A DNA stretch of 64,000 nt, from the NCBI GenBank assembly GCA_964612295.1, contig CAZTDY010000005.1:70666-134665 (forward strand), read 5' to 3'. The translations under genes and the position numbers were made by a program. The notes beneath the pieces were generated by a model, which ran no database searches, was not told the origin of the DNA, and worked only from the letters and a program-made list of their open reading frames with translations. Each line of letters begins with the position of its first letter. Positions within the stretch are counted from its first letter, which is position 1. This document shows positions 1 to 64,000 of the stretch, piece after piece. This DNA comes from an uncultured bacterium. Lineage in GTDB: Bacteria > Eisenbacteria > RBG-16-71-46 > CAIMUX01 > WJJG01.

Positions 1-2106
1 GATCTACCGACGCCAATCTATGGGCAGAAGCTGAGACTGGAAACCGGCCGGATCGCCACGCAGGCCGACGGCGCCATCTGGCTGTCGATCGGCCGCACGG
101 TCATGCTGGTGACCGCGGTCAGCCAGCACAAGCCGGCCACCCATCTGGACTTCTTCCCGCTCACGGTCGAGTACCGCGAACGGATGGCGGCCGCCGGGCG
201 CGTGCCGGGCGGCTTCCTCAGACGGGAAACCCGTCCTTCGAACCATGAAATTCTGGGCTCACGGATCATCGACCGCAGCATCCGGCCCTCCTTCCCGAAG
301 AAGTACCGCTGCGAAACCCAACTGCTGGCGACCGTGCTCAGCTATGAACCGGGCGCCGACACGCAGGCGCTGGGCATCACCGCTGCGTCGGCGGCCCTCA
401 TGATCTCCGACATCCCCTGGACGGGACCGGTGGCCGGGGTGCGGGTGGCCCAGGTCGATGGGAAGCTGATTGCCGCGCCCGGAGCTGCCGAACGCGAGCG
501 GGCCGCGCTGGATCTGATCGTGACCGTCAGCCGGAACGGTCTGGTCATGGTGGAGGGCTCGGCCGACGAGGTGAGCGAAGAGGACCTGATTGCGGCGCTG
601 TCGGTGGCGTCCGAGGCGGCCGAGCCACTCTTGTCGCTTCAGGAGCAGATGCAGGCGGACCTGGGCCGGGAGAAGCGCCCGACCCCGGAGGAGCCGGCCC
701 ACGAGGAGATCTCCAAGATCGCGGCCGAAGGAATCCAGGCGGGCATCGACCAGGTCTTCGCCGGAGGCAACAAACACGAGCGGCGCCTGCGCGAGCGGGA
801 ATTGAAGGAGGCGGTTCTCGAGACGATCGGCGAGCCTGCGGAGGAAACGGATGAGACCGCCGAGCCGGATGTTTCACCGTCCGAGGTCGTCGCCGACGCA
901 CTGCGCACGGAGATTCGCGGCAGAGCGCTCAGGGACCAGCGGCTCGACGGCCGCCGGCCCGATGAAGTTCGCACCATCACCGGCGAGACGTCCCTGTTGC
1001 CCACCGCGCACGGCTCGAGCCTCTTCACCCGGGGGGAGACCCAGGCCGTGGTGACCTGCACGCTGGCGTCGTCCGACTCGGAGCAACTCGTCGAGAGCCT
1101 CCACGGTGTTCACAAGGAGGCTTTTCTCCTGCACTACAACTTCCCGCCCTACTCGGTGGGTGAAGCGCGCCCCATGCGCGGTCCAGGGAGGCGTGAGATC
1201 GGGCACGGCTGGCTTGCGCGCCGAGCGCTCTTGCCGGTTCTGCCGTCCCCCGACAGCTATCCTTATACCATTCGGCTCGATTCGGAGATCACCTCGTCGA
1301 ACGGGTCTTCATCGATGGCCACGGTGTGCGGGTCGAGCCTTGCGCTGATGGATGCGGGGGTTCCCATTGTGAGACCCGTGGCCGGTATCGCCATGGGGTT
1401 GATCTCGGACGGTTCCGACTTCGCGATCCTGACCGACATTCTGGGTGACGAGGATCATCTGGGGGATATGGACTTCAAGGTTGCGGGGACCACCGAGGGC
1501 ATCACGGCGGTCCAACTGGACAACAAACTCGGCAGTCTACCGCCCGAGATCCTGGCCCGGGCCATGACCCAGGCCAAGGATGCGCGCCTTCACATTCTGG
1601 AGCGCATGTCCGAGATCTGCGCCGGGCCGCGCGACGAAGCCCCCTCGCACGCGCCCAAGATGTTCACCCGCAAGATCCGTCCGAGCCGGATTCGCGATCT
1701 GATCGGGGCCGGCGGGCGGACCATCCAGGCCCTGCAGCAGGAGACCGACGTCAAACTCGATGTGGGACAGGACGGGCTGGTGCGCATTCAAGCCGGTCCG
1801 GATGCGAAACTCAAAGAGGCCCTGAAACGAATCGACTTTCTCACGGGTGAGCCGCGCGTTGGCGGGTTCTATCGCGGACGCGTGACCTCAGTTACCGACT
1901 TCGGCTGCTTCGTCGAGATCTTCCAGGGGATCGAGGGGCTGGTGCACGTGAGCGAACTCGATGCGGCCCGGGTGGATGATCCGCGGCAAATCGCCACGGC
2001 GGGCGAGGAGATGCTCGTCAAGGTCCTGGGCACGACGCACGACGGCAAGATCAAGTTGTCCCGCAAAGCCGCCCTGGACGCCGATCCGGCCGACGTCGAC
2101 GGCTAG
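1..2106 (+). CDS. pnp: Polyribonucleotide nucleotidyltransferase (PNPase), 5'-truncated at window edge
   Basis: The frame is open from nt 1 (DLPTPIYGQKLRLETGRIATQADGAIWLS...) with no in-frame start, so the gene begins upstream. It shows two RNase PH-like cores, a KH region and a C-terminal S1 domain (GRVTSVTDFGCFVEI...KVLGTTHDGKIKLSRK). Stop at 2104-2106. Confidence 0.95.
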   Translation, partial: DLPTPIYGQKLRLETGRIATQADGAIWLSIGRTVMLVTAVSQHKPATHLDFFPLTVEYRERMAAAGRVPGGFLRRETRPSNHEILGSRIIDRSIRPSFPKKYRCETQLLATVLSYEPGADTQALGITAASAALMISDIPWTGPVAGVRVAQVDGKLIAAPGAAERERAALDLIVTVSRNGLVMVEGSADEVSEEDLIAALSVASEAAEPLLSLQEQMQADLGREKRPTPEEPAHEEISKIAAEGIQAGIDQVFAGGNKHERRLRERELKEAVLETIGEPAEETDETAEPDVSPSEVVADALRTEIRGRALRDQRLDGRRPDEVRTITGETSLLPTAHGSSLFTRGETQAVVTCTLASSDSEQLVESLHGVHKEAFLLHYNFPPYSVGEARPMRGPGRREIGHGWLARRALLPVLPSPDSYPYTIRLDSEITSSNGSSSMATVCGSSLALMDAGVPIVRPVAGIAMGLISDGSDFAILTDILGDEDHLGDMDFKVAGTTEGITAVQLDNKLGSLPPEILARAMTQAKDARLHILERMSEICAGPRDEAPSHAPKMFTRKIRPSRIRDLIGAGGRTIQALQQETDVKLDVGQDGLVRIQAGPDAKLKEALKRIDFLTGEPRVGGFYRGRVTSVTDFGCFVEIFQGIEGLVHVSELDAARVDDPRQIATAGEEMLVKVLGTTHDGKIKLSRKAALDADPADVDG

Positions 2107-2603
2107 CGCCGGGCGTTCCAGAGAAGGATCCGGTCGGGCGCGATGCGCTCGATCTCGGTGGCGACCTTACCCGTGACAATCGCGAAGTCCCGCGGCAGCA
2201 GTTCGCCCGAATCCAAGATGGCCGTGTCCCCTTGGGCCAGGCGGCGAACGAGTCCGGGCGCCACGTCAAGGAAGGTGATACGCCCGTCCGGCAGCTCGAA
2301 GAAGAAGCGCTTCGGTCCCGCCTCTCGCATGCTCAGATCCGAATCCTTGAGGAGCGAAACCAGCCGGGACTGACCGCCGGCCGAGGCCTTGTCGGCGCGA
2401 AGCTGCTCCTCATGTTGGCGATCTTGGTCGCGTTTGCGTTCTTGTTCCGCCTGATGGGCTTCTTCGCGCTGCCGGCTCTCCGCTTCCAGACCGTCCTGCC
2501 CGAGTTTCTTGCGTTTGACGCGGTCGCCGTGCTTCTTCTGGCGGATCTCCTTGTCGGAGACCAACCCGGCCTTCTTCAATGCGTCGCTCAGATCAGCCAT
2601 CAT
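2103..2603 (-). CDS. DUF2058 (YaiL-like) protein
   Basis: The likely start is MMADLSDALKKAGLV at 2603. It has a lysine/arginine-rich middle and the C-terminal GPKRFFFELPDGRITFLDV...LAQGDTAI block typical of the DUF2058 family. The longer ORF to 2714 overlaps the neighbouring gene. Confidence 0.6.
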   Translation of the reverse strand: MMADLSDALKKAGLVSDKEIRQKKHGDRVKRKKLGQDGLEAESRQREEAHQAEQERKRDQDRQHEEQLRADKASAGGQSRLVSLLKDSDLSMREAGPKRFFFELPDGRITFLDVAPGLVRRLAQGDTAILDSGELLPRDFAIVTGKVATEIERIAPDRILLWNARR

Positions 2604-3484
2604 TGGCCACGCACTTGCCGGTAGATTGTCTTGATCCCGCCCCAGGTCCGCTTCTGTGAGGGAACCAGGAAGTCGCAGGGGTTTGGATCGCAGCGCACAT
2701 CCCAGCCGACCCACACGCCTCCGGTGGCGAGGCAGTCCAGCTCTTCAGAGATTGAACACTCATACCCGAAGCAGCAGACCCGCTCGAACGGAAGCTCGCT
2801 GATGCGCGGGTTCCAGCCGGCCATGTTGAGCCCCGCCGCGGGATAGGATTCCAAGGCCTTAACATGGTTGTCCAAACCGTTCATGTAGAAGAGCACCAAC
2901 CCGTGAATGGGGTAGGCGCCGAGCCACACGCGGCCGTTTCCACCGAAGGCGGCGAACCAGATCAGGGGCACGACATGGCTGGTTCTCGGCGGGTCGAATT
3001 CGATGCGAATGCCCGTGGTGTCACCCGGGAACTCGACATGCGGGTAGGCGTACCGGCCGGCGTGTCCCCAATCGAGGATCTCCAGGCCTTCGATGTACTC
3101 GATGCCGAACTCGACGATGTGAAGGTCCACGCAGGTCGTATCGGGGAAGACGGCGCACACCCAGAAAAGGCCGGTGGGGCCTAGGCTTCCCGGACCAGTC
3201 TGCACCTCCAGCGTGGGCTCCAGCGCGGTCCCGTAGTGGCAATCGTACATCAGCCGGTAGTATCCGCAGCTGTCCGGGGCGATCTCGGGGCAGGACTCCG
3301 GAAACAGATCGATGTAGTAGGCCGGATCGGTGATGTTCGGATCGTATTCCAGGGTTGGATCGCAATGGACCATCAGGTAGCCGCCCTCGTTGGATCCCAT
3401 TGCGGCGCAAGGCGCGCTGGCGACTAGGAGCATTCCGGCGACCGTCAAAAGCAAGCACATCCATTTGCCTATACGTGTGCGCAT
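2600..3484 (-). CDS. Secreted cysteine-rich protein with conserved Cys-rich C-terminal module
   Basis: N-terminal signal peptide (MRTRIGKWMCLLLTVAGMLLVASAPCAAMG). The C-terminal 61 aa, VCCFGYECSISEELDCLATGGVWVGWDVRCDPNPCDFLVPSQKRTWGGIKTIYRQVRGQ, share the motif found at the C-termini of the 43807..45231 and 62501..63301 products. The body resembles the 62501 protein loosely. Confidence 0.7.
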   Translation of the reverse strand: MRTRIGKWMCLLLTVAGMLLVASAPCAAMGSNEGGYLMVHCDPTLEYDPNITDPAYYIDLFPESCPEIAPDSCGYYRLMYDCHYGTALEPTLEVQTGPGSLGPTGLFWVCAVFPDTTCVDLHIVEFGIEYIEGLEILDWGHAGRYAYPHVEFPGDTTGIRIEFDPPRTSHVVPLIWFAAFGGNGRVWLGAYPIHGLVLFYMNGLDNHVKALESYPAAGLNMAGWNPRISELPFERVCCFGYECSISEELDCLATGGVWVGWDVRCDPNPCDFLVPSQKRTWGGIKTIYRQVRGQ

Positions 3485-3671
3485 GGCAGACCTCCTATCA
3501 CCATTGTTTCTGAGGGCGCCCCATCTTCGTCAACTATAAGTTGCACTATAGACAGGGCTACGGTCAATCTCCGATTCCGGGAGTTGCCCTGGCAGGCCCA
3601 CCGCGTATGATGCCCTCGCTGTTGGCTGTGACTCTATAAGTCTTTCAGAGAGCCTTGAGGGGAAGCGGTTT

Positions 3672-5714
3672 ATGCCCAACTCACCAGCGCCTACCTTGCG
3701 TTTTCTATTCCTATTGATCTGGCTTCTGGCCGGTTTTGCCGGGCCCGCGTTGGGGCAGGATCAGCCAGCGACCTGCCCAACCGGCGTGGGCGGGTTGCCG
3801 GAGGTCACCGGGAGGGGGCTCTCACCGGAGGCGATTCTCGGGCACCTCGAGGCCGACCTCGCCGAGGACTGGAAGAGCGGCGATCTGGTGACGCTCTTCG
3901 ACAGCACCCGCGTCGAGGTGGAGCTCTCCGGGTTGACGCACCGGTATCACCGCCGCTTGGTCAAGGTGATGTCGGAGGCGGGCGGCCGCCAGATGGCCTC
4001 GATCCGATTCGACTACGACCCGGCCTCGAACCTGATCGAAATCCGCCGGGTGCGCATCCATCGAACCGACGGACGGTATGAGGACATCGATCCCGCGCGC
4101 GCCCAGGACGGCTTCGCGCCCGCTCACTCGATCTACTGGGGCGCGCGCATGAAGGTGATCGCCCTGCCGCGTCTGCGTCCGGGGGATGTCGTCGAGACCA
4201 TCACCTACAAGAAGGGTTTCCTGATCGCCTACCTGCTGGAAACCGGCGAGGAAGATGAGCGCTACATCCCTCCGATGCGTGGCCACTTCTATGACTCGAT
4301 CCTCTTCGGCGAAGGCCATCCCTTCAAGATCAAGCACTACGAGGTGATCCTCGATCGGGAGAAGCCTCTGCAATTCGCCACCTACAACGGTGAGATCTAC
4401 GCTGCGCAAACCTTCACCGACAGCACGCTCACCTATCAATGGTGGTCGATCGATCAGGACGCGGTCACCTACGAACCGCGTCAGCCGGGCCGAAGCGACT
4501 TCGTCCCCAAGGTGGTCATGGCCACCGTGGATGACTGGCCGGAGAAGTCTCGCTGGTTCTTCGAGGTCAACGATCCGGTGTTCGCCTGGAACGAAGCGAT
4601 CCAGGCCAAGGTCGATGAACTCACCGAAGGTCTGAAGTCTCCGGAAGAGGAGTATGCCGTCCTGACCCACTGGGTGGCGGACAACATCCGCTACTCCGGC
4701 CTCAGCATGGGCAAGGGTGAAGGCTATACGATTCATCCGAGCACGATGACCTGGAACGAGCGCTGCGGTGTGTGCAAGGACATCGCCGGCATGCTCGTGA
4801 CCTTCCTGCGCGCCGCCGGCTACACGAGCTACCCGGCGATGACCATGGCCGGCTCGCGGGTGGAGCCGGTTCCCGCCGACCAGTTCAATCACTGCGTCGT
4901 GGCCGTGCGGCAGGACGACGGGGGTTATGTGATGCTCGATCCGACCTGGGTGCCGCGGTCGCGGGATGTCTGGTCGAAGGCGGAGGGGGAGCAGCACTAT
5001 GTGATTGGCTCCCCGGAGGGTGAGGAGCTCACCGCGATCCGCACCTTTGAAGCGCAAGAGAGTCCTCTGCATGTGGAACTGAACACCAAGATCGAGAAGA
5101 CCGGTGACCTGCGCGGCGAGATCACGTTGGTGGGTGAAGGGTATCTCGATTCAAGGCTGCGCAGAATGTTGGCAGGCGAGAACCGGCGGGACTGGGATCG
5201 CCGGATGGTGCGGCTTCTGCGCGCCATTTCGCCGGCCGTCCAGATCACCGAGAGCGAGTATGCCGACTTTCGCGACTACCGCGAACCGATGCGATGCAGC
5301 GCGCGCTTCCACATCCCAGGTTATGCGGCCATCACGGATTCGACCTGCGACTTCAGATCGCCTTCGCTTCGGTTTCTGCAGGGGTGTGGGGGCTTCGTGC
5401 GCTTTATCGGGCTCGCGCCGGTCGAAGACCGCAGCCACCCGGCGCTGTTCTGGGCAACCTCACTGGTGGACATCGAAGAGCGCCTTGAACTGCCCGCGAC
5501 CTACGAGATCGCCGCGGAACCTGAGGATGTCGAACTCGAGTTTGCCTCCGGGAGCTTCCTGACGACGACCGAGACCAAGGGCAAGAGGCGCACCAGCCAC
5601 CTTCGGCTCGCACTGCTCAAACGAACGGTGCCGGCAGATGAGTGGGCCGATCTGGTGACGATCGCGGACACGTTGGACACAATCGCGGAGTCGATGGTCG
5701 CCGGCCGCAAATGA
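3672..5714 (+). CDS. Transglutaminase-like cysteine protease domain protein with DUF3857-like N-terminal region, secreted
   Basis: Signal peptide is present. The Cys-His-Asp core reads NERCGVCKDIAGMLVTFLRAAGY ... FNHCVVAVRQDDGGYVMLDPTW, as in the transglutaminase-like superfamily. Confidence 0.75.
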   Translation: MPNSPAPTLRFLFLLIWLLAGFAGPALGQDQPATCPTGVGGLPEVTGRGLSPEAILGHLEADLAEDWKSGDLVTLFDSTRVEVELSGLTHRYHRRLVKVMSEAGGRQMASIRFDYDPASNLIEIRRVRIHRTDGRYEDIDPARAQDGFAPAHSIYWGARMKVIALPRLRPGDVVETITYKKGFLIAYLLETGEEDERYIPPMRGHFYDSILFGEGHPFKIKHYEVILDREKPLQFATYNGEIYAAQTFTDSTLTYQWWSIDQDAVTYEPRQPGRSDFVPKVVMATVDDWPEKSRWFFEVNDPVFAWNEAIQAKVDELTEGLKSPEEEYAVLTHWVADNIRYSGLSMGKGEGYTIHPSTMTWNERCGVCKDIAGMLVTFLRAAGYTSYPAMTMAGSRVEPVPADQFNHCVVAVRQDDGGYVMLDPTWVPRSRDVWSKAEGEQHYVIGSPEGEELTAIRTFEAQESPLHVELNTKIEKTGDLRGEITLVGEGYLDSRLRRMLAGENRRDWDRRMVRLLRAISPAVQITESEYADFRDYREPMRCSARFHIPGYAAITDSTCDFRSPSLRFLQGCGGFVRFIGLAPVEDRSHPALFWATSLVDIEERLELPATYEIAAEPEDVELEFASGSFLTTTETKGKRRTSHLRLALLKRTVPADEWADLVTIADTLDTIAESMVAGRK

Positions 5715-5737
5715 TGCGAGATGAGGGAGTGACGCCC

Positions 5738-7687
5738 ATGAAGGCGAGAGCCGCCACGATCAGCCTGTTCCTTCTGGTCATCCTGGGAGCACCGACGAGC
5801 GCCCGGGCCGACCTCGCGCCCCTCCTCGAACCGGATGAGGTGCGCGCGCTGGTTGCCGAGCACGCCGCCGCCGAATTCCCCGAGGAGGATGCCGTCGTTC
5901 TCTTCATGGGCGAGCGCGTGCGTCTGGAGCCGGACGGGTCGATCGCCCGCCGGACCCAACGGATCGTCCTCTTGCAGACCGAGCGGGCCATCGGCGCGCT
6001 CGGCGACCCCCGGGTGACCTTCAATCGGCGTCATCAGGAACTGCTGATCCACCGCTGCCGAACGTACGTCCCGGGAGGGATCGAGGTGGATGCCACCGAT
6101 CACGCCTTCAACCCCGTGACCCCGGATGCCGTCGCGCGTTGCCCGGATCGGATGTTCCATCAAGACATGGTGATCACCCATGTCGGCATCGAACGCGGTT
6201 GCGTGATCGAACTCGACACCGAGATTCGGGACCTGAAGCCCCATCAGGCCTGGCTCGAGGGGGAGGTCTTTCTCCACGAGCCGTACCCGGTTCTGGATCG
6301 GTTCCTGGAGATCGAGACGCCCGATCACGTCACGTTGCACTATGAGCTTTCGCGCCTGCAGGGCGGCCCGGAGCTGCATCAGGAACAGGGGCGGGCCCAT
6401 CACATCTGGCACTTCGGCCTCCTGCCGGGGGTCCGTGAGTCGGACGACGGTTACGGCGGACGATTGGCCCGCGGCCGGCTGCTCTACAGCACCTGCCCCA
6501 GCTGGGAGTATCTGGCCCGGCGAACGTGGGAACAGATCGACTCGGCCGCCCAACCCGACACGTTGATGGCCACGTTTGTGAACTCGGCCGAGCTCAAAGG
6601 GGCCGGCGAACTGGAACAGGCCCGGGAGATCCTGAGCGTCCTCTCCTCTCAGACGAGGCGGGCCAACGTTCGGCCGTTTGCCGGGCTCCCGAATCCCCGC
6701 AGTGCCGCGGAGACGTTCGTGTTTCGATGTGGCGATCCATGGGATCGGACCAGTCTTGCGATCGCCGCGCTTGGAATGGTCGATCTCGGCGTGGTCACGA
6801 CGCTGCGCGCCAATGCACGCGACGTCAAGAAAGGCGTGCCCATGATGGGCCAGTTCTCCGAGGTCTGGTTGCAGGCCCAGGTTGATGGGGAAACCGTGCT
6901 CTTGGACCCGGTGAGCGGCCACCTCGAGTCGCCGGTCTCCGTCGCGCGGCCCTTCCTGATTCTGGGTGAACGGGGGCTCGAATGGCGCGAGGAATCGGCC
7001 GGGCAGGGCCTGAGCCGACTGTGGGTCGACCTGGCGATGGAATCGGGAGGTGCGGTTGCCGGCCACGTCGACTTGCGGCTCGAAGGCGTCCAGTGGCGCT
7101 GGTCCGACCACGACGGCCCGGGCGACTTGGCCGATGAGGTTGCGGCCCAGATTCTCCCGGGATCCACGCGCGGTGAAGTGGATGTTCGCTGGTTTGGTCC
7201 CGATCGATGCGACCTCCGGTTCGAGGTTGAAGCGCCCTCGCTCGGCGAGCGTGACGGCTCGCGCACCTACGTGCGCCTTCCGGCTCCGCCGGCCGGGATT
7301 GCCGAGGCCATCGGTGGATACGGTCTCGATCGGACAGCGCGAAGCAGCCCGCTTTTCCTACCTGCTCCGATGGAGGAGGTGGTGAAGTGGCGTCTCCGTC
7401 TGCCCGAGGGGATCGAACCGGTCTACCTGCCCGCGGCGGCGGATGAGGACACCCGCGCTGCCCGTTTCGCCATGACGATTGAACGGATAGCGCGTCCCGC
7501 CGACGCGTGGTCGCGCCCGGATGAACGCGAGGCGCGCGGGGAGGAGATTCAAGTCAACTGGACCGCCGGCCTTCCCATGGCCGAGATTCCTCCGGCGCGG
7601 TACCTGGAGCTGAAGAAGGTGATCGGGCGGTATCAAGCTGAGAACCAGCGGCTTCTGATCCTGGGGGGATGGCCCGAGGGGGACTAG
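5738..7687 (+). CDS. DUF3857/transglutaminase-like paralog, probably catalytically degenerate, secreted
   Basis: Start MKARAATISLFLLVILGAPTSARA (signal peptide) at 5738, 24 nt after the upstream stop. It retains the Cys box (FRCGDPWDRTSLAIAAL) but the His position is altered (FSEVWLQAQVDGETVLLDP). It sits in tandem with the 3672 gene. Confidence 0.65.
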   Translation: MKARAATISLFLLVILGAPTSARADLAPLLEPDEVRALVAEHAAAEFPEEDAVVLFMGERVRLEPDGSIARRTQRIVLLQTERAIGALGDPRVTFNRRHQELLIHRCRTYVPGGIEVDATDHAFNPVTPDAVARCPDRMFHQDMVITHVGIERGCVIELDTEIRDLKPHQAWLEGEVFLHEPYPVLDRFLEIETPDHVTLHYELSRLQGGPELHQEQGRAHHIWHFGLLPGVRESDDGYGGRLARGRLLYSTCPSWEYLARRTWEQIDSAAQPDTLMATFVNSAELKGAGELEQAREILSVLSSQTRRANVRPFAGLPNPRSAAETFVFRCGDPWDRTSLAIAALGMVDLGVVTTLRANARDVKKGVPMMGQFSEVWLQAQVDGETVLLDPVSGHLESPVSVARPFLILGERGLEWREESAGQGLSRLWVDLAMESGGAVAGHVDLRLEGVQWRWSDHDGPGDLADEVAAQILPGSTRGEVDVRWFGPDRCDLRFEVEAPSLGERDGSRTYVRLPAPPAGIAEAIGGYGLDRTARSSPLFLPAPMEEVVKWRLRLPEGIEPVYLPAAADEDTRAARFAMTIERIARPADAWSRPDEREARGEEIQVNWTAGLPMAEIPPARYLELKKVIGRYQAENQRLLILGGWPEGD

Positions 7688-7690
7688 CCG

Positions 7691-9676
7691 CTACTCGATA
7701 TACCCCAGGCTCTTCAGCCGTTGCAGCTGACGGTCGTCCAGCTGCAACGATCCGTCTTCCCCGCTTCGGAGAACGGCCTCCTGAATATCCCGCGCCGCGG
7801 CCAGCTCCAGGCGCAGGATCTCCCGGAACTGGGCAAGGCAGGCCGGTTCCTCGGCCGGGAGGAGATTGTGCTCTTCTCCCGGATCGGCGGCCAGGTCATA
7901 GAGGTGCTCGGCGGCGGGATCGATCACCGCTCGGGTTTCTTTGCCGGTCGAGCAGATGTACTTCCAGTGCTCGGTCCGAATGCTGGTGGCGTGTACGGCG
8001 AATCCCATGCTGCGCGGATGGAGGATCTGAGCCGGCGTTGCCGCCGAGTCCGCTTCCTCGCCGCCGAAACCCAGGAACGGGGTAAGGCTCCTTCCCTGGA
8101 GGATGCCGGTCTTCTCCAGGCCGGCCAGATCGAGCACGGTGGGTACGAGGTCGACGAGCTGAACCAACTCCGCGCTCTTCGCCGCACTCTCCTGTTCGGG
8201 CAGCCGGATGAGCAGGGGCACGTGGAGCGACTCATCGTAGAGATCCAGATGGAGAGGCTTGCCGTGCTCGAAGAACTCCTCGCCGTGATCGGAGGTCAAG
8301 ATCACCACCGTGTTGGTTGAGAGATTCAGCGCCTCGAGCGTGTCGAACAGGCCGCCCAGAGCATCGTCCGCATAGGCGATCCCGCCATCGTAGTACGAGA
8401 TCACGTCTTCCAGGTCAGCCGCGGCCATGGGCGTGTCCACGTTGCCGAACCCATAGTCGCGGAGGAGTTCCGAGGCGCAGTGGCCGTTGGGTCCACAACC
8501 CGAGAACCGCGCCCGGGGCGGGTCGCTCAGAAACTCCGTCTGGAAAGGGGCGGGCTCCTCGTAGGGGAGCCGGTGGATATCGGAGTGGATGTCGAAGAGG
8601 TGCAGGAACAGGAAGAAGGTTGTCTCCTGGTGCCAGGTGAGCCACTTGAGAGCCTGGGCGATCTGGGGCTTTGCCGTACCGGTCTTGTGATGGACATAGG
8701 ACCAGCGGACTTTGTCACCGGTGCGCAAGAGCAGACCCCGTAGGAGCGGATGCGGATAGGGAGGATGGACGTAGTCCGCGAAACCCTGGGCGAATCCTCG
8801 GCGTTTTCCGATGTAGGAGGAGGCATCGCCGCCGACAAAGGCCCCGGCGCGATAGCCGTCCCCCTCCAATCGTTCGGCCAGGGTCGTGAATTGGGGGCTC
8901 AGGCGACTGCGATCCGCAACCAGGGCGAGGGCGAGGGGCGAGACACCGGTGAGCATCGAGGCGTGGGACGGCAAGGTCCAATGCGATTGAGCATACGCGT
9001 TCTCAAAGAGCGTTGCCCCTTGTGCCCAGCGGTCGATCACCGGCGAGGTGTCTTGCCCGTAGCCATAACATCCCAGGTGATCGGCACGGAGCGTATCGAG
9101 TGAGATCAGGATGATATTCGGCCGAGCCCCGGCCTCCGCGACAGCCGGGCGTTGCCATCCGAGAAAGGTGCCCAACCCGCACGCCACTGCACTCGCCGCC
9201 AGCCAGAGGGGTAGTCGTCGCAGCGCAGGACCCCACCTCCCGGTGGCCGAGGCGCCAAAGCGCTTCGGCAGGAGCCAGAGGATGACTGCGATGCTCAGGC
9301 TGCCCACCGCAATCAAGATCAAGGCCGCCTTCCACGAGACGCCGGGCAGGCTTCCCGCGGGCTGCGCCTCTTCAACCAGAAGGAAGGCGATAGCTCCGAG
9401 CACGCCCCCGCCGAACAGGGCCCGGAACCAACGCACCGCCGCACTGCGCGTCGCCCATCCGAAGAAGCGGGCCACGGGATGAAGAACGAGTACCACGGCC
9501 AGCAGCGCAACCGCATCGAAGGCCATGCTGAGGAGGATCGCGCCGAGGCGCAGCGAAGCATCCCCCGCCACGGCGGGCAGGAGGCGCAGGCTCAAGTAGC
9601 CGTCGATGAAACCGACCCAGAGCCCGATGCAGAGCCAGCTGAGCAGCCACCTCCGAGTCTGTGGGGAAGGAACCAT
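7691..9676 (-). CDS. Alkaline-phosphatase-superfamily (sulfatase-like) membrane hydrolase/transferase, LtaS/EptA-like
   Basis: Start MVPSPQTRRWLLSWL at 9676. The N-terminal region has about 6 TM helices. The periplasmic domain reads IILISLDTLRADHLGCYGY...SHWTLPSHASMLTG, with Thr and His in place of the formylglycine Cys and the Arg of true sulfatases. This favours a phospho-transferase such as LtaS, MdoB or EptA over a sulfatase. Confidence 0.7.
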   Translation of the reverse strand: MVPSPQTRRWLLSWLCIGLWVGFIDGYLSLRLLPAVAGDASLRLGAILLSMAFDAVALLAVVLVLHPVARFFGWATRSAAVRWFRALFGGGVLGAIAFLLVEEAQPAGSLPGVSWKAALILIAVGSLSIAVILWLLPKRFGASATGRWGPALRRLPLWLAASAVACGLGTFLGWQRPAVAEAGARPNIILISLDTLRADHLGCYGYGQDTSPVIDRWAQGATLFENAYAQSHWTLPSHASMLTGVSPLALALVADRSRLSPQFTTLAERLEGDGYRAGAFVGGDASSYIGKRRGFAQGFADYVHPPYPHPLLRGLLLRTGDKVRWSYVHHKTGTAKPQIAQALKWLTWHQETTFFLFLHLFDIHSDIHRLPYEEPAPFQTEFLSDPPRARFSGCGPNGHCASELLRDYGFGNVDTPMAAADLEDVISYYDGGIAYADDALGGLFDTLEALNLSTNTVVILTSDHGEEFFEHGKPLHLDLYDESLHVPLLIRLPEQESAAKSAELVQLVDLVPTVLDLAGLEKTGILQGRSLTPFLGFGGEEADSAATPAQILHPRSMGFAVHATSIRTEHWKYICSTGKETRAVIDPAAEHLYDLAADPGEEHNLLPAEEPACLAQFREILRLELAAARDIQEAVLRSGEDGSLQLDDRQLQRLKSLGYIE

Positions 9677-9779
9677 GCTCTCAATCCATTCATCCAAGCG
9701 GCATTCCGACGATCTCAAGTGAGCATCGTAGCACGGTAGCGGAGACGGTCCCACATGTCCATGGAGTTGCCCCGGAGGG

Positions 9780-10313
9780 CTAGTCCAGCCTGCGCAGATC
9801 CTGCAGTTTGAACGATTCGGTCTGGCCGCGTTCCTTCTCCGGCCTGAGCCCCGCCACGTCCCACAGGTAACGCAGCGCAACCTCGCCCGCCGAAGGCGAC
9901 GGGTCGGAGGCCGAATCCTCCTGGGCCGCGCTGCCCTGTTTCAGCCAGCGCTCGGCCTTGACCACGTCGTCGAACGAGAGGGCCTGGCAGAGCAACTCCG
10001 TGACCACGTAGTAGCGGGCAGTGCGATCCAGCTCATCCACCGGCAGCAGCGGGGCCAGCAGGTGACTGTCCATCAGGAGGTGAATGTCACTGAGATCGTC
10101 ACAGGTCAGCTCGGCGTCCTTGCCCTGGAAGTCGTTCAGCGCCAGGTGAAGGCGTCCGTCGATCGTGACGGCCAGACTGTCGGCATACATGAGGCAGACT
10201 GCCTCCGGAGCCGAGGCTCCGGCCGATGGCACGTAGGCCATCGACCAGAGCCCAACCATGAAGAGGCAGCCGGCGATCGTTCTGGCTAGAACGGTTGCCC
10301 GATCGTTACCCAT
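9780..10313 (-). CDS. Small secreted hypothetical protein (operon partner of upstream Omp85-like gene)
   Basis: N-terminal hydrophobic signal (…CLFMVGLWSMAYVPSAGASA). It overlaps the stop of the 10286..12022 gene by 28 nt, or starts at M19 (10259). No recognisable family. Confidence 0.45.
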   Translation of the reverse strand: MGNDRATVLARTIAGCLFMVGLWSMAYVPSAGASAPEAVCLMYADSLAVTIDGRLHLALNDFQGKDAELTCDDLSDIHLLMDSHLLAPLLPVDELDRTARYYVVTELLCQALSFDDVVKAERWLKQGSAAQEDSASDPSPSAGEVALRYLWDVAGLRPEKERGQTESFKLQDLRRLD

Positions 10314-12022
10314 ATCTTGGCGTCCGCATCCGAGTCATCCAGGGACTTGGCCAGGTCGACCCTGAGGTCTTCTCCCAATCGTATCCGCAGCCCGACCGTG
10401 GAGGAGAATTTGCCGTCATCGATGATGTCCGCATCTCGATCCGCGGTCTTGCCGATGTCATAGAAGATGGCGGGCTGAAAGTCGGTGAACGGGATCCGCG
10501 GCGCGTATTCGACGTTGGCGAGCACCATCTGATCGCCCATGAGGCTCTTGTGATCGATCCCGCGAATCGTGCGAGCCCCGCCCAGGTAGAACTTCCGGAA
10601 GAGGGGCAGGTCGCCCTCGGATGACCCGTACTTCACCCGCACGTTGATATTGCCGATGCCCTTGATCGGCTGAAAACGCTGCAGCTCGGCCGTGTAGCGC
10701 TCGTAGCAGAGATCACCCTTCAGATCCTCGCCGGCCTTGCGGTACTCCGCGCGGAAGATGACCCCGTACTCCGGGTATTCGTCGTCATCGACCCAGTTCA
10801 ATTCATACCAGGCGATGAGTTCGCCCAGCTTGGCGCTGAAGTCGTCCACGCCTGCGCTGAGCATCGAGTCGGGAAGGGTCGAGAAGTTGGGGCGGAACTG
10901 TTTGTGGGCGTCGAAAAGGTGCCAGAGATTGGGGTAGTGATCCTGCCAGGCCAGTTCCGTGAAGCGGTAGGCCGCACCGAACTCGTTGTGCCGCTCCGGT
11001 TGAATCGTCAGGAACCCGCGGGCGCCCTTCTCGAGGTAGTAATCGCCGTAGTCTTCGGCCGCGAGGAGCGAGAGCACCGTGGTCTCATCCCGGGGGGCGA
11101 GCCAGTAGTCGTCCGAGGTCGACTGCCGGAAGAAGCTCCCGCCGATGGTGATTGGAAACGCATCGAAGAATCGCTGCCGGGCGCCGAGTTCGTAGTCCCA
11201 CCGTCCGGGCATGAACGCGCGAGTGGCGCGGGCGAAGAAGGTCGGCAGGACGGAGTCGGGATCCGCGATCTGCAGGCGGGCGCTGATCGTGCCCCCATCG
11301 ACCCGGTTGTAGTATCCATCGGTCGAAAGGACGTGCTCGTTGTCCCAATCCCAGTCGTACTCCGCTCCATCTCGGCGGCCGCGGGAGATCGCGCGGTCCG
11401 AGAAAACCTCACCTTCCACATGGCTCTCACGGTCCAAGCGGATCCGGCCGGCGATCGCGACGACGTCGCCGTGCACGCGGGCATCCGGGGCGATGTCGAT
11501 GTCGCCGCCCAGGGCCACCACGTTGCGGCGGACCTCTCCGTCGACATAAACGTCACCACCAAAGCAGATCACATCCCCGTAGATGAAGTCCTCGGAGTCG
11601 ACGTCCAGATCGTGACCCAGCGCGAAAAGCGCCCGGCGCGAACGGAGCCGATTGTCGTCGCTCAGGCCGTGCCGGTTCGCGAAGCTGACCTCGATCCGGC
11701 CGCGCCTCCCGCGCACGCCGTCGACCAGCAGTTCGCCCAGGTCGTAGCGCAGCTGTCCCACCAGAATCGCGTCGCGCTCGATCATGACCTCCGAACAGAG
11801 CACCAGGCGGTCCCCACTCAGATAGATGTCATCGGCGTCGAATTCGATGGTGCGGGTCGTGCCGTTCTCCTCGAGGCGAATGAAGCCGTCATCTCCCTCG
11901 GTGCCGATCACGATGAGGGTGGCCTCTTCCATGCCCGCGTCCCTCGCGCCGGCCGGGCCCAATGCGGCCAGGGCCAGAAGCGCGATTCCGAGAAGGCGCG
12001 TGATCTGCTTCCTGCGTGTCAT
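10286..12022 (-). CDS. Outer-membrane Omp85-family beta-barrel protein with N-terminal bactofilin-like/beta-helical repeat domain
   Basis: Start MTRRKQITRLLGIALLALAALGPAGA (signal peptide) at 12022. The N-terminal region carries repeated G-D-V/I motifs (IYGDVICFGGDVYVDGEVRRNVVALGGDIDIAPDARVHGDVVAIAGRIRL) like polymer-forming bactofilin or beta-helix repeats. The C-terminal barrel has the Omp85 signature FYLGGARTIRGI and a terminal aromatic (…IWVTIGQPF). No POTRA domains are evident. Confidence 0.65.
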   Translation of the reverse strand: MTRRKQITRLLGIALLALAALGPAGARDAGMEEATLIVIGTEGDDGFIRLEENGTTRTIEFDADDIYLSGDRLVLCSEVMIERDAILVGQLRYDLGELLVDGVRGRRGRIEVSFANRHGLSDDNRLRSRRALFALGHDLDVDSEDFIYGDVICFGGDVYVDGEVRRNVVALGGDIDIAPDARVHGDVVAIAGRIRLDRESHVEGEVFSDRAISRGRRDGAEYDWDWDNEHVLSTDGYYNRVDGGTISARLQIADPDSVLPTFFARATRAFMPGRWDYELGARQRFFDAFPITIGGSFFRQSTSDDYWLAPRDETTVLSLLAAEDYGDYYLEKGARGFLTIQPERHNEFGAAYRFTELAWQDHYPNLWHLFDAHKQFRPNFSTLPDSMLSAGVDDFSAKLGELIAWYELNWVDDDEYPEYGVIFRAEYRKAGEDLKGDLCYERYTAELQRFQPIKGIGNINVRVKYGSSEGDLPLFRKFYLGGARTIRGIDHKSLMGDQMVLANVEYAPRIPFTDFQPAIFYDIGKTADRDADIIDDGKFSSTVGLRIRLGEDLRVDLAKSLDDSDADAKIWVTIGQPF

Positions 12023-12076
12023 GTCATGTCTCCCTCTCAAAGGGTCCACCAGGTTTCCTGTTCACCCTTGGAGAGT

Positions 12077-12091
12077 GCATGGGCTGTGCCA
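12077..12091 (-). promoter_or_regulatory. Sigma-54 (-24/-12) promoter candidate upstream of the Omp85-like gene
   Basis: The minus strand reads TGGCACagcccATGCA, with GG and GC at canonical spacing (consensus TGGCAC-N5-TTGCW). It lies 55-70 nt upstream of the 12022 start and directly downstream of the NtrC-family regulator gene. An inverted repeat caacggc…gccgttg at 12118..12156 upstream could be the enhancer. Confidence 0.5.
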
Positions 12092-12191
12092 TCTTAGCGC
12101 GCTTGCCGCAACCCACTGCAACAACGGCAGATGGGTGGTGCGCGCCGTGCGCCGCCGTTGTCAATTCCACAACACCGGCTCTCCGGCGTTG

Positions 12192-13562
12192 TCAGGAGGA
12201 CAACAACCCCAGCCGTTTCAGCTTGCGATAGAGGTTTCCGCGATCCACCCCCAGGTCCTGGGCCAGCTGGGTGATGTTCCCGCCGTGCCCTTCGAGCTGG
12301 CTTCGCAGATAGCCGCGTTCGAACTGCTCGACGGCCCGGGTCAGCCGGTTCTTGCCGTCCTCCGCGGCCGTTTCGCCCCCATTTGGACCCAGACAGGGCC
12401 GCACCTGGGTCGCGTCGATCGAATCGCCGCCGCACGTGTAGTAGAGCCGTTCGATCACGTTGCGCAGCTCGCGGACGTTTCCCGGCCAGGGGTGCGCCAT
12501 CAGAAGATCGAGCGCCTCGGGAGTGATCGCAGGGCAGAGGCCTCCCTCCCGGCGGTGCAGCCCATCACGGAAGTGCTCGGCCAGAGAGGGGATATCCTCA
12601 CGCCGCTCGCGCAGCGGCGGCACGGTCAAGGGGACGGTGTTGATTCGGTAGAGAAGATCCTCTCGAAACTGACCCCCGGCCACCATCTCATCCAAGCGGC
12701 GATGGGTCGCACTCAGCACCCGGACGTCGACCGCGGTCGGACGCTCGCCTCCCACCGGGGTGATTCGCCCGCTCTCCAGGGTGCGCAGAAGCTTCGGCTG
12801 CATGGCGAGGGGCATGTCACCGATCTCATCGAGCAGCAGGGTCCCCCGGTGGGCTTGCGCGAACCGGCCGGGCCGCGATTGGGTGGCTCCCGTGAAAGCG
12901 CCCTTCTCGTGACCGAAGAGCTCGCTCTCGACCAGCTCCGCCGGCATCGCCGAGCAGTTGAGCGTCACCAGGGAGCCTTCCGCCCTCGGGCTCCGAAAGT
13001 GGATCTGGGCGGCCACGTTCTCTTTTCCGGTGCCACTCTCGCCCAGAATGAGAATGCGCACATCGCTCGAGGCAAGTCGTTCGATCTGACCGAGCAGATG
13101 CGCCATCTGCGCGGAGCCGCCCACGAGCGGATAGTCCGCGAGCCGTTTCTCCTGCAGACTGCGATTGCTCTCTTTGAGCCGCGCGATCCGGAGTGCGTTG
13201 CCCACCACGGTCAGGAGCCGCGCTGGTTCGAATGGTTTCTCGAGGAAGTCGGTCGCGCCCCGCTTGATCGAATCCGCGGCCTCCTGGAGCGACGCCGCGC
13301 CGGAGACCATGACGATCTCGGGCGGGTGGGTCTGGGCGCTCAACTCGGCGAGCAGATCGGTTCCTTTCCCGTCGGGCAGCTGAATGTCGAGGAGCAGCAC
13401 GAGCGGGCGGTGGCGGGCCAGCGCTTCCCGGGCGGGGGTGAGGGCTTCGAACTCGGCCAGCGAGTATCCCTCCCGGGTGAGAAGCAGGCGGACCTCCTCC
13501 CGGAAGAGCGCATCGTCGTCGACCAAGTAGATGTCAGCCGGTGGCGTCGTCATCCGCGGCAT
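12192..13562 (-). CDS. Sigma-54-dependent response regulator (NtrC family: REC-AAA+-HTH)
   Basis: Receiver domain (DIYLVDDDALFREEV...LLLDIQLPDGKGTDLL), AAA+ with a Walker A (ILGESGTGKE), the GAFTGA-like ESELFGHEKGAFTGA box that defines sigma-54 enhancer-binding proteins, and a C-terminal Fis-type HTH (ITQLAQDLGVDRGNLYRKLKRLGL). Confidence 0.9.
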   Translation of the reverse strand: MPRMTTPPADIYLVDDDALFREEVRLLLTREGYSLAEFEALTPAREALARHRPLVLLLDIQLPDGKGTDLLAELSAQTHPPEIVMVSGAASLQEAADSIKRGATDFLEKPFEPARLLTVVGNALRIARLKESNRSLQEKRLADYPLVGGSAQMAHLLGQIERLASSDVRILILGESGTGKENVAAQIHFRSPRAEGSLVTLNCSAMPAELVESELFGHEKGAFTGATQSRPGRFAQAHRGTLLLDEIGDMPLAMQPKLLRTLESGRITPVGGERPTAVDVRVLSATHRRLDEMVAGGQFREDLLYRINTVPLTVPPLRERREDIPSLAEHFRDGLHRREGGLCPAITPEALDLLMAHPWPGNVRELRNVIERLYYTCGGDSIDATQVRPCLGPNGGETAAEDGKNRLTRAVEQFERGYLRSQLEGHGGNITQLAQDLGVDRGNLYRKLKRLGLLSS

Positions 13563-14457
13563 TCCAATCCAGGCTGAAGGTTGTTCCCGTGTTTCCCGTC
13601 CGGTAGGCGATCCTACCCCCCAGTGATCCGACGATCTTCTTCACAATCGCCAGCCCAAGTCCGGAGCCGGACGGCTTGGTCGTGACGTAGGGGTCGAAGA
13701 GCCGCTGCTCGATCTCGGGCGGGATCCCCGGACCGTCATCGCGCACCTCGATCCGCACGCCTACGCCGGTGGCGGCGGTGGCGATCGCTACCCGGCCATC
13801 GGGTCCGGCGGCCTCCCGGGCATTCTTGAGGAGGTTCACCAGGGCCTCCCTCAGCATATAGGGGTCGATGGAAATGGGGGGCAGGCCCGGCGCCAGCTCC
13901 ATGTCGATCCCGGCCGCGGGAGCGAAACTCTCACTTAGCCGTACGGCCTGCTGCACGATCGAGTTCGGTTCGGCGGGCAGAGGTTGAATGTCGATCGGCC
14001 GGCCGAAGAGGGAGAAATCGCGTGCGATTCGCTCCAGACGATCCAACTCCGAGCGCACCGTCTCCAGCGGCTTGCCCGCCGCGGAGTTCTGCTCGTCCGG
14101 TTGGGCCTGCTCGGGCAGGCGCGCGAGGGCGAGTTTGACCGGCGCCAGAGTGTTCTTGATCCCGTGGGCGATCGTGCGGGCGGTCTGCTGCCAGGCGGCC
14201 GTACGCTCGGCCTCGACGAGCCGCTCGGTGGCCTCGGCCAGGCGCGTCGACATTCGGTTGAAGCCGTCCACCAGGGCACCGACCTCATCTTTCCGCCGGT
14301 AGGGAAGGCGGACGTCCCACTGGCCCGGTCCCACAGACTCGGCCAGACGTTCCAGGTCCGCCAGGGGGCGGGTGAGGCTCCGCGCGGTGAACTGGCTCAC
14401 CATCAGGATGACGAGCAGGTACAGCAGGTTGGCCAGACCCCAGAGGAGCCGCAGCAT
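13534..14457 (-). CDS. Sensor histidine kinase core (TM-HAMP-HisKA-HATPase), lacking its periplasmic sensor region
   Basis: A single TM (LWGLANLLYLLVILMVSQF), an H-box (TIAHGIKNTLAPVKL), and N/G boxes (NLLKNAREA...GSGLGLAIVKKIVGSLGGRIA). It overlaps the regulator gene by 29 nt. The N-terminal sensor part appears displaced into the 14533..15348 ORF. Confidence 0.8.
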   Translation of the reverse strand: MLRLLWGLANLLYLLVILMVSQFTARSLTRPLADLERLAESVGPGQWDVRLPYRRKDEVGALVDGFNRMSTRLAEATERLVEAERTAAWQQTARTIAHGIKNTLAPVKLALARLPEQAQPDEQNSAAGKPLETVRSELDRLERIARDFSLFGRPIDIQPLPAEPNSIVQQAVRLSESFAPAAGIDMELAPGLPPISIDPYMLREALVNLLKNAREAAGPDGRVAIATAATGVGVRIEVRDDGPGIPPEIEQRLFDPYVTTKPSGSGLGLAIVKKIVGSLGGRIAYRTGNTGTTFSLDWNAADDDATG

Positions 14458-14490
14458 CCGGCGTCCTCCGCCCCTCAGGACCAGCTTCAG

Positions 14491-14890
14491 TGTAAGTACT
14501 CGCCGTACCCCGTTACGGTCGATTCAGGCGGATCAACTCATCAAGTCTGAAGGCAGGGTCACCGTTCCGGGCTTCTTGAGTGCGGCATAGGCGGCTTCTC
14601 GTAGGTACGCTTTCGGTTCCACGCGGCAGAGCTTCGCCGATTCCAATAGGCTGTAGAACAACGCCGCCACCTCGGTTCCGCGCTTCGATCGCGAACCATA
14701 GTGATTCTTTCGGCCCAAGACCACTCCGCGCAGCGCTCGTTCAGCCGCGTTGTTGTCCAAAGGGATCCGAGGATCATCCAGGAACGCGATCAACCGGGGC
14801 CACAGCTTCAGTTCTTCGAACCGCTGCAAGTGGAAGGCCAGCTCCTCGAGCAACCGGCCTTGGTCGACCGGCAGCCAACAGCCTGTGACC
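14491..14890 (-). mobile_element. IS66-family insertion sequence remnant (3' end of tnpC plus terminal inverted-repeat-like end)
   Basis: The transposase C-terminal coding fragment is followed at 14491 by TGTAAGTACTCGCC, which resembles the GTAAGCG… termini of IS66-family IRs. No tnpA or tnpB is present, so it is a degraded remnant. The inner boundary is approximate. Confidence 0.5.
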
Positions 14891-15348
14891 AGCAGATGGG
14901 TCTGTGACCAGCGGAGGGCGTAGGCCAGGACGCGCTCCTCGATAGACATCCAGCCTGAGCGGCTTCCGCTCAGCGGCGAGTCGGTGGGCGATGTTTCCCC
15001 CAACGCGAGCAGCCGGCTTCGGATGAAATCGGGCGAGAGATCTCCCTCGCCCGCGCTGGTGGTGTCCTCCCCGGTGACGAGGACCGCGATATCGAGCCCG
15101 TGGGCGAGATACTGCTCGGCGCTTGCGTAGATCGGGGAGGCGGGGGTGAGCTCCAGCGTCTTGCCGGCATAGGCTTCGAGGGTCCCATCGGCCAGGGCGT
15201 GGGCGTCGAGGAGCGCCTCCTCGATGCCGGGCGAGGCGATCCGCTCCAGGCTCCCGATCCCCAACTCCAGGCTCAGGTAGGACAATCCCGCCACGGGCAG
15301 GAAGGCAAAGAGGAAAAACGCGAGAAAGAGCCGGGTTTTGAGTCTCAT
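14533..15348 (-). pseudogene. Chimeric ORF: N-terminal fragment of the sensor kinase (TM1 + periplasmic region) fused to the C-terminal ~115 aa of an IS66-family transposase
   Basis: Residues ~1-150 form a signal/TM helix and a periplasmic-like domain. From ~WSQTHLLVTGCWLPVDQGRLLEEL onward the sequence HLQRFEELKLWPRLIAFLDDPRIPLDNNAAERALRGVVLGRKNHYGSRSKRGTEVAALFYSLLESAKLCRVEPKAYLREA matches the conserved IS66 TnpC C-terminus (…DNNxxERxxRxxxxGRKNxxFxxSxxGxxxxAxxYSLxxTxKLNGVxPxxYL…). Confidence 0.6.
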
Positions 15349-15457
15349 CCTGCCTCGCCTGGGCGCCCTTTTCGAGGGTCACCGACCTACACGCGCAAAC
15401 CCCGCCGCCTTGCAGGGAGAGGCCTATACTGAGGACTGATTTCCGGGAGGAAAGATG

Positions 15458-15531
15458 TGGCGGCGCAGGGACTCGAACCCCGGACACGCGGATTATGATT
15501 CCGCTGCTCTAACCAACTGAGCTACGCCGCC
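15458..15531 (-). tRNA. tRNA-Met (anticodon CAU; elongator type or tRNA-Ile2 lysidine type)
   Basis: The reverse complement GGCGGCGUAGCUCAGUUGGUUAGAGCAGCGGAAUCAUAAUCCGCGUGUCCGGGGUUCGAGUCCCUGCGCCGCCA folds as a cloverleaf: 7-bp acceptor stem, D-arm AGCUCAGUUGGUUAGAGC, anticodon stem GCGGA/UCCGC with loop AUCAUAA, and T-arm GGUUCGAGUCC. G1-C72 is paired, so it is not an initiator. CCA is not encoded. Confidence 0.85.
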
Positions 15532-15620
15532 AGCAGCGGTGAAATGTACCGAACCGCCCGGGCTTAGAGCAACCGGTTTTTCAAGCGGAGGGGAGGCGCG
15601 GGGGGAGGCCCCGCGTCAGC

Positions 15621-15650
15621 TTGACAGAGGTTTGGCCAGCCGGATATAGT
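15621..15650 (+). promoter_or_regulatory. Sigma-70-like promoter (TTGACA-N18-TATAGT) upstream of the OMP beta-barrel gene
   Basis: TTGACA at 15621-15626 and TATAGT at 15645-15650, about 120 nt upstream of the 15769 start. Confidence 0.4.
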
Positions 15651-15768
15651 GCAGCAATTCAAACTACAAGCGGGGATCCAAGGCAATTGCTTCCACGGCA
15701 GGATGGCCCCTCGAGGAGGCCGAGTCCGAGCCCCTACCCCGGCAGGCCGCGAAGAATGAGGACGTGGG

Positions 15769-16440
15769 ATGAAGAAGCTGAGTCTTCTGGTGGGGTGTCT
15801 ATTGGCCCTGGTGCTTCCTGGTTCGAGCCAGGCGGGCATCAGCCCCGATCTCAACGGCTTAGGCAGTTTCGGCATTAGCGTCGGCGCGATGCGCTGGTTC
15901 GCGGACGGGGATGCCAGCGAGTGGGAAGGCCATGCCGCGCAGATCCGGCCGATCGGGAAGGCCGTCTTCCGCTATCGGTGGAGCTCGACCTGGGCCGCCG
16001 CCGTCGAAGCCGGATTCGGCTGGAACAGCTATGCGGAAAGCGACGACCTCGTAACCTGGGTCATTCCACTCACGCTCGGTTTCGAGCGCCATATCGGGGA
16101 ATACTGGGGAGCCTCGACGTCGGTCAATTTCGGTTCCGGCATGTTCGTGTGGGGTCGGCGCCGCGGCGGGAACTTCCTTCACGATGAAATCACTCAGAAG
16201 AAGTATCACGCCACCGATCCGGGTCTGTTTGTCGGGCTGATCGGGGAGTACCACCTGGACGAGCACGTCACGATCACCAATCAGTTGACCGCGACCTACA
16301 TCTATTCTCTCCACAGCGACGACTTCAAGGCTGCGCTCGGCGGCGACGACCTGTTCGTCGATCTGCGGATAGGCATCAACTACTACTTCTCGACGCGCGA
16401 GGGGCTCATCGTCCGGGAGGGGGGGGGCGAAGGTCGATGA
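15769..16440 (+). CDS. Outer-membrane beta-barrel protein (OmpA-like/OmpW-like small porin family)
   Basis: Signal peptide MKKLSLLVGCLLALVLPGSSQA. Alternating amphipathic beta-strand pattern rich in aromatic residues, with a terminal aromatic region (…INYYFSTREGLIV). Confidence 0.6.
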   Translation: MKKLSLLVGCLLALVLPGSSQAGISPDLNGLGSFGISVGAMRWFADGDASEWEGHAAQIRPIGKAVFRYRWSSTWAAAVEAGFGWNSYAESDDLVTWVIPLTLGFERHIGEYWGASTSVNFGSGMFVWGRRRGGNFLHDEITQKKYHATDPGLFVGLIGEYHLDEHVTITNQLTATYIYSLHSDDFKAALGGDDLFVDLRIGINYYFSTREGLIVREGGGEGR

Positions 16441-17988
<1,548 letters not shown>

Positions 17989-18205
17989 CCTGCGCCCAAA
18001 GCACCAGCCCCCGATCCACTCCCGAAGGAGCGACCGGGGGCGGGGGCTGGGGAGGTGCGTGGGGCCACTCGAAGATGGCATGCCTCGCCCATCATGCCAT
18101 CGATGCGTAGATCAAGCGTGGGGGGGAGCCCGGCGCGTCACGGCTGCTTATCTTTGGCCCGCGTTTCACGCCGCGAAGGGGTGACACCGCCCCCACGCTT
18201 GGAAA

Positions 18206-19021
18206 TCAATTCGATCGCGTCTCCGGCTGCGATTCAGGCACCTCGAAGGTGAAGTTCGGATCGAGAACCTTGATCTGTTCGACCACTGCTTCGAGCTTCG
18301 CCTTCACCGCCGGGTCACTCGTTCTCTTCCACTCCGCGTAGAGATCCAGGAACTCGTCCTGTTTGCCGCGGAGATCTTCACAGCGCTTCGATTCACTGAC
18401 CGTCCGCTCGAGGTGATAAACCTCGCCGTGAGACAGCTTGTCCAAGAGGTTCAGATACTCCCCCCGCATGTGCGACAGAATGCGCAGGTACTTCTCGAAT
18501 CCAACACTGAGCTTCTCGAGCACGTCGGTGATCGCGGCGTGCGGATCGTGGATCTTCTGGCTGTACGTGTAGGCGAAGCGGTAGTAGGTCTTGCCCCGCC
18601 CGATGTACGCCTCTTCCGAGGGCTGGAACACCTGCCTCTCGGGCACGATCAGCGTGCTGGGATTCACCGGATCGGTCGCCACGGGATTGTCGAAGATTCC
18701 CAGGGAGACGAGCAGGAAGTCCGCATTGGTCTTGTACAGAGTATATTTCAGGCGCGCGTCCCGCGACTCGGCCAGCCGGCCGAAGACCTCGCTGTCATAC
18801 TTCGACAGGTATTTGTTTGCGCGCTGAATGTACTCCGGATTGATGAAGGAGTTCAGAAGATGGGCGATATAGACGTTCACATCTTCGTCGTAGTAGTCCT
18901 TGTTTGAAACCAGTCCGGTCTCGATGCGCGAATACAGCAGACACTTCAACATGAAGTAGTAGGTCGGCTTCAGATCCCGCGTCTTGCCCGTCAGGTCTAT
19001 GTAGCTGCTCCGGGTCGACAT
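18206..19021 (-). CDS. Hypothetical protein, locally low-GC orphan gene
   Basis: Start MSTRSSYIDLTG at 19021. No recognisable family. The Tyr/Lys/Asn-rich composition and GC (~55%) are clearly below the window average. Confidence 0.5.
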   Translation of the reverse strand: MSTRSSYIDLTGKTRDLKPTYYFMLKCLLYSRIETGLVSNKDYYDEDVNVYIAHLLNSFINPEYIQRANKYLSKYDSEVFGRLAESRDARLKYTLYKTNADFLLVSLGIFDNPVATDPVNPSTLIVPERQVFQPSEEAYIGRGKTYYRFAYTYSQKIHDPHAAITDVLEKLSVGFEKYLRILSHMRGEYLNLLDKLSHGEVYHLERTVSESKRCEDLRGKQDEFLDLYAEWKRTSDPAVKAKLEAVVEQIKVLDPNFTFEVPESQPETRSN

Positions 19022-19509
19022 CGCTCCAGAAACTCCCTTTCTAACCGCTCGTCGTCCGTTCAAATGGTGCGGTTTCAGAATCCCGTTGACACTCAGCGGC
19101 CCTCAACTCATGCTCGTGATGCCGGGTTCTGGTGGGGAGATTCAGCAACGGCTGTGCCAGCAACGGCTGGCCGGCGGCGCCGGGTCGGGAGGGGTTCACG
19201 CAGCGACGCATCAGGCAACCTGCAGGCGCTCACAGGTTCGATCCCGGCTGGCGAACCGATCCATCCTGCTAAGATTCTGTCTTTGGCGGGGATGTGGCGA
19301 GTACCCTCGCGTCGTTTGGTGCATCGGCCCACCCGTTCTGCGCGCTCACTCCTCTCCCAAAACCGCCCTGCCAATTGGCCCGATTCGCGTGTGGTTTCAG
19401 GCAAACCGCCCATCCGGATCTGAGCGACCCAAGCCCGGGTCCTTGCAGACTGCATCCGTGGCCCCCCGGCCGCGTGCATTCTGCGGTAGGAGAGAGGGAG
19501 AGATCGGTC

Positions 19510-20676
19510 ATGGGCGCGTCCCGGTGGACACCCCCGAAAACGCCGAGCCGAGGCGGATTCCGCCTCCGGCTGCTCCTCGCCTTCCTGATTCCGGTGGCGA
19601 TACTAGGTTGCGTTTGCGCCCTTCTCCTCGAGGCCCTCTTTGTCCGCGTGGCTCCTCCGTCGGGGATTCCGTTCGGGGCCTTTCGTCTGCTTCTGGCCGC
19701 CGGGGTCCTGCTGGCGATGGGCGTGGCGGTGGCTCTGGCCTTCCACATGGGAGACCGGTTCACCCGGCCGGTGGCCTGGCTACTGCGGGCGATCGACGCC
19801 GGCCAGGTGCGGTTGCTCAGCCAGGTTCCCCCGCCGGCGGCAGGCTGGGAACTCGGTGTGCTCTCCGAGAGGGTGCGGGTCCTTCTGCGGCAAAACCTCT
19901 CCGGGGCCACCGCCATGGAGGAACTCGAGTCGCTGCGCGACGAGATCGGCGCCGTCCTCGACGCGGCCGACACCGGGGAGCTGAATGCCGGTGAGTGGCC
20001 CGCAAATTGCTCAACCCATCCCCTCACGCGGCGTCTGCTCTCGTTTTTCAAGCTTCGCATCGAAAGAATCCGGGAGGCGGATGAAGGGGTCAGCCGGCTG
20101 CGGGGTCTTCTGGAGCAGGATTGGCGGGAGGAAACCATCGCGGTCGACGAGATCGTGACGCGCGCGGAACGGTGCCACCTGCTGCATACGCAGATCGGGG
20201 TCGAACTCCAGCGGCTCGATCGCGTTCTCGGGCGCGAACGCGAACGGCGGGTGGTGGGGGAGGATCTCCTCACCCTGCTGCGGGATCTCCGGCTGGGGAT
20301 CGATCGCTGGCAGAGCGAGGTCAAGGCCCTCCTGGGCGAGCAATGTGAAGAGGATCGCCTGATCGATTGGGAACATTGGATACGCGAAAGCCAGGTGCTG
20401 CTCAAGGAACAGGTCACCCGGGCGGCGGACGGTCGCCAGGGCGATATCGAGGATCTGACAGGTGGTCTGGAGAAGGTCTCGACGGCCCTGGCCGGGTCTG
20501 GACAGGAGGCCGGGGAGGTTTCGCGGGAGGCCGCCCAGCTCAAACGGGCGTGGGGACGTTTGGGCGAACGACTCCGGACCTTGACGGTGAGGGTCGGCGA
20601 ATTGCAGGATGGGGTACGTGGGACGAAGACTTCGCCATGGGAGGACACCAAGGGTGACGCAGCAGAGAGACAATGA
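19510..20676 (+). CDS. Membrane signalling protein: 2 TM + HAMP-like linker + coiled-coil region
   Basis: Start MGASRWTPPK at 19510. Two TM helices (LLLAFLIPVAILGCVCALLLEALF; LLLAAGVLLAMGVAVALAF) are followed by a HAMP-like segment (RPVAWLLRAIDAGQVRLLSQVPP...ELGVLSERVRVLLRQ) and long Glu/Arg/Leu-rich coiled coils. The antisense ORF 19269..20651 is judged an artefact. Confidence 0.55.
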   Translation: MGASRWTPPKTPSRGGFRLRLLLAFLIPVAILGCVCALLLEALFVRVAPPSGIPFGAFRLLLAAGVLLAMGVAVALAFHMGDRFTRPVAWLLRAIDAGQVRLLSQVPPPAAGWELGVLSERVRVLLRQNLSGATAMEELESLRDEIGAVLDAADTGELNAGEWPANCSTHPLTRRLLSFFKLRIERIREADEGVSRLRGLLEQDWREETIAVDEIVTRAERCHLLHTQIGVELQRLDRVLGRERERRVVGEDLLTLLRDLRLGIDRWQSEVKALLGEQCEEDRLIDWEHWIRESQVLLKEQVTRAADGRQGDIEDLTGGLEKVSTALAGSGQEAGEVSREAAQLKRAWGRLGERLRTLTVRVGELQDGVRGTKTSPWEDTKGDAAERQ

Positions 20677-20689
20677 CGTCCAGGACAGG

Positions 20690-22135
20690 GTGGTGCGCCT
20701 GCTAGACCTGATGGGCAAGATGATCCAGGAGGTCGGAGGGCTCGTCGAAGCGCAGAGCGCCGCCGCAGTTCCCCCGGTCCCTGCTGAGACGACCACCCCG
20801 CCCGAGGGCGCTGAGGAACCGGCGCCCCCGCCGGCCGCCCCTGAGGTTGCGGAGCCGATCCGCCCTGATCCCCCCGTCGCCGAGCCGGAGGAGAGCATCC
20901 CGCTCGAACCCACCCCGCCGGTGGCCGAGGAGCCGGACATCACCGGCGAGGATGAGATCAAAGAAGCTCTGAATGTCGAATTCGCCCATCTCTTCGGGGA
21001 AGATGAAATACGGGCCCAGACCCCATCCGAAGAGGCGCCGCCTGTGGAGGAGCCTCCGGAGGAGTCCCCGGTGGTGACCACAGATGCCCAGGCCGACGCC
21101 GTCCCCGAAATCCTCGAAGCTCCACCCCAGGAAGACCCCGCCGGGCAGCCCGTGGCAGAATCGGGCCCGCCGCCCGCCGTCCACCAGCTCTATCTGGTCT
21201 GTGAAGGGGAGCAAGGACGCCGATTGGCGATTCCCTGGGGATGGATTGTGGACACCCAGCTTTCCCAAACTGGTGCGCCAGAGGCCTTTACGCTCGTGGA
21301 TGGCGAAGACGTCCGGAAGATGAAGGTCAAGAAGGTGCGAGGCATCTGGTCGGCGAAGGAGCTCGAAGACTGGTCCGAGGATGTCCACTGGGTCACGGAC
21401 CTGAAGCAGCTCGCCCACCCCAGTCTGCTGGCCGCAATCGAGCCGGAGATCCCGGCCGCTCCGGAGCCTCCTGCCCCCCGACCTGAGCCGCAGGCCGAAG
21501 CACCCGAAATCCAGCCGGCGCACACCGTCGTGCTGCCGGAACTCCATGACGAACGCGAGGCGATGAAGGTGGTTCCGGATCCCTCTGTGATCGCCCCCCT
21601 CGAACTGGACTCGATGGACCAGACCCTGGCGGAGCCCGAAGAGGAGCCGTTCCAGGAGGATGCTGAAGGTCAACCTCCTACTGTATGGGTCGTTTCGCCG
21701 TCCGCCCTGGCCCGCAGGTTCCTGATGCGCCATCTGGATGAAACTGGAATCGAAGTGCATGAAGCACGAGATCTTGATGATCCCCTTCTCCCGGCCGATC
21801 TAGAGGGTGCAGGGGCTCTCTTTCTGGATGAGAGCCTCCAGGAGCACTGGAGTGCCCACCCGATGGCGACCACGATCCGGGTCCCCTTGGTTCTGCTGAC
21901 CGTGGACGGAAACCTCCGGGTACCGGCCGCGGGTGTCCACTCCACTGAGGGAGCAGCCCTTCCCAGACCGTTCGAGCGCTCGGAGGTCGAAACGGTCGTG
22001 ACCTGGCTGCGGTCCCTCTGGGATCTGGACTCGGCAGGGGGTAACGGCGCTCATGGAGACTCGCAAAACGACACTTGGCTCTTTGCAGACCCCTTCGGGA
22101 ACGCAGACGCGGGAAAACGTCCTGGTGGTAGATGA
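20690..22135 (+). CDS. Hypothetical signalling adaptor: acidic Pro/Glu-rich N-terminal region, a central region weakly resembling a CheW-like domain, and a C-terminal receiver-like (pseudo-REC) domain
   Basis: The start is uncertain: GTG 20690, or ATG 20711 (MGKMIQEV). The long PxxP/E-rich low-complexity segment resembles FimV/CheA linker regions. The C-terminal VWVVSPSALARRFLMRHLDETGIEVHEARDLDD…ALFLDES resembles a receiver fold. Confidence 0.4.
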   Translation: MVRLLDLMGKMIQEVGGLVEAQSAAAVPPVPAETTTPPEGAEEPAPPPAAPEVAEPIRPDPPVAEPEESIPLEPTPPVAEEPDITGEDEIKEALNVEFAHLFGEDEIRAQTPSEEAPPVEEPPEESPVVTTDAQADAVPEILEAPPQEDPAGQPVAESGPPPAVHQLYLVCEGEQGRRLAIPWGWIVDTQLSQTGAPEAFTLVDGEDVRKMKVKKVRGIWSAKELEDWSEDVHWVTDLKQLAHPSLLAAIEPEIPAAPEPPAPRPEPQAEAPEIQPAHTVVLPELHDEREAMKVVPDPSVIAPLELDSMDQTLAEPEEEPFQEDAEGQPPTVWVVSPSALARRFLMRHLDETGIEVHEARDLDDPLLPADLEGAGALFLDESLQEHWSAHPMATTIRVPLVLLTVDGNLRVPAAGVHSTEGAALPRPFERSEVETVVTWLRSLWDLDSAGGNGAHGDSQNDTWLFADPFGNADAGKRPGGR

Positions 22136-23648
22136 TGACGTTCGCGTCATCGAGCTTCTTCAAATCACCCTCTCGGGTCGCGGCTACTCTGTTCACACCG
22201 CCTTCGACGGCCACAGCGCGGTCGAACAGATCGAAAAGCGGAAGCCCGACATGGTGGTCCTCGACGTGCGGCTCCCGCGAAAGAGCGGCTTCCAGGTTCT
22301 GGAGGAGATCCGCTCCGACCCAGATCGGGCGCAACTGCCCGTCATCCTGATCTCCGGGAATCCATCGAATGAGACCCGCATTCAGGGCCTGCGCCTGGGC
22401 GCGGATGACTTTCTGATCAAGCCGTTTTCACCCCGCGAACTCATCATGAAGATTCGCCGCATCCTCGATCGGGTCGGGGATCAGAAGATCCTGCAGACCC
22501 GCAATCTGGCCCTCGAGGACGAGGTGGCCCGACAGCGCGAGCAGCTGCTGCAGACCCACGCCGACATGCACGCGAACCTGATGCGGATCGGCACGGTCCT
22601 GCAGCGGGTCGAGCAGATCAATGACCGCAGCAGTCTCCTGAAGGTGATGGAAGGCTTCGTCCGGGCGATCATCTCCGATGTTGGCGTGGATTCGGTTTGC
22701 CTCTTCACCCGGGATATCCACAGCCGGCGGTTTCGACCGGAGGTCTGGCGCGGCCTGTCGGGGTCGGCGGTCCTCAATCTTGTTGTTGAGGGAGAGGGAT
22801 TCCTGGCGCAGGTGCTCACCCTGGAAGCCCGCACGATGGGATTGGATGAATTCGAAGACTACCCCCGCGCCTCCGAGGAGCTGATGAAGCTCTCCGCGGC
22901 CGGGTTCACCCACCTGACCCCGGTCAAGTTGGCCGGCGAGATGATCGCCCTGATCGCCGGTGGCGACAAACTCGGGGGACACACCCTCGAGCCGATCGAC
23001 ATTCACCTCCTCTCGGTCCTGGCGCGGGCGGCCGCAGCCTCGATCAAGAACGCGGAGATGCTCGACGAGTCACGCCGCTCCTTCGTGGACACCTCCGCCG
23101 AGTTGATTCGGCTGATCGAGGATCGCTACGACAGCGTCCGGGGACACTCCGAGCGCGTTCACGATCTGTCCCTGGGGATCGCCGGCGAGATGGATCTGGG
23201 CCGGCGGGAACGGCAGACGATTGCCCATGCCGCCAGGCTCCACGACCTGGGGGCGCTCAACGAGTATGAGACCCTCTTCGTGGGGGAGACCACCCTCGAC
23301 GACGATCAGCGCAAGGCGCTCCGCCGAAAAGCCTCGGAGGGTGTGCAGCAACTGCTCGACCGCACCCACATGCCGGAAGTGGCCGAAGCCGTCATGCACG
23401 TCAACGAATACTGGGACGGCAGCGGGCTTCCCGACGGGCTGGCCGAGGAGTCGATTCCACTGGCCTCACGCGTGGTGGCCGTCGCCAACGCCTATGATGC
23501 GCTGGTCCACGATCGTCCCCACCGGCAGGCTTATCCGCATGAGGCCGCGCTGAAACTCATCGATGAACGTGGGGGTCACCAATTCGATCCGCAGGTGGTT
23601 GCGTGCCTGGCGAAGGCCCTGGCCCGCGCCGAGGCGCCGGTCGACTAG
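22053..23648 (+). CDS. Response regulator with GAF and HD-GYP (c-di-GMP phosphodiesterase-type) domains
   Basis: REC (NVLVVDDDVRVIELL…MVVLDVRLPRKSGFQVLEEIR…ADDFLIKPF), a central GAF-like region, then HD-GYP (GHSERVHDLSLGIAGEM…ARLHDLGAL…HVNEYWDGSGLPDGL). The ATG at 22053 overlaps the upstream gene by 83 nt, so the true start may be the in-frame TTG at 22083. Confidence 0.8.
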   Translation: METRKTTLGSLQTPSGTQTRENVLVVDDDVRVIELLQITLSGRGYSVHTAFDGHSAVEQIEKRKPDMVVLDVRLPRKSGFQVLEEIRSDPDRAQLPVILISGNPSNETRIQGLRLGADDFLIKPFSPRELIMKIRRILDRVGDQKILQTRNLALEDEVARQREQLLQTHADMHANLMRIGTVLQRVEQINDRSSLLKVMEGFVRAIISDVGVDSVCLFTRDIHSRRFRPEVWRGLSGSAVLNLVVEGEGFLAQVLTLEARTMGLDEFEDYPRASEELMKLSAAGFTHLTPVKLAGEMIALIAGGDKLGGHTLEPIDIHLLSVLARAAAASIKNAEMLDESRRSFVDTSAELIRLIEDRYDSVRGHSERVHDLSLGIAGEMDLGRRERQTIAHAARLHDLGALNEYETLFVGETTLDDDQRKALRRKASEGVQQLLDRTHMPEVAEAVMHVNEYWDGSGLPDGLAEESIPLASRVVAVANAYDALVHDRPHRQAYPHEAALKLIDERGGHQFDPQVVACLAKALARAEAPVD

Positions 23649-25327
23649 TCCCGGTGCAGACCGACGATCTGCGGGCCCTGCCGCGAGTCGAAGTAGATGT
23701 GCACGTCGGTCCGGCCCGGCAGCCATTTCCCCAGATGCGAGTAGGCGCGGACCTCGGCCACGGCGTAGCGCTGCGGGTCGTGGCGGTGCAGGTGCACAGG
23801 CGGAATGAAGGCGGTAAGATCGAAGTGCCGGTAGTGTCCCCCACGAGACTGCTGCCCGAGTTTCCCACCGAAGTCCGGTAGCCGGAAGATCATGCTGTAC
23901 TGAACATCGTCGGGATGGGACACACCCGCCAGCACCCCCAGATCCTCGAACGCCAGCATCCAGCGCCCCGGGGTCGGACTCTGAATCTCGAACCTGTCGG
24001 CCGCCGTGGATCCACCCAGGTAGGCGGCTGCAATGCGGTCACGCCGTTGGGCCAAGGTCCCGGTGAGATAGGTGGCGGCGGCGGGATCGCTGAGGCGTCC
24101 GGCGGACACCGCGGCGGCGATCTGTTCATCCGTGAAGCCGGCGACGATCTTGGCCGCCCAGAACGCGTCCGCCCAACCTGTGTTGACGAACGGCTCGAAC
24201 CGGTAGGCCGGTGTCCAACCGGCGGGGTCGAACCCGCGGGCCTCGAAGGATCCCACGCCCACAAATCGCTGCTCGGCGGGGCGATCCTGATAGGCCGGTC
24301 CGAAGCCTAGTTTGAAGATGTTCCTGAACCAGCGGCCCATTTCCCAGTACGACTCCTGTCCCTCGGTTCCGAAGGGGTGGGGAGCCTGCAGCCGCGCGCC
24401 CAGACTCAGGCCCAGGCCGGCCAGGTGATGGCGCAGGTAGTCGCCCTCGCTGAGCCACACGTCGAGAGTGCGGTCGCTGCGCATGCGGGTCAGATCGATC
24501 CAGCTGCAGAAGACCTTGAGCCCGCGCAGCGAGCGGCGGTGTTCGTGCGGAATCCGATCGTTCGGGTCGTCGCCGCGCGTGCCCTTGCCGGCGAAACCGC
24601 CCTTTGAGATGCCGCCGGGAAGCCGGCAGGCCGCCGCCCTGAGCGGCGCATCGCCGGAGTCGAGCCGCTCGAGCAGCTTGGCGAGATCTCGCGAGCGAAG
24701 ATCGGCTTTGCCGCCGAATTCGCCGAACTTGCGCGCGCCTACGGCGACCTCGAGGTCCGCAGGATCGACGTCGGTGACAAAACTCTCCAAGACGTGGTAG
24801 CCGGCAGCATAGAGCAGCCGGCCCGCGATCACCGTGGCGGCGGTGCGCATCTGCGGATATTGAGGATCATCGAAGACGAGAATGCACTGCCGCCCGGTCG
24901 TCTCTTCGATCACCACAAACGGCTCTTTCCCATCGACCCGGGCCGCAACGACCGGCAGAGACCCGGCGGTGCGAAGCACCCCGCTGACCACCGGTCCCCG
25001 TCCGACGACGTCCGGGGGCATCGTACGGGTGCCCATCCGCGGCGTGAACCAGGAGGAGGCCGGGACCTCTTCGGCGCTGTTCACATCCTGGGCTAGGGCC
25101 GGGCGCCGCAATCCAAGCAGGTCGTGCATGGGCCTGAGCCAGTAGCCGTCGATGAAGCCGTGGTAGCGGTTCTCTCCCCGCAACCCCGGCTCCGGAATCG
25201 GCTGCGTATCGAGGACCGTCCACACGGGTTCGTCGGTCGTGAAGCGGAGGGAGGTCGCGGCCGCACCGTCATGGACCAGGCCAAGCCCTGCGATAGCCAC
25301 GAGCGCCCAGAGGGCAGGAGATCTCAT
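23645..25327 (-). CDS. Secreted hypothetical protein (560 aa), translationally coupled to upstream Omp85-like barrel gene
   Basis: Signal peptide MRSPALWALVAIAGLGLVHDGAAA. Its start overlaps the stop of the 25324..26694 gene in an ATGA arrangement. No recognised catalytic motif. Confidence 0.6.
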   Translation of the reverse strand: MRSPALWALVAIAGLGLVHDGAAATSLRFTTDEPVWTVLDTQPIPEPGLRGENRYHGFIDGYWLRPMHDLLGLRRPALAQDVNSAEEVPASSWFTPRMGTRTMPPDVVGRGPVVSGVLRTAGSLPVVAARVDGKEPFVVIEETTGRQCILVFDDPQYPQMRTAATVIAGRLLYAAGYHVLESFVTDVDPADLEVAVGARKFGEFGGKADLRSRDLAKLLERLDSGDAPLRAAACRLPGGISKGGFAGKGTRGDDPNDRIPHEHRRSLRGLKVFCSWIDLTRMRSDRTLDVWLSEGDYLRHHLAGLGLSLGARLQAPHPFGTEGQESYWEMGRWFRNIFKLGFGPAYQDRPAEQRFVGVGSFEARGFDPAGWTPAYRFEPFVNTGWADAFWAAKIVAGFTDEQIAAAVSAGRLSDPAAATYLTGTLAQRRDRIAAAYLGGSTAADRFEIQSPTPGRWMLAFEDLGVLAGVSHPDDVQYSMIFRLPDFGGKLGQQSRGGHYRHFDLTAFIPPVHLHRHDPQRYAVAEVRAYSHLGKWLPGRTDVHIYFDSRQGPQIVGLHRD

Positions 25328-26694
25328 CGGCGATCCCTCCTGTCCTCGCGCTGGAACGCGGATTCGAGCGTGCCGAAGATCATCAGGTCCTCATCACTGC
25401 GGGCTGCCTGCAGACGGAACCAGAACTTCTCGTGAGTGGCAATGCGGAGGCCGGCGCCAAAGGACCGGTGGAGGTCCTCGAAGTCGACGTCCAGCAGCCG
25501 CGGCAATACCTTGCCGAAGTCGGCGAACAGCGTGATCTCCGCAAAGGGACTGATCGCGTAGCGATACTCTCCGGTCGCGAACACGGCGGCCTGATCGCGA
25601 TAACGATCCTCCAGATACCCACGCAGGGTGCTGCGTCCGCCGAGGGTGGGGAGCTCGGTGATCTTGATCGGGAGGGCGCCCCCGGTTCGCGCCTCCTCAC
25701 CCGCCACCCGCAGCACGAGCACGCGGCTGCCGCCGAGCGAGATGTAACTCTGGGCCTCGCCTCCATAGCGCACGTAGTTGACCGCATCCGGTCCGCTGCC
25801 CTTGTAGTAGCCGAAGAACCCCTCGCCCCAGAAACCGGACGTGGGCCGTCCGCGGTGATTGCGCAGGTCGATCGTCAGGGCCACCTCGCCCGACATGTTC
25901 TGCGGGTTGACGTACAAGCCCGGCGCCATCGACTCGCTGTGGAAGATCTGTTCAATGCTCTTTTCGTCACCCTCGACGTAGGCCCCGCGCGAGATCTGGT
26001 GCCGCTGCATCGCGGCGGTCAGATGCCAACGCATCCAGGGCTTGGGGGCGTAGCCGAACTTGCCCAGCAGGAGGTAGCGTTCATCGGTGTAGAACGTGCG
26101 GTTCGCGTAGAGGCTCACGTTGCCGATGCCGAAATAGTGGTGATCGGGGATGATCTCGTACTTGCCCGTGAGCCGATAGGTCCACTTGCTCAGCTCTAAG
26201 TCCCGGCTGCGGAAGGTCATGGCGGCGATATACCGTTTCGTCCCTCCCCAGGCGGCCCGGTAGGTGACACACCCGCCCCCGTGGAGCGGATTCCCGTGGC
26301 TCGCGCGAAATCCGGCATTCAGGCCGGGGTCAGGATCGAGCCCCACGACGGGAATGAAGTAACGGTTGTTGCGAAGGCCGCGCGCCGTGCGATCGATGAG
26401 CCCCGAGGACGAGGTGATCCCCACGATCGTCCTGACCGGATAGGTGCCCGCGGTGACCAGGATGCGGGCGGGGTAGAGGATCAGTCGCGGGAACAGCAGC
26501 GCGGCTCGCTCGCCCCCTTTGCCGGAGGTCTTCTCGTAACCTCGGGCGCCGTTGGGGCGATTCGGATCCGCAGCGTCCTCATCGGCCGCTGAGGGGGCGA
26601 TGAGTCCAAGTAACAGGCAGCAAAAAACCACGCCCCAACCCAGGCCGAATGCTGCACCCGGGCTTCGGCGAGGCTGCTTCATCACGCGCCGCAT
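25324..26694 (-). CDS. Omp85-superfamily outer-membrane beta-barrel protein (barrel-only, no obvious POTRA)
   Basis: Start MRRVMKQPRRSPGAAFGLGWGVVFCCLLLGLIAPSAA at 26694; the longer ORF to 26943 lacks a signal peptide. Omp85 motif LPTLGGRSTLRGY; beta-strand-rich. Confidence 0.65.
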   Translation of the reverse strand: MRRVMKQPRRSPGAAFGLGWGVVFCCLLLGLIAPSAADEDAADPNRPNGARGYEKTSGKGGERAALLFPRLILYPARILVTAGTYPVRTIVGITSSSGLIDRTARGLRNNRYFIPVVGLDPDPGLNAGFRASHGNPLHGGGCVTYRAAWGGTKRYIAAMTFRSRDLELSKWTYRLTGKYEIIPDHHYFGIGNVSLYANRTFYTDERYLLLGKFGYAPKPWMRWHLTAAMQRHQISRGAYVEGDEKSIEQIFHSESMAPGLYVNPQNMSGEVALTIDLRNHRGRPTSGFWGEGFFGYYKGSGPDAVNYVRYGGEAQSYISLGGSRVLVLRVAGEEARTGGALPIKITELPTLGGRSTLRGYLEDRYRDQAAVFATGEYRYAISPFAEITLFADFGKVLPRLLDVDFEDLHRSFGAGLRIATHEKFWFRLQAARSDEDLMIFGTLESAFQREDRRDRR

Positions 26695-27157
26695 CCATGC
26701 GGGCCATCTAGTCGGCCGGTGGGATCTGTATCCCCGGCCTTTCCCGAAGGTCAGGGATGGACCCACAGGTCCACCCACCTTCCTTTCTGTCACGATGCCT
26801 CCCATGGTTCGTCCCTTAGCTCCCTGGACGACCAACATGAGTAGGGGCAGTCTACAGATCACACCGAAGGGTGCAAGTGTCCCTCTTGCACGGATTCGAA
26901 GCTCCGGTGCCGGGCACGGAGATGCGACGACCACATCGCGCAAGCTCGCATTATGCGCCCGCTCTTACCAGATAACCATCGGCCATTGAGGAACGGTCCC
27001 TTTGCCTGGCGCAATTTGACCAGGCGACCACTGCTGGGGTGGATGAGCCTGCCTCCGGCGCCGATTCCCTGTCTTGGAGGGCAGATTGAACACCGGCTGC
27101 GCTTACGGCTCGCATCGCCATTTCCACCCGGGGTTCGACGCCAAATCCGTAAACAGG

Positions 27158-27201
27158 GCCCGGCTCACCTAATTGTCAAACATCTAAGCAGCCGGGCCCT
27201 G
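27158..27201 (-). terminator. Rho-independent terminator candidate for the aldolase-like gene
   Basis: Inverted repeat CAGGGCCCGGCT…AGCCGGGCCCTG (12-bp stem, ~20-nt loop) immediately 3' of the minus-strand stop at 27204, followed on the transcript by UUUACGGAUUU. Confidence 0.45.
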
Positions 27202-27203
27202 CT

Positions 27204-28007
27204 CTAACCTCCCCCTTTGGACAACCCCGAGAGCATCCTGATCCCGATTTCCGCGGCCGCCTCCACACACAGGCCGAGGTCGAGGGTTTCCCGCAGGTCG
27301 CCACCCCAGATGATCATCCCATGGAACGGACAAACCAGTATCCGATAATTCTTTACGGCTTCGGCGCATCGGCTGGCCAGTGCCCGGCTGGCAGGCGGCT
27401 CGGGCTGCAATACCGTCATCGTTTCAGGTAGGACCGTGGCCTCGGGGGTGAGCGATCCCAGAAAGCCGGCCAGGTGGGGAGGGGAACAGACCTCCAGAGG
27501 GTCGACCCGCGCCCGCGAGAGGGCGGGCCCCTTCTGCCCGAGGTGTGTAAGTGCAATTAGGTAAGGAGGATGCATGTGTAGGACGGTACAGTCCTGCTCG
27601 GCTTGCTCCTGGATGGCCGCGTGGATGGCGAGATGGACCTCCAGATCACCGGCCGGCGGACCATCGGTCACCCAGAGGAAATCGCCGGTCGAACTCAGCT
27701 GAGTGAGACAGAGTTCATCGGCGGGCGAGGAGGCCAGATCGTCCATGCGACACGTGTCGCGGGTCAGCACCAGGCTTCGTCCGCCCAGCGAGGCGAGCGG
27801 CAGCCCGAGCGACGCGGGCTGGGCTCCGGAAGACTCGGGATCCGGTTGTCCCTTCGTCTGAAGCGGGAGGAGAACCGAGCAGTTGCCGCTCGTGGGTGTG
27901 CCCCAACGTCGCGGCGCGAGCTGATTGGCGACGTAGGCGATGTCATCCAGGACCGCAGGCGGTACGCCTTGCAGCCACCTCGGCTCGTGATGGAACGGGT
28001 TCGGCAT
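27204..28007 (-). CDS. Class II aldolase/adducin-family protein (fuculose-phosphate aldolase / MTRu-1-P dehydratase-like)
   Basis: Start MPNPFHHEPRW at 28007. Metal-binding His cluster (…VLHMHPPYLIALTHLG…) and a class-II aldolase fold pattern. Confidence 0.6.
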   Translation of the reverse strand: MPNPFHHEPRWLQGVPPAVLDDIAYVANQLAPRRWGTPTSGNCSVLLPLQTKGQPDPESSGAQPASLGLPLASLGGRSLVLTRDTCRMDDLASSPADELCLTQLSSTGDFLWVTDGPPAGDLEVHLAIHAAIQEQAEQDCTVLHMHPPYLIALTHLGQKGPALSRARVDPLEVCSPPHLAGFLGSLTPEATVLPETMTVLQPEPPASRALASRCAEAVKNYRILVCPFHGMIIWGGDLRETLDLGLCVEAAAEIGIRMLSGLSKGGG

Positions 28008-28242
28008 GGTCGGTCTGCGCGCCTCCCCAAGGTCTTCTGCTCTGTTGCCGGATGGCCCCAATGAGTTCGCCCGCGTCATCTTAGTGCTCTCCGTGCCCGG
28101 ATGCCACCCCGGGCAATCTCCCCCTGACCGGGGGGCGGACGTTCTGCGATTGATGTCGGTCCGGCCCCTCGACTAGACTGGTTGGCCACCTGGCCCCTCG
28201 ACAGCGAGGGACCTGAGCAGATCGGATCCGGAGGGAGTCTGA

Positions 28243-28974
28243 GTGAAACGGAAAACACCCCCAGCGCCGGAAAACGTCCCCCAGCACATCGTGCTGATTC
28301 CGGATGGAAATGGACGTTGGGCTCAAGAGCGTAGCCTCCCGGTCGCGGAAGGGCATCGGCGCGGAGCGAAAGCGGTCGAGGCGTTTCTGAAGGTCTGTCG
28401 CGATTGGGACGTTCCCTACGCCACGATCTGGGGGTTCTCGACCGAGAATTGGAAGCGTTCCGGGGCGGAGATCGGCGCCATCATGAAGCTGGTCGAAGGT
28501 GCGCTGCGCCGGAACCGGAAGAACTTCGCGCGCGATGGGATTCGTTTCATCCATCTGGGCCGGCGTGACCGGCTCGCCGAGCAGTTTCCGCGCCTCCATT
28601 CTCTGCTGCTCGATCTGGCCGATGAAACGGCCGGAAACGAGCCCTTCACGCTGAACCTGGCGCTCGACTACGGCGGACGGGACGAGATCGTCCGGGCCGC
28701 CCGAAGACTGATGACCAGTGGTCGGGTGGCGGAGGAGGTCGACTGGACGGATCTGGCCGCACTCCTGGATACGGCCGGGCAGCCCGATCCCGATCTGGTC
28801 ATTCGAACCTCCGGGGAACATCGCCTCTCGGGCATTCTGCCGCTGCAGGCGGCCTATGCGGAGATGATCTTCCTTCCGGACTTTCTGCCGGGGCTCTCCG
28901 AGGACAACTTCAGGGAGGCGATTCGCGAATTTGCCCGCCGCGATAGACGTTTCGGGCAGCGGCCCACCGCGTGA
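28243..28974 (+). CDS. uppS: Undecaprenyl-diphosphate synthase (cis-isoprenyl transferase)
   Basis: GTG start with an upstream GGAGGG. Motifs HIVLIPDGNGRWA, ATIWGFSTENWKR, ALDYGGRDEIV and RTSGEHRLSGILPLQAAYAEMIF. Confidence 0.9.
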   Translation: MKRKTPPAPENVPQHIVLIPDGNGRWAQERSLPVAEGHRRGAKAVEAFLKVCRDWDVPYATIWGFSTENWKRSGAEIGAIMKLVEGALRRNRKNFARDGIRFIHLGRRDRLAEQFPRLHSLLLDLADETAGNEPFTLNLALDYGGRDEIVRAARRLMTSGRVAEEVDWTDLAALLDTAGQPDPDLVIRTSGEHRLSGILPLQAAYAEMIFLPDFLPGLSEDNFREAIREFARRDRRFGQRPTA

Positions 28975-29008
28975 CCGCCAGCCCCTACCAATGGAATGAG
29001 GTCCCTCG

Positions 29009-30130
29009 ATGGAAATCGATAGCACTGTTGACCTGTCGGCCGTTGAAGACGCCAAGCAATACCTGCTCGATAACGCCAGCGCCCTGGGATCGGTCTTCTC
29101 CGACTACTGGGCCGAGAAGCGCAAGCGTTGGGGAGAGGTGGCCCCCATCGTGGCCGGGGCCGCCGATGCGTACGACCTTCTCACCAGCGATGGAAAGAAG
29201 ATCCGGGCCAGCCTGGTCAAATTGGGATACGACGCCTGCCGCCATCCGGACTCACCTACACCCGAGTCCACCGACGGACTGCTCCGCGCGGCCGGCAGCG
29301 TGGAGATTCTGCACAACGCGTTTCTCATTCACGATGACATCGTCGACAACAGCAGCTTGAGGCGCAATGCGCCCACCGTCCACTGCCGCTACGCCAAGGC
29401 CTCGCGCGATCGATTCGACTCGGAAGCGGAGGCACTCGAGTACGGCAAGGCGGTGGCCCTCAACTTCGGAGACAAGGGCCAGGCTCTCGCCCAGGACCTC
29501 CTCATCTCATCCGGGTTTCCGGAGGAGATCCTCTTGCGCGGGGTCAATCTGCTCAGCGAGGTGACCATCGAGACGGTGATGGGCCAGCTGCTCGACGTGG
29601 AAGACGTTCGGCTCGACGAGCTGAGCGAGGACCTGGTCCTGCGGATCCACCGGTTCAAGACCGCCCACTACACCATCATGTTGCCCTTGCTGCTGGGAGC
29701 CACCCTGGCCGACGCCTCGCCTTCGGTGCTGGATCACATCCGGCGCTACGCGGTCCCGATCGGGATCGCCTTCCAGATTCAGGACGACATTCTGGGTCTG
29801 TTCGGCGACGAGACCGAGCTCGGCAAACCCGTGGACTCGGACATCCGGGAAGCCAAGAAGACCCTGCTGTTCGTACACGCCTTCGAGACCGCCGGGGAGG
29901 AAGATCGCGCGTTCCTGCTTCAGGCCCACGGAAACCCCGATCTGCCGGCCGGAGACGTGGATCGCGTCCGCCAGATCGTCCAGGGCGGCGGGGCCCTGCA
30001 GCGATCCGAGGAGATCGGGTGGAGGCATGTGCAGGAGGGAAAGGTCTATATCAAAGGGATTACGGACGATGCACAATGGCGTCGGAAGCTGGGCGGACTG
30101 GCCGACTACTTCATTGTGCGCCGCTACTAG
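29009..30130 (+). CDS. Polyprenyl (geranylgeranyl/farnesyl-type trans) diphosphate synthase
   Basis: First aspartate-rich motif LIHDDIVDNSSLRRNAPT and second FQIQDDILGLFGDE…GKPVDSDIREAKKTLL. Confidence 0.85.
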   Translation: MEIDSTVDLSAVEDAKQYLLDNASALGSVFSDYWAEKRKRWGEVAPIVAGAADAYDLLTSDGKKIRASLVKLGYDACRHPDSPTPESTDGLLRAAGSVEILHNAFLIHDDIVDNSSLRRNAPTVHCRYAKASRDRFDSEAEALEYGKAVALNFGDKGQALAQDLLISSGFPEEILLRGVNLLSEVTIETVMGQLLDVEDVRLDELSEDLVLRIHRFKTAHYTIMLPLLLGATLADASPSVLDHIRRYAVPIGIAFQIQDDILGLFGDETELGKPVDSDIREAKKTLLFVHAFETAGEEDRAFLLQAHGNPDLPAGDVDRVRQIVQGGGALQRSEEIGWRHVQEGKVYIKGITDDAQWRRKLGGLADYFIVRRY

Positions 30131-30663
30131 CCTGGCCGGCACGCCTCGAATCGATTGACCGCCCGGGTGTGGTAGTATTAGGTTGTTCTGTTCATACAAG
30201 AGTGATGCGCGCGCTTTGCGCGCATGACACGCAGGGGACAAGCCGTGGCCAATCGGTGCCGCATCGAACGGGCACCATTCGTCAGCCCCCCATCCAGGGA
30301 TCTATGTAGACGCCCCCTCCGGCCAGAGCCGTGGTATGCAGGTGCGAGCGTCCGTCGATCCCCCTGCGGGACATCAGGGTTCCGCGAGAGAAGAAAAGTT
30401 TTCACCGCGCGCCACCGGGCGTCGACGAACACAAGAGGCCCCGCAGATGATGCGGAAGAGCGTTTCCCGGCCGCAGACAGGCCGAGCGGAAGCGAAGAGG
30501 CCCTCGTCGACCAACCGCAGATTCTAGGCGGTCCCGAATGGTGGGCGGACCCGGAGCGTGATTCGGAATCGCGCGAGAACTGGGGGCGATTGGGGGCGGG
30601 GGCGCTCCCACAGAGAACGGGCCACCGCAATTCCTCTGCAACCGCAGAGGAGTACGTACATAC

Positions 30664-32046
30664 ATGAGAAATATCTTCATGGGGGTTGCCGTCCTCTCGG
30701 CGGCAATCGAAGCCCTCGCTGGGTTATCGCTGGCGGTACCGTCGGTTGCGAGGGCTATCTGGGGCCGGTTCCCCGAGCCGCTGGGGGGTGCCCTGCTGGC
30801 GCCCGAACCCCAGGCTTTCTGCTTCCGCCTGTTCCTGGCAGCCGGCTTCTTGCTGGCCGCGGTACTGCAACTGATGGCTCTCCGGTGGTTTATCGACGAC
30901 CGCGAGGAGGGCCACACGGTCTTCAACATCTATGGCGGCTTCCTCATTCTCGCTGGAGCCTGCCTCTTCTTCTCCGCCGGCGCGGCCGGCGTGGCCTGGG
31001 CATTCGTCCTGGGTGATGTTCTGCGCGGCGTGCTTCTCCTGACGCTGTCTCTGGTCGTGCTGCACAGCCCGGAAACGCTCAGCGAGCTTCGTCTGCCGCC
31101 CGATCGAGCGGGCGCGAGGCGTGGAACCGCGCGCCGCAGCGGCGGGCGATCGCGTTCTGGCGAGCGGCGCTCGGGGGAGAGGCGGCCCCGAGGTGGGTCC
31201 TCGAGAAGGGGTGATCGGGATCGACCGCGACCCTCATCGGGACGTTCACGTGGGGGCCGACGGAGCGAGAGTCCGGCGGCGAGAGATCGCGATGGATCGG
31301 ACGGCGGGTCGGAGCGCCGCCGGCGACCCCGCCGGGGACGACGCCCCAGACGGAGCGAACCGGCTGCCTCCGGAGCGGGGGACGTCCAAGCGCGGGCAGC
31401 GTCTGCCCTAACCTCTAGCGGACGTGCCGGTTCGGAACGATCACGGGATTCGGAACCTCGGAGAGAGGATAGTTCGGAACGTCGTGAGAGGTCCCGTAGG
31501 TCGCGTGGGCGCCGGGAGCGTCCGCGAGGTGGAGACGATCGCGGCCCTCGGCGTGATCGGCCCCGCGATGAGGAATCACGGTCCACCCGGCGCGGGCCGT
31601 CCCGCGACAGAGATGAACGCGCCCCGCGGCGTGAACGAACGCGAGACCGCGATGAGCGTTCCGCGCGACGTGAGCCGGCGCGAGACCGCGAGGAGCGCTC
31701 TCGTGACCGATCGGCCGATTCAGGTCCGGCCTCTGAGCAGACCGAACGGGCGTCCCGGAGCAGTGTTCGACCGCCCTGGCGGAGTACGGGAGACGAGTCC
31801 CCGCGGCCTTCGAAGACGTCGGGCAAGCAGGGCGGATCCGACGATGACAACGGCGAGGGCGACAACGGCGTCATGGAGTCGCGGGTCGAGATGGGCCGCA
31901 AGCCTCGCCGAGGCCGGTCCTCCACGGGTGCCTCGTTCCGACCGCGCCCCAAGCGTGTGCGCCGGCCGCTCTGGGGTGACGCTGGGGAAGAACCCCGCCG
32001 GGACAAGAAGCGCTCCTCTGAGGAATCCGACGACTCCGGCGAGTAG
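30664..32046 (+). CDS. Membrane protein (4 TM) with ~330-aa Arg/Ser/Asp/Glu-rich intrinsically disordered C-terminal tail
   Basis: GAGGAG RBS 8 nt before the ATG. The N-terminal 140 aa form 4 predicted TM helices. The tail is RSRSGERRSGERRPRGG…RDRDERSARREPARDREERSRDRS… The antisense ORF 30930..32141 shares wobble positions, so the strand call rests on the RBS and TM domain. Confidence 0.45.
   Translation: MRNIFMGVAVLSAAIEALAGLSLAVPSVARAIWGRFPEPLGGALLAPEPQAFCFRLFLAAGFLLAAVLQLMALRWFIDDREEGHTVFNIYGGFLILAGACLFFSAGAAGVAWAFVLGDVLRGVLLLTLSLVVLHSPETLSELRLPPDRAGARRGTARRSGGRSRSGERRSGERRPRGGSSRRGDRDRPRPSSGRSRGGRRSESPAARDRDGSDGGSERRRRPRRGRRPRRSEPAASGAGDVQARAASALTSSGRAGSERSRDSEPRREDSSERRERSRRSRGRRERPRGGDDRGPRRDRPRDEESRSTRRGPSRDRDERAPRRERTRDRDERSARREPARDREERSRDRSADSGPASEQTERASRSSVRPPWRSTGDESPRPSKTSGKQGGSDDDNGEGDNGVMESRVEMGRKPRRGRSSTGASFRPRPKRVRRPLWGDAGEEPRRDKKRSSEESDDSGE
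31100..32040. repeat. Low-complexity GC-rich coding repeat region (RS/RD/RE dipeptide-encoding)
   Basis: Reiterated cgg/cga/gat/gag/tcg units keep both strands open for more than 900 nt. Confidence 0.6.
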
Positions 32047-32172
32047 CCATCGGCCACATCCTCTTTCTTTTGGCCCCCATCCCGGGCTCGGGTTGGGGGC
32101 CTTTTGATCTCTGCGACCTCGTGCGAATCCCGTCGGGACATTGTCCTTATCAGACAGATTAGTAGGACTTTC

Positions 32173-32202
32173 TTGACGTTTGTGTACCCCTGTAACTATG
32201 TT
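32173..32202 (+). promoter_or_regulatory. Sigma-70-like promoter (TTGACG-N18-TATGTT) in an AT-rich island upstream of the hydrogenase small-subunit remnant
   Basis: TTGACG at 32173-32178 and TATGTT at 32197-32202. The palindrome-like CACCGGTTTCCGGTA at ~32218-32232 between promoter and RBS is a possible operator. GGAGG RBS before the ATG at 32278. Confidence 0.45.
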
Positions 32203-32277
32203 TTTCCTGTTATGTCTTGGTGCACCGGTTTCCGGTACACATCAATTGTTTCATATCGAGCACATTTCGGAGGACCC

Positions 32278-32676
32278 ATGCAGATTGAGAAAATCCCCCA
32301 TGGCCTGCTGGAATCCGTGGTGAGCCGGGGGCTTGCCCGGCGGGACTTCTTGAAGATCTGTGCGACCACCGCCGCCACCTTCGGCCTCTCGCAGATGGAG
32401 GTGGTGCGCAACGTCGCCGAAGCCGTCGGAGGAGCGAAGACAAAGCCGCCGGTCATCTGGCTCGAGGGTCAGGACTGCGCCGGATGTAGTATCTCCTTCA
32501 CGGGCAATCTCAATCCGCCCGCGCTCGACATTATTCTCGATTCGATCTCCCTTCGTTATCACGAGACCGTGATGGTCGCCTCCGGATACCAATCCGAGGA
32601 TGCCTACCATCACACCGTGGAACAGGGCGGCTACGTTCTGGTGGTCGGCTGGGGCGCGACCTCGCGCACTTCCTGA
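32278..32676 (+). pseudogene. [NiFe]-hydrogenase small subunit, N-terminal fragment only (Tat signal + first Cys motif), truncated
   Basis: MQIEKIPHGLLESVVSRGLARRDFLKICATTAATFGLS has a twin-arginine signal. PVIWLEGQDCAGCSISF…ILDSISLRYHETVMVASGYQSE aligns with the HyaA/HoxK N-terminus (PVVWIHGLECTCCTESF…ILSLISLDYDDTLMAAAG). The ORF stops after ~133 aa. No frame continues the distal Fe-S cluster Cys domain, and no large subunit follows. Confidence 0.65.
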
Positions 32677-33098
32677 GCAATCCTCCGAGCTTGTGCCGTG
32701 ACGTAACTGCAAGAGTCATCATCAATTGCATGGATCTCGCTGGCCGTAGCCAGCGGACTACCAGTCCGCTGGCACGGGACAGGTGCAAACGGCGCACCCA
32801 TCTGCAGGGCAATTGGTTGACATCCGACCCCGGGGTCGAGTTTCGTCACTTACGGCCTCGCCGTGGCCGGCCGGCACGTATCAGTGCGTTCGACTCCTCG
32901 ACGGCTTCGATCCGGGCGATCTCCAGCTCACCCCCTGCGAGGCGGGCCGATGGAGTTATCGCCAACGAGAACACATCCTCCCTTCATGCTCAGCCCAGGG
33001 TGAATCTGGCCTCCCTTGCATCGCGCCATCCATTTGTGCAATAATCCAGCAATGGACTATTAGATTGGACCACTCCACGAGCCGGAAGGAAGCATCTC

Positions 33099-34400
33099 AT
33101 GACATCCCCACTCCTTGGACTCATCGTGTTCGCCGCTCTCACCGGTCCGGCCCTGGCCGACTGGGCGCCCACGCAGCGGCTGACCGACAATCCCAGCGAG
33201 TCCTGGACGGCCTTCTGCAACGCCTGGTGTGTCGCGATCACCCCCGGTCCGGTCATTCATACGGTCTGGTGTGACGCCCGCGCCGGCAACTTCGAAATCT
33301 ACTACAAGCGCTCCATCGACAACGGTCTCTCGTGGAGCCCCGATACGCGGCTGACGACGGCGGCAGGGTCATCGATCTACCCATCGATCACCGCCTCTGG
33401 GAATGCGCTTCACGTGGTCTGGAACGAGGACCGCGACGGGAACGCCGAGATCTACTACAAGCAGTCCTTGGACGGCGGGGCGAACTGGTCGGAGGACATT
33501 CGTCTGACCGAGGAAACCAACCCATCGCACACGCCCACGGTCTGCGCCACCGGATCAAATGTACACGTGGCCTACCAGCTCGCGTACGGGAGCAACACGG
33601 AGATCTTCTATCTGCGTTCTCTCAACGAGGGCGCCACCTGGGGCGCGCCCCTGCGGCTGACCACCAACGCAGCCCACTCCGACATCCCTACGATTGCCGT
33701 CTCCGGGGAGCACGTTCACGTGGCCTGGTACGATACCCGCCAGGGTAACGACGAGATCTTCTACAAACGATCGGACGACAACGGCGACACGTGGACCGCC
33801 GACCTGAACATCTCGGTCAACTCCTCGGACTACTCTCGCTGGCCTTCTCTGGTGGTCTCCGGGGATGATGTGCACGTTGTCTGGGAACGGTGGTTCTACA
33901 CCTACAACATCTTTTACCGGCACTCGACCGACGGGGGCGTGACCTGGGAGTCGGTCGTCAACCTCTCGAACAACTCGGGCGACTCCTGGTATGCGTCCGC
34001 GGCATGTCTGGGATACGGGGTTCACGTCGTCTGGATGGACACCGTTCACGGCAACAAGGAAATCTACTACCGCAACAACCTCCCCGAGGCGGCCGCACTC
34101 GATGAACGCGTCCCTTCCGCCCAGCCAATTCAGATGCGGGCCGGGCCCAATCCATTCGGCGGGATGTTGGAGATCAACTGGGCGGTGCCTGCTTCAGAGG
34201 AGGGTCGTGTCCAGCTCAGGATCTTCGATCTCTCCGGACGACTGATTCATCAGGACGAACGTGACGCCGGAAGGGGTGCGGGACGCTTCGTCTGGCATCC
34301 AAAGGACGCTCCCGGGCAGGATTTGCCGGGAGGAATCTATTGGATTCGCCTGTCGCTTGATGAATACTCTGTCAGCCAGCCCGTGTTGCGGGTGAAGTAG
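33099..34400 (+). CDS. BNR/Asp-box repeat (sialidase-like beta-propeller) protein with T9SS-type C-terminal sorting domain
   Basis: Signal peptide. Repeated …YYKRSxDNGxxWS/…YKQSLDGGANWS/…RSLNEGATWG/…RSDDNGDTWT Asp-box motifs. The C-terminal ~85 aa, NPFGGMLEINWAVP…VQLRIFDLSGRLIHQ…GRFVWH…LPGGIYWIRLSLDEYSVSQPVLRVK, fit the Por/T9SS C-terminal domain pattern. Confidence 0.8.
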   Translation: MTSPLLGLIVFAALTGPALADWAPTQRLTDNPSESWTAFCNAWCVAITPGPVIHTVWCDARAGNFEIYYKRSIDNGLSWSPDTRLTTAAGSSIYPSITASGNALHVVWNEDRDGNAEIYYKQSLDGGANWSEDIRLTEETNPSHTPTVCATGSNVHVAYQLAYGSNTEIFYLRSLNEGATWGAPLRLTTNAAHSDIPTIAVSGEHVHVAWYDTRQGNDEIFYKRSDDNGDTWTADLNISVNSSDYSRWPSLVVSGDDVHVVWERWFYTYNIFYRHSTDGGVTWESVVNLSNNSGDSWYASAACLGYGVHVVWMDTVHGNKEIYYRNNLPEAAALDERVPSAQPIQMRAGPNPFGGMLEINWAVPASEEGRVQLRIFDLSGRLIHQDERDAGRGAGRFVWHPKDAPGQDLPGGIYWIRLSLDEYSVSQPVLRVK

Positions 34401-34431
34401 GTTGGGACCCTGAGACACGTCCGATGCGATC

Positions 34432-34977
34432 ATGACGAAACTAAGCAATGCAGAGTTCGTGTTGCTGCAGATCATCGCCGAAACTGCGGGCGTTTCCGGC
34501 TATGAGATCAACAAGGTCGTCTCGGTGCGCGGCTTTGGGGAGTGGGCCGGCATCGGCCGCAGTTCGTTGTACAATGGCCTGAAGAAACTGGCTGAGAGAG
34601 CACTGATCCGTTCCCATCTGGATCGCGACAAAGTGGGCAAAGGTCCCTTACCCACCGTGTACAGCCTGACCAGCAAGGGCAAGACCACGATTCGCAACGC
34701 GATGGTCGAAGCGCTTTCGGCAACGCGGGAACGTGACATCCGTTACGAACTCGCACTCACCGGTTTGCAGGTGCTGGATCCTGCCCTCGCCATCGATGCG
34801 CTCACCGAACGAATCGTCTTCCTCAAAGCAGAAGAGGCGAAGCTGAAAGCAGAGCACAAACGTTGCCGCCCCTGCCTGCCCTTGGGGGGCGAAGCGCTCT
34901 TCCGTCACATCTTCAGTTCGATCACGAGCGAGATCGAAAGCGTAGAGGACTTGATTCGCCTGCTCCGCACGTCCTGA
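34432..34977 (+). CDS. PadR-family transcriptional regulator
   Basis: Winged-helix region LLQIIAETAGVSGYEINKVV…GEWAGIGRSSLYNGLKKLAERALI…GKGPLPTVYSLTSKGK with a coiled-coil C-terminus. Confidence 0.7.
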   Translation: MTKLSNAEFVLLQIIAETAGVSGYEINKVVSVRGFGEWAGIGRSSLYNGLKKLAERALIRSHLDRDKVGKGPLPTVYSLTSKGKTTIRNAMVEALSATRERDIRYELALTGLQVLDPALAIDALTERIVFLKAEEAKLKAEHKRCRPCLPLGGEALFRHIFSSITSEIESVEDLIRLLRTS

Positions 34978-34982
34978 CCCGC

Positions 34983-37034
34983 CTACATTGCATCCGGGGC
35001 CTGAATTCCCAGCAGCGAAAGTCCCCGCCTGAGCGTCGCCGCAACGGCCAAACTCAAGTGCAGCCGCGCCCGGCACAGCTCCTCGGTGTCCGCCTTGAGC
35101 ACCGGGCAATTATGGTAGAAGCGCGCGTAGGCTTTCGTGAGCTCGAGCAGGTAACCGGCCAGCGGAGACGGGCTCAGTTGATCCGCCGCCTGGCGAATCG
35201 TACGTTCGAAGAAGACCAGCTCGAGTCCCAAGCGCTTTTCTTCCGGATGCACGAGGAGCGCCGGATCGACCGCTTCGGCCCGCAGTCCCACCGCCCGCGC
35301 GGCGGCGACATACTCCGGTGGGCCGGTGCGATGCAGCGTGCCGACCGGCTCACCGGCGGCCTTCACCGGGGATCCGGTGCCCAACTCCGCGAAGGGGTTG
35401 GGCAATTCGGTCTGAAGCAGATCTCCCTCGGTGATCTTCCCCTGCGCCAGCGCCTTGCGCACGATGCTGCAGATCCGCGCATGGCTGTACTGCACCGCGG
35501 GGCCGGTGTCGCCCTCGAAGTCGAGGGTGGCGTCCGGATCGAAGGTGATGTTCTTCTCGGCGCCGACCTGCAGCAGATACATCTTGAGGGCCCCCTGGCC
35601 GATGGCATCCGCCAGCGCATCCAGATCGACCTGCTCCTCGCTGACCATACCGCCGTCCGACGCCTTCTGCCGGGCGATGGCGGCCAGCTCGTCGAGCAGA
35701 TCGTCGGCGTCGGCCCGCCGACCCTCGCGCGACTTCAGTTTGCCCATCCCGTGGGGCAGGGTCACCAGGCCGTAGCTCAGGTGTAGGCATCCGTCCGCCC
35801 AGGGCAGCCCCAACTTCCGCAGGATGGTGAACAGCAACTTGAAGTGCAGGATCTGCTCGCTGCCGACCACGTAGATGGAACGGTCCATCCCGTAGTCCTC
35901 GAACTTGAGCACTGCGGTGCCGAGGTCCTGCGTGATGTAGACCGAGGTGCCGTCGGAGCGCAGCAGGATCTTGTCCTTCAGACCCTCATCCTCGAGCGGC
36001 GCCCACACGGACCCGTCCTCGTGCCGCGAGAAGCACCCATCCGCCAGGCCTCGCTCGACCAGTTGCTTGCCGAGCTTGTAGGTGTTGCTCTCGAAGTACC
36101 ACTTCTGGAAGTAGCAGCCGAGGCGGTGATAGGTCTCATCGAATCCCGTGTAGACCCAGCCGTTCATCGTGCGCCACAGTTCGCGCACCTCGGGGTCGTT
36201 GTCTTCCCATCGGCGCAGCAGCTCGCGGGCTTCCTGCCCGAGTGGGGTGGCATCTTCGAGTTTGTGCGCTGTGTCGGAGTCCACGGTCCTGGGGTCGAGT
36301 CCCTGCTGCTCGGCCAGCCGGTCGCGCTCGGTCGCGAGTTCCTGACTGAATCGGACGTAGTATTCGCCGACCAGATGGTCACCCTTTCGGCCTTCGGCCT
36401 CGGGCGTCCGGCCCTCGCCCCACTTCAGGTAGGCGACCATCGACTTCGCGATGTGAATGCCGCGGTCGTTGACCAGGTTGACCGGGATGACCTCCTCGCC
36501 GGCCGCGTTCAAGATGTTGCACAGGCTGAGCCCGAGAAGGTTGTTGCGGACATGGCCCAGGTGCAGCGGCTTGTTGGTATTGGGCGCCGAGTACTCGATC
36601 ATGGTCTTGCGGCCGTTAGGCGGCAGGGCGGCCCCGAAGGGAGCGGTGGCAGCAGAGATGCGATCACAGATCCAGCCCGCCAGCGACCCGCCGGCGAAAC
36701 TCACGTTCAGGTAGGGACCCGCGGCGGCGACCGTTTCGATCTGGGGGATGAGGCCGTCGGCCGCAGCCCGGCGGAGCCGATCCTCGGCGGCTTGCGCGAA
36801 TTCGCCGGCGATCTGGGGAGGCGCCTTGCGCAGGGCTTTCGCGAGCGGGAAACAGGCCAGGGCCACGTCGCCCATATCCGGCTTGGGTGGGCGCACGACC
36901 GATAGGGAAGAGTCAGGCCCAGCCAGACCCAGATCCTCCAGCGAGCGACCGGACCACTCTTCGAGCGCCTCGGTCAGCAATTCCTGGACGATAACGGCGA
37001 TATCCGTGCCCATTTGGGGCTTCTCATGCGTCAC
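34983..37034 (-). CDS. argS: Arginine--tRNA ligase
   Basis: Class I HIGH motif (PNTNKPLHLGHVRN), KMSKS-like GKLKSREG, and the DALR anticodon-binding C-terminus (…LLELTKAYARFYHNCPVL…). Confidence 0.9.
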   Translation of the reverse strand: MTHEKPQMGTDIAVIVQELLTEALEEWSGRSLEDLGLAGPDSSLSVVRPPKPDMGDVALACFPLAKALRKAPPQIAGEFAQAAEDRLRRAAADGLIPQIETVAAAGPYLNVSFAGGSLAGWICDRISAATAPFGAALPPNGRKTMIEYSAPNTNKPLHLGHVRNNLLGLSLCNILNAAGEEVIPVNLVNDRGIHIAKSMVAYLKWGEGRTPEAEGRKGDHLVGEYYVRFSQELATERDRLAEQQGLDPRTVDSDTAHKLEDATPLGQEARELLRRWEDNDPEVRELWRTMNGWVYTGFDETYHRLGCYFQKWYFESNTYKLGKQLVERGLADGCFSRHEDGSVWAPLEDEGLKDKILLRSDGTSVYITQDLGTAVLKFEDYGMDRSIYVVGSEQILHFKLLFTILRKLGLPWADGCLHLSYGLVTLPHGMGKLKSREGRRADADDLLDELAAIARQKASDGGMVSEEQVDLDALADAIGQGALKMYLLQVGAEKNITFDPDATLDFEGDTGPAVQYSHARICSIVRKALAQGKITEGDLLQTELPNPFAELGTGSPVKAAGEPVGTLHRTGPPEYVAAARAVGLRAEAVDPALLVHPEEKRLGLELVFFERTIRQAADQLSPSPLAGYLLELTKAYARFYHNCPVLKADTEELCRARLHLSLAVAATLRRGLSLLGIQAPDAM

Positions 37035-37233
37035 GCTTCTGACTCCCTCCCATCTCGTTCACCTCAAGCGGGCTCGATACTACCCCAGATCTTGGTCTCC
37101 GGCAGCGCCCGATTTCGCCCCTCCAGGCACTTGATTCGCGCCGCCCGTCCGGGTTCACTGTAACCTGCCCCCGGCGATTCCAGTAGTGAGGGGGAGGTAC
37201 ATCAATCGAGTCTTCGAGGTTTGAGGAGGTTTC

Positions 37234-38595
37234 ATGCGCCCATTCCACCGGACCGCTGGCCAGGGGGGCCGGCCCGCCCGCAACATTTCGACCCTGCTGC
37301 TGTTCGCCGTCCTGCTCCTGCAGGTGGGCGTGGTGCTGCTGACCGGATGCTCCCGCGCTCCGCGCATTCCACCCCTCACGGCCGAGGAGCACGCGCTGGC
37401 CCGGGAGTCCTTCGACCACGTCTGGACGACCATCCGCGACAAACACTGGGACCAGGAACTGGGGGGAGTGGACTGGGATTCGGCCCGCGTCGAACTCGAG
37501 TCCGAGCTGGAAGCCGCCGGCACCATGCCCGAGGCTCGCGCGGTCATGCGCCGCCTCATCGCCCGGCTCGGCCAGTCCCACTTCAACATCATCTCGCGCA
37601 ATGCCTACGATGATCTGCGCGGTCCGGACGTGAAGAACACCGACGGGGTCACCGGCCTGGATGTCCGTGTCTTGGGCGGCCGCGCGCTGGTGACCGGCGT
37701 GGATCCCGGCTCCGGGGCGGAAGAGGCGGGCGTGGGAGTCGGATGGGAGATCCTCCGCATTGGTGAACGCGACATTCCCGAACGCCTCAAGAAGGCGATG
37801 GAGGAGCTGGGCGAAAAGGCTTCGGCTCCTTACATGATTGCGATGTCGGTGGCGGCCCGCTTGCGAGGCGAACCGGGCGGCACGCTCGACGTTCGTTTCC
37901 TGACGGGCGAAGACAAGAAGGTGGATCTCGAAGTCCCTCTGCGTGATCCCCGCGGGAACAAGGTCAAGTTCGGCAACCTTCCCGCGACCTGGGTGTGGAT
38001 CGATACGCTGACCGTCGACGCCAATGTCGGATACACTAAGTTCAACTTCTTCTTCGATCCCATGAACGTGAACACGACCTTCAATGCAGCCATGGAATCC
38101 TGGATGGATGCCGAAGGCGTCATCATCGACCTCAGGGGGAACCCCGGGGGGATCGGGGTGATGGCCATGGGCATGTCGGGTTGGTTCATCGAGGAGAAGG
38201 GCCGGCGGCTGGGCACCATGTCCACCCGGATGAACGATGTGAAGTTCATCGTGACGCCGCGTCTTCAGACCTACGAGGGCCCGCTGGCGATCCTGATCGA
38301 CGGGCTCTCGGCCTCGACCAGCGAGATCATGGTCGGAGGGCTCAAGGATCTGGGGCGCGCGCGCGTGTTCGGCCAGCGATCCGCGGGGGCGGCTCTACCT
38401 TCGACCATCGAGCGGCTGCCCAACGGCGACGGCTTCCAATACGCGGTCGCGAACTACATTTCCGAGGGTGGGGAGGTCCTGGAAGGTCAAGGCGTGGTGC
38501 CGGATGTCGAGCTGATCCCGGATCGGGAAGGCCTCCTGGCGGGGCGCGATCCGGTCCTCGAGGCGGCCCTCGCCTGGATTCGAGAATCTGATTGA
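37234..38595 (+). CDS. S41-family serine peptidase (C-terminal processing protease-like), lipoprotein
   Basis: Lipobox LLTGCSR. A PDZ-like region and S41 catalytic motifs IIDLRGNPGG and LIDGLSASTSEIMVGGLKD. Confidence 0.8.
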   Translation: MRPFHRTAGQGGRPARNISTLLLFAVLLLQVGVVLLTGCSRAPRIPPLTAEEHALARESFDHVWTTIRDKHWDQELGGVDWDSARVELESELEAAGTMPEARAVMRRLIARLGQSHFNIISRNAYDDLRGPDVKNTDGVTGLDVRVLGGRALVTGVDPGSGAEEAGVGVGWEILRIGERDIPERLKKAMEELGEKASAPYMIAMSVAARLRGEPGGTLDVRFLTGEDKKVDLEVPLRDPRGNKVKFGNLPATWVWIDTLTVDANVGYTKFNFFFDPMNVNTTFNAAMESWMDAEGVIIDLRGNPGGIGVMAMGMSGWFIEEKGRRLGTMSTRMNDVKFIVTPRLQTYEGPLAILIDGLSASTSEIMVGGLKDLGRARVFGQRSAGAALPSTIERLPNGDGFQYAVANYISEGGEVLEGQGVVPDVELIPDREGLLAGRDPVLEAALAWIRESD

Positions 38596-38717
38596 CGGAG
38601 ACCGGATCCGGGCGTGAGAGTCACGCCGTTGCGCACGTTGCACAATCCACCCGACCGACGGGTGGACCCACATCGGAATTGATGATCTCGGCCGCGAGGC
38701 CGAATAAGGAGGCATTC

Positions 38718-39536
38718 ATGAACCGCTTCACGGTATCGCCGCGGCGAATCCGCGGCCGGAAGCTGATCGGCTTGATGCTGCCGATCCTGGCTCTCGTGGC
38801 CGCGTTCTGTGCGGGTCCCTCCCAGGCCGGGGATCTTCCCAGCGCCGAAGAGGTGATCGACAAGTCCATCGAGGCGATGGGCGGCCGCGCGGCTTTTGAA
38901 GCGATCAAGAACCGGGTGACCCAGGGGACCCTGAACATCCCCTCGATGGGCATCACCGGCAAGATCCTGGCCTACTCCGCGCCCCCGAATCTCTCCTACA
39001 CGAGGATGGAGGCCGAGGGATTGGGCGTGGTGGAATCCGGCACCGACGGCGAGATCGTCTGGGAGAAGAGCGCGATGGCGGGCGCCCGGGTCAAGGAAGG
39101 CCCCGAGCGGGCGAGCAGCCTCAGGGATTCGAAGTTCAACAGCGCGCTCGTGTGGAAGGAACTCTACGCGACGGCGGTGTGCGATACGATCGAGATGATC
39201 GAGGAACGCCCCTGCTACCGGATCGTGATGACGCCTCACGAGGGTGAGGGGGCTCCCGAGATGCACTTCTACGATCAAGAGACGCACCTTCTTGCGAAGA
39301 TCACCATGGTCGCCCAGACCGAGATGGGGGATATCCCGATCGAATCCACGATTTCCGACTATCGGGTGGTCGACGGGATCAAGATCGCCCACAAGACCGT
39401 CCAGGTGGTCATGTCGATCCAGCGGATGGAGATGACCCTGGATAGCATCGAACACGGTGCGGAGATTCCGGCCGACCAGTTCAAGGTGCCCGAGGACATC
39501 ATGGCCCTCGCAACCAAGGCCCCAGCCTCGAATTAG
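38718..39536 (+). CDS. Secreted hypothetical protein
   Basis: Start MNRFTVSPRRIRGRKLIGLMLPILALVAAFCAGPSQA at 38718, after an AAGGAGG RBS; the longer ORF from 38592 lacks a signal peptide. No recognised catalytic motifs. Confidence 0.55.
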   Translation: MNRFTVSPRRIRGRKLIGLMLPILALVAAFCAGPSQAGDLPSAEEVIDKSIEAMGGRAAFEAIKNRVTQGTLNIPSMGITGKILAYSAPPNLSYTRMEAEGLGVVESGTDGEIVWEKSAMAGARVKEGPERASSLRDSKFNSALVWKELYATAVCDTIEMIEERPCYRIVMTPHEGEGAPEMHFYDQETHLLAKITMVAQTEMGDIPIESTISDYRVVDGIKIAHKTVQVVMSIQRMEMTLDSIEHGAEIPADQFKVPEDIMALATKAPASN

Positions 39537-39710
39537 CGCCGACGGGGGCGGGAGAGCACTGCCCTCCCGCCCTCCGGTAGCCCCGCCCCAATTCTTGCTT
39601 CCGGCCTTTCTGGGGAGTATCCTCTCCGTTCAATTGTACGTACTGACTTGAGTATCCGTTTTCGACCGGCACGTCCGGCCGAATTCAATTGAGATCAATT
39701 CGAAATCCTC

Positions 39711-41273
39711 ATGGAGGTGACCATGAAAATGGGACCCTACACCCTCGCCCGCACGGGGCTGAGCGGGGTCGTGATCGGCGTCATGACGCTCTTGCTTCTG
39801 GGGAGCGCTGCTTCGCCCTCCCAGGCCGGTTCTCTCAAGGAACTCGAGGACTCGGTCCAGGAGTTCACGCTCGAGAATGGCCTCCGCTTCCTCATTATCG
39901 AGAACCATGACGCGCCCGTATTCTCCTATGCCACCTGCGTCGATGCGGGCGGTGTCTGCGAGAAGGTAGGGACGACCGGCATCGCCCACATGTTCGAACA
40001 CATGGCTTTCAAGGGCACCACGACCGTCGGAACCACGAACTACAAGAAGGAGAAGGCAGTCCACGCCCGGATCGACGAGGCCTGGGACGCGATCCTCGAT
40101 GAACGCGCGAAACGTTTCGAGGCCGACTCCACTCGATTGGCTGCGCTCGACGACGAGTTCAAGGCGGCCATCGAGGAAGCCCGCGAATTCGTCATCCCCA
40201 ACGAGTACAGCAAGGTGATGGAAGAGAACGGCGCCCGGGGACTCAACGCGTTCACCGGTACCGACATCACCTGCTACATCTACAGCCTTCCGTCGAATCG
40301 GCTGGAGCTGTGGGCTCGCATGGAGGGCGATCGCCTGACCAATCCGGTCATGCGCGAGTTCTACAAAGAGCGCGAGGTCGTCCGCAATGAACGGCGCATC
40401 GGCACCGAGTCGACCCCCATGGGCCGCCTCTTCGAGGCCGCTCTGACGACCGGCTTCATGGCCCACCCGTATGGGAACGGCGTGATCGGCCACTCGTCGG
40501 ACATCGAGAGCTTCCACCGGCGCGATGCGTTGAACTTCTTCGAGAAACACTACGTCGCCAAGAACATGACCGTCGTCTTGATCGGTGATGTCTATCCGGA
40601 CGAGGTCAAGAAGCTGGCAAAGAAGTACTTCTCCGGGGTGAGCGATGGCCCCGATCCGCACCCGATCATGACCGTCGAGCCGGCCCACACCGCGGAGCGG
40701 CGCGTGATCATGGAAGAGGACGCCAATCCGGTTGCCATCATCGGCTATCAGGGGCCGGCCAGTTCCGACCCCGACTACGCGGCGATGGAATTGCTCATGG
40801 AGATTCTGGGCGGCGGACGTTCGAGTCGCCTCTACGAGCGGTTGGTCAAGGAGGAGCAGATCGCGACGCAGGCCGGTGCCGGGACTGGCATGCCGGGCGA
40901 GAAATACGAGAACCAGGCCATCGTGTTCTGCATGCTGGCCGCGGATCGCGATCCCTTCGAGGCCGAGGACATGGTGTACGAGGAGATCGATCGCCTGATC
41001 GAAGAAGGCCCCACGGCCGCCGAGGTCGCCAAGGTGAAGGCCGGCTACAAGGCGCGCGTGCTGCGCCAGATGCGTGAGCCCGGCCGGTTGGTGGTCTCCA
41101 TGGCAAGCGCCGATCAGCGCGAGGGCGACTGGCGCTTTCTCTTCCGGCAGCTCGAGCGAGTTGACGAGGTGACCGCCGACAGGATTCAGGAGCTGGCAGC
41201 CGAACGCCTCATCAAGGCGCGCCGGACCGTGGCGATGATCGTGCCCCCGGAGGAAGTGGAAGAGGACTCCTAG
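39711..41273 (+). CDS. M16-family zinc metallopeptidase (pitrilysin/insulinase-like), active subunit
   Basis: Signal peptide and the inverted zinc-binding motif GIAHMFEHMAFKGT (HxxEH). The antisense ORF 39630..41924 is an artefact. Confidence 0.85.
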   Translation: MEVTMKMGPYTLARTGLSGVVIGVMTLLLLGSAASPSQAGSLKELEDSVQEFTLENGLRFLIIENHDAPVFSYATCVDAGGVCEKVGTTGIAHMFEHMAFKGTTTVGTTNYKKEKAVHARIDEAWDAILDERAKRFEADSTRLAALDDEFKAAIEEAREFVIPNEYSKVMEENGARGLNAFTGTDITCYIYSLPSNRLELWARMEGDRLTNPVMREFYKEREVVRNERRIGTESTPMGRLFEAALTTGFMAHPYGNGVIGHSSDIESFHRRDALNFFEKHYVAKNMTVVLIGDVYPDEVKKLAKKYFSGVSDGPDPHPIMTVEPAHTAERRVIMEEDANPVAIIGYQGPASSDPDYAAMELLMEILGGGRSSRLYERLVKEEQIATQAGAGTGMPGEKYENQAIVFCMLAADRDPFEAEDMVYEEIDRLIEEGPTAAEVAKVKAGYKARVLRQMREPGRLVVSMASADQREGDWRFLFRQLERVDEVTADRIQELAAERLIKARRTVAMIVPPEEVEEDS

Positions 41274-41327
41274 CTCTGACGGCGGCAACCGACCTATAGC
41301 ATTCACGCGAGAAAGTGGAGGATAAAG

Positions 41328-43469
41328 ATGAAGGCTCGTATCGCGACGATACTGAAAGCCACGGCGATCCTGGGCGTCACGCTGGCCCTGGCGGGCACGG
41401 CGGTCGCGGGCAAAGGGTTCAAGGACCCGCGCGAGATGGAATTCCCGCCGCTGGGTGAGATCAAGGCCCCGCAGGCCGAGCGGCATGTCCTGGACAACGG
41501 CATGGTTGTCTATCTGATGGAAGATCACGAGTTCCCGCTGGTTGACTTCCGGGCCATGGTCCGGGTCGGTTCGATGTATGAGCCCGAGGCCCTCCGAGGT
41601 CTCGCCGACATCACCGGCACGGTTCTGCGCACGGGCGGGACGGCCGACCTGCCCGGGGACGATCTCGATGTTCATCTCGAGTCGATGGGCGCCTATATCG
41701 AAGCCAACATCGGGGATACCGACGGCTCGGTGGGCGCATCGTTTCTCAGCGAGAATGCCACCGAAGGGCTCCGTCTCATGGCGGACCTCATTCGGAATCC
41801 GGCCTTCCCCGACGAGAAGATCGACCTGGCCAAGGTCGATGCCCGAACCGGAATCGCCTCCCGCAACGACGAGCCGATCCCGATCGCGATGCGCGAGTTT
41901 CGCAAGCTCATGTATGGCGAGCATTCACCTTATGGGTGGCACACGGAGTACGAGACCATCGAGGCGATCACCCGCGATGATCTGGTGGCCTTCCACGGTC
42001 AGTTCTTCCGGCCCGACCAGATGATCTTCGCCGCCTCAGGAGATATCAATCCGGACCAGATGCTGGCGCAGATCAAGGAGGCCTTCGGCGACTGGCCTCG
42101 CGGCACGGCGCCCATCCCGCCCGACCCCTCCATCCCGGACCAGGGACCCCAGGGGGTCTACTATGCCGAGAAAGACGGCGTCACGCAGAGCACGGTTCTG
42201 TTCGGCCTGAGGGGCACCGTGGCGTCCGATCCGGACTACGCAGCTCTCCAGCTGGTCAATCAGATCCTCGGTTCAGGATTCAGTTCACGCCTGGTCAACG
42301 AAATCCGCACCAAGCGGGGCCTGGCCTACGCCGTCGGATCCGGTCCCGGCACCGGACTTCATCACCCGGGAACCTGGGTCTGTTATCTGTTGGTTCAGGG
42401 GGACTCGACCCTGGTGGCGACCGAAGCCATGCGCCTCGAGGTGGAGAGAATCGTCTCCGAACCGATCAGCGAGGATGAGATCCAGGCGGCGAAGGACATT
42501 CTCCTCAACGATCTGGTCTTCGAACTGTCGTCGAAGCGGTCCGTTCTTAGGCGCAAGATGCGCTACGAGTTCTACGACTATCCGCAGGACTTCCTCGAGT
42601 CCTACCAGCGCAACATTCGCGATCTTGACGCGGACGATCTGCTTGCCGCGGCCCAGCGCCACATTCACCCCGAGCAGATGGCGACCTTCGTGGTTGGATT
42701 CCAGGACGACTTCGACGGTCCGCTGGCGGAGCTGGGAGAGGTCACCGAGATCGACATCACGATTCCCGAGCCTGCCTCGACGCTGATCATTCCGGAACCG
42801 ACCATGGATGCGCTGGAGGCAGGGCGCGCCGTCGTTGACGACGCGTACGATGCCCACGGTGGCCCGGCCATGGAACGAGTGGACACGATCAAGGAGTCCG
42901 GCAAGGGTCAGATGTCGGCCATGGGCCAGCAGATGAACTTCACACTCGAAACGCTGCAGGATCTGCCCGATCGGAGCTACGCCAAGATCGTCATTGGCGG
43001 GATGTTCACGATCGAGCGCGTCGGCTTCGAAGGCGGCGGCTGGACCAAGACGCCGCAGGGCGTGATGGATCGCGCGCCGGAGGAAATCGAAGAGGCCCAG
43101 CTCGAGAAGCTGAGGACGCCGATGCTGTTCCTGCCGGGCCGCGACGGTCTGACCTGGCAGTCGCTGGGCCAGCAGGACTTCGAAGGGGTCCTGTGCGACG
43201 TCGTTCACGTCCCGGACTCAGGCATCAAGGAGTGGCTGTGCTATTTCGATGCCTCGACCCACCAGCTCCACGCGATGACCTACCGCAGCCGCGGCCAGAC
43301 GGGGCCGATCACCGTGACGGAGCTGCCCCGTAACTACAAGAAAGTAGAAGGGGTGGCGATGCCGTTCGCGCTCGAAGTGCGTCACGATGGGGAGCCGTTC
43401 CTGTCGCTCGAGAACGACAATGTGGAGATCAACGTGCCGGTGGATGAGGCGCTCTTCCAGAAGCCCTAG
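41328..43469 (+). CDS. M16-family peptidase paralog lacking the HxxEH motif (likely non-catalytic partner)
   Basis: Signal peptide. It has the M16 fold pattern, but the corresponding region reads MVVYLMEDHEFPLVDFRAMVRVGSMYEP without HxxEH. Tandem with the 39711 gene. Confidence 0.75.
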   Translation: MKARIATILKATAILGVTLALAGTAVAGKGFKDPREMEFPPLGEIKAPQAERHVLDNGMVVYLMEDHEFPLVDFRAMVRVGSMYEPEALRGLADITGTVLRTGGTADLPGDDLDVHLESMGAYIEANIGDTDGSVGASFLSENATEGLRLMADLIRNPAFPDEKIDLAKVDARTGIASRNDEPIPIAMREFRKLMYGEHSPYGWHTEYETIEAITRDDLVAFHGQFFRPDQMIFAASGDINPDQMLAQIKEAFGDWPRGTAPIPPDPSIPDQGPQGVYYAEKDGVTQSTVLFGLRGTVASDPDYAALQLVNQILGSGFSSRLVNEIRTKRGLAYAVGSGPGTGLHHPGTWVCYLLVQGDSTLVATEAMRLEVERIVSEPISEDEIQAAKDILLNDLVFELSSKRSVLRRKMRYEFYDYPQDFLESYQRNIRDLDADDLLAAAQRHIHPEQMATFVVGFQDDFDGPLAELGEVTEIDITIPEPASTLIIPEPTMDALEAGRAVVDDAYDAHGGPAMERVDTIKESGKGQMSAMGQQMNFTLETLQDLPDRSYAKIVIGGMFTIERVGFEGGGWTKTPQGVMDRAPEEIEEAQLEKLRTPMLFLPGRDGLTWQSLGQQDFEGVLCDVVHVPDSGIKEWLCYFDASTHQLHAMTYRSRGQTGPITVTELPRNYKKVEGVAMPFALEVRHDGEPFLSLENDNVEINVPVDEALFQKP

Positions 43470-43497
43470 CCCGTGCACGGCCAATTCGACCTTATGA

Positions 43498-43530
43498 GGG
43501 GGCAGGCTGGGCCTGCCCCCTTCGCTGTGT
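43498..43530 (+). terminator. Intrinsic terminator candidate after the M16 peptidase pair
   Basis: Perfect 10-bp GC stem GGGGGCAGGC-tgg-GCCTGCCCCC followed by UUCGCUGUGUG, 29 nt after the stop at 43469. Confidence 0.5.
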
Positions 43531-43578
43531 GCTCGCCCGATCCCCACCCCTCCGACACCCCTCAAATCCAGCTTTCAC

Positions 43579-43608
43579 TTGATAAACCCGGCACTTACAC
43601 GCTATAAT
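43579..43608 (+). promoter_or_regulatory. Strong sigma-70-like promoter (TTGATA-N18-TATAAT)
   Basis: TTGATA at 43579-43584 and a consensus TATAAT at 43603-43608. The next start codon is 43807, implying a ~190-nt leader. Confidence 0.55.
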
Positions 43609-43806
43609 CCGCGTTGTGATGGGGGATTGGACCGATTGGTCAGAGCACCGGTCCGTGTTCGGGTTCGGATGGGCACGTTGTGTGGCCACCAACTTTGCTT
43701 CCGTCCGGAAGGAGCTTCCCGGGCAGGATTTCGATCCAAGTCTTCCCAGCATCAGACCCATAGGCAACTAGGTAACCGGCAACCCTAGGAAGGGGAGGAC
43801 CTGCCA

Positions 43807-45231
43807 ATGCGTGCACGCACTATCATGTCTCTGTTGGCCGTCCTAGCTCTCGCCATTCCGGCAGGAGCGGATGTGCTGATCAACGAGATCGACTGCGACA
43901 CCTCGGGAACCGATACACTCGAGTTCCTCGAGCTGTTCGGCGATCCGAACGCTCCCTTGGATGGAATGGTCCTGGTCCTGTACAACGGATCGGACGATGC
44001 ATCCTACAACGACGCCTTCGACCTCGATGGCTTCACCCTTGATGGAGACGGCTTCTTCCACATCGGTAATGTCGATGTGGTCCCGACGCCGGACATCATC
44101 ATCCCCAGCAACGGTATCCAGAACGGTCCCGATGCGGCTGCTCTGTACTACGGTGACGGCGTGGACTTCCCGAATGACACGCCCCTCACGCTCGACAATC
44201 TGATCGACGCCGTGGTCTATGGCACCAGCGATGGTGACGATCCCGAGCTGCTCGTCCTGCTTCTCGCCGGCCCCCAGGTCGATGAGAACCTGAACGGCAA
44301 CAAGGACTTCGAGTCCATCTTCCGTTGCCCCGACGGTGGCGGCGGCGCTCGCGTGACGACTGAATTCGCGGTTGGCGTCCCGACGCCTGGCGCGACCAAC
44401 GATCCGAGCTGTGGCGGTGGTCCCGAGCCGACCGACTACAACCTCTGCGATCTGCTTGAGCTGGACGCCCTGGGTGTTCCGGTCCTCGTGGGTGAGTATG
44501 TTCACGTCATCGAGCCGCTCCTCGTCCTGCAGGATTACGGCACGATTGCCACCGGCCGCATCGACAACGCTGCGACCGACGGCACCTGCTGCATCTACCT
44601 CTTCGATTACAACCAGGATCTGCCCCTCTACGAGGGTGATGAGCTGGACGTGATCGGCGTGGTGGACTTCTACAACGGCAAGACCGAGATCTCGGCTCTG
44701 GAGATCACGCTCCTCTCGTCGGGCAATCCGCTTCCGACGCCTGAGCTGATCACCACCGAAGAGCTCGCGGTCAACGGTGAGGACTATGAGTCCTGCCTGA
44801 TCCAGATCGACGATCTCGCGATCGTCGGCGGCGACTGGCCGCTCGAGGGCGACAGCGCCAACCTCGATGTTCAGGATGAGACGGCTGTCCCGACGGTCCT
44901 GCGCATCGACAGCGACACCGACATCGACGGCAGCCCCGCTCCCGTCGAGCCGTTCATCTGCACCGGGATCGCCGGCCAGTACGACTACAGCGAGCCTTAC
45001 GATGAGGGCTACCAGATTCTGCCTCGCAAGCTCGAGGATATTGAGGGCTTCGTGCCCCCGCCGACGCAGGCTTGCTGCTTCGACGACGGAAGCTGCCTGG
45101 AGCTGACCGCCGAGGACTGCGAAATTGCTGGTGGAGTCGTTTACGACGACGAATTCTGCGATCCGAACCCTTGCCCGCCCACGCCGGCCGACAATTCGAG
45201 CTGGGGCGAGATCAAGAGCCTGTATCGCTAG
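43807..45231 (+). CDS. Secreted lamin-tail-domain (LTD) protein with Cys-rich C-terminal module
   Basis: Signal peptide MRARTIMSLLAVLALAIPAGA. The LTD hallmark DVLINEIDCDTSG…LEFLELFG… and a second beta-sandwich-like region. The C-terminal 52 aa ACCFDDGSCLELTAEDCEIAGGVVYDDEFCDPNPCPPTPADNSSWGEIKSLYR. Confidence 0.75.
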   Translation: MRARTIMSLLAVLALAIPAGADVLINEIDCDTSGTDTLEFLELFGDPNAPLDGMVLVLYNGSDDASYNDAFDLDGFTLDGDGFFHIGNVDVVPTPDIIIPSNGIQNGPDAAALYYGDGVDFPNDTPLTLDNLIDAVVYGTSDGDDPELLVLLLAGPQVDENLNGNKDFESIFRCPDGGGGARVTTEFAVGVPTPGATNDPSCGGGPEPTDYNLCDLLELDALGVPVLVGEYVHVIEPLLVLQDYGTIATGRIDNAATDGTCCIYLFDYNQDLPLYEGDELDVIGVVDFYNGKTEISALEITLLSSGNPLPTPELITTEELAVNGEDYESCLIQIDDLAIVGGDWPLEGDSANLDVQDETAVPTVLRIDSDTDIDGSPAPVEPFICTGIAGQYDYSEPYDEGYQILPRKLEDIEGFVPPPTQACCFDDGSCLELTAEDCEIAGGVVYDDEFCDPNPCPPTPADNSSWGEIKSLYR

Positions 45232-45307
45232 GACTGGACAAAGGCACCTGCGGGCTGGTGGCGTAAGCTCACTGACCAGAACGTAACGCCTGAGTTTGAA
45301 GAGAGGA

Positions 45308-45342
45308 TGGCCCGCTTCCTTGCGGGCCGCCTCTCTTTTTTT
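45308..45342 (+). terminator. Rho-independent terminator
   Basis: GGCCCGC-ttcctt-GCGGGCC stem-loop followed by CTCTCTTTTTTT, 77 nt after the stop at 45231. Confidence 0.7.
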
Positions 45343-45348
45343 GTAGGC

Positions 45349-45486
45349 GGGGGGAGGGGGAGATCCCAGCAGCTCTCGTCGCTCCGGGCTTCGCAAGGCT
45401 CAGAGTCGCTCCTCGAGCTCTGGGATCTCCCCCTCCATCCACAAAGCAAGCGTGTGCCCTCTGGATCTCCCCCCCATCCTCCCGCC
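45349..45486. repeat. Three copies of a ~17-nt G/C-rich element (GGAGGGGGAGATCCCAG), one forward and two reverse, forming a long inverted repeat
   Basis: 45353-45369 GGAGGGGGAGATCCCAG; 45420-45436 CTGGGATCTCCCCCTCC (perfect reverse complement); 45468-45486 a degenerate third copy, CTGGATCTCCCCCCCATCC. Confidence 0.6.
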
Positions 45487-45549
45487 GACCGCAACCTCCC
45501 GACCTGCTCCCCACGTATCGTCAGATATGCCAGGCGCCACTCGGGCACC

Positions 45550-45579
45550 TTGACCCGGACGCGGGAGCGTGCCTATGCT
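45550..45579 (+). promoter_or_regulatory. Sigma-70-like promoter candidate (TTGACC-N18-TATGCT) for the Yip1-like gene
   Basis: TTGACC at 45550-45555 and TATGCT at 45574-45579, ~55 nt upstream of the 45634 start. Confidence 0.35.
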
Positions 45580-45633
45580 GCGTGGTGACATGGGGCGAAG
45601 CTGTGCCCGTGAGAGACGGGCAGGGAGGTCCTG

Positions 45634-46155
45634 ATGAACTTCACGGATGCGATCAAGAAGGGCTTCGAGCTGGTCAAGCTGAACCGCGAGGCCTACCGGG
45701 AGATCGCCGGCAATCCCGAGGCGTTCACGCCGGCCATCCTCATTGCGGCAGTGGCCGGCCTCGCCAATTGGCTCAGCCCACCGTTCAATCTCCTCGGCTT
45801 CATTCTGTATCCCATCTTCGAAGTGATTGCCCTGGCTTTCGTGACGGCCGTGATCCACTTCGTGGTCATCCTCCTAGGGGGTCGAAGCGACTACATGACC
45901 CTGTTCCGGGTTCTGGGGATTGCCTGGATCATCCGCTGGGCGCAGGTGATCCCGGCGCTCGGCTGGGTGGTCGGCATGGTCTGGGGGCTGGTGATGTCGG
46001 TCGTGGCCGTTGAGGAGCTGGTCGGGTTCGATCGAATGAAGTCGATCGTCACCGTGATCCTTCCCTTTGCCGCCGTCATCGTCTTGGGGCTCATCTTCTC
46101 GGTCATCTTTGGGGTGGCCATGCTGGGCTTCATGGGCTTCTCGGGCATGTGGTAG
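45634..46155 (+). CDS. Yip1-domain integral membrane protein
   Basis: Five predicted TM helices and the conserved Yip1-like N-terminal pattern (…EAFTPAILIAAVAGLANWLS…). Confidence 0.6.
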   Translation: MNFTDAIKKGFELVKLNREAYREIAGNPEAFTPAILIAAVAGLANWLSPPFNLLGFILYPIFEVIALAFVTAVIHFVVILLGGRSDYMTLFRVLGIAWIIRWAQVIPALGWVVGMVWGLVMSVVAVEELVGFDRMKSIVTVILPFAAVIVLGLIFSVIFGVAMLGFMGFSGMW

Positions 46156-46167
46156 GGCAGGCAATCC

Positions 46168-47253
46168 ATGGCGCTCAAGCTGGGAATCATCGGCATGCCC
46201 AACGTGGGCAAGTCCACGCTGCTGAACGCCCTCACGCACGCCCATGCGGAAGCCTCGAACTACCCGTTCTGCACCATCGAGAAGAACGTGGGCGTGGTGA
46301 CCGTCGCCGATCCCAACTTAGAGAAGCTCGCCGGCGTGCTCGAACCGAAGGAGACGATTCCAGCCCACATCGAATTCGTGGATATCGCCGGGCTGGTGCG
46401 CGGGGCCAGCAAGGGGGAGGGCCTGGGGAACAAGTTCCTCGGGCACATCCGGGATGTCGATGCCGTCGCGCACGTGTTGCGCTGCTTCACGGATGAGAAT
46501 GTGGCGCACATCGACGGTCGCGTGGATCCCATCGCCGATTTCGAGATCGTGGAGACCGAGCTTCTGCTGGCGGATCTCGAGGCCCTGGAGCGACTCAAGG
46601 ACCGCACCGAAAAGCAGGGCAAGAGTGATCCGAAGGGGATCAAAGAGGATCTCGACCGCATCGAGAGCCTCATGGAGCGGGTCAAAGAGGGCGTGCCCCT
46701 GCGCCGCCTCGAGCTGGGCGAAGAAGAGCAACACTGGGCACGCGAGTACGGTCTCCTGTCGGCCAAACCGGTCATGACCGTCGCGAACGTGGATGAGGAC
46801 GACCTGACCGGAGGGGGATGGGTCGGCCGCCTTCGGGAGTCGTTGGGATCAGAGGTGGCCGTACTGCCGGTGCCGGTTCGGATCGAGGAAGAACTGGCCG
46901 CACTGTCGCCGGAGGAGCGCCAGACCTTCATCGAGGAGCTGGGACTGGAGGGCAGCGGTCTGGACCGCGTCGTGTCTGAGGGCCGCAAGCTCCTAGGTCT
47001 GATCACCTTCTATACGATCGCCAACGAGAAGCTCCAGGCCTGGTTGATTCCCCAAGGGATGACCGCGCCGCGCGCCGCGGGACGCATCCACACCGACATG
47101 GAGAAAGGCTTCATTCGTTTGGAGGCCATGTCGGTCGCGGACCTGCTCGAGCATGGCGGCCGGGCGGCCCTCCAGAAACTGGGCAAGGTGCGCGTCGAGG
47201 GGCGCGACTACCTCATCCAGGAAGGGGACGTCTGCCAGGTTCTCTTCAACTGA
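46168..47253 (+). CDS. ychF: Ribosome-binding ATPase YchF (Obg-family)
   Basis: GIIGMPNVGKSTLLNALT, NYPFCTIEKNVGVV, DIAGLVRGASKGEGLGNKFL, plus a C-terminal TGS domain. Confidence 0.9.
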   Translation: MALKLGIIGMPNVGKSTLLNALTHAHAEASNYPFCTIEKNVGVVTVADPNLEKLAGVLEPKETIPAHIEFVDIAGLVRGASKGEGLGNKFLGHIRDVDAVAHVLRCFTDENVAHIDGRVDPIADFEIVETELLLADLEALERLKDRTEKQGKSDPKGIKEDLDRIESLMERVKEGVPLRRLELGEEEQHWAREYGLLSAKPVMTVANVDEDDLTGGGWVGRLRESLGSEVAVLPVPVRIEEELAALSPEERQTFIEELGLEGSGLDRVVSEGRKLLGLITFYTIANEKLQAWLIPQGMTAPRAAGRIHTDMEKGFIRLEAMSVADLLEHGGRAALQKLGKVRVEGRDYLIQEGDVCQVLFN

Positions 47254-47337
47254 CCCCGTTGGTGGCCGGTGGACCGTCAGAAAGCCCCGGCTTCTGAAAG
47301 CTCCCCCGCATGTCGATACCTCCATCAGGAGGTCGTC

Positions 47338-47958
47338 ATGCCTGCGGATCGACAACCGCATTCCGCGAAGAATCAGCCGCTCACCCTGGGACTCTTGGTC
47401 CTGGGGATCGCGGAAGTCCCCGCTCCCGAAGACTCCATCGTCTGGTCTCTCCTGGATCAATCCGTCCGGCAGCTGAGTCAGCGGTGCCCCAGGCCGGGAC
47501 TGCTGATCGAGCCATTGAAGCTCCGCTCACTTTCACAGCACGTGGTCGGGCTTGCCGCCCAGTCCCATCGGGTGATCATCCTCGATGGACAGGAGGGGGG
47601 GACGGCCGGGAATCGGTGTTGGGCGCGCCAGCGACTGACCTCGCCCACGGTGCCGGGGGAATCGGCCCGGCTGACGACGGTGGAGCCCCTCATCACCCCG
47701 ACCGGGGAGGAGATCACGGAAGAACCAACCGAGGACGATCCAGGCCTCCCGAGCTGGTTCGCACACGCGATCCCTCCGGGGGGTGTGGACCGGGTCACGT
47801 TGGACCTGCCGGCCCGCGGCGGCCTGGCTTGGGTCCTGCCTCAGATCGGGATCTGGTTCCCGGAGACGGTGCAACGCCTCTCGGACCTCCTGTGGGAGAT
47901 CGGTCAGGAGACCGTGGATCCGGGCGCTTCGGGGCGCGGCCCCGGAGCCGTGGCCTGA
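47338..47958 (+). CDS. Hypothetical protein (weak call)
   Basis: ORF in the gap between ychF and the mscS-like gene. It overlaps the 3' end of the convergent mscS gene by 55 nt, and no family is recognised. Confidence 0.25.
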   Translation: MPADRQPHSAKNQPLTLGLLVLGIAEVPAPEDSIVWSLLDQSVRQLSQRCPRPGLLIEPLKLRSLSQHVVGLAAQSHRVIILDGQEGGTAGNRCWARQRLTSPTVPGESARLTTVEPLITPTGEEITEEPTEDDPGLPSWFAHAIPPGGVDRVTLDLPARGGLAWVLPQIGIWFPETVQRLSDLLWEIGQETVDPGASGRGPGAVA

Positions 47959-49082
47959 TCCTCGCCACCCTGCTCATACCTCAAGCTGAGGGTCTCATCC
48001 TTGCCGAAGTAGACCGACTGACTCGGGAAGGCCATCTCCAGGCCGCGCTCTTCCAGGATCTCCATGATCCTCAACATGACCTCTTGCTGGATGCGGCTGT
48101 GATCCACATAGCCGGTCGCCCCGGTGAATCCTCTGATGAGCAGATCGAGGGAGCTGTCCCCGAAGTTTCTGAAGCGCACCAGAATGCCGTCTTCGAGAAT
48201 CCCCTCCTGATCGCGGAGCATCTGCTCGAGCACCTCGAGTAGATCGCGCATCTGCCCTGCGGTCGTATCATAGGTGATCCCTACGGCGAGGCTCATCCGC
48301 CGAGCAGGCATGGCCTGGTGATTGTCGACGATGAGATTGGCCATCTCGCGGTTGGGAACCGTGACCAGCGTCTTGGGGAAGGTGCGGATCCGGGTGGATC
48401 GGAAGCCGATCTCTTCGATCACGCCCTCGAAATCGCTGCCTTTGACCCAATCGCCCACCTGGAACGGTCGATCCAGCAGGATCATGATCGATCCAAAGAG
48501 ATTCGCGACCGTGTCCTGGGCCGCCAGGGCCAAGGCCAGCCCCCCGATTCCCAACCCGGCGATGATGCCGGTCACCGAATAGCCGAGGTTCTGAATGGCG
48601 ACGACCACGGCCACCACGGCGAAGAAGACCTTGAGCGCCTTGCGAAAGAGGGGGATCAGAGCGTCGTCCAAGGTGCTCTCGGTGTGTGCGGCCCTTCGGG
48701 TGAAGAAGCCTCCTAGCGTATCGATCACCCGGAAGATCATCCAGGTGACGACCACCGTGATCGCGACGGAGAACAGCGCTCCCCCAAACCGGCGCAGATC
48801 GACCGGCTCGGTCGGGAGGGCGAGGATCCCGAGAGCGAGTCCCACAGCGACCAGAACGATGGCGGCCTCGATCGGCTTGCGGAGGGCATCGACCAAGAGA
48901 TCGTCGATATCGGTCTCACTCTTCTCGGTCAGCTTGGCCAGGCGGTGCAGGACGAAGTTGCTCATGAAGCGGCGGAGGATCAGCCCCGCCAGGATGATGA
49001 GAAAGGCCAAGATCATATTAGCCAAAGTCATGCCAAAGTAGACCGTGGTTGTGAGGTAGTCCCAGATTCCGACCATGCTCAT
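47904..49082 (-). CDS. Small-conductance mechanosensitive channel (MscS family)
   Basis: TM helices are followed by the MscS beta-domain signature GDWVKGSDFEGVIEEIGFRSTRIRTFPKTLVTVPNREMANLIVDN. Confidence 0.85.
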   Translation of the reverse strand: MSMVGIWDYLTTTVYFGMTLANMILAFLIILAGLILRRFMSNFVLHRLAKLTEKSETDIDDLLVDALRKPIEAAIVLVAVGLALGILALPTEPVDLRRFGGALFSVAITVVVTWMIFRVIDTLGGFFTRRAAHTESTLDDALIPLFRKALKVFFAVVAVVVAIQNLGYSVTGIIAGLGIGGLALALAAQDTVANLFGSIMILLDRPFQVGDWVKGSDFEGVIEEIGFRSTRIRTFPKTLVTVPNREMANLIVDNHQAMPARRMSLAVGITYDTTAGQMRDLLEVLEQMLRDQEGILEDGILVRFRNFGDSSLDLLIRGFTGATGYVDHSRIQQEVMLRIMEILEERGLEMAFPSQSVYFGKDETLSLRYEQGGEDQATAPGPRPEAPGSTVS

Positions 49083-49233
49083 CCTCCCCGATTTCTGCCC
49101 ATTTTAGGGTCCCCAAGGTAGCCAGCCCGGGTGCCGTTGTCCACGAGAAAGCCCCGGGGAGGGGCCCGGCGGCATCGGGCGGGCAGATCGGTCCATCCGG
49201 CAAAAAACGAGGAACTTGGGAGAATGAGGACTG

Positions 49234-49261
49234 TTGACCCTATCTAGTATTTTGCTAGAGT
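49234..49261 (+). promoter_or_regulatory. Sigma-70-like promoter (TTGACC-N16-TAGAGT) for the atp operon
   Basis: TTGACC at 49234-49239 and TAGAGT at 49256-49261, ~25 nt upstream of the atpZ-like start. Confidence 0.45.
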
Positions 49262-49283
49262 ACCCAATTCGGACAGTCGTGCC

Positions 49284-49544
49284 GTGGTCAGAGGGGGGGT
49301 GCCGATGTCCGGTTCCAAGGATTCGAAGTATCGCTCTGCACGAGTGGTATCACAGCTTGGATTAATCCCCCTTATATTGGCCGTTTCGCCCTTGGTGGGT
49401 TTCGGCATGGGGTACCTGCTGGACCAGTGGCTCGGCACCGGGCAGGTTCTGCGATTGGTCTTCTTAGGGCTCGGGTTCATCGCCGGGGTCCGAGAGATGA
49501 TTCGTCTCTTGAGGAGAGCTCAGAAGGATGTCGATCGGCTTTGA
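49284..49544 (+). CDS. AtpZ/AtpI-family small membrane protein (F-ATPase-associated)
   Basis: 86 aa with two TM helices (…LGLIPLILAVSPLVGFGMGYLLDQWLGTGQVLRLVFLGLGFIAG…). First gene of the atp cluster. Confidence 0.65.
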   Translation: MVRGGVPMSGSKDSKYRSARVVSQLGLIPLILAVSPLVGFGMGYLLDQWLGTGQVLRLVFLGLGFIAGVREMIRLLRRAQKDVDRL

Positions 49545-49598
49545 GGCGGGCTCCGCAACCTGCGCCGGGCTCAGGCGCGTGAATTCAGGGACAAGACG

Positions 49599-50087
49599 AT
49601 GAACCAAGCTGCGGCCCCGGAGTTCGGGGTGCGCTCTCCATCGGAGCCGGTGAAGCTTTTCTCGGGACCGCGGTCGGAGACCATCCGCCGCATCCTGATC
49701 ACCACCGCGTGGCTTGGCGCGCTGGTGGCGCTCGTCGCCTGGGTTTACTTCGGGTGGCCCTGGGCGCTGGGCTTTGCGGGCGGGACCTTGATCGGCATGG
49801 CCAATATCTTCTTCCTCTCCCTCCTGTCCCAGATGATCCTGACGACCGGCGAACGGAACAAGGGCGCGATCGCGGCAGTGGTGGCGCTCAAGATCCTTGT
49901 TGTATACGGAGGCCTGGCGGCCCTCCTGCTCTGGCACCTGCCGTCCGCCCTATCGGTGGTGGCCGGGTTTTCCGTGGTGCTGTTGGTGATCGTCCTCAAG
50001 GCCGCAGGGCGGGCCATGTTGGACGCGGGCCTCTTCGGGCGAGGAGCAACCTCTGATCACACGGGGGAAGAGAATGGGCAGTCCTAA
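49599..50087 (+). CDS. atpI: ATP synthase protein I-like membrane protein
   Basis: 162 aa with 4 TM helices, directly preceding atpB and overlapping it by 14 nt. Confidence 0.55.
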   Translation: MNQAAAPEFGVRSPSEPVKLFSGPRSETIRRILITTAWLGALVALVAWVYFGWPWALGFAGGTLIGMANIFFLSLLSQMILTTGERNKGAIAAVVALKILVVYGGLAALLLWHLPSALSVVAGFSVVLLVIVLKAAGRAMLDAGLFGRGATSDHTGEENGQS

Positions 50088-51123
50088 GGTGGCGGTGGCC
50101 TCGATGTCCCGGGGCATTCTCTGGAGTATCCTCTGTCTGGCCCTCTCGCTGGGGTTTGCCGGGGGAGCATTCGCCTCTGATGATCACGATGCCCACGGCG
50201 TGACCGCTGCACACGACGAGCATGGCGAGCACGAGGCCCACGGCGCAACCGCTGCACACGACGAGCACGATGCCCACGATGAACACGGCGAACACGAGGC
50301 GCACCCCGAGTTACCCAACTTCGTGCATCTCATCTACAAACAAGTCGCGAAGGAGGGGGCGCCCCCCGAATGGGCCAAGATCATGCTTCGCTTCCAGGAT
50401 GTCATCTTTGCGATCCTGGTCGCGATCATCATTGTCGTCATCGTCAGGCTGGGCACGCGCCACATGAAGATGATTCCCGGCCCGCTCCAGAACGTGGTCG
50501 AATTCTTCGTCGACGGTTTCCGCAGCTTCATTCTGGGCATCCTGGGTCCCGGCGGGGAGCAGTACGTACCTTTCCTCGGCTCGCTGTTCCTCTACATCTG
50601 GTTCATGAACTTGTTCGGCCTCGTGCCGCTGATGCGTTCGCCGACCTCCGCGCTCAACACGACCGGCGCACTGGCGGTGAGCGTCTTCCTATATGTGCAG
50701 TACACGGGACTGCGCCGTTTGGGCCCGGTGAAGTTCTTCCTTCACCTGGCGGGCGATCCGAAGGATGTCGTCGGCTGGTGCCTCGTCCCGCTCATGCTGC
50801 CCTTGCACATCATCGGGGAGTTCGCCAAGCCGGTCAGCCTCTCGCTGCGACTCTTCGGGAACATCCTTGGCGAGGATGTGCTGATCGGGGTCTTTGCCGG
50901 GATGGGCGTCGCGCTCTTGGCCTTCGCCAAGCTCCCGATCGGGATTCCGCTGCACCTGCCCTTCATCATGCTGGCGCTCCTGATGAGCACCGTTCAAGCG
51001 CTCGTGTTCACCCTGCTGAGCACGACCTACATCATGCAGGTGCTGCCCCACGATGAGCATGACGAGGATGAGGCGCCGGCGGACGAGGGCCCCGTGGCCT
51101 CCGCCGCGCAGGGCGCACACTAG
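50074..51123 (+). CDS. atpB: F0 ATP synthase subunit a with signal peptide and His/Asp/Glu-rich N-terminal extension
   Basis: Conserved C-terminal region LSLRLFGNILGEDVLIGVFAG…LLMSTVQALVFTLLSTTYI. The N-terminus has a signal-like helix (ILWSILCLALSLGFAGGAFA), then SDDHDAHGVTAAHDEHGEHEAHGATAAHDEHDAHDEHGEHEAH. Confidence 0.9.
   Translation: MGSPKVAVASMSRGILWSILCLALSLGFAGGAFASDDHDAHGVTAAHDEHGEHEAHGATAAHDEHDAHDEHGEHEAHPELPNFVHLIYKQVAKEGAPPEWAKIMLRFQDVIFAILVAIIIVVIVRLGTRHMKMIPGPLQNVVEFFVDGFRSFILGILGPGGEQYVPFLGSLFLYIWFMNLFGLVPLMRSPTSALNTTGALAVSVFLYVQYTGLRRLGPVKFFLHLAGDPKDVVGWCLVPLMLPLHIIGEFAKPVSLSLRLFGNILGEDVLIGVFAGMGVALLAFAKLPIGIPLHLPFIMLALLMSTVQALVFTLLSTTYIMQVLPHDEHDEDEAPADEGPVASAAQGAH
50195..50310 (+). 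repeat. Tandem ~36-nt coding repeat encoding the His-rich AHG(V/A)TAAHDEH…GEHEAH units inside atpB
   Basis: The unit gcccacggcg[tg/ca]accgctgcacacgacgagca is repeated with a further partial copy. Confidence 0.55.
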
Positions 51124-51199
51124 AGGTTTTTGGAGACCCTCCGCCAACGGGCGCGGGTCATCAGTCAATCGACAGAGGTGAAGAAGAGGAGGATGTAGG

Positions 51200-51430
51200 A
51201 TGGATGCTGGGACTGCCCTAGGATTTGCCCTTCCGGTGGGTCTGGGACTCGCGGCCGTGGGGTCTGGTTTGGGTCTCGGTCGCGCGGTGGGGGGCGCCAT
51301 GGAAGCCATGGGGCGTCAACCCGAAGCGGCGGGCAAGATTCAGACGGCGATGATCATCGGCGCGGCCTTCATTGAGGCCCTGACGATCTACGCCTTCGTT
51401 AGCATCTTCGTGCTCTCCGGGAAAATGTAG
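51200..51430 (+). CDS. atpE: F0 ATP synthase subunit c
   Basis: 76-aa two-helix hairpin [54 protein letters not shown] with the conserved ion-binding Glu. Confidence 0.9.
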
Positions 51431-51521
51431 TTGGCCCGCAAGCCTTAGGCTACATGGGGCCGGCTGTTGGCGCTCTGAGCGGCAGGTGTGCCGCGAGCGC
51501 CGGTGAGCAAGGAGTGAAGCT

Positions 51522-52016
51522 GTGCAATTGATTGATCTAAGTGTCCTGATCACCCACGTCATCGCATTCGTGATCGTGCTCTGGATCCTGCGCCGCTTTG
51601 CCTGGGGACCCGTACTCGGCTTCCTCGAGGCGCGCCGCGAAAAGATCGCCGCTGAATTCAGCGAGATCGATCATCAGCGCGCAGAGGTGGCGACGCTGAA
51701 GGCGGAGTACGAGGATCACCTGCGCAACATCGAATCGGAAGCGCGCGCGCGCGTTCAGGAGGCGGTGGCCGAAGGCAATGCCGCCGCGGACCGCATCAAG
51801 GAACGCGCCCAGGAGGAGCGGCAGCAGCGACTCGCTCGCGCGGAGGAGGAGGTCAAGCTTCTCGAGGAAGCTTCGGCCGAAAACCTGCGCAGGAACACGG
51901 TCGATCTGGCGCTTCGAGCGGCGGAGAAGGCGGTGCAGGAGCGGCTCGACGATGAGAAACATCGCGAGATGATGACGCGGTTCCTCGACGATCTTGAACG
52001 CGCCGAGGGACAGTAG
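51522..52016 (+). CDS. atpF: F0 ATP synthase subunit b
   Basis: A single N-terminal TM followed by a long charged coiled coil (…RREKIAAEFSEIDHQRAEVATLKAEYEDHL…). Confidence 0.85.
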   Translation: MQLIDLSVLITHVIAFVIVLWILRRFAWGPVLGFLEARREKIAAEFSEIDHQRAEVATLKAEYEDHLRNIESEARARVQEAVAEGNAAADRIKERAQEERQQRLARAEEEVKLLEEASAENLRRNTVDLALRAAEKAVQERLDDEKHREMMTRFLDDLERAEGQ

Positions 52017-52089
52017 GGGGTGAGGTCGAAGCAAGCAGGTCCGCATCCGCCCTGAAGGGGCAGGAGCGGACCTAGCACGAGGCAGAGCC

Positions 52090-52641
52090 ATGATTCGTGA
52101 GCCTGTGGCCAGACGATATGCGCGAGCCCTTTTCGAGGCCTCTCGAGATCGGAAGATCCTGGATGAGGTGGCGGGCGATCTGGAAAGCATCAAGCTGCTG
52201 CTCACGCAGCAGCCTGAGCTGGATCGACTGCTGACTGCGCCCCAGATCGAACAGAAGGCCAAGAAGAGCGTGGTCGGCGAGGTCTTCACGGATCGCGTGC
52301 ATCCCATTGTCCTGGAGCTGCTCTATCTGCTGATGGACAAGAAACGTCTGGTGGTGTTGACCCAGATTATCGAGGGGTATCGCGATCTGCTCGAGGCACG
52401 GCGGGGTATCGCGCGGGCCGAGGTGACGACGGCGGTTCCGCTGCCGGAAGGGCAGGAGCAGCGGCTCAAGGAGAAGCTCGAAGCCCTCACGGGGCAGACG
52501 ATCCTCTTAGAGAAGCGCGTCCTGCCGGCCATCTTAGGCGGCATGATGGTGCGCCTTGGTGATCAGATTATCGATCGGAGCATACGGCGTACGTTCGAAG
52601 AGATGCGACAGCAACTCGGCGAAGTACCGGTCTACGAGTAA
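52090..52641 (+). CDS. atpH: F1 ATP synthase subunit delta (OSCP)
   Basis: MIREPVARRYARALFEASRD… is the OSCP family N-terminus. 183 aa. Confidence 0.85.
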   Translation: MIREPVARRYARALFEASRDRKILDEVAGDLESIKLLLTQQPELDRLLTAPQIEQKAKKSVVGEVFTDRVHPIVLELLYLLMDKKRLVVLTQIIEGYRDLLEARRGIARAEVTTAVPLPEGQEQRLKEKLEALTGQTILLEKRVLPAILGGMMVRLGDQIIDRSIRRTFEEMRQQLGEVPVYE

Positions 52642-52686
52642 ACCGGCGGTTCGGGATTTGCTGCCGAAAAGAAGGACGGATCAGTT

Positions 52687-54252
52687 ATGGGATTCAAGCC
52701 TGAAGAAGTCAGTTCGGTATTGCGCAAGGAGCTGGAGAAGTATGAGACCCAGCTCGAGATGGCCTCGGTGGGCCAGGTCCTGCAGGTGGGAGACGGGATC
52801 GCGCGCGTGTGGGGGCTTCAGGAGGCCATGGCGGGCGAGCTGCTCGAGTTCCCCGGCAATGTCGTGGGCATGGTCCTCAACCTGGAAGAGGACAATGTCG
52901 GTGTGGTGCTCTTTGGCTCCGACGAGCTGATCAAAGAGGGCGACATGGTGCGCCGAACCGGCAAGCTGGCCAGCGTGCCGGTGGGCAAGGGCGTGATCGG
53001 CCGGGTTGTCAATCCGCTCGGTGAACCCTTAGACGGCAAGGGCGAGGTCGTGTTCGAGGAGGAGAGCCCCCTCGAGGCCGTGGCGCCCACCGTTGTGGAA
53101 CGCCAGCCCGTGAATCAGCCGGTCCAGACCGGCCTCAAGGCGATCGACTCGATGATCCCGATCGGCCGCGGGCAGCGCGAGCTGATCATCGGGGACCGCC
53201 AGACAGGCAAGACCGCCCTGGCGATCGACACGATCCTCAATCAGAAGAACTCCGACATCATCTGCATCTACGTCGCCATCGGTCAGAAGGAATCGACCGT
53301 GGCCCAGGTGGTCAAGACGCTCGAGAACTACGGCGCCATGGAGTACACCACCGTGGTGAATGCGAGTGCCTCGCAGCCGGCTCCTCTGCAGTACATCGCT
53401 CCCTACGCCGGCTGCGCGATGGGCGAGTACTTCCGCGATCGCGGCCAGCACGTCGTCTGCATCTACGATGACCTGTCGAAGCAGGCCGTGGCCTACCGGC
53501 AGCTCTCGCTCCTCTTGCGCCGCCCGCCGGGTCGCGAAGCCTATCCGGGTGACATCTTCTATCTTCACAGCCGTCTACTCGAGCGGGCCGCCAAGCTCAG
53601 CGACGAGAAGGGCGGGGGCAGTCTGACCGCGCTGCCGATCATTGAAACCCAGGCCGGCGATGTCTCAGCCTACATTCCCACCAACGTCATCTCGATTACC
53701 GACGGACAGATCTTCCTGGAGAGCGACCTCTTCTATGCCGGAATCCGTCCCGGTATCAACGTCGGTATTTCGGTGTCGCGAGTTGGTGGTAAAGCCCAGG
53801 CCAAGGCGATGCGTAGGGTGGCGGGCCGCCTGCGTCTCGACCTCGCGCAGTATCGTGAGCTCCAGGCCTTCGCCCAGTTCGGTTCCGATCTGGACGAGGC
53901 CACTCAGCGGCAGCTTCTGCGCGGCGAACGGATGACCGAGATTCTCAAGCAGGGCCAGTATGAGCCCCTGTCACTCGAAGACCAGGTCATGATCATCTAT
54001 GCTGGGGTGGGCGGCCTCTTGGACACGCTTCCGGTGGAGAGCCTGCATCGCTTCGAGAAAGAGTTCCTCGCGCACATGCACGAGAAGAATCCCGACGTCC
54101 CCAACGCCATCAAGGAGGAGGGGAGCATCTCGGAGAAGACCGAAACGGCGCTGAGGGGTGACATCGAGCAGTTCGTTGCTTCCTTCGACGCCGATGTTGA
54201 AGTCAGAGCCAAAGAGGCGCGAGAGGCGGCTGCAGCCCAGGCGGCGCGGTAG
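52687..54252 (+). CDS. atpA: F1 ATP synthase subunit alpha
   Basis: P-loop [18 protein letters not shown] and [32 protein letters not shown]. Confidence 0.95.
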
Positions 54253-54281
54253 ATTGCCGGACAAGAGGCGGGATTGAACTG

Positions 54282-55397
54282 ATGCGTAGGGTTGTTCTGG
54301 TCATAGTGCTGCTGCTCCTTCTGGGAGCCGGCTACGTGGGCACGAAGAAATTCGTGACCTACGCGCACGCCTATACCGGAACGACCTTCAATGCAGCAAG
54401 CCTCGAAGGCTCCGAGCCTGGCTACTTCTATCTCGACTGGCGGGGCGATCTGTCTCCTGAAGCGGTGAGCGGCCTGCTCGATGCGAACGGCCTGCTCGAC
54501 TTCGGGGATGCCGAGTCGTTTAGAGACCGCACCTACCGGGACCCGCTGCGCGTCATTCAGGCTTGCCTGGGGCTGCACGATCAGCTCCTGACCTCCCCCG
54601 ATCCGGAACTGGAGACCCTTCTCCGGCGGCAGGTCGACTGGCTTTTGGATGAGGCCATGCTGGAGCTTCCGGGCGATATCCCCGTCTGGCCGCAGTACTA
54701 TCGCTTCGATCGCTACGGGCTCACCGCTCCCTGGATTTCGGCTCTCACGCAGGGGCAGGCCATCAGCCTTCTCGTCCGCATGGCCGTCCTGACGGGCGAA
54801 GAGCGCTACGCGGAGCACGCCTTCCAGGCCACGCTCGCGTTCACGACAGAGGGCTGCCCGATTGTCTGGCGCGGAGAAGACGGGCTCTTCTTCGAGGAAT
54901 ATCCCTGCGATCCGCCTTCACACGTGCTCAACGGGTGCCTGTTTGCCTGGTTGGGGTTGTGGGATTGGGCCCGCTATCAAGGGGACCAAGGCTACCGTCA
55001 ATACTGCCTCGATTGCCTTGAGCAGATCGAGCAGAGGGTCCCGGAGTTCGAACTCGGCAACTGGACCCGCTACGACGTCCTGCAAGAGCGCCCCACCAGC
55101 CCGACCTATCAGGAGATTCACGCTGCGTTGGCCGAGGCGCTCGAGGCGATCACCGAGAAGCCCTTCTGGGCCGATCGTGCTCACCGTTGGCGCGGGGCGG
55201 CTGACGATAGGCTGGTGCGAAGCCGCGTGTTTTTCGAAGTGCTGGTCAATCGCATTTCCGAGAAGATCCTCGGGCGCCCCCAGCCCGAGGGACGGGGACT
55301 CAAGAACGTCCGGCTTCTCCAGACGCAAGCCGGTCGGCCAATCCTGCTCGATGATCGGGCGCATACCCTATCCGGACGCAGAAGGGAGATCGCGTAG
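54282..55397 (+). CDS. D-glucuronyl C5-epimerase-like domain protein with N-terminal membrane anchor, inserted inside the atp operon
   Basis: N-terminal TM (MRRVVLVIVLLLLLGAGYVG). …PWISALTQGQAISLLVRMAVLTGEERYAEHAFQATLAFT…FFEEYPCDPPSHVLNGCLFAWLGLWDWARY…NWTRYDV… parallels the C-terminal domain of eukaryotic/bacterial glucuronyl C5-epimerases (…[21 protein letters not shown]…[26 protein letters not shown]…). Its stop is 1 nt before the atpG start. Confidence 0.7.
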   Translation: MRRVVLVIVLLLLLGAGYVGTKKFVTYAHAYTGTTFNAASLEGSEPGYFYLDWRGDLSPEAVSGLLDANGLLDFGDAESFRDRTYRDPLRVIQACLGLHDQLLTSPDPELETLLRRQVDWLLDEAMLELPGDIPVWPQYYRFDRYGLTAPWISALTQGQAISLLVRMAVLTGEERYAEHAFQATLAFTTEGCPIVWRGEDGLFFEEYPCDPPSHVLNGCLFAWLGLWDWARYQGDQGYRQYCLDCLEQIEQRVPEFELGNWTRYDVLQERPTSPTYQEIHAALAEALEAITEKPFWADRAHRWRGAADDRLVRSRVFFEVLVNRISEKILGRPQPEGRGLKNVRLLQTQAGRPILLDDRAHTLSGRRREIA

Positions 55398-57685
<2,288 letters not shown>

Positions 57686-57695
57686 GAGCCAAGCC

Positions 57696-58115
57696 ATGGA
57701 AGCAACCCATCAGGTCGTACTGCTGACCCCGGAGAGGACCCTCCTGGAAACGGAGATCGCCAGTCTGGTCGCCCCCGGGTCCGAAGGATTCCTCGGAATC
57801 CTGGCTCATCATGCTCCTCTGATCACCGGCCTGAAGCCCGGGCCCGTGACCTTGACCCTTCCGGGAGGTCGCAAGGAGGTGTACTCTGTCAGCGGCGGCT
57901 TCCTCGAGGTTTCGAACAACCGAACGGTAATCCTGGCGGATGCCGCCGAACGGCCGGAGGAGATCGACCTGAGCCGGGCCGAAGCCGCGCGGGATCGCGC
58001 CAAGGACCGCCTGGAGCGCCGCACGCCGGAGTTGGATGCAGCCCGCGCAGAAGCGGCCCTGGCCCGGGCGCTCAATCGGGTCTACGTTGCGAGGACCTTC
58101 GTAGGAAGCCTGTAA
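57696..58115 (+). CDS. atpC: F1 ATP synthase subunit epsilon
   Basis: 139 aa with a beta-sandwich N-terminal domain and helical C-terminus (…VSGGFLEVSNNRTVILADAAERPEEID…). Confidence 0.85.
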   Translation: MEATHQVVLLTPERTLLETEIASLVAPGSEGFLGILAHHAPLITGLKPGPVTLTLPGGRKEVYSVSGGFLEVSNNRTVILADAAERPEEIDLSRAEAARDRAKDRLERRTPELDAARAEAALARALNRVYVARTFVGSL

Positions 58116-58170
58116 CAGCCGCCCAGGGGGCACATCCGGTGGGGGTGGCCGCTGGCGGCAGGACGGTGGC

Positions 58171-59406
58171 ATGCCCGACCCTCAAAGCTCACCGACAACC
58201 CTCGACCTTCTTGTTCGCTTGCTCCGCTGGCGCCGTCTGATTCTGATCAACACGCTTGTTGTGGCCGTCGCGGCGGTGGTGATCAGTCTCCTGCTCCCGA
58301 ACTGGTATGAGGCCGAGGTGAGCCTCCTGCCCCCGAAGGACGAACTCGGCATGTTGGGCGGAGCGCTGGGGGGCCTGGCCGGCTCGATGGGAGGCGGCAG
58401 TTCCGCCCTGGCCACGCTGTCTGCAAGCTATAACCTCCCTCTCTGGTCTTCTCCCTCGGATCTTCTGGTCGGTGTTCTTCGCAGTCGCCGGCTTCGCGAA
58501 GCGGTCGCGCGGGAACATGAGCTGGCCGAGGTGTACAAGGTCGAGAATATCGACCAGGTCCTGCTGGCGATGCGCGAGCGGATCAAGACCGGCGCGAGGA
58601 TCAACGGCATCGTCTGGATGAAGGTTCTCGACAAGGAACCGGAACGGGCGGCCGCGATCGCTCAGTCCTGTCTCGATCACTTAGACACCATTCAGCGCGA
58701 GACCAACCGCAGCCGTGCAGCGGCAGTCCGGCAGTTCATCGAGCAGCGGTTGGCGGCGACCGAGCAGGGCCTGGGAGCGGCCGAGGATTCCCTGCAGGCG
58801 TTCCAGGAGCGGCACGGCCTGCTGGCCCCTGAGGAGCAGACCCGCGCTCTGGTCGAAACGATTGCCGGCGTGGAGGCCCAGCGCCTGGCTGCGGTCGTGG
58901 AACGGGACGCGCTTCTCGCACAGGTGGGGGCCGATCATCCCGAGGTGAAACGATATCAGGCGCTCGTCACCTCCCTGGAAGAGGCAAGGGCCTCTCTCGA
59001 GGGAGACTGGTCCCGGGCGGCGAGGGGAGGCCCCTCGGCGATCATCGGGCTCGATCAGCTGCCCTCGCTCACCTTTGAGTTCCTGCGCCGCTATCGCGAA
59101 GCGGAGATCCAGGCCGCCGTCTTCGAACTGCTGACCCAGCTCCATGAGCAGTATCGTATCCAGGAAGTCCGGGATCTGCCGACGATTCAGGTGCTCGATC
59201 CGCCCGTCGCTCCGCTGGAAAAGGCGCGGCCCCATCGCGCGGTGATCTGCGTGATTGCCACGCTGCTCGCCTTTTTTGTCAGCCTCCTCGTGGCCTGGCA
59301 ACTCGATCGCGCGGCACAACTGGCGGAACGTAGTCCAGGTCAGTACGCGCAACTCGAGCGTCTGCTCTCCGGTGTCGGCCTGCGGTTCATCCTCCCGCGG
59401 AGGTAG
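58171..59406 (+). CDS. Polysaccharide co-polymerase (Wzz/chain-length determinant) family protein, no kinase domain
   Basis: An N-terminal TM after LVRLLRWRRLILINTLVVAVAAVVISLLLPNWYEAEVSLLP (Wzz-type start), a long periplasmic coiled-coil region, and a C-terminal TM (AVICVIATLLAFFVSLLVAW). Confidence 0.7.
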   Translation: MPDPQSSPTTLDLLVRLLRWRRLILINTLVVAVAAVVISLLLPNWYEAEVSLLPPKDELGMLGGALGGLAGSMGGGSSALATLSASYNLPLWSSPSDLLVGVLRSRRLREAVAREHELAEVYKVENIDQVLLAMRERIKTGARINGIVWMKVLDKEPERAAAIAQSCLDHLDTIQRETNRSRAAAVRQFIEQRLAATEQGLGAAEDSLQAFQERHGLLAPEEQTRALVETIAGVEAQRLAAVVERDALLAQVGADHPEVKRYQALVTSLEEARASLEGDWSRAARGGPSAIIGLDQLPSLTFEFLRRYREAEIQAAVFELLTQLHEQYRIQEVRDLPTIQVLDPPVAPLEKARPHRAVICVIATLLAFFVSLLVAWQLDRAAQLAERSPGQYAQLERLLSGVGLRFILPRR

Positions 59407-59408
59407 CC

Positions 59409-60917
59409 ATGAACGCCGCCGCGGTCGCCAATCTGCCGCAGCGCGGATTCTGGTTGTCGGTTCTGTTTGCTGACCTCCTGATCCTTCTGCTCTTGCCCAA
59501 GGTCACCCTCTTGGTTCTGGTCGCGGCGATCCTCCTGCTCGTTCTGGGCGGTCTGAGACGTCCCGAGTGGATCCTGGCATTCATGCTGACCGGAACACCG
59601 CTGCTCGGTGCACTGCCTCCCCATTCGATCTCAGGCAGCGTGTTGATCTACGGGCTTCGACTCATGTTCGTGATCGGGCTGATCTGGGGGCTCCGGCAGG
59701 TTCGCCTGGGCAGTGGGGGCACAGGGTTCGGCATCGGATCCGTGGCCGGTCCGGTCCTTCGCGACAGCCGCACGTGGATTGCCATCGGACTGCTGGTCGT
59801 GCTCTGGGTCGGATTGCAGGCCACCCCTTCGCCACACTATGGGAGCGGGAAGACGGTCTCGTTCCTCCTGCTGCCGGTCTTCCTCTACCTCGCCGGAGCG
59901 CTCATGTGGCCGCTTTGGTCTACGCCCGGCCACCTGAATCGCCTCTTGCGCGTTTCTGTCGTTCTGGGGGGGGTGGTGGCAGCCTGCGGTTTGGCGGCTG
60001 CGTTGGGGGCAGACCATGAGTTTCTCCGGGCCAACCAGGGCGGGGGACTGTATCGCGGCGGTGGGCGACTGGCCTGGTTAGGGTCGAACGTGATCTGGAT
60101 GGCGCGCATCCTCGCGGTCTGGATGGTGCTGCTACTCTGGGCGGCCTCGAGAAACGTCGTGCGACCGGCAGTCGCAGTCCTGCTGGTCGTGGCCGGACTC
60201 TATCTCATGCTGCGCACCGGATCTCGCGGGCCACTTCTGGCGTTGCTGCTCTCACCTTCGGGGCTGCTGCTATTGCCGAAGAGACCGAAGCCGGCGGCTC
60301 CGGAAGTCACGCCCGGCCGATCACGTCGCTCGCGAACCTGGGGACTGGCCGTCGCGGTGGTGCTACTGGCGGTGGGTGCGCTCGCTCTGACGACGCCCGA
60401 ACAAAAGGCCACGCTGACCCAGGCCGTCGGACGGGGGACGTTCGGTACAATGCTCCAGGTGGTGGGCATCGACACGGCTTCTCTGGGAGGCGGACAGCTG
60501 GCCGCGGCAGACCCGTCCGCCAACTTCAGGCTGCAAATCGCACAAGGCGGTCTGGAGCAGATGCGCGAGGGTCTGCCCTGGGGCCACGGCACGGGCGCAT
60601 TCTCAACCGTCCTTTTTGGTCGGGACTTCCGGATCTATCCCCACAATGCCTTTGTTGAAGTTCTCTTCGAGAACGGCTTGCCAGGCTTGCTGCTCCTGCT
60701 CCTGTTCATTCTCCTCTCCTGGCGCGGTGCCATCCGGCTTTCGCGTCACACACCCGCCGCCCGCTGGCTGTGGGTGTTGCTGATGATGGCGCTCATCAAC
60801 GCTCAGGTCAGCGGAGATCTGCCGGCCAACGAGCTGATCTGGTTCTGGGGCGGGATGATCGTGGCCTTGCAGATCGCCGCGCACCGCCGGCTGCTCCAAG
60901 CGTCGCACGCAGGATAG
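59409..60917 (+). CDS. O-antigen ligase / Wzy_C-domain polymerase-like membrane protein
   Basis: About 11 TM helices, with a large periplasmic loop carrying the Wzy_C/WaaL-like motif GHGTGAFSTVLFGRDFRIYPHNAFVEVLFENGLPGLLL. Confidence 0.7.
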   Translation: MNAAAVANLPQRGFWLSVLFADLLILLLLPKVTLLVLVAAILLLVLGGLRRPEWILAFMLTGTPLLGALPPHSISGSVLIYGLRLMFVIGLIWGLRQVRLGSGGTGFGIGSVAGPVLRDSRTWIAIGLLVVLWVGLQATPSPHYGSGKTVSFLLLPVFLYLAGALMWPLWSTPGHLNRLLRVSVVLGGVVAACGLAAALGADHEFLRANQGGGLYRGGGRLAWLGSNVIWMARILAVWMVLLLWAASRNVVRPAVAVLLVVAGLYLMLRTGSRGPLLALLLSPSGLLLLPKRPKPAAPEVTPGRSRRSRTWGLAVAVVLLAVGALALTTPEQKATLTQAVGRGTFGTMLQVVGIDTASLGGGQLAAADPSANFRLQIAQGGLEQMREGLPWGHGTGAFSTVLFGRDFRIYPHNAFVEVLFENGLPGLLLLLLFILLSWRGAIRLSRHTPAARWLWVLLMMALINAQVSGDLPANELIWFWGGMIVALQIAAHRRLLQASHAG

Positions 60918-60920
60918 GCG

Positions 60921-62393
60921 GTGGTCATGGGGAATCGGGTCGCAGCAGAGTCGCCACCAGCCCAGCCCAAGTGGGCGGGATTGATTCTGGTGGGTGCCAC
61001 CCTGCTGATTGCCTTCGGACTACTCGATTCGATCGCTCGTTTCCCTCGCGGACTGCTGACCGACGACGCCTACTTCTACGCCAAGATCGCATCGAACCTG
61101 GCGCGCGAAGGCCTCGCATCGTTCGATGGAATTCATCCGACGGACGGCACCCATTTGCTGTGGACCTGGGTCCTGGCCGGCGTCTCCTGGCTCATGTTTC
61201 GTCTGACGACGGACAGCGGAGTTCATCTCTCTGCGATGATCGCGGCCTACCTCTTGCTCGCCGCCTGGATTGGAATGCGCTTCGGGCGCTCGCTCGCCTG
61301 GGCCATCGTCCTCTTTCTGCTCAGCGTCATTTTCAAGATGCTCATGGAGACGACGCTGCTGGCCTTTCTTCTGCTGATCCTGAGCGACGAACTGCTCTGG
61401 CGCCCTTCGCGAGGCAGGCGGGGGTGGTGGAAACTCATCCTCTGCGCACTCCTGGTACCGCTCGTGAGGATCGATGCGCTCTTCATGCCGATGCTTCTCG
61501 CAGTGGGAGCTCTGATCGCCCGGAGAGATCAGCATAGCGGTTGGCTGGTGGGGGCCTCGTCGACCCTGGGAGGCGGGCTTCAGCTCATCGCCAACCATGC
61601 GATCAGTGGGCACTGGACATCGGTATCCGCCCAGATCAAAGCCGCGCCCCTGGCGATCGGGCAGAACCTGGCAGCCAATCTGACCGGCCTCTACTGGGGC
61701 GGGATGCTCTCATTCGGGCTGTTTGTCCTGGCTCTCCTCTTTGCGTTCCTGCGTGCGCGGCGCCAAACGCGCCATGATCTGCGATGGGGGAGTTACGCCG
61801 CGCTCGCGACAGCCAGCGCCTTCGTTGTGGCGCATCTGCTGCTGAACAGCTGCATGCGCTATTGGTACTACGTGCCGGCCCTCTATCTGGTCCTTCAGAC
61901 GGTCATCGCGTTGTCCTCGGGCCGAAGAGGTTCCGATCTGAAGACCTTCTCGCGGGTGCTCGCGGTGGTCCTCATCACTGGGCTGATCGCCAAGTACGCG
62001 GTGGACAGTCACCTTCGGGCCCGCGAGATCGATCATTCGAGACACTTCGTTACGGAGGTCAAACGCCTGGTTCCTCCAGACGCCCCTGTGTTCCAGATCG
62101 ACGGGACCGGCTATGTCGGATACTTCACGGGGCGCACGATCATCAACGGGGACGGCCTAGCCAACACGCACGCGTTCGCACGGCGATTGCGCGAGAACGG
62201 TTTGGCTGGATATCTCGAAGAGAACGGTATCCGGTATCTGGTCCACAGTACCTATCCGGTTCAGGACAGGTTGCTTTCACATCATGGTCTCGTCGTGCGC
62301 TCAGAAGATGTGGAGGTGCTGGTGACTCCGCCTGCGGGGCTCGCCCGGCATACCGCCTTTGGGTTGTATAAGCTCAACGGGGAAGCGCCCTAA
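60921..62393 (+). CDS. GT-C-fold-like integral membrane glycosyltransferase candidate
   Basis: Multi-TM protein with an early periplasmic DDAYFY motif (DxD/DExxY-like, as in ArnT/PMT/GT39-83 families) after TM1. Confidence 0.45.
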   Translation: MVMGNRVAAESPPAQPKWAGLILVGATLLIAFGLLDSIARFPRGLLTDDAYFYAKIASNLAREGLASFDGIHPTDGTHLLWTWVLAGVSWLMFRLTTDSGVHLSAMIAAYLLLAAWIGMRFGRSLAWAIVLFLLSVIFKMLMETTLLAFLLLILSDELLWRPSRGRRGWWKLILCALLVPLVRIDALFMPMLLAVGALIARRDQHSGWLVGASSTLGGGLQLIANHAISGHWTSVSAQIKAAPLAIGQNLAANLTGLYWGGMLSFGLFVLALLFAFLRARRQTRHDLRWGSYAALATASAFVVAHLLLNSCMRYWYYVPALYLVLQTVIALSSGRRGSDLKTFSRVLAVVLITGLIAKYAVDSHLRAREIDHSRHFVTEVKRLVPPDAPVFQIDGTGYVGYFTGRTIINGDGLANTHAFARRLRENGLAGYLEENGIRYLVHSTYPVQDRLLSHHGLVVRSEDVEVLVTPPAGLARHTAFGLYKLNGEAP

Positions 62394-62442
62394 ATCGTGC
62401 GCCGGGGGGTGTCGGAATAGGCCGGGCCGACTATCCTTGCTG

Positions 62443-62487
62443 GTGAGAGAGAACATACTGTGACATTGACGGCCGTTGCTCTCTCAC
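62443..62487 (+). promoter_or_regulatory. Stem-loop (9-bp GTGAGAGAG/CTCTCTCAC arms, 27-nt loop) immediately upstream of the RBS of the 62501 gene
   Basis: Perfect inverted repeat ending 6 nt before GGGAGGAAGCC-ATG. It may be an attenuator or operator, or may occlude the RBS. Confidence 0.3.
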
Positions 62488-62500
62488 GCGGGAGGAAGCC

Positions 62501-63301
62501 ATGCGCATCACCGGTCTACTTCTAGGAATACTCCTCTTCACGCTCACCCCGGGCCAGGTCAGATCGGATCCCGACGATCTCTTCGCAGGCTATCTGATCA
62601 CCCATGCCCCAGCCGACTTCGTCTACTCAGCGGGCATGGATTGGTGCTCATCATACGGCGAGTACGGTATCTCCCATACTGCGGAGCAGATCGTGACAAT
62701 GCCGATTACGGCCGATCCCCTGAACCCCACACTGTTCTTCGTCGTGGCAGCGTTTGAGGAGGACAAAACGTGGTGTGCAACGGAATTCGGATTCTCCGCT
62801 GACTTCAACGGGCTGTTCTATTTCACCGAAAGCGGCCCCTGTCTGGCGCACAACCTCGAGAACGCGACCGATGGGTGGCCGGGCCCTGGCGAGGGAACCG
62901 CTGTCGTGGCAACCGATGTCCAATGGGAAGGCAACCTCCTTCCCGTGTATTTCTTCATCGGGTACACCTACTACGAGAGCCTGATCTCTCTCGACGTGGA
63001 TCCTGCCATGGACTTCGCGGGATTCGGCAATTGCGAACTTCCCTCCACGACTTTCGACGCCGTCTGTCTGGGGGCCATGGGGGTGGGCATGGACGGCCAT
63101 ATGTGCGGTGGCCCCGGTCCGGTATATGGCGCCTGCTGCGTGGATGGGGAACCCTGTGACTACGTCGTTGAAGACGACTGCACGGAGGTCGGAGCGACCT
63201 TCTTTCCCCACACGAGTTGCGACCCCGACCCCTGCGTCACCCCGGCAGTCAAGGCACCCAGCTGGGGCTGGGTCAAAGCGAAGTACCGTCCGACGCGATA
63301 G
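62501..63301 (+). CDS. Secreted protein with Cys-rich C-terminal module (paralog-like to 2600..3484 product)
   Basis: Signal peptide MRITGLLLGILLFTLTPGQVRS. The C-terminal 56 aa ACCVDGEPCDYVVEDDCTEVGATFFPHTSCDPDPCVTPAVKAPSWGWVKAKYRPTR. Confidence 0.75.
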   Translation: MRITGLLLGILLFTLTPGQVRSDPDDLFAGYLITHAPADFVYSAGMDWCSSYGEYGISHTAEQIVTMPITADPLNPTLFFVVAAFEEDKTWCATEFGFSADFNGLFYFTESGPCLAHNLENATDGWPGPGEGTAVVATDVQWEGNLLPVYFFIGYTYYESLISLDVDPAMDFAGFGNCELPSTTFDAVCLGAMGVGMDGHMCGGPGPVYGACCVDGEPCDYVVEDDCTEVGATFFPHTSCDPDPCVTPAVKAPSWGWVKAKYRPTR

Positions 63302-63453
63302 AGGCCGCCTTCGAAATGAGGACCTGAAGCGCTTGGGCCCACCTCACCCGAAGATGCCCGTGGCAAGATCAAACGCTAGGGGATAGACTGCAGCTCTGAT
63401 CGTCTGATGATCGGAAGCCAATGCTTATGTGACCGGGGGGGCAGGACACGAGC

Positions 63454-64000
63454 ATGATTGGTCTTAGGCATCTCCTTTCAAGACTACTCCTTGTCTGCGC
63501 GGGGCTAGCCATTGTCGCCCTCCTGCTTATCACCCTCAATCTGACCCAGGGTGAACCTCTTCGCTTGAGTCGGTTTCGAGAGACTACCTTGATATTCCAT
63601 GGTTTGATGGCGCTGGCACTCCTGATCGCTCCCGACCGCCGCCGCCGCTTGAGCCAATGGGCATCCAGGGCGCGAACCGTGTTGGAACACCCCCGCTTTG
63701 TTCACTTCGCAGTACCTATTCTGGCCGGTTTGTTTGTCTGGAGATCAATTTGTGGACATCTTGCCTATCAGACCTTCTCGCATGATTTCTCAATGATCGA
63801 TGAGGCTCTGTATCAGACGCATCAAGGCAATGTCATGTTCAGCTCCATCCTTGGCCGGAGTTTTTTCTCGGAGCACTTCTCTCCGATTCTGCTTCTTCTT
63901 GTTCCATTGCACCGGCTATGGACAAGCCCCTATCTACTCCTTGTTGTGCAGCCGCTGGCGCTGATCGGTGCGGGGCTCCTCGTGCGGCGGATCCTGCTTG
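63454..64000 (+). CDS. DUF2079-like integral membrane protein, 3'-truncated by window end; locally low GC
   Basis: ATG at 63454. TM-rich with the conserved-looking YQTFSHDFSMIDEALYQTHQGNVMFSS motif, similar to the (H)HDFDLGIxxQALWN region of DUF2079 proteins that accompany glycosyltransferases. GC ~52% versus ~66% for the window. Confidence 0.45.
   Translation, partial: MIGLRHLLSRLLLVCAGLAIVALLLITLNLTQGEPLRLSRFRETTLIFHGLMALALLIAPDRRRRLSQWASRARTVLEHPRFVHFAVPILAGLFVWRSICGHLAYQTFSHDFSMIDEALYQTHQGNVMFSSILGRSFFSEHFSPILLLLVPLHRLWTSPYLLLVVQPLALIGAGLLVRRILL

Follow-up and report, generated by a model that had tools for sequence, protein, structure and literature searches.

Each of several C-terminal signals of exported bacterial proteins (LPXTG, PEP-CTERM, GlyGly-CTERM and the T9SS domain) has opened the way to a machine for secretion or anchoring, and prediction of a surface proteome from sequence depends mainly on such signals. 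To our knowledge, signals of the exosortase, sortase and rhombosortase types all use a transmembrane helix. Here we describe, in a 64,000-nucleotide stretch of bacterial DNA (the window), secreted proteins that end in a sharply conserved tag of about 17 residues. The tag has no transmembrane helix, so that its analogy with exosortase and sortase substrates is one of position and context, and it is predicted to be disordered, in contrast to the T9SS type A domain, a beta-sandwich of 70–100 residues.

Gene A and its C-terminal module

Gene A has a GGAGG 8 nt 5' of its ATG, and its product is organised as follows:

2600..3484, minus strand: gene A (ORF); secreted product of 294 aa with signal peptide, cohesin-like body, single Cys-rich repeat and terminal tag
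3401..3484, minus strand: signal peptide, aa 1–28, MRTRIGKWMCLLLTVAGMLLVASAPCAA (direct reading)
2789..3400, minus strand: A-type body domain, aa 29–232, predicted cohesin-like beta-sandwich (hhalign against the C-type family; Foldseek)
2675..2776, minus strand: Cys-rich repeat, aa 237–270, CCFGYECSISEELDCLATGGVWVGWDVRCDPNPC, single copy (motif scan, alignment, HMM)
2618..2674, minus strand: linker and terminal tag, aa 271–289, DFLVPSQKRT-WGGIKTIYR (fits the tag logo)
2600..2617, minus strand: QVRGQ, five residues beyond the tag, then the TGA stop, which shares bases with the ATG of the DUF2058 gene

The C-terminus reads ...VCCFGYECSISEELDCLATGGVWVGWDVRCDPNPCDFLVPSQKRTWGGIKTIYRQVRGQ*, identical to the one quoted in the first-pass annotation. 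Full-length homologues of protein A number only six; the architecture is identical in all of them, and the hydrophobic N-terminal segment is kept in every one.

A six-frame scan of the window for CDP[ND]PC followed by WGx[IV]Kxx[YF]R returned exactly three copies, all at the ends of ORFs:

2618..2692, minus strand: motif pair of gene A
45157..45228, plus strand: motif pair of gene B (43807..45231, plus strand), with the repeat at 45073..45174 and the linker and tag at 45175..45228; LTD/ExeM-NucH-like body
63218..63289, plus strand: motif pair of gene C (62501..63301, plus strand), with the repeat at 63134..63235 and the linker and tag at 63236..63289; body formed by a C-type, predicted cohesin-like domain

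When the three modules are aligned, 17 columns prove invariant (six Cys, D, G, DP.PC, P, WG, K and YR), and pairwise BLASTP with compositional adjustment aligns the modules at E 3e-6 to 3e-9 while leaving the rest of the three proteins unaligned. The last 63 residues of protein A score 67.2 bits against an HMM of 73 terminal modules from which A's own family was excluded, as compared to a best score of 16.4 bits among 2000 shuffled controls (mean −0.8, sd 2.6). The similarity of the modules is thus positional, and mere likeness of composition is ruled out. The first-pass annotation had proposed that gene A carries the same C-terminal module as the other two loci, and had named a purely compositional resemblance as the outcome that would speak against it; the proposal survives this comparison. 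Its suggestion that the module marks a paralogous family does not extend to gene B, where the LTD/nuclease-like body is unrelated to those of A and C. The tag is therefore a portable C-terminal element and not a family trait.

The Cys-rich repeat and the terminal tag

The repeat spans ~38 aa with six conserved Cys (CC-x4-C-x7-C-x3-GG-x9-CDPNPC). A profile built from eight modules, searched against 1.84 billion representative proteins, matched 3,664 protein clusters (at 50% identity) at E ≤ 1e-3 and 247 at E ≤ 1e-30. Profile positions 1–41 represent the repeat, which is arrayed in tandem, a single protein showing up to about 30 matched stretches; the match to positions 42–57 is confined to the last copy and reaches the final residue of the protein. 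The repeat escapes every model of Pfam-A (2025) and NCBIfam 20.0, long arrays included, and PDB sequences gave no match. We take the repeat to be a probable disulfide-bonded spacer.

Among 156 proteins inspected, 64 end in the tail; the other endings are a T9SS-type domain (...GVYFxRL...RKLVLLR), a transmembrane-plus-basic tail or a dockerin-like sequence. HMM searches confirmed these endings in proteins that combine body and repeat: P0081 and P0040 pass TIGR04183, P0022 and P0098 match FlgD_ig, and P0093 matches Dockerin_1. The repeat is thus evidently paired with several different anchors. Among P0032, P0093, P0117 and others, some arrays close on a dockerin-like segment with a final Cys (...GPCP, ...GGCP), and others on a transmembrane-plus-basic tail.

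The tag itself has the consensus P-[TV]-P-x-x-x-[ST]-[ST]-W-G-x-I-K-x-L-Y-R-stop over ~17 residues, and no Pfam-A (2025) or NCBIfam 20.0 model matches it. In a first scan, covering one genome per GTDB species, both the repeat end and the tail were required. More than 113 stretches came out of it, spread over 33 assemblies with several per genome. Of these assemblies, 15 bear the name Candidatus Eisenbacteria, and the name of another phylum appears on none. The tail ends exactly at R in 89 of 119 cases from these Eisenbacteria loci and is extended by 1–11 residues beyond YR in the remaining 30, about a quarter, which indicates that the tag does not need R to be the free carboxyl end. S or T precedes W in 118 of the 119, and 105 have a spacing of 9–10 residues between the last Cys and W, as counted in loci picked with the repeat required.

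A second scan, of metagenome contigs, searched for WGxIKxxYR and a stop codon alone, without demanding the repeat. S or T occupies position −1 in 124 of the 128 matches although the pattern does not ask for it, and the matches are hence genuine. Only 12 of these 124 tails come after a Cys repeat, which means that about 90% of carriers have none. The notion of a tag bound to the repeat is overturned by this result: the tag is separable and ranges much more widely than the repeat-plus-tag combination, and the restriction to Eisenbacteria now holds for the combination only. What the first-pass annotation treated as a single module is indeed common to the three loci of the window, but it consists of two independent elements, the tag being found mostly without the repeat. 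The logo of the metagenome tails extends the motif to P(−8)-[TV]-P-[VTA]-E-x-[TS]-[TS]-W-G-x-I-K-[AS]-[LIM]-Y-R-stop; the tag logo with which gene A was compared came from 119 and 116 independent tails.

Conservation acts on the peptide. In the 124 metagenome tails the S/T residues use eight codons, G four and R four, and Y is encoded equally by TAC and TAT; such synonymous diversity at conserved residues points to selection on the protein and leads us to reject conservation at the DNA level. The invariant Tyr is TAT in 62 of the 124 although the DNA is about 65% GC (loci L121–L240). Tagged genes also occur in tandem, four within 5.9 kb (L081:1-5924) and four within 7.7 kb (L103:1-7750), which suggests local duplication of tagged paralogues.

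The metagenome carriers with complete ORFs are mostly small (median about 270 aa), and 71 of 91 begin with a signal-peptide-like segment according to a crude heuristic; in proteins A, B and C the signal peptide was read directly. The passengers of the tag are mutually unrelated and include Beta_helix, LTD, PPC, NosD, Peptidase_C1 (papain-like), CBM_20, CHB_HEX_C, CHRD and ice-binding domains, NHL propellers and cupredoxins. NCBIfam adds choice-of-anchor families L (8.9e-68), E (3.4e-43), V (six proteins, 1.8e-29) and J, a MYXO-CTERM-anchored family, a homologue of the PEP-CTERM protein ScyF (3.7e-60) and, in P0047, the XDD4 exosortase-dependent surface domain (1.5e-62). Judging by their NCBIfam names, which indicate as much, such passenger families carry other C-terminal anchors in other lineages. 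The families listed for the two sets of tagged proteins (112 and 116) include no T9SS domain. The anatomy of the module, its distribution, the independence of its two elements and the swapping of anchors are established by these comparisons.

Body domains and gene neighbourhoods

The first-pass annotation had noted a loose similarity between the body of protein A and that of the protein encoded at 62501 (protein C), and profile comparison upholds it: hhalign, run on disjoint A-type and C-type family alignments, relates the two with 97% probability (E 1.3e-10, 145 columns), as compared to E 0.72 in a reversed control. The signal is weak when only close homologues are used (E 0.007), and BLASTP of one body against the other gives no match. 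The body of A holds an extra Cys-containing insert at about aa 50–100 and, by this profile comparison, is a divergent member of C's domain family. Protein C has 17 homologues, for which the source name, where any is given, is 'hypothetical protein'. In local phmmer searches both bodies recur in repeat-array proteins, several of which have two or more copies, and some regions of P0009 are matched by both. The family to which A and C belong is not the small one that had been suggested, since a cohesin-like body of ~180 aa is found in 53 of 112 repeat-plus-tag proteins, frequently more than once in a protein. In the repeat-independent sample of the tag it is found in five of 116 carriers, all five of which also have the repeat.

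AlphaFold modelled protein C from a 44-sequence alignment with a pLDDT of 88.6 (91–99 in the body, 88–91 in the repeat and below 50 in the tag). The model of protein A, made from six sequences, is poor (pLDDT 52.7) and draws a helix at residues 281–292. In Foldseek searches of the PDB, cohesins come first both for protein C (2jh2, 2vo8, 2xdh and 1anu; E about 1.6e-3, with borderline TM scores of 0.51–0.64) and for the low-confidence model of protein A (2xdh; E 1.6e-3, TM 0.57). A Pfam scan of A and C gave no cohesin (PF00963) match, and a profile search of PDB sequences with the body alignment found nothing. We describe the predicted fold of both bodies as cohesin-like and do not call it cohesin.

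The surroundings of gene A comprise the following:

2103..2603, minus strand: DUF2058 gene (PF09831, 4.3e-13), translationally coupled to gene A (ATGA overlap, 2603..2600)
3485..3671, no strand: divergent intergenic region of 187 nt between gene A and a DUF3857-transglutaminase gene (ORF limits)
3672..7687, plus strand: divergent DUF3857 pair, the first with a transglutaminase core and the second with DUF3858 (domain search)

The DUF2058 gene, which lies downstream of gene A and is absent from the first-pass annotation of this locus, converges on the PNPase gene; its product is of cytoplasmic type, yet it is coupled to a secreted tagged protein. The same order, tagged protein then DUF2058, facing PNPase, is found at L001–L004, which encode an 80% identical orthologue of protein A, and in the Eisenbacteria-type genomes of L009, L028 and L042. 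The DUF3857 pair (first gene 3672..5714, plus strand; the start of the second is uncertain) and the divergent gap are also kept in a relative with an 80% identical orthologue. A shared control region of 190 nt had been proposed here. The divergent arrangement is as described and the gap measures 187 nt, but a promoter and terminator scan of 3485..3671 was uninformative apart from one weak sigma-70-like match.

Gene B lies among genes for M16 peptidases, Yip1 and YchF. Two M16 peptidase genes (39723..43469, plus strand) are directly 5' of it, and a gene for an S41 tail-specific-type peptidase is about 5 kb further up. Around gene C are Wzz, Wzy_C, an unannotated membrane protein and DUF2079; the membrane protein, polytopic with 490 aa and no Pfam match, is encoded at 60921..62393 (plus strand), between the Wzy_C (O-antigen ligase-like) gene and gene C. 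The Wzy_C, membrane protein, gene C and DUF2079 genes may form a cluster for the biogenesis of glycans or of the envelope. Elsewhere in the window, a C5-epimerase-like gene (PF06662; 54282..55397, plus strand) forms an unusual insertion in an F1Fo ATP synthase operon, flanked by the alpha (52687..54252) and gamma (55398..56255) genes, and an ORF of 271 aa codes for an IS66-family DDE transposase (14533..15348, minus strand). No gene suggestive of a sorting enzyme or receptor was seen in the neighbourhoods of A, B and C, and clustering of the neighbours of 112 tagged genes returned PNPase, DUF2058 and other surface proteins only, with no sorting-enzyme candidate.

Proposed function of the tag and comparison with known systems

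The tag is strictly terminal, its carriers bear signal peptides and number several in each genome, its passengers are unrelated, and known anchors take its place on the same architectures; together these features argue for a sorting or anchoring signal. The tag stands at the extreme C-terminus of proteins with an N-terminal signal peptide (71 of 91 by the heuristic, and A, B and C), and its many carriers per genome include families known with alternative anchors. Its pLDDT, below 50 in a model that is confident for body and repeat, is what would be expected of a linear signal. Against this reading count the extra residues on about a quarter of tails, the lack of a transmembrane helix such as exosortase- and sortase-type signals use, and the neighbourhood searches, which gave no sorting enzyme or receptor. 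On balance, with moderate confidence, we consider the tag a portable C-terminal signal for sorting or anchoring in the envelope, read after Sec export, with the repeat as a disulfide-stabilised spacer. Protein A would be exported via Sec, its cohesin-like beta-sandwich would probably act as a binding module, and its single Cys-rich repeat would hold that module on a rigid, disulfide-bonded spacer. The functional element would be the tag, which would position exported proteins at the cell envelope, probably on its outer surface, or keep them there, in a role equivalent to that of a T9SS C-terminal domain or a PEP-CTERM signal. Since it has neither a transmembrane helix nor a folded domain, its reading would have to take place in the periplasm or at the outer membrane; otherwise it would bind membrane or LPS directly, in the form of a short amphipathic helix. 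That the proteins reach the surface, that some machinery recognises the tag and that it may be cleaved are what we infer.

Three other readings were weighed. The tail could be a mere structural cap at the C-terminus of the repeat array, with no signal role, and in the window and the Eisenbacteria loci it does almost always follow the repeat at a fixed spacing of 9–10 residues. Those loci, however, were picked by a pattern that requires the repeat, and in the unbiased scan about 90% of tails stand after unrelated sequence; moreover, some arrays end in a T9SS domain or a dockerin without any tail, and the tail is predicted to be disordered. We hold a cap to be very improbable, the repeat-independent metagenome scan having essentially excluded it. 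Another idea is that the tag is a dockerin-like docking peptide for the cohesin-like bodies, with multi-body, T9SS-ended proteins as surface scaffolds and tagged enzymes or single-body proteins as cargo. Here the cohesin matches of the A and C models, the standing of the body as the commonest passenger of repeat-plus-tag proteins (53 of 112), and the tagged papain-like proteases, beta-helix and CBM20 proteins would all fit, as would P0010, P0022, P0098 and P0041, in which two or more bodies are interleaved with repeats ahead of a T9SS-type end. But those matches are borderline and have no Pfam cohesin counterpart, AlphaFold left the tag of protein C undocked from its own body, and no more than 5 of the 116 carriers from the repeat-independent scan have a body. 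Docking is unlikely in our estimate.

We think it similarly improbable that the tag is a self-sufficient membrane anchor, an amphipathic helix of 9–10 residues that holds exported proteins on LPS or on one leaflet of a membrane with no enzyme involved. In our reading of the logo, a helical wheel clusters W0, I3, L6 and Y7 with K4 and R8 at the edge, and the poor model of protein A has its helix at 281–292, whereas the tag of protein C is modelled as coil. The failure of neighbour clustering to give a partner gene would agree with such an anchor, as would the cupredoxin passengers, since cupredoxin-type proteins are typically membrane-tethered and periplasmic. Ten residues, however, would hold a monomer weakly, and the near-invariant G, K, Y and R, the S/T at −1 and the P-[TV]-P linker exceed what amphipathicity needs.

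The sorting or anchoring signal that we favour admits a stronger version, which we put forward only tentatively: that the tail [ST]-W-G-x-I-K-x-L-Y-R-COOH belongs to an unrecognised sorting pathway of uncultured bacteria, Candidatus Eisenbacteria and probably others, whose own machinery would recognise a short C-terminal peptide lacking a helix once Sec export is complete, and that the repeat and the cohesin-like domain are two more undescribed extracellular families built around it. Literature searches on CDPNPC, on Eisenbacteria sorting, T9SS and cohesin, and on choice-of-anchor returned nothing relevant to repeat, tag or body, and none of the three has a Pfam-A (2025) or NCBIfam 20.0 model or a relative in the PDB sequences. 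Many proteins that bear the tag have no other annotation and come from uncultured bacteria of soil and sediment. Should the tag be a sorting signal, the envelope proteome of Eisenbacteria-like organisms could be read off from it directly, and phylogenetic profiling would have a starting point in the search for the machinery. New annotation models are possible for both the repeat, with its 3,664 clusters, and the cohesin-like domain.

The attached domains have partial counterparts in described systems. As in extracellular Cys-rich spacer repeats in general, the repeat is arrayed in tandem between globular domains of large secreted proteins, although Pfam-A, NCBIfam and PDB sequences hold no match to it. 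The body models of A and C are beta-sandwiches with cohesins (PF00963) as best PDB matches, but the body has no sequence match to cohesin and its fold scores are borderline. Some Cys-repeat proteins (P0093) end in a true type I dockerin, as in cohesin–dockerin assemblies, while A, B and C lack calcium-binding dockerin repeats.

The tag belongs to a known kind, the C-terminal sorting tags, but is itself uncatalogued and has two uncatalogued domain families attached. It resembles PEP-CTERM/exosortase, MYXO-CTERM, GlyGly-CTERM and LPXTG signals in being a short motif with several carriers per genome, and has passengers in common with these signals (choice-of-anchor, XDD4, ScyF-like and MXAN_6652-like), which they mark in other lineages. 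The motifs are unrelated, however, and instead of the tripartite PEP-CTERM or sortase layout there is no transmembrane helix, hydrophobic stretch or basic cluster, the stop coming 0–5 residues after Y-R in A, B and C. A folded T9SS-type domain is likewise missing: only 19–24 residues follow the last repeat Cys, modelled at pLDDT below 50 in protein C, and TIGR04183, PF18962 and PF13860 gave no match at E ≤ 1 on A, B or C while the positive controls P0081 and P0040 matched. The T9SS type A domain (TIGR04183/PF18962; FlgD_ig-like PF13860) is nonetheless like the tag in standing at the extreme C-terminus of many unrelated, Sec-exported passengers, and the two share a setting, since this domain is found on 15 ORFs in the Eisenbacteria tag loci and serves as the alternative ending of body-plus-repeat architectures.

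Follow-up and report, generated by a model that had tools for sequence, protein, structure and literature searches.

Outer-membrane biogenesis and protein export depend centrally on Omp85 proteins, whose periplasmic domains set what they act on. An Omp85 barrel also takes part in the envelope-stress circuit RcsF-BamA-IgaA, and in the CpxP-CpxAR system a small periplasmic modulator is encoded within the regulon of the very system that it modulates; to the module described below both bear a functional analogy only, without sequence relationship. Omp85 subfamilies lacking POTRA domains are already known, namely WD40-Omp85, patatin-Omp85 (PlpD), metallophosphatase-Omp85 and noNterm (Heinz & Lithgow 2014, PMC4104836). 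Among signalling systems, the DUF4390 protein PlrP of Bordetella serves the NtrYX-type system PlrSR as its third, periplasmic component and, by published genetics, acts through the kinase's periplasmic sensor domain; the corresponding survey places DUF4390 in beta-, gamma- and zeta-proteobacteria and Magnetococcia only (PMC13001219).

In the locus analysed here, the genes for a histidine kinase, a sigma-54-type regulator, an Omp85 barrel and a DUF4390 protein form a conserved, previously undescribed four-gene module. In this genome the module is partly broken, with damage to its sensing branch: an IS66 remnant interrupts the kinase, and the DUF4390 protein has lost its core. Barrel and regulator are intact. 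The features are collected in Table 1, together with those of a second barrel pair found in the window, i.e. the whole stretch of 64,000 nucleotides that was analysed.

Table 1. Features of the four-gene module and of the second barrel pair. Coordinates refer to the window.
Feature	Position	Strand	Evidence
POTRA-less Omp85-superfamily gene, 578 aa: signal peptide, D1, beta-helix D2, 16-strand barrel	10286..12022	(-)	ORF, Pfam, AlphaFold2, Foldseek, 11 full-length homologues
16-strand Omp85 barrel, residues 232-578	10289..11329	(-)	Pfam, homologue alignment, AlphaFold2, Foldseek
Loop-6 motif FYLGGARTIRGI, residues 478-489	10556..10591	(-)	alignment with 11 homologues
D2, bactofilin-like beta-helix, residues ~130-215, ~5 windings of 18-19 residues	11378..11635	(-)	AlphaFold2, Pfam, D2 profile
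D1, all-beta, non-repetitive, ~87 residues (~32-118)	11669..11929	(-)	AlphaFold2: 10 strands, pLDDT ~90
DUF4390/PlrP-family periplasmic protein gene, signal peptide, 162-bp in-frame deletion	9780..10313	(-)	alignments, sister-locus DNA, orthologue Pfam
Sigma-54-type -24/-12 promoter candidate TGGCAC-N5-ATGCA, 54 nt upstream of barrel ATG	12076..12091	(-)	site scoring, comparison of loci
Twin palindromes GTTGT-N7-ACAAC, putative enhancer (UAS) sites	12188..12204 and 12157..12173 (span 12157..12204)	(-)	motif scan, locus comparison
Sigma-54-dependent response regulator, NtrX/NtrC-like: REC, AAA+ with GAFTGA, HTH_8	12192..13562	(-)	Pfam, NCBIfam, translation
Histidine kinase, C-terminal fragment: TM2, HAMP, HisKA, HATPase	13534..14457	(-)	Pfam, alignment with intact 498-545-aa orthologues
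Same kinase, N-terminal fragment fused in frame to IS66 transposase C-terminal remnant	14533..15348	(-)	orthologue alignment
Signal-peptide protein of large unannotated family, 560 aa	23645..25327	(-)	>262 homologues; no Pfam match
Second Omp85 barrel, 456 aa, noNterm type, outside the module	25324..26694	(-)	Pfam Omp85 49.8 bits; NCBIfam Omp85_fam 79.8 bits

The open frame of the barrel protein extends over 10286..12049 (-), and its likely start is the ATG at 12022, which a GAGGGAG ribosome-binding site precedes by 8 nt. Its placement in the Omp85 superfamily is given by the Pfam model PF01103, which covers residues 342-561 and scores 50 bits (cutoff 24). An AlphaFold2 model (pLDDT 78.6) has 16 long strands between residues 232 and 574, and BamA barrels are its best structural match in a Foldseek search of the PDB (E 9e-16, about 1e-15; TM to target about 0.64). 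Loop 6 carries T-I-R-G-I at 485-489, a form of the (V/I)RG(F/Y) motif in which the aromatic position is occupied by I, L or S; T485, R487, F478, L480, G481 and G482 are invariant among the 11 homologues. The C-terminus, ...WVTIGQPF, has the form of a beta-signal, its terminal Phe being kept in 10 of the 11. The Omp85 barrel with loop-6 motif and C-terminal Phe, proposed in the preliminary description, is thus confirmed by Pfam, AlphaFold2, Foldseek and the homologue alignment.

Within the superfamily the protein stands apart from the best studied classes. BamA and TamA share its barrel fold; it differs from them in lacking POTRA domains and in sequence, with about 15% identity, and in NCBIfam the BamA model TIGR03303 (cutoff 297) gives 35 bits and the TamA model NF047950 (cutoff 625) 21 bits. 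The AlphaFold2 model has some 200 folded residues ahead of the barrel, which sets the protein outside the noNterm class. We infer that it functions as an accessory Omp85-superfamily protein of the outer membrane.

No POTRA domain was found in the protein's N-terminal region, either by Pfam at E<=1 or by Foldseek with the model of that region, so that the domain common to BamA, TamA and TpsB is missing. In the two AlphaFold2 models, full-length and N-terminal (pLDDT 86, pTM 0.84), no helix occurs across residues 30-230. The absence of POTRA had been claimed from the letters alone, with structure prediction suggested as a check, and the prediction returned a beta-helix instead of a POTRA fold. 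The first domain, D1, has no recognised relatives: profile searches against PDB sequences, with D1 and with the N-terminal region alike, gave chance-level matches only, and Foldseek comparison of the N-terminal model with the PDB gave nothing significant, the best hit being a fatty-acid-binding-protein-like fold at E 0.04 with a probability of 0.2-0.4. D1 is not a copy of DUF4390, since hhalign of the two gave a probability of 0.2.

The second domain, D2, is predicted to form short paired strands at residues 132, 151, 168, 187 and 206 (pLDDT >90), i.e. a beta-helix with the winding of about 18 residues typical of bactofilins, as judged by AlphaFold2. Pfam Bactofilin (PF04519) is the only family matching this region, at 19 bits in the full protein and 23.9 bits in the N-terminal fragment, both below the cutoff of 27.9. 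Similar sub-threshold matches occur in 8 of 10 members of the barrel family, and a D2 profile matches two related beta-helix-Omp85 proteins, P0161 and P0186, in the homologous region, over which the Bactofilin model exceeds its threshold (54.9 and 40 bits). G-D-V/I repeats had been described over some 250 N-terminal residues; repeats and bactofilin-like helix hold, over a much shorter extent of about 85 residues (~130-215). The repeats do not belong to the barrel, because strands in D2 measure only 3-4 residues and a complete set of 16 is already present in the barrel. Bactofilins (e.g. PDB 6RIA) resemble D2 in winding length, in their G-D-V/I-rich repeats and in the predicted beta-helix; they are cytoplasmic and polymer-forming, whereas D2 scores below the Pfam threshold and is placed behind a signal peptide, between D1 and the barrel. 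D1-D2 is for this reason probably periplasmic rather than cytoplasmic, as far as the signal peptide can tell, and end-to-end polymerisation is doubtful because D2 is capped by D1 at one end and tethered to the barrel at the other.

The combination is not confined to this locus. At least 75 of the best 150 clusters at 50% identity, collected by N-terminal profile search, join D2 to a barrel. P0161 contains three D2 copies, followed by a DUF5686-like region and the barrel, and is surrounded by unrelated envelope genes; P0140 has the barrel with neither two-component system nor DUF4390 neighbours. A single gene context common to all beta-helix-Omp85 proteins is ruled out by these two cases. The 16-strand barrel, the loop-6 Arg motif, the C-terminal aromatic beta-signal and a non-POTRA N-terminal module are shared with the known non-POTRA subfamilies; the nature of that module, an orphan beta domain plus a bactofilin-type beta-helix, differs from all ten described Omp85 subfamilies (PMC4104836), and no paper joining Omp85 with bactofilin was found in the literature searched.

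These features bear on the possibility that the protein is a POTRA-independent insertase or assembly paralogue, which would do BamA- or TamA-like work on special outer-membrane substrates, using D1 and the beta-helix as a docking scaffold and having its neighbours only as regulators. BamA barrels as closest fold, the invariant Arg487 and G-G motif of loop 6, the role in protein assembly proposed for non-POTRA classes (PMC4104836) and the presence of the barrel alone in many genomes would all agree with it. Such a role is nevertheless rather improbable: the loci compared show no conserved gene for a substrate, a lipoprotein partner or a TamB-like protein beside the barrel, the beta-helix, its ends excepted, lacks a free sheet edge for beta-augmentation, and the BamA and TamA models score far under their cutoffs.

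The gene downstream of the barrel was assigned through its orthologues, of which 10 out of 11 match the DUF4390 model PF14334 (best E 1.6e-12; 29.4 bits, over the cutoff of 27, for the L008 orthologue). The window copy gives no match with PF14334, because the core of the domain is deleted. Its N-terminus reads as a signal peptide, with a hydrophobic segment and an A-G-A site, and the size across the family is 177-232 aa. The small secreted protein whose gene overlaps that of the barrel, noticed in the preliminary description, is borne out: the overlap amounts to 28 nt, the ATG lying inside the codons for Ile570-Trp571 of the barrel, and the coupling is kept down to about 22-27% identity. Like PlrP, the product is a small signal-peptide protein of the DUF4390 family, and less than 5 kb separates its gene from those of a membrane histidine kinase and of an NtrX-like sigma-54-type regulator. 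There are three differences. The plrP gene is directly upstream of, and overlaps, the kinase gene, an arrangement absent from the loci sharing the gene order of the window, where the DUF4390 gene lies downstream of the regulator gene, with a sigma-54 promoter candidate before it, and overlaps the Omp85 gene. The PlrP survey reports the family only from the classes named above, whereas the present partner is found in FCB-group/Zixibacteria-like uncultured bacteria. Finally, the window copy, unlike PlrP, has no domain core.

The two-component system upstream is NtrYX-like, in a broad sense. NtrX is the best NCBIfam match of the regulator, whose 388 bits fall short of the cutoff of 600 and leave it below the level of an NtrX equivalog; the kinase is closest to AtoS and to the LIC_11548 family, not to NtrY, and no PDC domain was recognised in its periplasmic part. 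The order kinase, regulator, barrel, DUF4390 gene is found in the window and at L027, L008, L006, L013-16, L033-36, L039 and L040, among 47 related loci compared. Co-occurrence was counted in the 37 loci with both flanks visible: regulator and DUF4390 gene are both present in 18 and both missing in 13, only DUF4390 is present in 4 and only the regulator in 2 (Fisher p=5e-5). What DUF4390 tracks is thus the adjacent kinase and sigma-54 regulator and not the barrel; 13 loci have the barrel alone, in some cases at the same genomic position (L032 versus L006). Three or four loci (L018, L019, L023) have barrel, DUF4390 gene and sigma-54 site with no adjacent two-component system.

No sigma-54 site on either strand of the 64 kb scores higher than the promoter candidate upstream of the barrel gene. 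Equivalent -24/-12 elements are found upstream of the barrel in the loci linked to a two-component system, with a weak -12 element (TTGAT) at some of them (L013, L016), and are absent in the unlinked loci examined. Sigma-54-like consensus sequences are not enriched in the window (12 found versus 20.6 expected, with up to 2 mismatches), so that the case for the promoter is one of rank, position and conservation, not of number. The centres of the twin palindromes are 31 bp apart, and the first overlaps the stop codon of the response regulator. TGT-N7-ACA has three matches in the 64 kb, two of which are the palindromes; a pair spaced by 31-34 bp recurs in every closely related locus linked to a two-component system, and the motif is absent from the more distant linked loci and from the unlinked ones examined. 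Taken as sequence, the GG-N10-GC element, the palindromes and the adjacent GAFTGA activator have the composition of a sigma-54 promoter with its enhancer. The operon of barrel and DUF4390 is accordingly likely, in terms of such motifs, to depend on sigma-54; position and conservation would suggest that the regulator binds the palindromes.

The reading that brings these elements together, to which about even chances are given, is that the POTRA-less accessory Omp85 protein and the DUF4390 protein make up a sigma-54 operon driven by the adjacent NtrYX-like two-component system and subject to DUF4390 feedback. The barrel gene would be the first of two sigma-54-dependent genes, the overlapping second one encoding the DUF4390/PlrP-like periplasmic protein. 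The operon, directly downstream of the genes for a membrane kinase with periplasmic sensor domain and for a GAFTGA sigma-54 activator, would most likely be driven by them: the phosphorylated regulator would bind the twin palindromes and, from there, activate the -24/-12 promoter. In the envelope, the barrel would serve as the system's output. DUF4390, made together with it, would, by analogy with PlrP acting on PlrS in Bordetella and CpxP on CpxA, feed back on the periplasmic domain of the kinase, and may dock on the periplasmic D1-D2 platform of the barrel.

The same parts could be wired differently, with the barrel as the outer-membrane sensing or anchoring part of a trans-envelope sensor. 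D1 and the beta-helix would hold DUF4390, and perturbation of the membrane would free or move it, switching the kinase between kinase and phosphatase states, somewhat as in RcsF-BamA/OmpA-IgaA. The 28-nt overlap, kept across the family and thereby implying co-production of barrel and DUF4390, fits such a sensor, as do the periplasmic parts of barrel, DUF4390 and kinase, the mode of action of PlrP through its kinase's sensor domain (PMC13001219), and the joint damage of kinase sensor fragment and DUF4390 in this genome. The sensor is still held to be unlikely, given the 13 loci with the barrel and neither two-component system nor DUF4390, at times at the same position, and the proteobacterial PlrP systems, which function without such a barrel. 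Its full form, a four-component signalling device of the FCB group in which the state of the outer membrane would pass from the DUF4390 held by the beta-helix to the NtrY-like kinase, the sigma-54 regulator and back to the barrel-DUF4390 operon, is a possibility of equally low standing.

As to the second barrel pair, the ATGA overlap at 25324..25327 was read directly, and the pairing of the 560-aa protein with an Omp85 gene is kept in Acidobacteriia (L028) and in another genome (L029). No folded N-terminal domain was detected in the second barrel, in accord with the noNterm class, and the two barrels share 29% identity over 150 aa only. Overlap and pairing, as pointed out earlier, are real; the partner is not small and the barrel is of a different subfamily. 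The idea of one recurring module for export or assembly, consisting of a barrel and a small secreted protein, found no support: the partners come from unrelated families, the barrels from different subfamilies, and DUF4390 tracks the two-component system.

What remains of that idea is type V-like secretion by the first barrel, which would export either its partner, as in two-partner secretion, or its own beta-helix as a passenger, as in the patatin-Omp85 PlpD. This is very improbable. The beta-helix is a typical passenger fold of type V systems, yet here it has about 5 windings only and is joined to the barrel by a linker of about 17 residues in the AlphaFold2 model. Barrel and downstream secreted protein are an overlapping gene pair, and for noNterm Omp85 genes followed by a partner a TPS-like nature has been discussed (PMC11358297); the present partner, however, has no TPS domain and is no large beta-helical exoprotein, it belongs to DUF4390, a family acting in the periplasm, and it follows the two-component system instead of the barrel. 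The Pfam ShlB/FhaC model matches the barrel protein weakly (24.9 bits), against the lack of POTRA.

The lesions of the module were defined by comparison with the sister locus L027, where the kinase is intact. In the fusion frame, TM1 and the periplasmic sensor domain occupy ~14815..15348 and the IS66 transposase remnant ~14533..14814, the latter with a Pfam DDE_Tnp_IS66 match recorded on the identical contig L001. The deletion in the DUF4390 gene, whose junction lies at ~10155..10166, removes the conserved G-x-P-L...W-F-D core and is flanked by an 11-nt direct repeat, ACGATCGACGG, in the DNA alignment with L027. No signal of relaxed selection was detected in comparison with the 86%-identical sister genome, dN/dS being 0.12-0.25 for all pieces. 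Both lesions may be recent.

An unannotated, populated branch with a beta-helix in place of POTRA widens the design space of Omp85 proteins beyond the ten subfamilies. The association of DUF4390 with the adjacent kinase and regulator would extend its role as third component of NtrYX-type systems, a 2026 finding in Proteobacteria, to a distant bacterial group. It also points to a concrete regulated target, an outer-membrane barrel, through which the role of DUF4390 and the envelope targets of NtrYX-like systems become testable. Should the four-component device prove true, it would give Omp85 proteins a signalling role, and the mechanistically undefined DUF4390/PlrP family a partner in the outer membrane.

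The likely start of the barrel gene is ATG 12022, which is preceded by GAGGGAG at the correct spacing and agrees with that of the 86%-identical orthologue, giving a product of 578 aa. Its N-terminus is a typical signal peptide (MTRRKQITRLLGIALLALAALGPAGA), in which no lipobox cysteine is found. Pfam detects Omp85 (PF01103) on residues 342-561, at 50 bits against a cutoff of 24, with a weak, overlapping ShlB match. Both FYLGGARTIRGI, the motif at residues 478-489, and the C-terminal Phe are conserved, with F478, L480, G481, G482, T485 and R487 invariant across 11 barrel homologues. The protein belongs to the Omp85 superfamily; it scores far under the NCBIfam cutoffs for BamA, TamA and TamL, and identity as BamA, TamA, TpsB or noNterm was rejected on the defining features of those classes.

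An AlphaFold2 model, built on an 11-sequence alignment (mean pLDDT 78.6), divides the protein into four parts: the signal peptide, the all-beta D1 (residues ~36-117), a second beta domain (D2) reached through a disordered linker, and a barrel of sixteen long strands (residues 232-574). In D2, short strands pair up with a period of ~18 residues between 132 and 214, a pattern predicted to form a beta-helix of about five windings. A separate model of residues 30-228 only (pLDDT 86, pTM 0.84) again contained no helix. The POTRA fold being beta-alpha-alpha-beta-beta, the helix-free models exclude a cryptic POTRA as far as prediction allows, in agreement with the preliminary description, and the repeats are separate from the barrel strands. 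That description had extended G-D-V/I repeats over ~250 residues: the repeats are present, covering about 85 residues, and the first ~90 mature residues form the distinct, non-repetitive D1, for which no relatives were detectable by profile or HMM comparison. By Omp85 topology, D1 and D2 would be periplasmic. A barrel of this kind might act as a POTRA-independent insertase, a rival to its being the output of a two-component system, discussed below.

On residues 148-189 Pfam reports a Bactofilin match below the cutoff of 27.9 bits (19 bits for the full protein, 23.9 for the N-terminal fragment), which recurs, equally sub-threshold, in 8 of 10 family members. Two barrel proteins with multiple D2 copies, P0161 and P0186, exceed the threshold in the region matched by D2 (54.9 and 40 bits); these matches place D2, as a divergent member, in the superfamily of bactofilin-type beta-helices.

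A profile of the N-terminal region was compared with 1.84 billion representative proteins, and 3,706 were matched at E<=1e-3. Among the best 150 of these, 75 carry D2 followed by this barrel, arranged as D1-D2-barrel (36), D2-barrel (30) or with several D2 copies (9); in the rest, D2 repeats occur in other settings. Beta-helix-Omp85 fusions make up a populated group that includes at least two architectures. The rarity suggested by a word-indexed search, which found 11 relatives, was rejected as a limit of search sensitivity. The ten Omp85/TpsB subfamilies catalogued in 2014, including WD40, patatin, metallophosphatase and noNterm, comprise no beta-helix class (PMC4104836), so that the protein falls outside them, and no paper treating Omp85 together with bactofilin was found in the literature searched. 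Beta-helices of the D2 type are widespread as an extracytoplasmic module, which stands between a signal peptide and a polytopic membrane domain in P0013 and P0014 and is joined to an Omp85 barrel and three carbohydrate-binding CBM48 modules in P0186; in P0161, whose gene lies near LiaF-like and DUF4097 genes, three copies precede a DUF5686-like region and an Omp85 barrel.

The gene order, derived from the identical contig in several metagenomes and from orthologous contigs, is conserved: membrane histidine kinase (HAMP, HATPase), sigma-54 response regulator (REC, AAA+, HTH_8), barrel and a small gene. The regulator contains the GAFTGA sigma-54 contact motif and matches NtrX best among NCBIfam models (388 bits, under the equivalog cutoff). 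The 3' end of the barrel gene overlaps the small gene by 28 nt, the ATG of the latter lying within codons Ile570-Trp571. In relatives, the small product is DUF4390, matched by 10 of 11 orthologues (best E 1.6e-12; 29.4 bits against a cutoff of 27 in locus L008). The same domain is that of PlrP, which a 2026 genetic study (PMC13001219) describes as the periplasmic third component of PlrSR, a Bordetella system of the NtrYX family, where it restrains phosphatase activity via the periplasmic domain of the kinase; homologues of plrP are reported there to lie together with those of ntrYX in all cases, across beta-, gamma- and zeta-proteobacteria and Magnetococcia. The organisms carrying barrel loci are uncultured, with Zixibacteria as named relatives and Calditrichota as farther ones; the best named match of a neighbouring gene is to Candidatus Eisenbacteria.

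A scan of species-representative genomes and of metagenome contigs yielded 47 non-redundant barrel loci. Among those visible on both flanks, an adjacent regulator and a DUF4390 gene are both present in 18 loci and both missing in 13; four have the DUF4390 gene only and two the regulator only (Fisher exact test, p=5e-5). In L032 a lone barrel is flanked by NUDIX upstream and by a GAF kinase and a Ser/Thr kinase downstream, and in L006 the same flanks enclose all four genes of the module. The DUF4390 gene thus accompanies the two-component system, as it does in Proteobacteria, and its pairing with the barrel is not obligatory. This speaks against the earlier proposal that export or assembly of its small secreted partner is the purpose of the barrel. 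A type V-like exporter is the least supported reading: POTRA and TPS domains are absent, the partner comes from a periplasmic family and follows the two-component system, and just ~17 residues link D2 to the barrel. Alternatively, the barrel could be an outer-membrane sensor or anchor for DUF4390. The best-supported reading is that of a two-component system with its sigma-54 target operon, the barrel being the output and DUF4390 a feedback modulator.

Features of the module and its surroundings, with positions in the window
Feature	Position	Strand	Remarks
Tandem DUF3857 genes	~3672..7687	+	from L001 12336..16351
Sulfatase-family gene	7691..9700	-	directly downstream of module
DUF4390-gene deletion, 162-bp in-frame	junction ~10155..10166	-	relative to L027; within 9780..10313
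Barrel ORF	10286..12049	-	from ORF list
Candidate sigma-54-type site, TGGCAC-N5-ATGCA	12076..12091	-	54 nt before barrel ATG
GTTGT-N7-ACAAC palindromes (two)	12188..12204 and 12157..12173		centres 31 bp apart
Kinase, C-terminal half	13534..14457	-	restarts just ahead of second transmembrane segment and HAMP
IS66 transposase gene remnant, ~350-bp	~14458..14814		splits kinase (13534..15348, -)
Kinase, N-terminal half	14533..15348	-	first transmembrane segment and periplasmic domain, fused in frame to last ~90 IS66 transposase residues
Gene for 223-aa protein	15769..16440	+	between IMPDH gene and kinase
ORF of ~271-285 aa	18206..19063	-	no Pfam match
Perfect sigma-54 consensus	19144..19159	-	~80 nt upstream of ORF 18206..19063
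Second Omp85 pair	23645..26694	-	ATGA overlap 25324..25327

The 170-nt gap between regulator and barrel contains a candidate sigma-54-type site, the top-scoring one on both strands of the entire 64 kb, and twin palindromes, the first of which overlaps the stop codon of the regulator; the window contains just three TGT-N7-ACA matches in all. Loose sigma-54 consensus matches in the window are, by plain count, not above chance, so the argument is one of rank, position and conservation. The same palindrome pair, with a spacing of 31-34 bp and lying ~80-120 bp upstream of a -24/-12-like element, occurs in every closely related locus with the two-component system (L027, L008, L006, L013-16, L020/L039, L033-36). 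Neither motif was found in loci lacking the system (L032, L041, L042, L051-54, L060), a contrast that acts as an internal control. More distant regulator-bearing loci keep a good -24/-12 site and not the palindrome, as would be expected if DNA-binding specificity had drifted. The regulator would bind the palindromes, and the putative promoter would depend on sigma-54.

In Zixibacteria loci L018, L019 and L023 the barrel and DUF4390 genes are accompanied by a strong -24/-12 site (e.g. TGGCACGCAGATTGCA in L019), but lack the twin palindromes and any kinase or regulator alongside, so their activator is either encoded elsewhere or different. The perfect consensus in the window (TGGCACAGCCGTTGCT) precedes an ORF syntenic with the module in L001, L005, L008 and L027, which may be another sigma-54-dependent gene of this neighbourhood.

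Two genes of the module are damaged in this genome. The kinase, intact at 498 aa in the 86%-identical sister L027, is split by the transposase remnant. The deletion in the DUF4390 gene, bounded by the 11-nt direct repeat ACGATCGACGG, looks like a slippage-type event and takes out the G-x-P-L...W-F-D block, the most conserved part of the domain; for this reason the window copy alone misses Pfam DUF4390. Both lesions strike the periplasmic sensing branch, echoing the finding in Bordetella that PlrP matters only when the periplasmic domain of the kinase is present (PMC13001219). All five pieces show dN/dS values of 0.12-0.25 against the sister genome, and hence no sign of long-standing decay.

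Around the module, the sulfatase-family gene (membrane-anchored, polytopic N-terminus; Pfam Sulfatase E 1e-44) is absent at that position in L027 and is therefore probably a lineage-specific insertion. The 223-aa signal-peptide protein, syntenic in L005, L008 and L027 and with no Pfam match, looks, going by sequence alone, like a small outer-membrane beta-barrel. The two large DUF3857 proteins, one of them containing a transglutaminase core, are conserved beside the module in close relatives L001, L005 and L027.

The second pair had been described as another barrel with a secreted protein. The overlap and the Omp85 nature of the upstream protein hold; the partner, at 560 aa, is not small. No N-terminal domain was detected in this barrel by Pfam or NCBIfam, and it shares only 29% identity with the first over 150 residues. 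The partner has no Pfam domain and belongs to another, large family (>262 matches). The pairing recurs in an Acidobacteriia MAG and another genome (L028 1325..4104, L029 2509..5512), the partners in conserved pairs being signal-peptide proteins of ~500-570 aa; this type occurs in Acidobacteriia and Candidatus Eisenbacteria, and other homologues are labelled Latescibacteria and Myxococcales. The pair is genuine and conserved, and it resembles noNterm Omp85 genes followed by partner genes, as discussed for Leptospira (PMC11358297); it is a different system from the first, so that the two pairs do not sum to one recurring module.

That DUF4390 is associated with an NtrX-like system was already known. 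New with respect to the literature searched are the occurrence of this association outside Proteobacteria, the location of the DUF4390 gene in the apparent target operon of the regulator, and its coupling to an Omp85 barrel. The architecture and the module are solid and undescribed; the function of the barrel is inferred: the two-component system would drive its sigma-54 target operon, formed by the barrel and DUF4390 genes, the barrel would act as its envelope output, and the co-translated DUF4390 protein would be a periplasmic feedback modulator of the kinase.

Follow-up and report, generated by a model that had tools for sequence, protein, structure and literature searches.

In enteric bacteria, the NtrB/NtrC-glnAp2 system has a REC-AAA+-HTH_8 regulator, a sigma-54 promoter, and two 17-bp palindromic sites (6+5+6) for NtrC, which lie about 32 bp apart and roughly 100-140 bp upstream. 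In the CbrA/CbrB-crcZ system of Pseudomonas, the sigma-54 target comes directly after the genes for the kinase and the regulator, and the short spacer holds the activator sites. The GlrK/GlrR (QseE/F)-glmY system of enterobacteria has GlrR sites of the form TGTC-N10-GACA and an accessory lipoprotein, QseG. The targets of the latter two systems are small RNAs. The PlrS/PlrR/PlrP system of Bordetella belongs to the NtrYX family and has a DUF4390 third component; plrP becomes dispensable once the periplasmic domain of the kinase is deleted (PMC13001219). The Plr kinase has a PAS domain, and its beta-proteobacterial regulator has no AAA+ domain (PMC13001219).

A four-gene module and its lesions

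The window (i.e., the whole 64,000-nucleotide stretch of DNA analyzed here) contains four genes that encode a membrane kinase, a sigma-54 response regulator, a POTRA-less beta-helix/Omp85 barrel protein, and a DUF4390-like periplasmic protein. The compact succession of kinase, regulator, promoter, and outer-membrane protein gene, which had been proposed in the initial annotation of this DNA, is conserved in about 12 independent loci. In a scan of species representatives, the relatives have at most 52% identity and are labeled as uncultured bacterium, Zixibacteria, Ignavibacteria, or Calditrichota; the carriers of the module are Zixibacteria-like uncultured lineages. The features of the coding region are as follows.

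7691..9676, minus strand: membrane-anchored sulfatase-family gene, 661 aa, with predicted TM segments
9780..10313, minus strand: DUF4390-like gene, 177 aa, with a 54-aa in-frame internal deletion in the core
10286..12022, minus strand: gene for an Omp85-superfamily protein, 578 aa, with signal peptide, beta domain, beta-helix, and barrel
12192..13562, minus strand: gene for a sigma-54-dependent response regulator, 456 aa, with REC, AAA+, and HTH_8 domains
13534..14457, minus strand: C-terminal kinase fragment, 307 aa, with TM2, HAMP, HisKA, and HATPase
14492..14802, minus strand: IS66-family remnant, 311 bp, with the last 89 transposase codons and a terminal repeat ending in ...GAGTACTTAC
14813..15348, minus strand: N-terminal kinase fragment, with TM1 and a periplasmic domain of about 155 aa

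The regulator has the REC domain, the AAA+ domain with an intact GAFTGA motif (residues 221-226), and the C-terminal Fis-type HTH that characterize the NtrC family of enhancer-binding proteins, as the initial annotation had recognized. Its matches to PF00072, PF00158 (Sigma54_activat, 219.7 bits), PF25601, and PF02954 are all above the cut-offs. However, assignment to a named equivalog was rejected because the NCBIfam scores for NtrC (379.6 vs. a cut-off of 558.6), NtrX (the best, 388.4 vs. 600), AtoC, ZraR, GlrR (316 vs. 763), and the PEP-CTERM regulator are all below the cut-offs.

The regulator gene overlaps the kinase gene by 29 nt. The kinase, which is an intact protein of 498 aa in the related locus L005, is split here immediately ahead of TM2. 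The N-terminal fragment continues in frame through part of the IS sequence as far as a stop at 14533, and the C-terminal fragment retains an ATG at 14457 with GGAGGA 7 nt upstream. The insertion is flanked by a 10-bp direct repeat, ACTGAAGCTG (14803-14812 and 14482-14491), and is absent from L005. A complete IS66 element would have a DDE_Tnp_IS66 transposase, accessory tnpA/tnpB, two terminal repeats, and an 8-bp target duplication. In comparison, only the last 73-89 or so transposase residues and one end are present here, with the DDE_Tnp_IS66 match covering profile positions 311-383 of 387. The earlier proposal that an IS disrupted the kinase is thus correct as to the interruption by IS66-family sequence, but a complete element was ruled out, as the insertion is a 311-bp, 3'-terminal remnant. 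The contig L002 continues into the interior of an IS66 element.

The target protein consists of a beta domain (residues 36-117), a bactofilin-like beta-helix (132-214), and a 16-strand barrel (232-574) that ends in a C-terminal Phe. The proposed beta-helix/Omp85 architecture is borne out by the Pfam Omp85 match (PF01103; 50 bits vs. a cut-off of 24) and by the AF2 model (pLDDT 78.6), which has the beta-helix and 16 barrel strands and matches BamA barrels in Foldseek (E~1e-15). The match of the beta-helix to Bactofilin (E=9e-5) is below the cut-off. The conserved RTIRG motif presumably corresponds to the RG(F/Y) motif of Omp85 loop 6. No POTRA profile matched the protein, the N-terminal region of the AF2 model is all-beta without helices, and the NCBIfam scores for BamA and TamA fall well short of the cut-offs. 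These results place the protein in the Omp85 superfamily, but outside the BamA, TamA, and TpsB subfamilies, which have at least one N-terminal POTRA. Among the papers of the library searched, none pairs Omp85 with bactofilin.

The DUF4390-like gene overlaps the Omp85-like gene by 28 nt, and an identical overlap is found in L005, L006, L010, and L015. Its product has 177 aa, compared with 216-240 aa in the relatives. For DUF4390 (PF14334, PlrP-like), with a Pfam cut-off of 27 bits, the orthologues score 33.3 (L009), 24.6 (L005), 23.4 (L010), and 22.8 (L012); the product in the window has no match because the matching segment has been deleted. This gene and its 54-aa deletion were passed over in the initial annotation. 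The sulfatase-family gene is located 103 bp further downstream on the same strand. Positions 7675-9778, which span this gene region, are absent from L005, and the gene is a lineage-specific addition at the end of the operon.

A predicted sigma-54 promoter and two upstream palindromes

The spacer between the regulator stop (12192) and the ATG of the Omp85-like gene (12022) was found to contain the following elements, the last of which extends into the regulator gene.

12076..12091, minus strand: predicted sigma-54 (-24/-12) promoter, TGGCACAGCCCATGCA, with GG at 12090/12089 and GC at 12078/12077
12121..12161: inverted repeat ACAACGGC-N25-GCCGTTGT, with perfect 8-nt arms at 12121-12128 and 12154-12161
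12157..12173, read on the minus strand: proximal palindrome (site 2), GTTGTGGAATTGACAAC, a candidate enhancer with TGT/ACA invariant in alignment A2
12188..12204, read on the minus strand: distal palindrome (site 1), GTTGTCCTCCTGACAAC, a candidate enhancer with conserved spacing

The -24/-12 element, TGGCACagcccATGCA, was previously placed at 12077..12091, which is the correct strand and spacer but one base short of the 12091..12076 found here. It matches 15 of 16 consensus positions, is oriented toward the Omp85-like gene, and has GG and GC exactly 12 nt apart (GG-N10-GC), as in the consensus TGGCACG-N4-TTGCW. The distance to the ATG is 54 nt; the predicted TSS is at about 12065, which would leave about 43 nt of 5'UTR. 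In a weight-matrix scan, as had been suggested earlier, the element ranks second among about 128,000 positions in the 64-kb window; the matrix was built here from the published consensus rather than from a curated set. Only two sites in the 64 kb have at most one mismatch to TGGCAC-N5-TTGCA, namely this one and another at 19159..19144. A second -24/-12 site is 100% identical in four diverged genomes, which, like the GAFTGA motif of the regulator, is taken as an indirect sign of sigma-54 use in this lineage, and the 271-aa gene behind it has no Pfam, NCBIfam, or PDB match. No RpoN box was found in the 64-kb window or in the fetched loci, a result of little weight.

In 12 related loci, which range from 27 to 86% in protein identity and from 47 to 71% in GC content, the corresponding intergenic region has a GG-N10-GC site as its top match; such top-scoring equivalents include those in L005, L006, L015, L009, L010, L012, L014, L020, L021, L022, and L027. 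The score in the window (16.2) is the best of the family. With a per-position background frequency of 3e-5 to 4e-4 for such matches, the Fisher combined p-value over seven lineages is 2e-7. The -12 element is weak in L009 and L020 (TTGA) and in L022 (CTCT). In alignment A2, the TGT/ACA of the palindromes, the GG, and the A of GGCA are the sole invariant non-coding columns. Moreover, the orthologues in L008 and L019, which have no kinase, regulator, or DUF4390 gene, also have neither the -24/-12 site nor the palindromes.

Both palindromes are 17 bp long, with the form GTTGTC-N5-GACAAC in the window and GYTGT(C)-N5-(G)ACAWC in the family. Site 2 is centered at 12165, which is 76 bp upstream of the GG of the -24 element and about -100 from the predicted TSS. 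Site 1, 31 bp further upstream, is centered at about -131 and overlaps the TGA stop of the regulator gene (12194..12192). Its left half coincides with a conserved Leu-Leu codon pair of the regulator, such that the conservation there is partly due to coding. Among the 13 loci compared, 12 have exactly two TGT-N7-ACA sites, always 31-34 bp apart. The distance from the site 2 center to the GG is 74-76 or 84-86 bp, except for L014 (265 bp), and the helical phase to the -24 element is conserved (period of 10.5 bp; Rayleigh R=0.88, p=2e-5), although the shared ancestry of the loci means that this statistic overstates their independence. In the 64-kb window, TGT-N7-ACA occurs three times compared with 6.8 expected, and two of the three are these palindromes. 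The UAS of an NtrC-type activator comprises two or more dyad-symmetric sites that lie about 80-150 bp upstream and keep to one face of the helix, an arrangement that the two palindromes show. By this comparison, the conserved candidate enhancer is the pair of 17-bp palindromes, which is distinct from the repeat first proposed. The loci together provide a comparative definition of a new candidate activator recognition site, GYTGTC-N5-GACAWC.

Two other features near the promoter were considered. A 5'UTR hairpin was ruled out as a plain RNA structure because most of its 5' arm would precede the predicted TSS. A CTCTC anti-Shine-Dalgarno repeat near the promoter might restrict translation to sigma-54-initiated transcripts. 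An Rfam search of the whole window at gathering thresholds returned nothing but a tRNA.

Proposed control of the operon and alternative explanations

Taken together, the sequence comparisons indicate that this region is likely a classical bacterial-enhancer/sigma-54 control region of the Omp85-like operon. In such a circuit, the membrane kinase would phosphorylate the receiver domain of the regulator, and regulator dimers would bind the two palindromes through their HTH_8 domains and assemble into an AAA+ ring. The ring would then loop to the closed complex of the sigma-54 holoenzyme, and ATP use through the GAFTGA loop would open the promoter. The transcript would span the translationally coupled beta-helix/Omp85 and DUF4390 genes; here it probably also includes the sulfatase-family gene appended to them. 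On the model of PlrP and PlrS, the protein encoded by the DUF4390 gene would probably act on the periplasmic domain of the kinase in turn and so close a feedback loop. The promoter, the palindromes, the regulator gene, and the Omp85-like gene are intact in this genome, whereas the kinase is severed and the DUF4390 core is deleted. With the periplasmic domain of the kinase separated from TM2-HAMP-DHp-CA and the DUF4390 core lost, the circuit would no longer sense a periplasmic signal, and its output may then be set by the activity of the sensor-less kinase fragment or by another phosphodonor. Expression might be locked, on or off, by the splitting of the kinase, as first proposed, but the C-terminal piece (TM2-HAMP-DHp-CA) retains a start codon preceded by GGAGGA, and dN/dS relative to L005 is low (0.12-0.16) for both pieces.

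Alternatively, the whole module may be decaying into pseudogenes in this genome, such that the promoter no longer matters. Lesions are indeed present in two of the four module genes (the IS66 remnant and the 54-aa deletion), and both are common to all assemblies of the species. However, this explanation is unlikely given that the promoter has the best score of the family, the palindromes are perfect, and the regulator and the Omp85-like protein are full length. The dN/dS values relative to L005 are 0.12 for the C-terminal kinase fragment, 0.12-0.16 for both kinase pieces, and 0.12-0.25 for all pieces, as averages over the whole branch to L005.

It is very unlikely that the palindromes act as terminating RNA hairpins of the regulator transcript, or as binding sites for an unrelated repressor, rather than as regulator sites. 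Although both occur where the regulator gene ends and can each form a hairpin of 5-6 bp, there is no T-run, and it is the sequence (TGT/ACA) rather than the pairing that is invariant, with C/A, A/A, and C/T combinations and no covariation at positions 2 and 16. Helical phasing to the -24 element would be meaningless for an RNA element, and the palindromes vanish together with the regulator.

It is also very unlikely that the -24/-12 match is a relic or non-functional, with transcripts of the operon arising instead through read-through of the kinase and regulator genes or at an unrecognized sigma-70-type promoter. The Omp85-like gene is just 169 bp from the regulator gene, and the interval from the regulator to the promoter yielded no terminator, so read-through may add to its expression; a crude scan found no sigma-70-like site. 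However, GG/GC is kept at a fixed spacing across genomes of 47-71% GC while the surrounding spacer is unalignable, and the site is gone where the regulator is gone.

Similarly improbable is the first proposal, in which the regulator binds CAACGGC-N25-GCCGTTG at 30-70 bp upstream of the promoter. This inverted repeat does exist (about 4 nt from the 12118..12156 first given), but when the 169-bp spacer is modeled by first-order Markov surrogates, 10.9% of them contain a perfect 8-nt repeat of this kind. It also has a proximal arm that is lost in L005 (86% identical) and absent from all other loci, and has a 25-nt gap ill-suited to a dimeric HTH_8 site, which the conserved 17-bp palindromes further upstream suit. 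It was therefore rejected as the enhancer. Its distal arm belongs to site 2, and one arm shares the ACAAC motif of the conserved sites, such that the lineage-specific proximal arm could serve here as an additional half-site.

Comparison with described systems

The proposed control mechanism is ordinary and NtrC-type, and the regulated module is uncharacterized. A circuit of kinase, NtrC-type activator, tandem enhancer, and sigma-54 promoter is textbook. The value of the locus is elsewhere: in poorly known phyla, a conserved module couples a beta-helix/Omp85 protein without POTRA, along with a DUF4390-like protein, to a sigma-54 two-component system, and the defined pair of predicted promoter and regulator offers a handle on the function of this Omp85 subfamily.

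The likeness to NtrB/NtrC-glnAp2 includes the sigma-54 promoter, the two 6+5+6 palindromes, and the REC-AAA+-HTH_8 regulator. However, the half-site is GTTGTC rather than TGCACC, and a membrane-bound kinase with a periplasmic domain controls an operon for outer-membrane and periplasmic proteins. In addition, the regulator falls under the NtrC and NtrX equivalog cut-offs given above. As in CbrA/CbrB-crcZ, the kinase and regulator genes are followed by a sigma-54 target with the sites in a short spacer. Compared with the GlrR sites, the half-site spacer is 5 rather than 10, and the GlrR score of the regulator is below its cut-off. The Omp85-like protein shares the 16-strand barrel and aromatic C-terminal residue with BamA/TamA/TpsB and with the "noNterm" Omp85 proteins (PMC4104836, PMC11358297), and differs from BamA/TamA/TpsB in having an all-beta domain and a bactofilin-like beta-helix in place of POTRA.

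As in PlrS/PlrR/PlrP (PMC13001219), where a DUF4390 periplasmic protein has this position, a putative DUF4390 protein is encoded next to a HAMP-containing membrane kinase and its regulator. In Plr, the DUF4390 gene precedes the kinase gene, whereas in the window it is downstream of the sigma-54 target promoter of the regulator, after the Omp85-like gene. Unlike the Plr regulator, the one in the window has an AAA+ domain, and the carriers are Zixibacteria-like uncultured lineages. It is possible, though rather doubtful, that the four genes represent an undescribed trans-envelope module of these lineages, in which a sigma-54 activator drives an Omp85/beta-helix barrel together with a feedback DUF4390 protein. 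If so, the idea of a third component would extend beyond Proteobacteria, and that component would itself be among the outputs of the system it serves. Apart from this reading, the lesions offer natural, independent support for the recent proposal that DUF4390 proteins act via the periplasmic domain of the kinase. As in the Bordetella delta-PDC/delta-plrP double mutant, a severed periplasmic domain is paired here with a gutted DUF4390-like gene, and on the trans-envelope reading the window would be the natural counterpart of that mutant.

Sigma-54-type promoter and tandem palindromes

The initial annotation placed a near-consensus -24/-12 element upstream of the gene for the outer-membrane protein (OMP), and such an element is present in the spacer between the regulator stop codon (TGA, 12194..12192) and the OMP start codon (ATG, 12022; minus strand). 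The 12-nt distance from its GG to its GC matches that of the sigma-54 consensus TGGCACG-N4-TTGCW. With at most one mismatch to TGGCAC-N5-TTGCA, the 64-kb window contains only two matches, which are the promoter and a second site listed with its downstream gene:

12091..12076, minus strand: sigma-54-type -24/-12 site in the regulator-OMP spacer, TGGCACAGCCCATGCA
19144-19159, minus strand: second sigma-54-type site, stronger than the 12091..12076 site, TGGCACAGCCGTTGCT
18206-19021, minus strand: gene of a conserved 271-aa protein, 123 nt downstream of the second site

When two mismatches are allowed, 7 matches are found versus 11.9 in shuffled sequences, such that only near-perfect matches are informative. 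Based on a weight matrix that we wrote from the consensus, the promoter ranks second among all window positions on both strands (16.1-16.2 bits). Among the loci compared from other assemblies, all that carry the regulator have a GG-N10-G(C) element as the best sigma-54-type site of the same spacer. Equally high-scoring sites have a background rate of 3e-5 to 4e-4 per position in these loci, and the combined probability of one such site per spacer is 2e-7 (seven lineages).

Promoter sites in the regulator-OMP spacers of other loci
L005: CGGCACGGCCCATGCA
L006: CGGCATGCTCTCTGCT
L015: CGGAACGGAATCTGCT
L021: CGGCACGATTCCTGCA
L012: CGGCATGCATCCTGCA
L010: TGGCATGCTTTGTGCA
L014: TGGCATGGTTTATGCA
L009: AGGCATGAATCTTGAT
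L020: CGGCATGAATCTTGAT
L027: TGGTATAAAGTTTGCT
L022: TGGCACGATTTTCTCT (weak -12)

For the enhancer, the inverted repeat CAACGGC-N25-GCCGTTG had been proposed. This repeat exists (ACAACGGC, 12121-12128; GCCGTTGT, 12154-12161). However, 10.9% of surrogate spacers from a Markov model have a comparable repeat, and the proximal arm is already missing in L005, a relative with an 86% identical OMP; the candidate was rejected on these grounds. The conserved element consists of two 17-bp palindromes:

12204..12188, minus strand: palindrome site 1, containing the regulator TGA, GTTGTCCTCCTGACAAC
12173..12157, minus strand: palindrome site 2, GTTGTGGAATTGACAAC

Exactly two TGT-N7-ACA sites, 31-34 bp apart, are found at this spacer position in 12 of the 13 loci, and sites 1 and 2 account for two of the three occurrences in the whole window (6.8 expected). 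When eleven spacers (47-71% GC) are aligned with MAFFT, the non-coding columns that never vary are the palindrome cores and the GG and A of GGCA, and the -12 element has an almost invariant TG. The distance from the site 2 centre to GG(-24) is 74-76, 84-86, or 265 bp, depending on the locus, and the helical face relative to GG(-24) is kept (Rayleigh R=0.88, p=2e-5 at 10.5 bp, ten lineages; values inflated by shared ancestry). Taking the predicted transcription start at ~12065, the palindrome centres lie at ~-100 and ~-131, which is essentially the geometry of the NtrC sites at glnAp2. Palindrome positions 2 and 16 do not covary and TGT/ACA is unchanging, which argues for recognition by a protein rather than for an RNA hairpin. 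No terminator is predicted at the palindromes. The recognition site is a new variant.

The stretch at 12064-12075 (CTCTCCAAGGGT, just 3' of the -12 element) forms a 12-nt inverted repeat with 12034-12045 (ACCCTTTGAGAG, Shine-Dalgarno region), with complementarity at 11 of 12 positions, and similar pairings are found in L005, L009, L020, and L021. Because its 5' arm is mostly upstream of the predicted transcription start, the repeat would be complete only in read-through transcripts, whose ribosome-binding site it could mask.

No TGT-N7-ACA site lies near the second sigma-54-type site, which is therefore expected to respond to another activator. Its 16-mer is 100% identical in L001, L005, L006, and L008 while the flanks diverge, and ~25 nt downstream of it are also conserved. 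The 271-aa protein has no Pfam, NCBIfam, or PDB match.

Regulator, OMP, and the four-gene module

12192-13562, minus strand: regulator, 456 aa, with Response_reg, Sigma54_activat (219.7 bits), AAA_lid_14, and HTH_8
10286-12022, minus strand: OMP, with PF01103 (Omp85) in the C-terminal half

At the sequence level, the regulator is competent for sigma-54 activation, with an intact GAFTGA motif (residues 221-226). It scores below every NCBIfam equivalog cut-off (best NtrX, 388 versus 600). For the OMP, the AlphaFold model (pLDDT 78.6; 11 homologues as input) comprises a signal peptide, an all-beta domain (36-117), a short-strand beta-helix (132-214), and a 16-strand barrel (232-574), and the best PDB matches in Foldseek are BamA barrels (E~1e-15). 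The helix region has a sub-threshold Bactofilin match (E=9e-5), and no POTRA domain was detected in the OMP. Together with the Pfam match, these features indicate that the original label of "beta-helix-Omp85" protein is right. When 1.84 billion representative proteins were searched with a profile, 310 matches were returned at E<=1e-30, with the architecture in roughly 60-70 full-length clusters; named carriers are Zixibacteria, Ignavibacteria, and Calditrichota MAGs.

On contigs with OMP homologues, the conserved gene order is a membrane kinase with HAMP (423-545 aa across loci), the sigma-54 response regulator (~455 aa), the OMP (575-617 aa), and a DUF4390-like protein (216-240 aa; weak to significant DUF4390 scores of 22.8-33.3 bits, cut-off 27). 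In most cases the OMP and DUF4390-like genes share 28 nt, an arrangement suggestive of translational coupling. The loci L008 and L019 have OMP orthologues (47-48% identity) without the kinase, regulator, and DUF4390 genes, and L008 has surrounding synteny in common with the window. Both lack palindromes, and their best -24/-12 candidates score poorly, at 5.3 and 8.5 bits, respectively. This joint absence indicates that promoter, enhancer, regulator, and DUF4390 gene travel together. In L008 (7290-8001) and L019, the OMP gene is located directly after a tRNA-Met gene. In the window, a tRNA-Met (CAT) gene at 15457-15531 (minus strand), the sole Rfam match in the 64 kb, is immediately upstream of the kinase gene. 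Three distant Zixibacteria homologues (~27% identity) have strong upstream -24/-12 sites, with no sigma-54 regulator within 6 kb of them:

L025, 5859: TGGCATCTTCTTTGCT
L026, 5803: TGGCACGCAGATTGCA
L030, 5886: TGGCATCGAATTTGCC

Lesions and the state of the circuit

14492-14802, minus strand: IS66 remnant, 311 bp inserted into the kinase gene (alignment with L005)
9780-10313, minus strand: DUF4390-like gene with a deletion (alignment with L005)

The kinase had been described as disrupted by an IS. An insertion does split the gene, but only a 311-bp IS66 remnant is present. It is flanked by a 10-bp repeat (ACTGAAGCTG), codes for the last 89 transposase residues (WPRLIAFLDDPRIPLDNNAAERALRG...), and has the terminus ...GAGTACTTAC, which we take to be an IS66-type terminal repeat. 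The split lies just before TM2. The N-terminal ORF (TM1 and periplasmic domain) extends into the remnant without a change of frame and ends at 14533. The C-terminal ORF begins with TM2 (MLRLLWGLANLLYLLVILMV), after which come HAMP, HisKA, and HATPase, and it has GGAGGA 7 nt 5' of its ATG. The simplest history would be that a full IS66 inserted and was then shortened by a microhomology deletion. Another possibility is that a full copy still occupies this site in some cells, as contig L002 from another sample of the species (1-95 versus window 14803-14897) runs from the remnant into the transposase interior (...AIAYMLKLWPRL...) and not into the kinase. Within L002, CTGAAGTTG resembles the kinase CTGAAGCTG. 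Contigs L003 and L004 end inside the remnant; together with the L002 continuation, these breaks indicate that IS66 is multi-copy in the genome.

In the DUF4390-like gene, an in-frame deletion between two TIDG-coding repeats (BLAST overlap of 11 bp) has removed 54 aa, and the deleted residues are the exact segment of L005 that matches PF14334. Moreover, a 2.1-kb segment (7675-9778), absent from L005, was added after the operon with a membrane-anchored sulfatase-family gene; by our own reading, TLPSH stands in place of the sulfatase CxPxR motif. In L012 (8602-9678) and L013, an FGE-sulfatase gene follows the module instead, which may reflect coincidence or a functional link. The remnant, the deletion, and the added gene are common to all four assemblies of the species (>=99.96% identity), and dN/dS relative to L005 is 0.12-0.25 for every piece, so the lesions are recent or tolerated. 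The proposal that expression is "locked" is plausible, in either the on or the off direction, and the circuit would now be blind to its signal.

Comparison with known systems

The promoter, the tandem palindromes with their conservation, spacing, and phase, the activation-competent regulator, the operon structure, and the lesions are directly observed, and the pathway is putative. The regulator would bind the two palindromes, phosphorylation would lead to its assembly and to open complex formation, and the DUF4390 product may feed back on the kinase. The control mechanism is ordinary NtrC-type; the regulated module is a new variant. Based on genetics in Bordetella bronchiseptica, PlrP, whose domain is DUF4390, was proposed to be a third, periplasmic component. 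Acting via the periplasmic PDC domain of the NtrY-family kinase PlrS, it would keep the phosphatase activity of PlrS in check, and plrP becomes deletable after removal of this domain (PMC13001219). The window differs from PlrS/PlrR/PlrP in having a kinase without PAS, a regulator with a full AAA+ domain, and another gene order. The window naturally combines a severed kinase periplasmic domain with a gutted DUF4390 gene, which is an analogue of the Bordetella combination rather than a test of the PlrP model.

Follow-up and report, generated by a model that had tools for sequence, protein, structure and literature searches.

The question raised by this locus is how the tail of a transposase came to be joined in frame to the sensor half of a histidine kinase (HK), and what became of the kinase and of the rest of the transposable element. 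The window, i.e., the whole stretch of DNA that was analysed, comprises 64 kb of one contig from an uncultured bacterium. On its minus strand a tRNA-Met gene is followed by a 271-aa open reading frame (ORF), a 75-nt gap, a 307-aa ORF and a 456-aa ORF (Table 1), with the stop of the 307-aa ORF overlapping the regulator start by 29 nt. In the 307-aa product a hydrophobic helix precedes Pfam matches to HAMP (PF00672, residues 23-74), HisKA (PF00512, residues 89-153; 22.8 bits, under its cut-off of 26.9) and HATPase_c (PF02518, residues 198-297), and its H-box, IAHGIKN, is conserved in the orthologue alignment. This agrees with the original prediction that the core ORF (13534..14457) starts with TM2 and HAMP. 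The 456-aa product carries complete receiver, Sigma54_activat, AAA_lid and HTH_8 domains (Pfam/NCBIfam), so the partner NtrC-type response regulator (RR) is intact, as had also been predicted. Sensor domain and transmitter are not in one polypeptide here, being divided between the 271-aa and 307-aa ORFs that the insert splits.

Table 1. Coordinates in the window of the disrupted kinase gene, the insert and their neighbours.
Feature	Coordinates	Strand	Remarks
tRNA-Met (CAT)	15457-15531	-	ancestral synteny, outside the insertion event; also in sister loci L025 and L029
Chimeric ORF, 271 aa	14533..15348	-	kinase N-part plus IS66 TnpC tail
Kinase 5' part, codons 1-181 plus one base	14805..15348	-	TM1 and periplasmic sensor domain; holds the left duplication copy
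Left 8-bp target-site duplication copy	14805..14812	.	minus strand ACTGAAGC
IS66-family right-end remnant, 313 bp	14492..14804	-	89 tnpC codons plus stop, 3' untranslated stretch, right inverted repeat (IR)
tnpC tail coding part, last 89 codons plus stop	14533-14802	-	
Right terminal inverted repeat	14492..14520	.	plus strand, tip inward: GTAAGTACTCGCCGTACCCCGTTACGGTC
Right 8-bp target-site duplication copy	14484..14491	.	ACTGAAGC on the minus strand
Kinase 3' part	13534..14491	-	frame open from the IS tip; annotated ORF from ATG 14457
GGAGGA, Shine-Dalgarno-like	14464..14469	-	6 nt upstream of the core ATG, inside former coding sequence
Sigma-54-dependent response regulator, 456 aa, intact	12192..13562	-	kinase partner

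The 271-aa product is a chimera of a kinase N-terminal part and an IS66 TnpC C-terminus, as first proposed. Its residues 180-252 correspond to positions 311-383 of the 387-position NF033517 model (NCBIfam, E 4e-24), and residues 180-226 match PF03050 (Pfam, E 4e-13; 49.9 bits against a curated cut-off of 23.1). The NF033517 score lies under the full-length cut-off of 180, with only the C-terminal 73-89 TnpC residues present, and no Pfam or NCBIfam match was found in the product outside residues 180-252. When the N-terminal part was concatenated with the core into one query, the matches were full-length kinases, 483-534 aa long (45-54% identity, 97-100% query coverage). Residues 1-182 are kinase, colinear with the intact orthologues P0002 and P0241, and the chimera tracks intact kinases in the alignment to ...FHLQRFEELKL; where the orthologues carry on, the frame upstream of the core ORF reads VLRGGGRRMLRLLW... 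The transposase part is residues 183-271 (WPRLIAFLDDPRIPLDNN...), the last 89 residues of TnpC. Alignment of the products to orthologous kinases thus places the insertion point at residue 182/183. The two-part make-up that was first described stands, but the boundary of ~150/~115 aa given with it does not, since residues 150-182 align with kinase and the division is 182/89. The 271-aa and 307-aa ORFs share a frame because the inserted segment and the duplication together measure 313 + 8 = 321 bp, a multiple of three; kinase residues 1-182 are therefore read into the TnpC tail to give the chimera.

The uninterrupted form of the gene is preserved in a sister lineage. The 90%-identity cluster of the core protein includes an intact 498-aa member, P0241, encoded on 16 sister-lineage contigs (loci L025-L032) with the gene order seen in the window. 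Across the insertion point P0241 reads ...FHLQRFEELKLVMRGGGRRMLRLLW..., and the sister loci hold ...GAAGAACTGAAGCTGGTC... in single copy in an uninterrupted kinase gene; the empty-site junction has the form ...GAACTGAAGCTGGTCCTGAGG... In a blastn comparison, L025 aligns with the window in two blocks, at 88% identity down to 14803 and at 85% from 14491 onward, which overlap by exactly the 10 bp ACTGAAGCTG, a sequence present once in L025 (TTCGAAGAACTGAAGCTGGTCATG). With 14492-14812 deleted, the window has a single ORF of 497 codons, which can be aligned over its whole length with six orthologues (a gap of at most one residue near the junction), and the architecture TM1-periplasmic-TM2-HAMP-DHp-CA is restored. 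No kinase sequence was lost; this is a simple insertion ten codons upstream of TM2. Junctions and orthologue alignment agree with the original prediction that an IS66 element inserted between TM1/sensor and TM2 and that most of it has since gone. The possibility that orthologous kinases naturally have the chimeric arrangement had been raised as well; no orthologue examined carries a TnpC tail.

The surroundings of the kinase gene are conserved further afield. The HK-RR-Omp85-DUF4390 block downstream is kept in more distant orthologous loci, and among named kinases the nearest homologue comes from a Candidatus Zixiibacteriota metagenome-assembled genome (MAG; 45% identity). One further difference from the sister lineage was noted: about 2.1 kb of the window (7675-9778), with a 661-aa sulfatase gene (ORF about 7691-9676, minus strand), has no counterpart in L025. 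This segment sits between a DUF4390-like ORF and a DUF3857 gene and is a lineage indel whose direction could be either way; the adjoining ORF is 177 aa in the window, against a 231-aa DUF4390 protein in the sister.

The ends of the insert identify it. In the 64-kb window the 10-mer CAGCTTCAGT (plus strand) occurs only at 14482-14491 and 14803-14812, at a spacing of 321 bp. The 8-bp duplication ACTGAAGC is perfect, and the adjoining 14803-14804 (CA on the plus strand) also repeats, giving a 10-bp direct repeat. Just inside the lower copy the plus strand reads GTAAGTACTCGCCGTACCCC from 14492, and it is here that the IS66-type terminus GTAAGTACTCGCC starts. Two IS copies on other metagenome contigs (L001, L002) have 94-95% nucleotide identity to the window over 14492-14811, diverge from it directly beyond ...GAGTACTTAC and share another flank; the right tip of the element is therefore fixed at 14492. 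The same comparison corrects the coordinate of 14491 that had been given for a GTAAG-type IS66 terminus, the terminus itself having been rightly recognised. Furthermore, the first 13 nt of the remnant equal the left IR, GTAAGTACTCGCC, of a full-length relative (at L016:898). Captured IS66 elements make 8-bp direct repeats (PMC3281130, Table 2). Transposase homology, terminal sequence and length of the duplication all assign the tail to the IS66 family.

With members of this family (tnpA-tnpB-tnpC, DDE TnpC; e.g., ISPpa5a, ISPpa7 and ISKpn15-like) the insert shares the TnpC C-terminus, a GTAAG terminus at the right end and the 8-bp duplication. It differs from them in being a 313-bp right end that lacks tnpA, tnpB, the catalytic part of tnpC and the left repeat, and is thus the remnant of a member rather than an element. 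The left inverted repeat is absent from the window, no inverted repeat links the two ends of the insert, and tblastn found no homology to TnpA, TnpB or the N-terminal part of TnpC anywhere in the 64 kb. With one end only and no transposase, the 313 bp that survive are immobile.

The same ends bear on the idea of a non-autonomous mini-IS66, in which an internal pseudo-left end (GTGG...) and the true right end would have been mobilised in trans with a 9-bp duplication. A perfect direct repeat does flank the fragment, and with a 9-bp duplication its termini would read 5'-GT...AC-3'. However, there is no inverted repeat between the ends, no second copy exists in the 64-kb window and none was recovered from the collections scanned, and this reading gives no reason why the IS, just beyond the supposed end, matches the target at 6/8 positions, which would have to be coincidence; such an origin is very improbable. 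In keeping with this, the paired terminal repeats of a MITE-like or other non-autonomous element were not found, nor were dispersed copies in the window or the scans. A recurrent breakpoint or mini-element was also considered from the many 94-aa ORFs beginning MLGLWPGL...; these proved to be frameshifted or interrupted full-length IS66 copies in which the ORF restarts at that Met, and the idea was rejected.

The left junction is where the insert departs from a complete element. Across the breakpoint, native tnpC in L001, L002, L004 and L007 reads ...TACATGCTGAAGTTGTGGCCC... (...GCG TAC ATG CTG AAG TTG TGG CCC..., AYMLKLWP), whereas the window reads ...GAAGAACTGAAGCTGTGGCCC... (...TTC GAA GAA CTG AAG CTG TGG CCC...). 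The junction lies in an 8/9 microhomology, CTGAAG(C/T)TG, between kinase CTGAAGCTG and tnpC CTGAAGTTG, a match with a probability of about 1-2e-4 in one register. There are no left-repeat bases between the duplication and tnpC, and the left endpoint of the deletion is the left tip of the element. The HK-N/tnpC junction of the window is accordingly defined by CTGAAGCTGTGGCCCC (longer form ...GAACTGAAGCTGTGGCCCC...), and the HK-N/left IR junction of a full-length insertion by GAACTGAAGC followed directly by GTAAGTACTCGCC (longer form ...GAACTGAAGCGTAAGTACTCGCC...).

The favoured explanation, which we regard as highly probable, is a complete IS66 insertion followed by a tip-anchored, microhomology-mediated loss of its left part. 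An IS66-family IS would have transposed into the HAMP kinase gene ten codons upstream of TM2, making the usual 8-bp target duplication of the family (ACTGAAGC). The left ~85-90% of the element, an estimate that assumes a length of ~2.4-2.8 kb by analogy with relatives, would then have been lost, taking with it the left IR, tnpA, tnpB and all of tnpC except the last 89 codons. This loss would span from the exact left tip to a stretch where tnpC and target have CTGAAG(C/T)TG in common, a pattern characteristic of microhomology-mediated joining. The most economical route would be a break at the left tip (e.g., by transposase cleavage or abortive excision), followed by resection and by annealing of CTGAAGC in the flank to the internal CTGAAGT, i.e., microhomology-mediated joining. 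A tip break, resection and microhomology joining together would explain both the endpoint that coincides with the tip and the microhomology between the target and the interior of the IS. Among the contigs there is none on which the kinase site has the left junction of a complete element, and the two-step history is therefore one that we infer, in its order of events as in its kind of break. What the pieces are, where they join, the duplication, the empty site and the lack of decay, by contrast, are directly shown. At the variable position of the microhomology the window has C, and the three relatives known all carry T; a clean, flush 7-nt microhomology would therefore need an unseen variant, or else extension from a mismatched 3' end. 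To our knowledge IS66 transposition chemistry is poorly characterised, and the tip-specific double-strand break is an assumption.

A parallel exists in eukaryotic cut-and-paste transposons, where internal deletions with 6-8 nt, sometimes mismatched, microhomology have been ascribed to abortive gap repair and microhomology-mediated end joining (MMEJ; PMC3814204). Ozma-derived MITEs likewise have 6-8 nt of microhomology with a mismatch at the deletion junction (PMC3814204), which is an analogy and not evidence. They keep both ends and stay mobilisable, in contrast to the remnant in the window, where the deletion runs from the very tip, one end is gone and the DNA is immobile; moreover, the host here is bacterial, and IS66 excision chemistry is not established.

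The deletion could also have come about without transposase, if the left duplication copy of a complete insertion and its internal CTGAAGYTG had taken part in replication slippage or illegitimate recombination; the match to the tip would then be due to chance. Deletions at short repeats are common in bacteria, and a 6-7 nt direct repeat is present at both deletion endpoints. Slippage would account for the microhomology but would leave the tip-coincident endpoint as chance, whereas a mini-element with a pseudo-end would account for the endpoint and not for the microhomology. A rough estimate, which compares the upstream kinase and left IS region with the remainder of an element of ~2.5 kb, predicts several hundred 6-7 nt repeat pairs of this sort, giving the tip pair a low prior. 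The C/T mismatch beside the junction also fits slippage less well. The sequence alone cannot separate slippage from break and repair; we consider slippage unlikely, though a serious contender.

The exact position of the left junction also invites a one-step origin, in which a full copy never stood at this site. Only the right end would have been transferred, by abortive or one-ended transposition or by capture of a broken intermediate, and the other side would have been sealed by annealing of the exposed target overhang (ACTGAAGCTG) to internal tnpC. Such an origin accounts without coincidence both for a left junction exactly at the duplication and for a microhomology that uses target bases past the 8-bp duplication, the full 9-bp CTGAAGCTG being kept with its kinase-type C and the TG after it; the full-length left junction was not found in the contigs or proteins searched. 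However, there is a single example, and break-and-repair deletion of a complete copy explains the same features. An IS66 tail remnant from Acidobacteriota (L014) has no target duplication at its internal breakpoint, and the architecture in the window is therefore not general for IS66 remnants. We know of no one-ended insertion described for IS66, and a one-step origin seems rather improbable. If it were true, bacterial DNA transposons would have a counterpart to the 5'-truncated, duplication-flanked insertions of L1, and IS 'tails' with intact duplications could form in a single step. As a separate observation, the conserved PLDNN...AERALRG motif of the L014 remnant is interrupted by an in-frame insertion of ~50 bp (L014:5160-5215).

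A full-length allele and further copies of the IS were sought in genome and metagenome contigs. Contigs that encode the core protein number 23 and come from many samples; four of them are long and carry the exact chimera. Contigs end at 14622 (L005), exactly at the breakpoint (L006), at 14489 (L008) and at 14521 (L009-L011); most break in or at the edges of the remnant, and the IS is therefore repeated in those communities. These breaks (L005, L006, L008-L011) are also what could be said for an assembly artefact, considered together with a natural or domesticated domain fusion. Against both, the exact 271-aa chimera recurs on four long contigs, all of the 50-200 kb class, a 9-bp microhomology is unable to create a de Bruijn join, no orthologue has the tail, and the sister-lineage gene is uninterrupted, so that either origin is scarcely credible.

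In two contigs (L004, L007) the sequence passes from the kinase core across the remnant and on into further tnpC, to a maximum of 289 TnpC residues. Over 4-7 kb of flank they match the window exactly; the differences are five synonymous single-nucleotide polymorphisms (SNPs) in the first 140 bp of the remnant and the C/T of the microhomology. From their sequence they could be the full-length allele; an assembler walking through another, more abundant IS copy may fit them at least as well. The TnpC tail of the remnant is 100% identical in amino acids to that of L007, without a single non-synonymous difference. It was observed as well that the remnant is mosaic: its right ~170 bp are identical to the L007-type IS, and its left ~140 bp differ at five synonymous sites, four of them matching the L001 type (variant sequences L004:1-440, L006:1-347 and L007:1-945 compared with window 14660-14811). 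The same metagenomes contain at least three sequence variants of the IS; the copies may have recombined, or an assembler consensus may be involved.

Searches for complete alleles gave little. An exact-pattern scan of metagenome contigs with 22 nt of junction-adjacent kinase sequence returned one chance match in an unrelated gene (L012) and no empty-site or full-length allele. A protein search with the N-terminal 181 aa of the kinase found nothing at E<=1e-20 among cluster representatives, that of the chimera being a 29-aa fragment. Genome contigs scanned with the 289 aa of TnpC yielded the distant relatives L013 and L014 only (53-60% identity) and no full IS copy, and the terminal repeat was not found in viral contigs. 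The full-length relative L016 encodes TnpA of 127 aa, TnpB of 130 aa and a frameshifted TnpC of 421+95 aa. The parent transposase is about 31-35% identical to annotated IS66 transposases on plasmids, and near relatives of the parent IS were found on metagenome contigs only; by these comparisons the parent is an undescribed IS66 member.

Several of the loci that came to light have features of their own. In L020 (1-2531 and 3001-3285) an IS66 TnpC tail ORF adjoins three consecutive tyrosine-recombinase (Phage_integrase) genes, an arrangement resembling a recombinase-in-trio element in or beside an IS66 copy. A group II intron-type reverse transcriptase (RVT_1, GIIM) lies beside a scrambled IS66 copy at L019:103-1248, and another group II intron-type reverse transcriptase lies upstream of an orthologous kinase locus at L021:1-221.

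The tRNA-Met gene had been proposed as an integration hotspot, a view that the comparison of loci does not support. It lies 108 nt from the start codon of the chimera, and the insertion point is 645 nt from its 3' end. In the sister loci L025 and L029, whose kinase gene is intact, the same tRNA-Met precedes that gene by ~106 nt; orthologous loci that are more distant lack the tRNA and have different genes upstream. The insertion is not at the tRNA 3' end, where a tRNA-targeted integrative element would be expected, and the element is a DDE-type IS. On this comparative evidence the tRNA-Met is ancestral neighbourhood and irrelevant to the insertion, because it holds the same position beside the intact sister gene. 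On the far side of it, a near-consensus sigma-70 promoter-like site (15621-15650, plus strand; TTGACA-18-TATAGT, 11/12) faces a 223-aa ORF (15769..16440), divergent from the tRNA-Met/kinase side.

The insert-free kinase resembles those of NtrY/NtrX-, AtoS/AtoC- and ZraS/ZraR-like pairs in its architecture and in its adjacent, overlapping NtrC-type regulator gene; unlike NtrY-, AtoS- and ZraS-like kinases, that of the window is split. Among NCBIfam models, the kinase has its best partial matches to AtoS, LIC_11548 and ZraS, and the regulator to NtrX, NtrC and AtoC. All these scores are far under the equivalog cut-offs, and the kinase is therefore not a member of any named system. The pair sits in a conserved HK-RR-Omp85-DUF4390 cluster with the same gene order in orthologous loci.

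Neither kinase half has a stop or a frameshift. Relative to the sister, dN/dS is 0.16 in the N-terminal part and 0.12 in the core (0.04-0.22 in neighbouring genes), with dS to the sister lineage at about 0.49, and loci from different samples are 99.8-100% identical. Since the TnpC tail is that of L007, the kinase halves are undecayed with dN/dS in the range of their neighbours, and the loci are nearly identical, the insertion is, by these sequence comparisons, recent relative to the split from the sister lineage. An intact kinase allele was not seen in the window lineage among the contigs examined.

The core retains its own ATG, TM2, HAMP, H-box and ATP-binding motifs. A GGAGGA lies at 14464-14469 where the same codons in the sister L025 read GGGGGG, and bona fide genes at the locus carry GGAG/GAGG-type motifs upstream of their starts. 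A consensus scan found no promoter or terminator inside the remnant or between the two ORFs. Given the ATG, the GGAGGA and the lack of a terminator-like site between the ORFs, it is possible that the core is translated as a sensor-less kinase, coupled to the overlapping regulator gene. The original prediction of a non-functional or sensor-less kinase is plausible; the chimera, for its part, would consist of a periplasmic domain anchored by TM1, lack TM2 and end in a transposase tail of 89 residues. The GGAGGA arises from two synonymous GGG-to-GGA differences from the sister, which may reflect chance or post-insertion adaptation for re-initiation.

This is an ordinary gene disruption by an IS, with unusually clean junctions and unusually complete documentation, which will not surprise a specialist; the tip-anchored, microhomology-mediated truncation that keeps both duplication copies is its one mildly unusual feature. 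For annotation, the 271-aa ORF should be labelled neither a transposase nor a novel fusion protein; the 307-aa ORF corresponds to the 3' two-thirds of a kinase gene that has been disrupted. For the IS66 family, the locus is a clean natural example in which the empty site, the two junctions and near relatives of the parent can all be compared, and a tip-anchored deletion ending in microhomology hints that IS66 ends can break and be end-joined. For the organism, it may be that the conserved HK-sigma54 RR-Omp85-DUF4390 module operates in this population with its periplasmic sensor missing.
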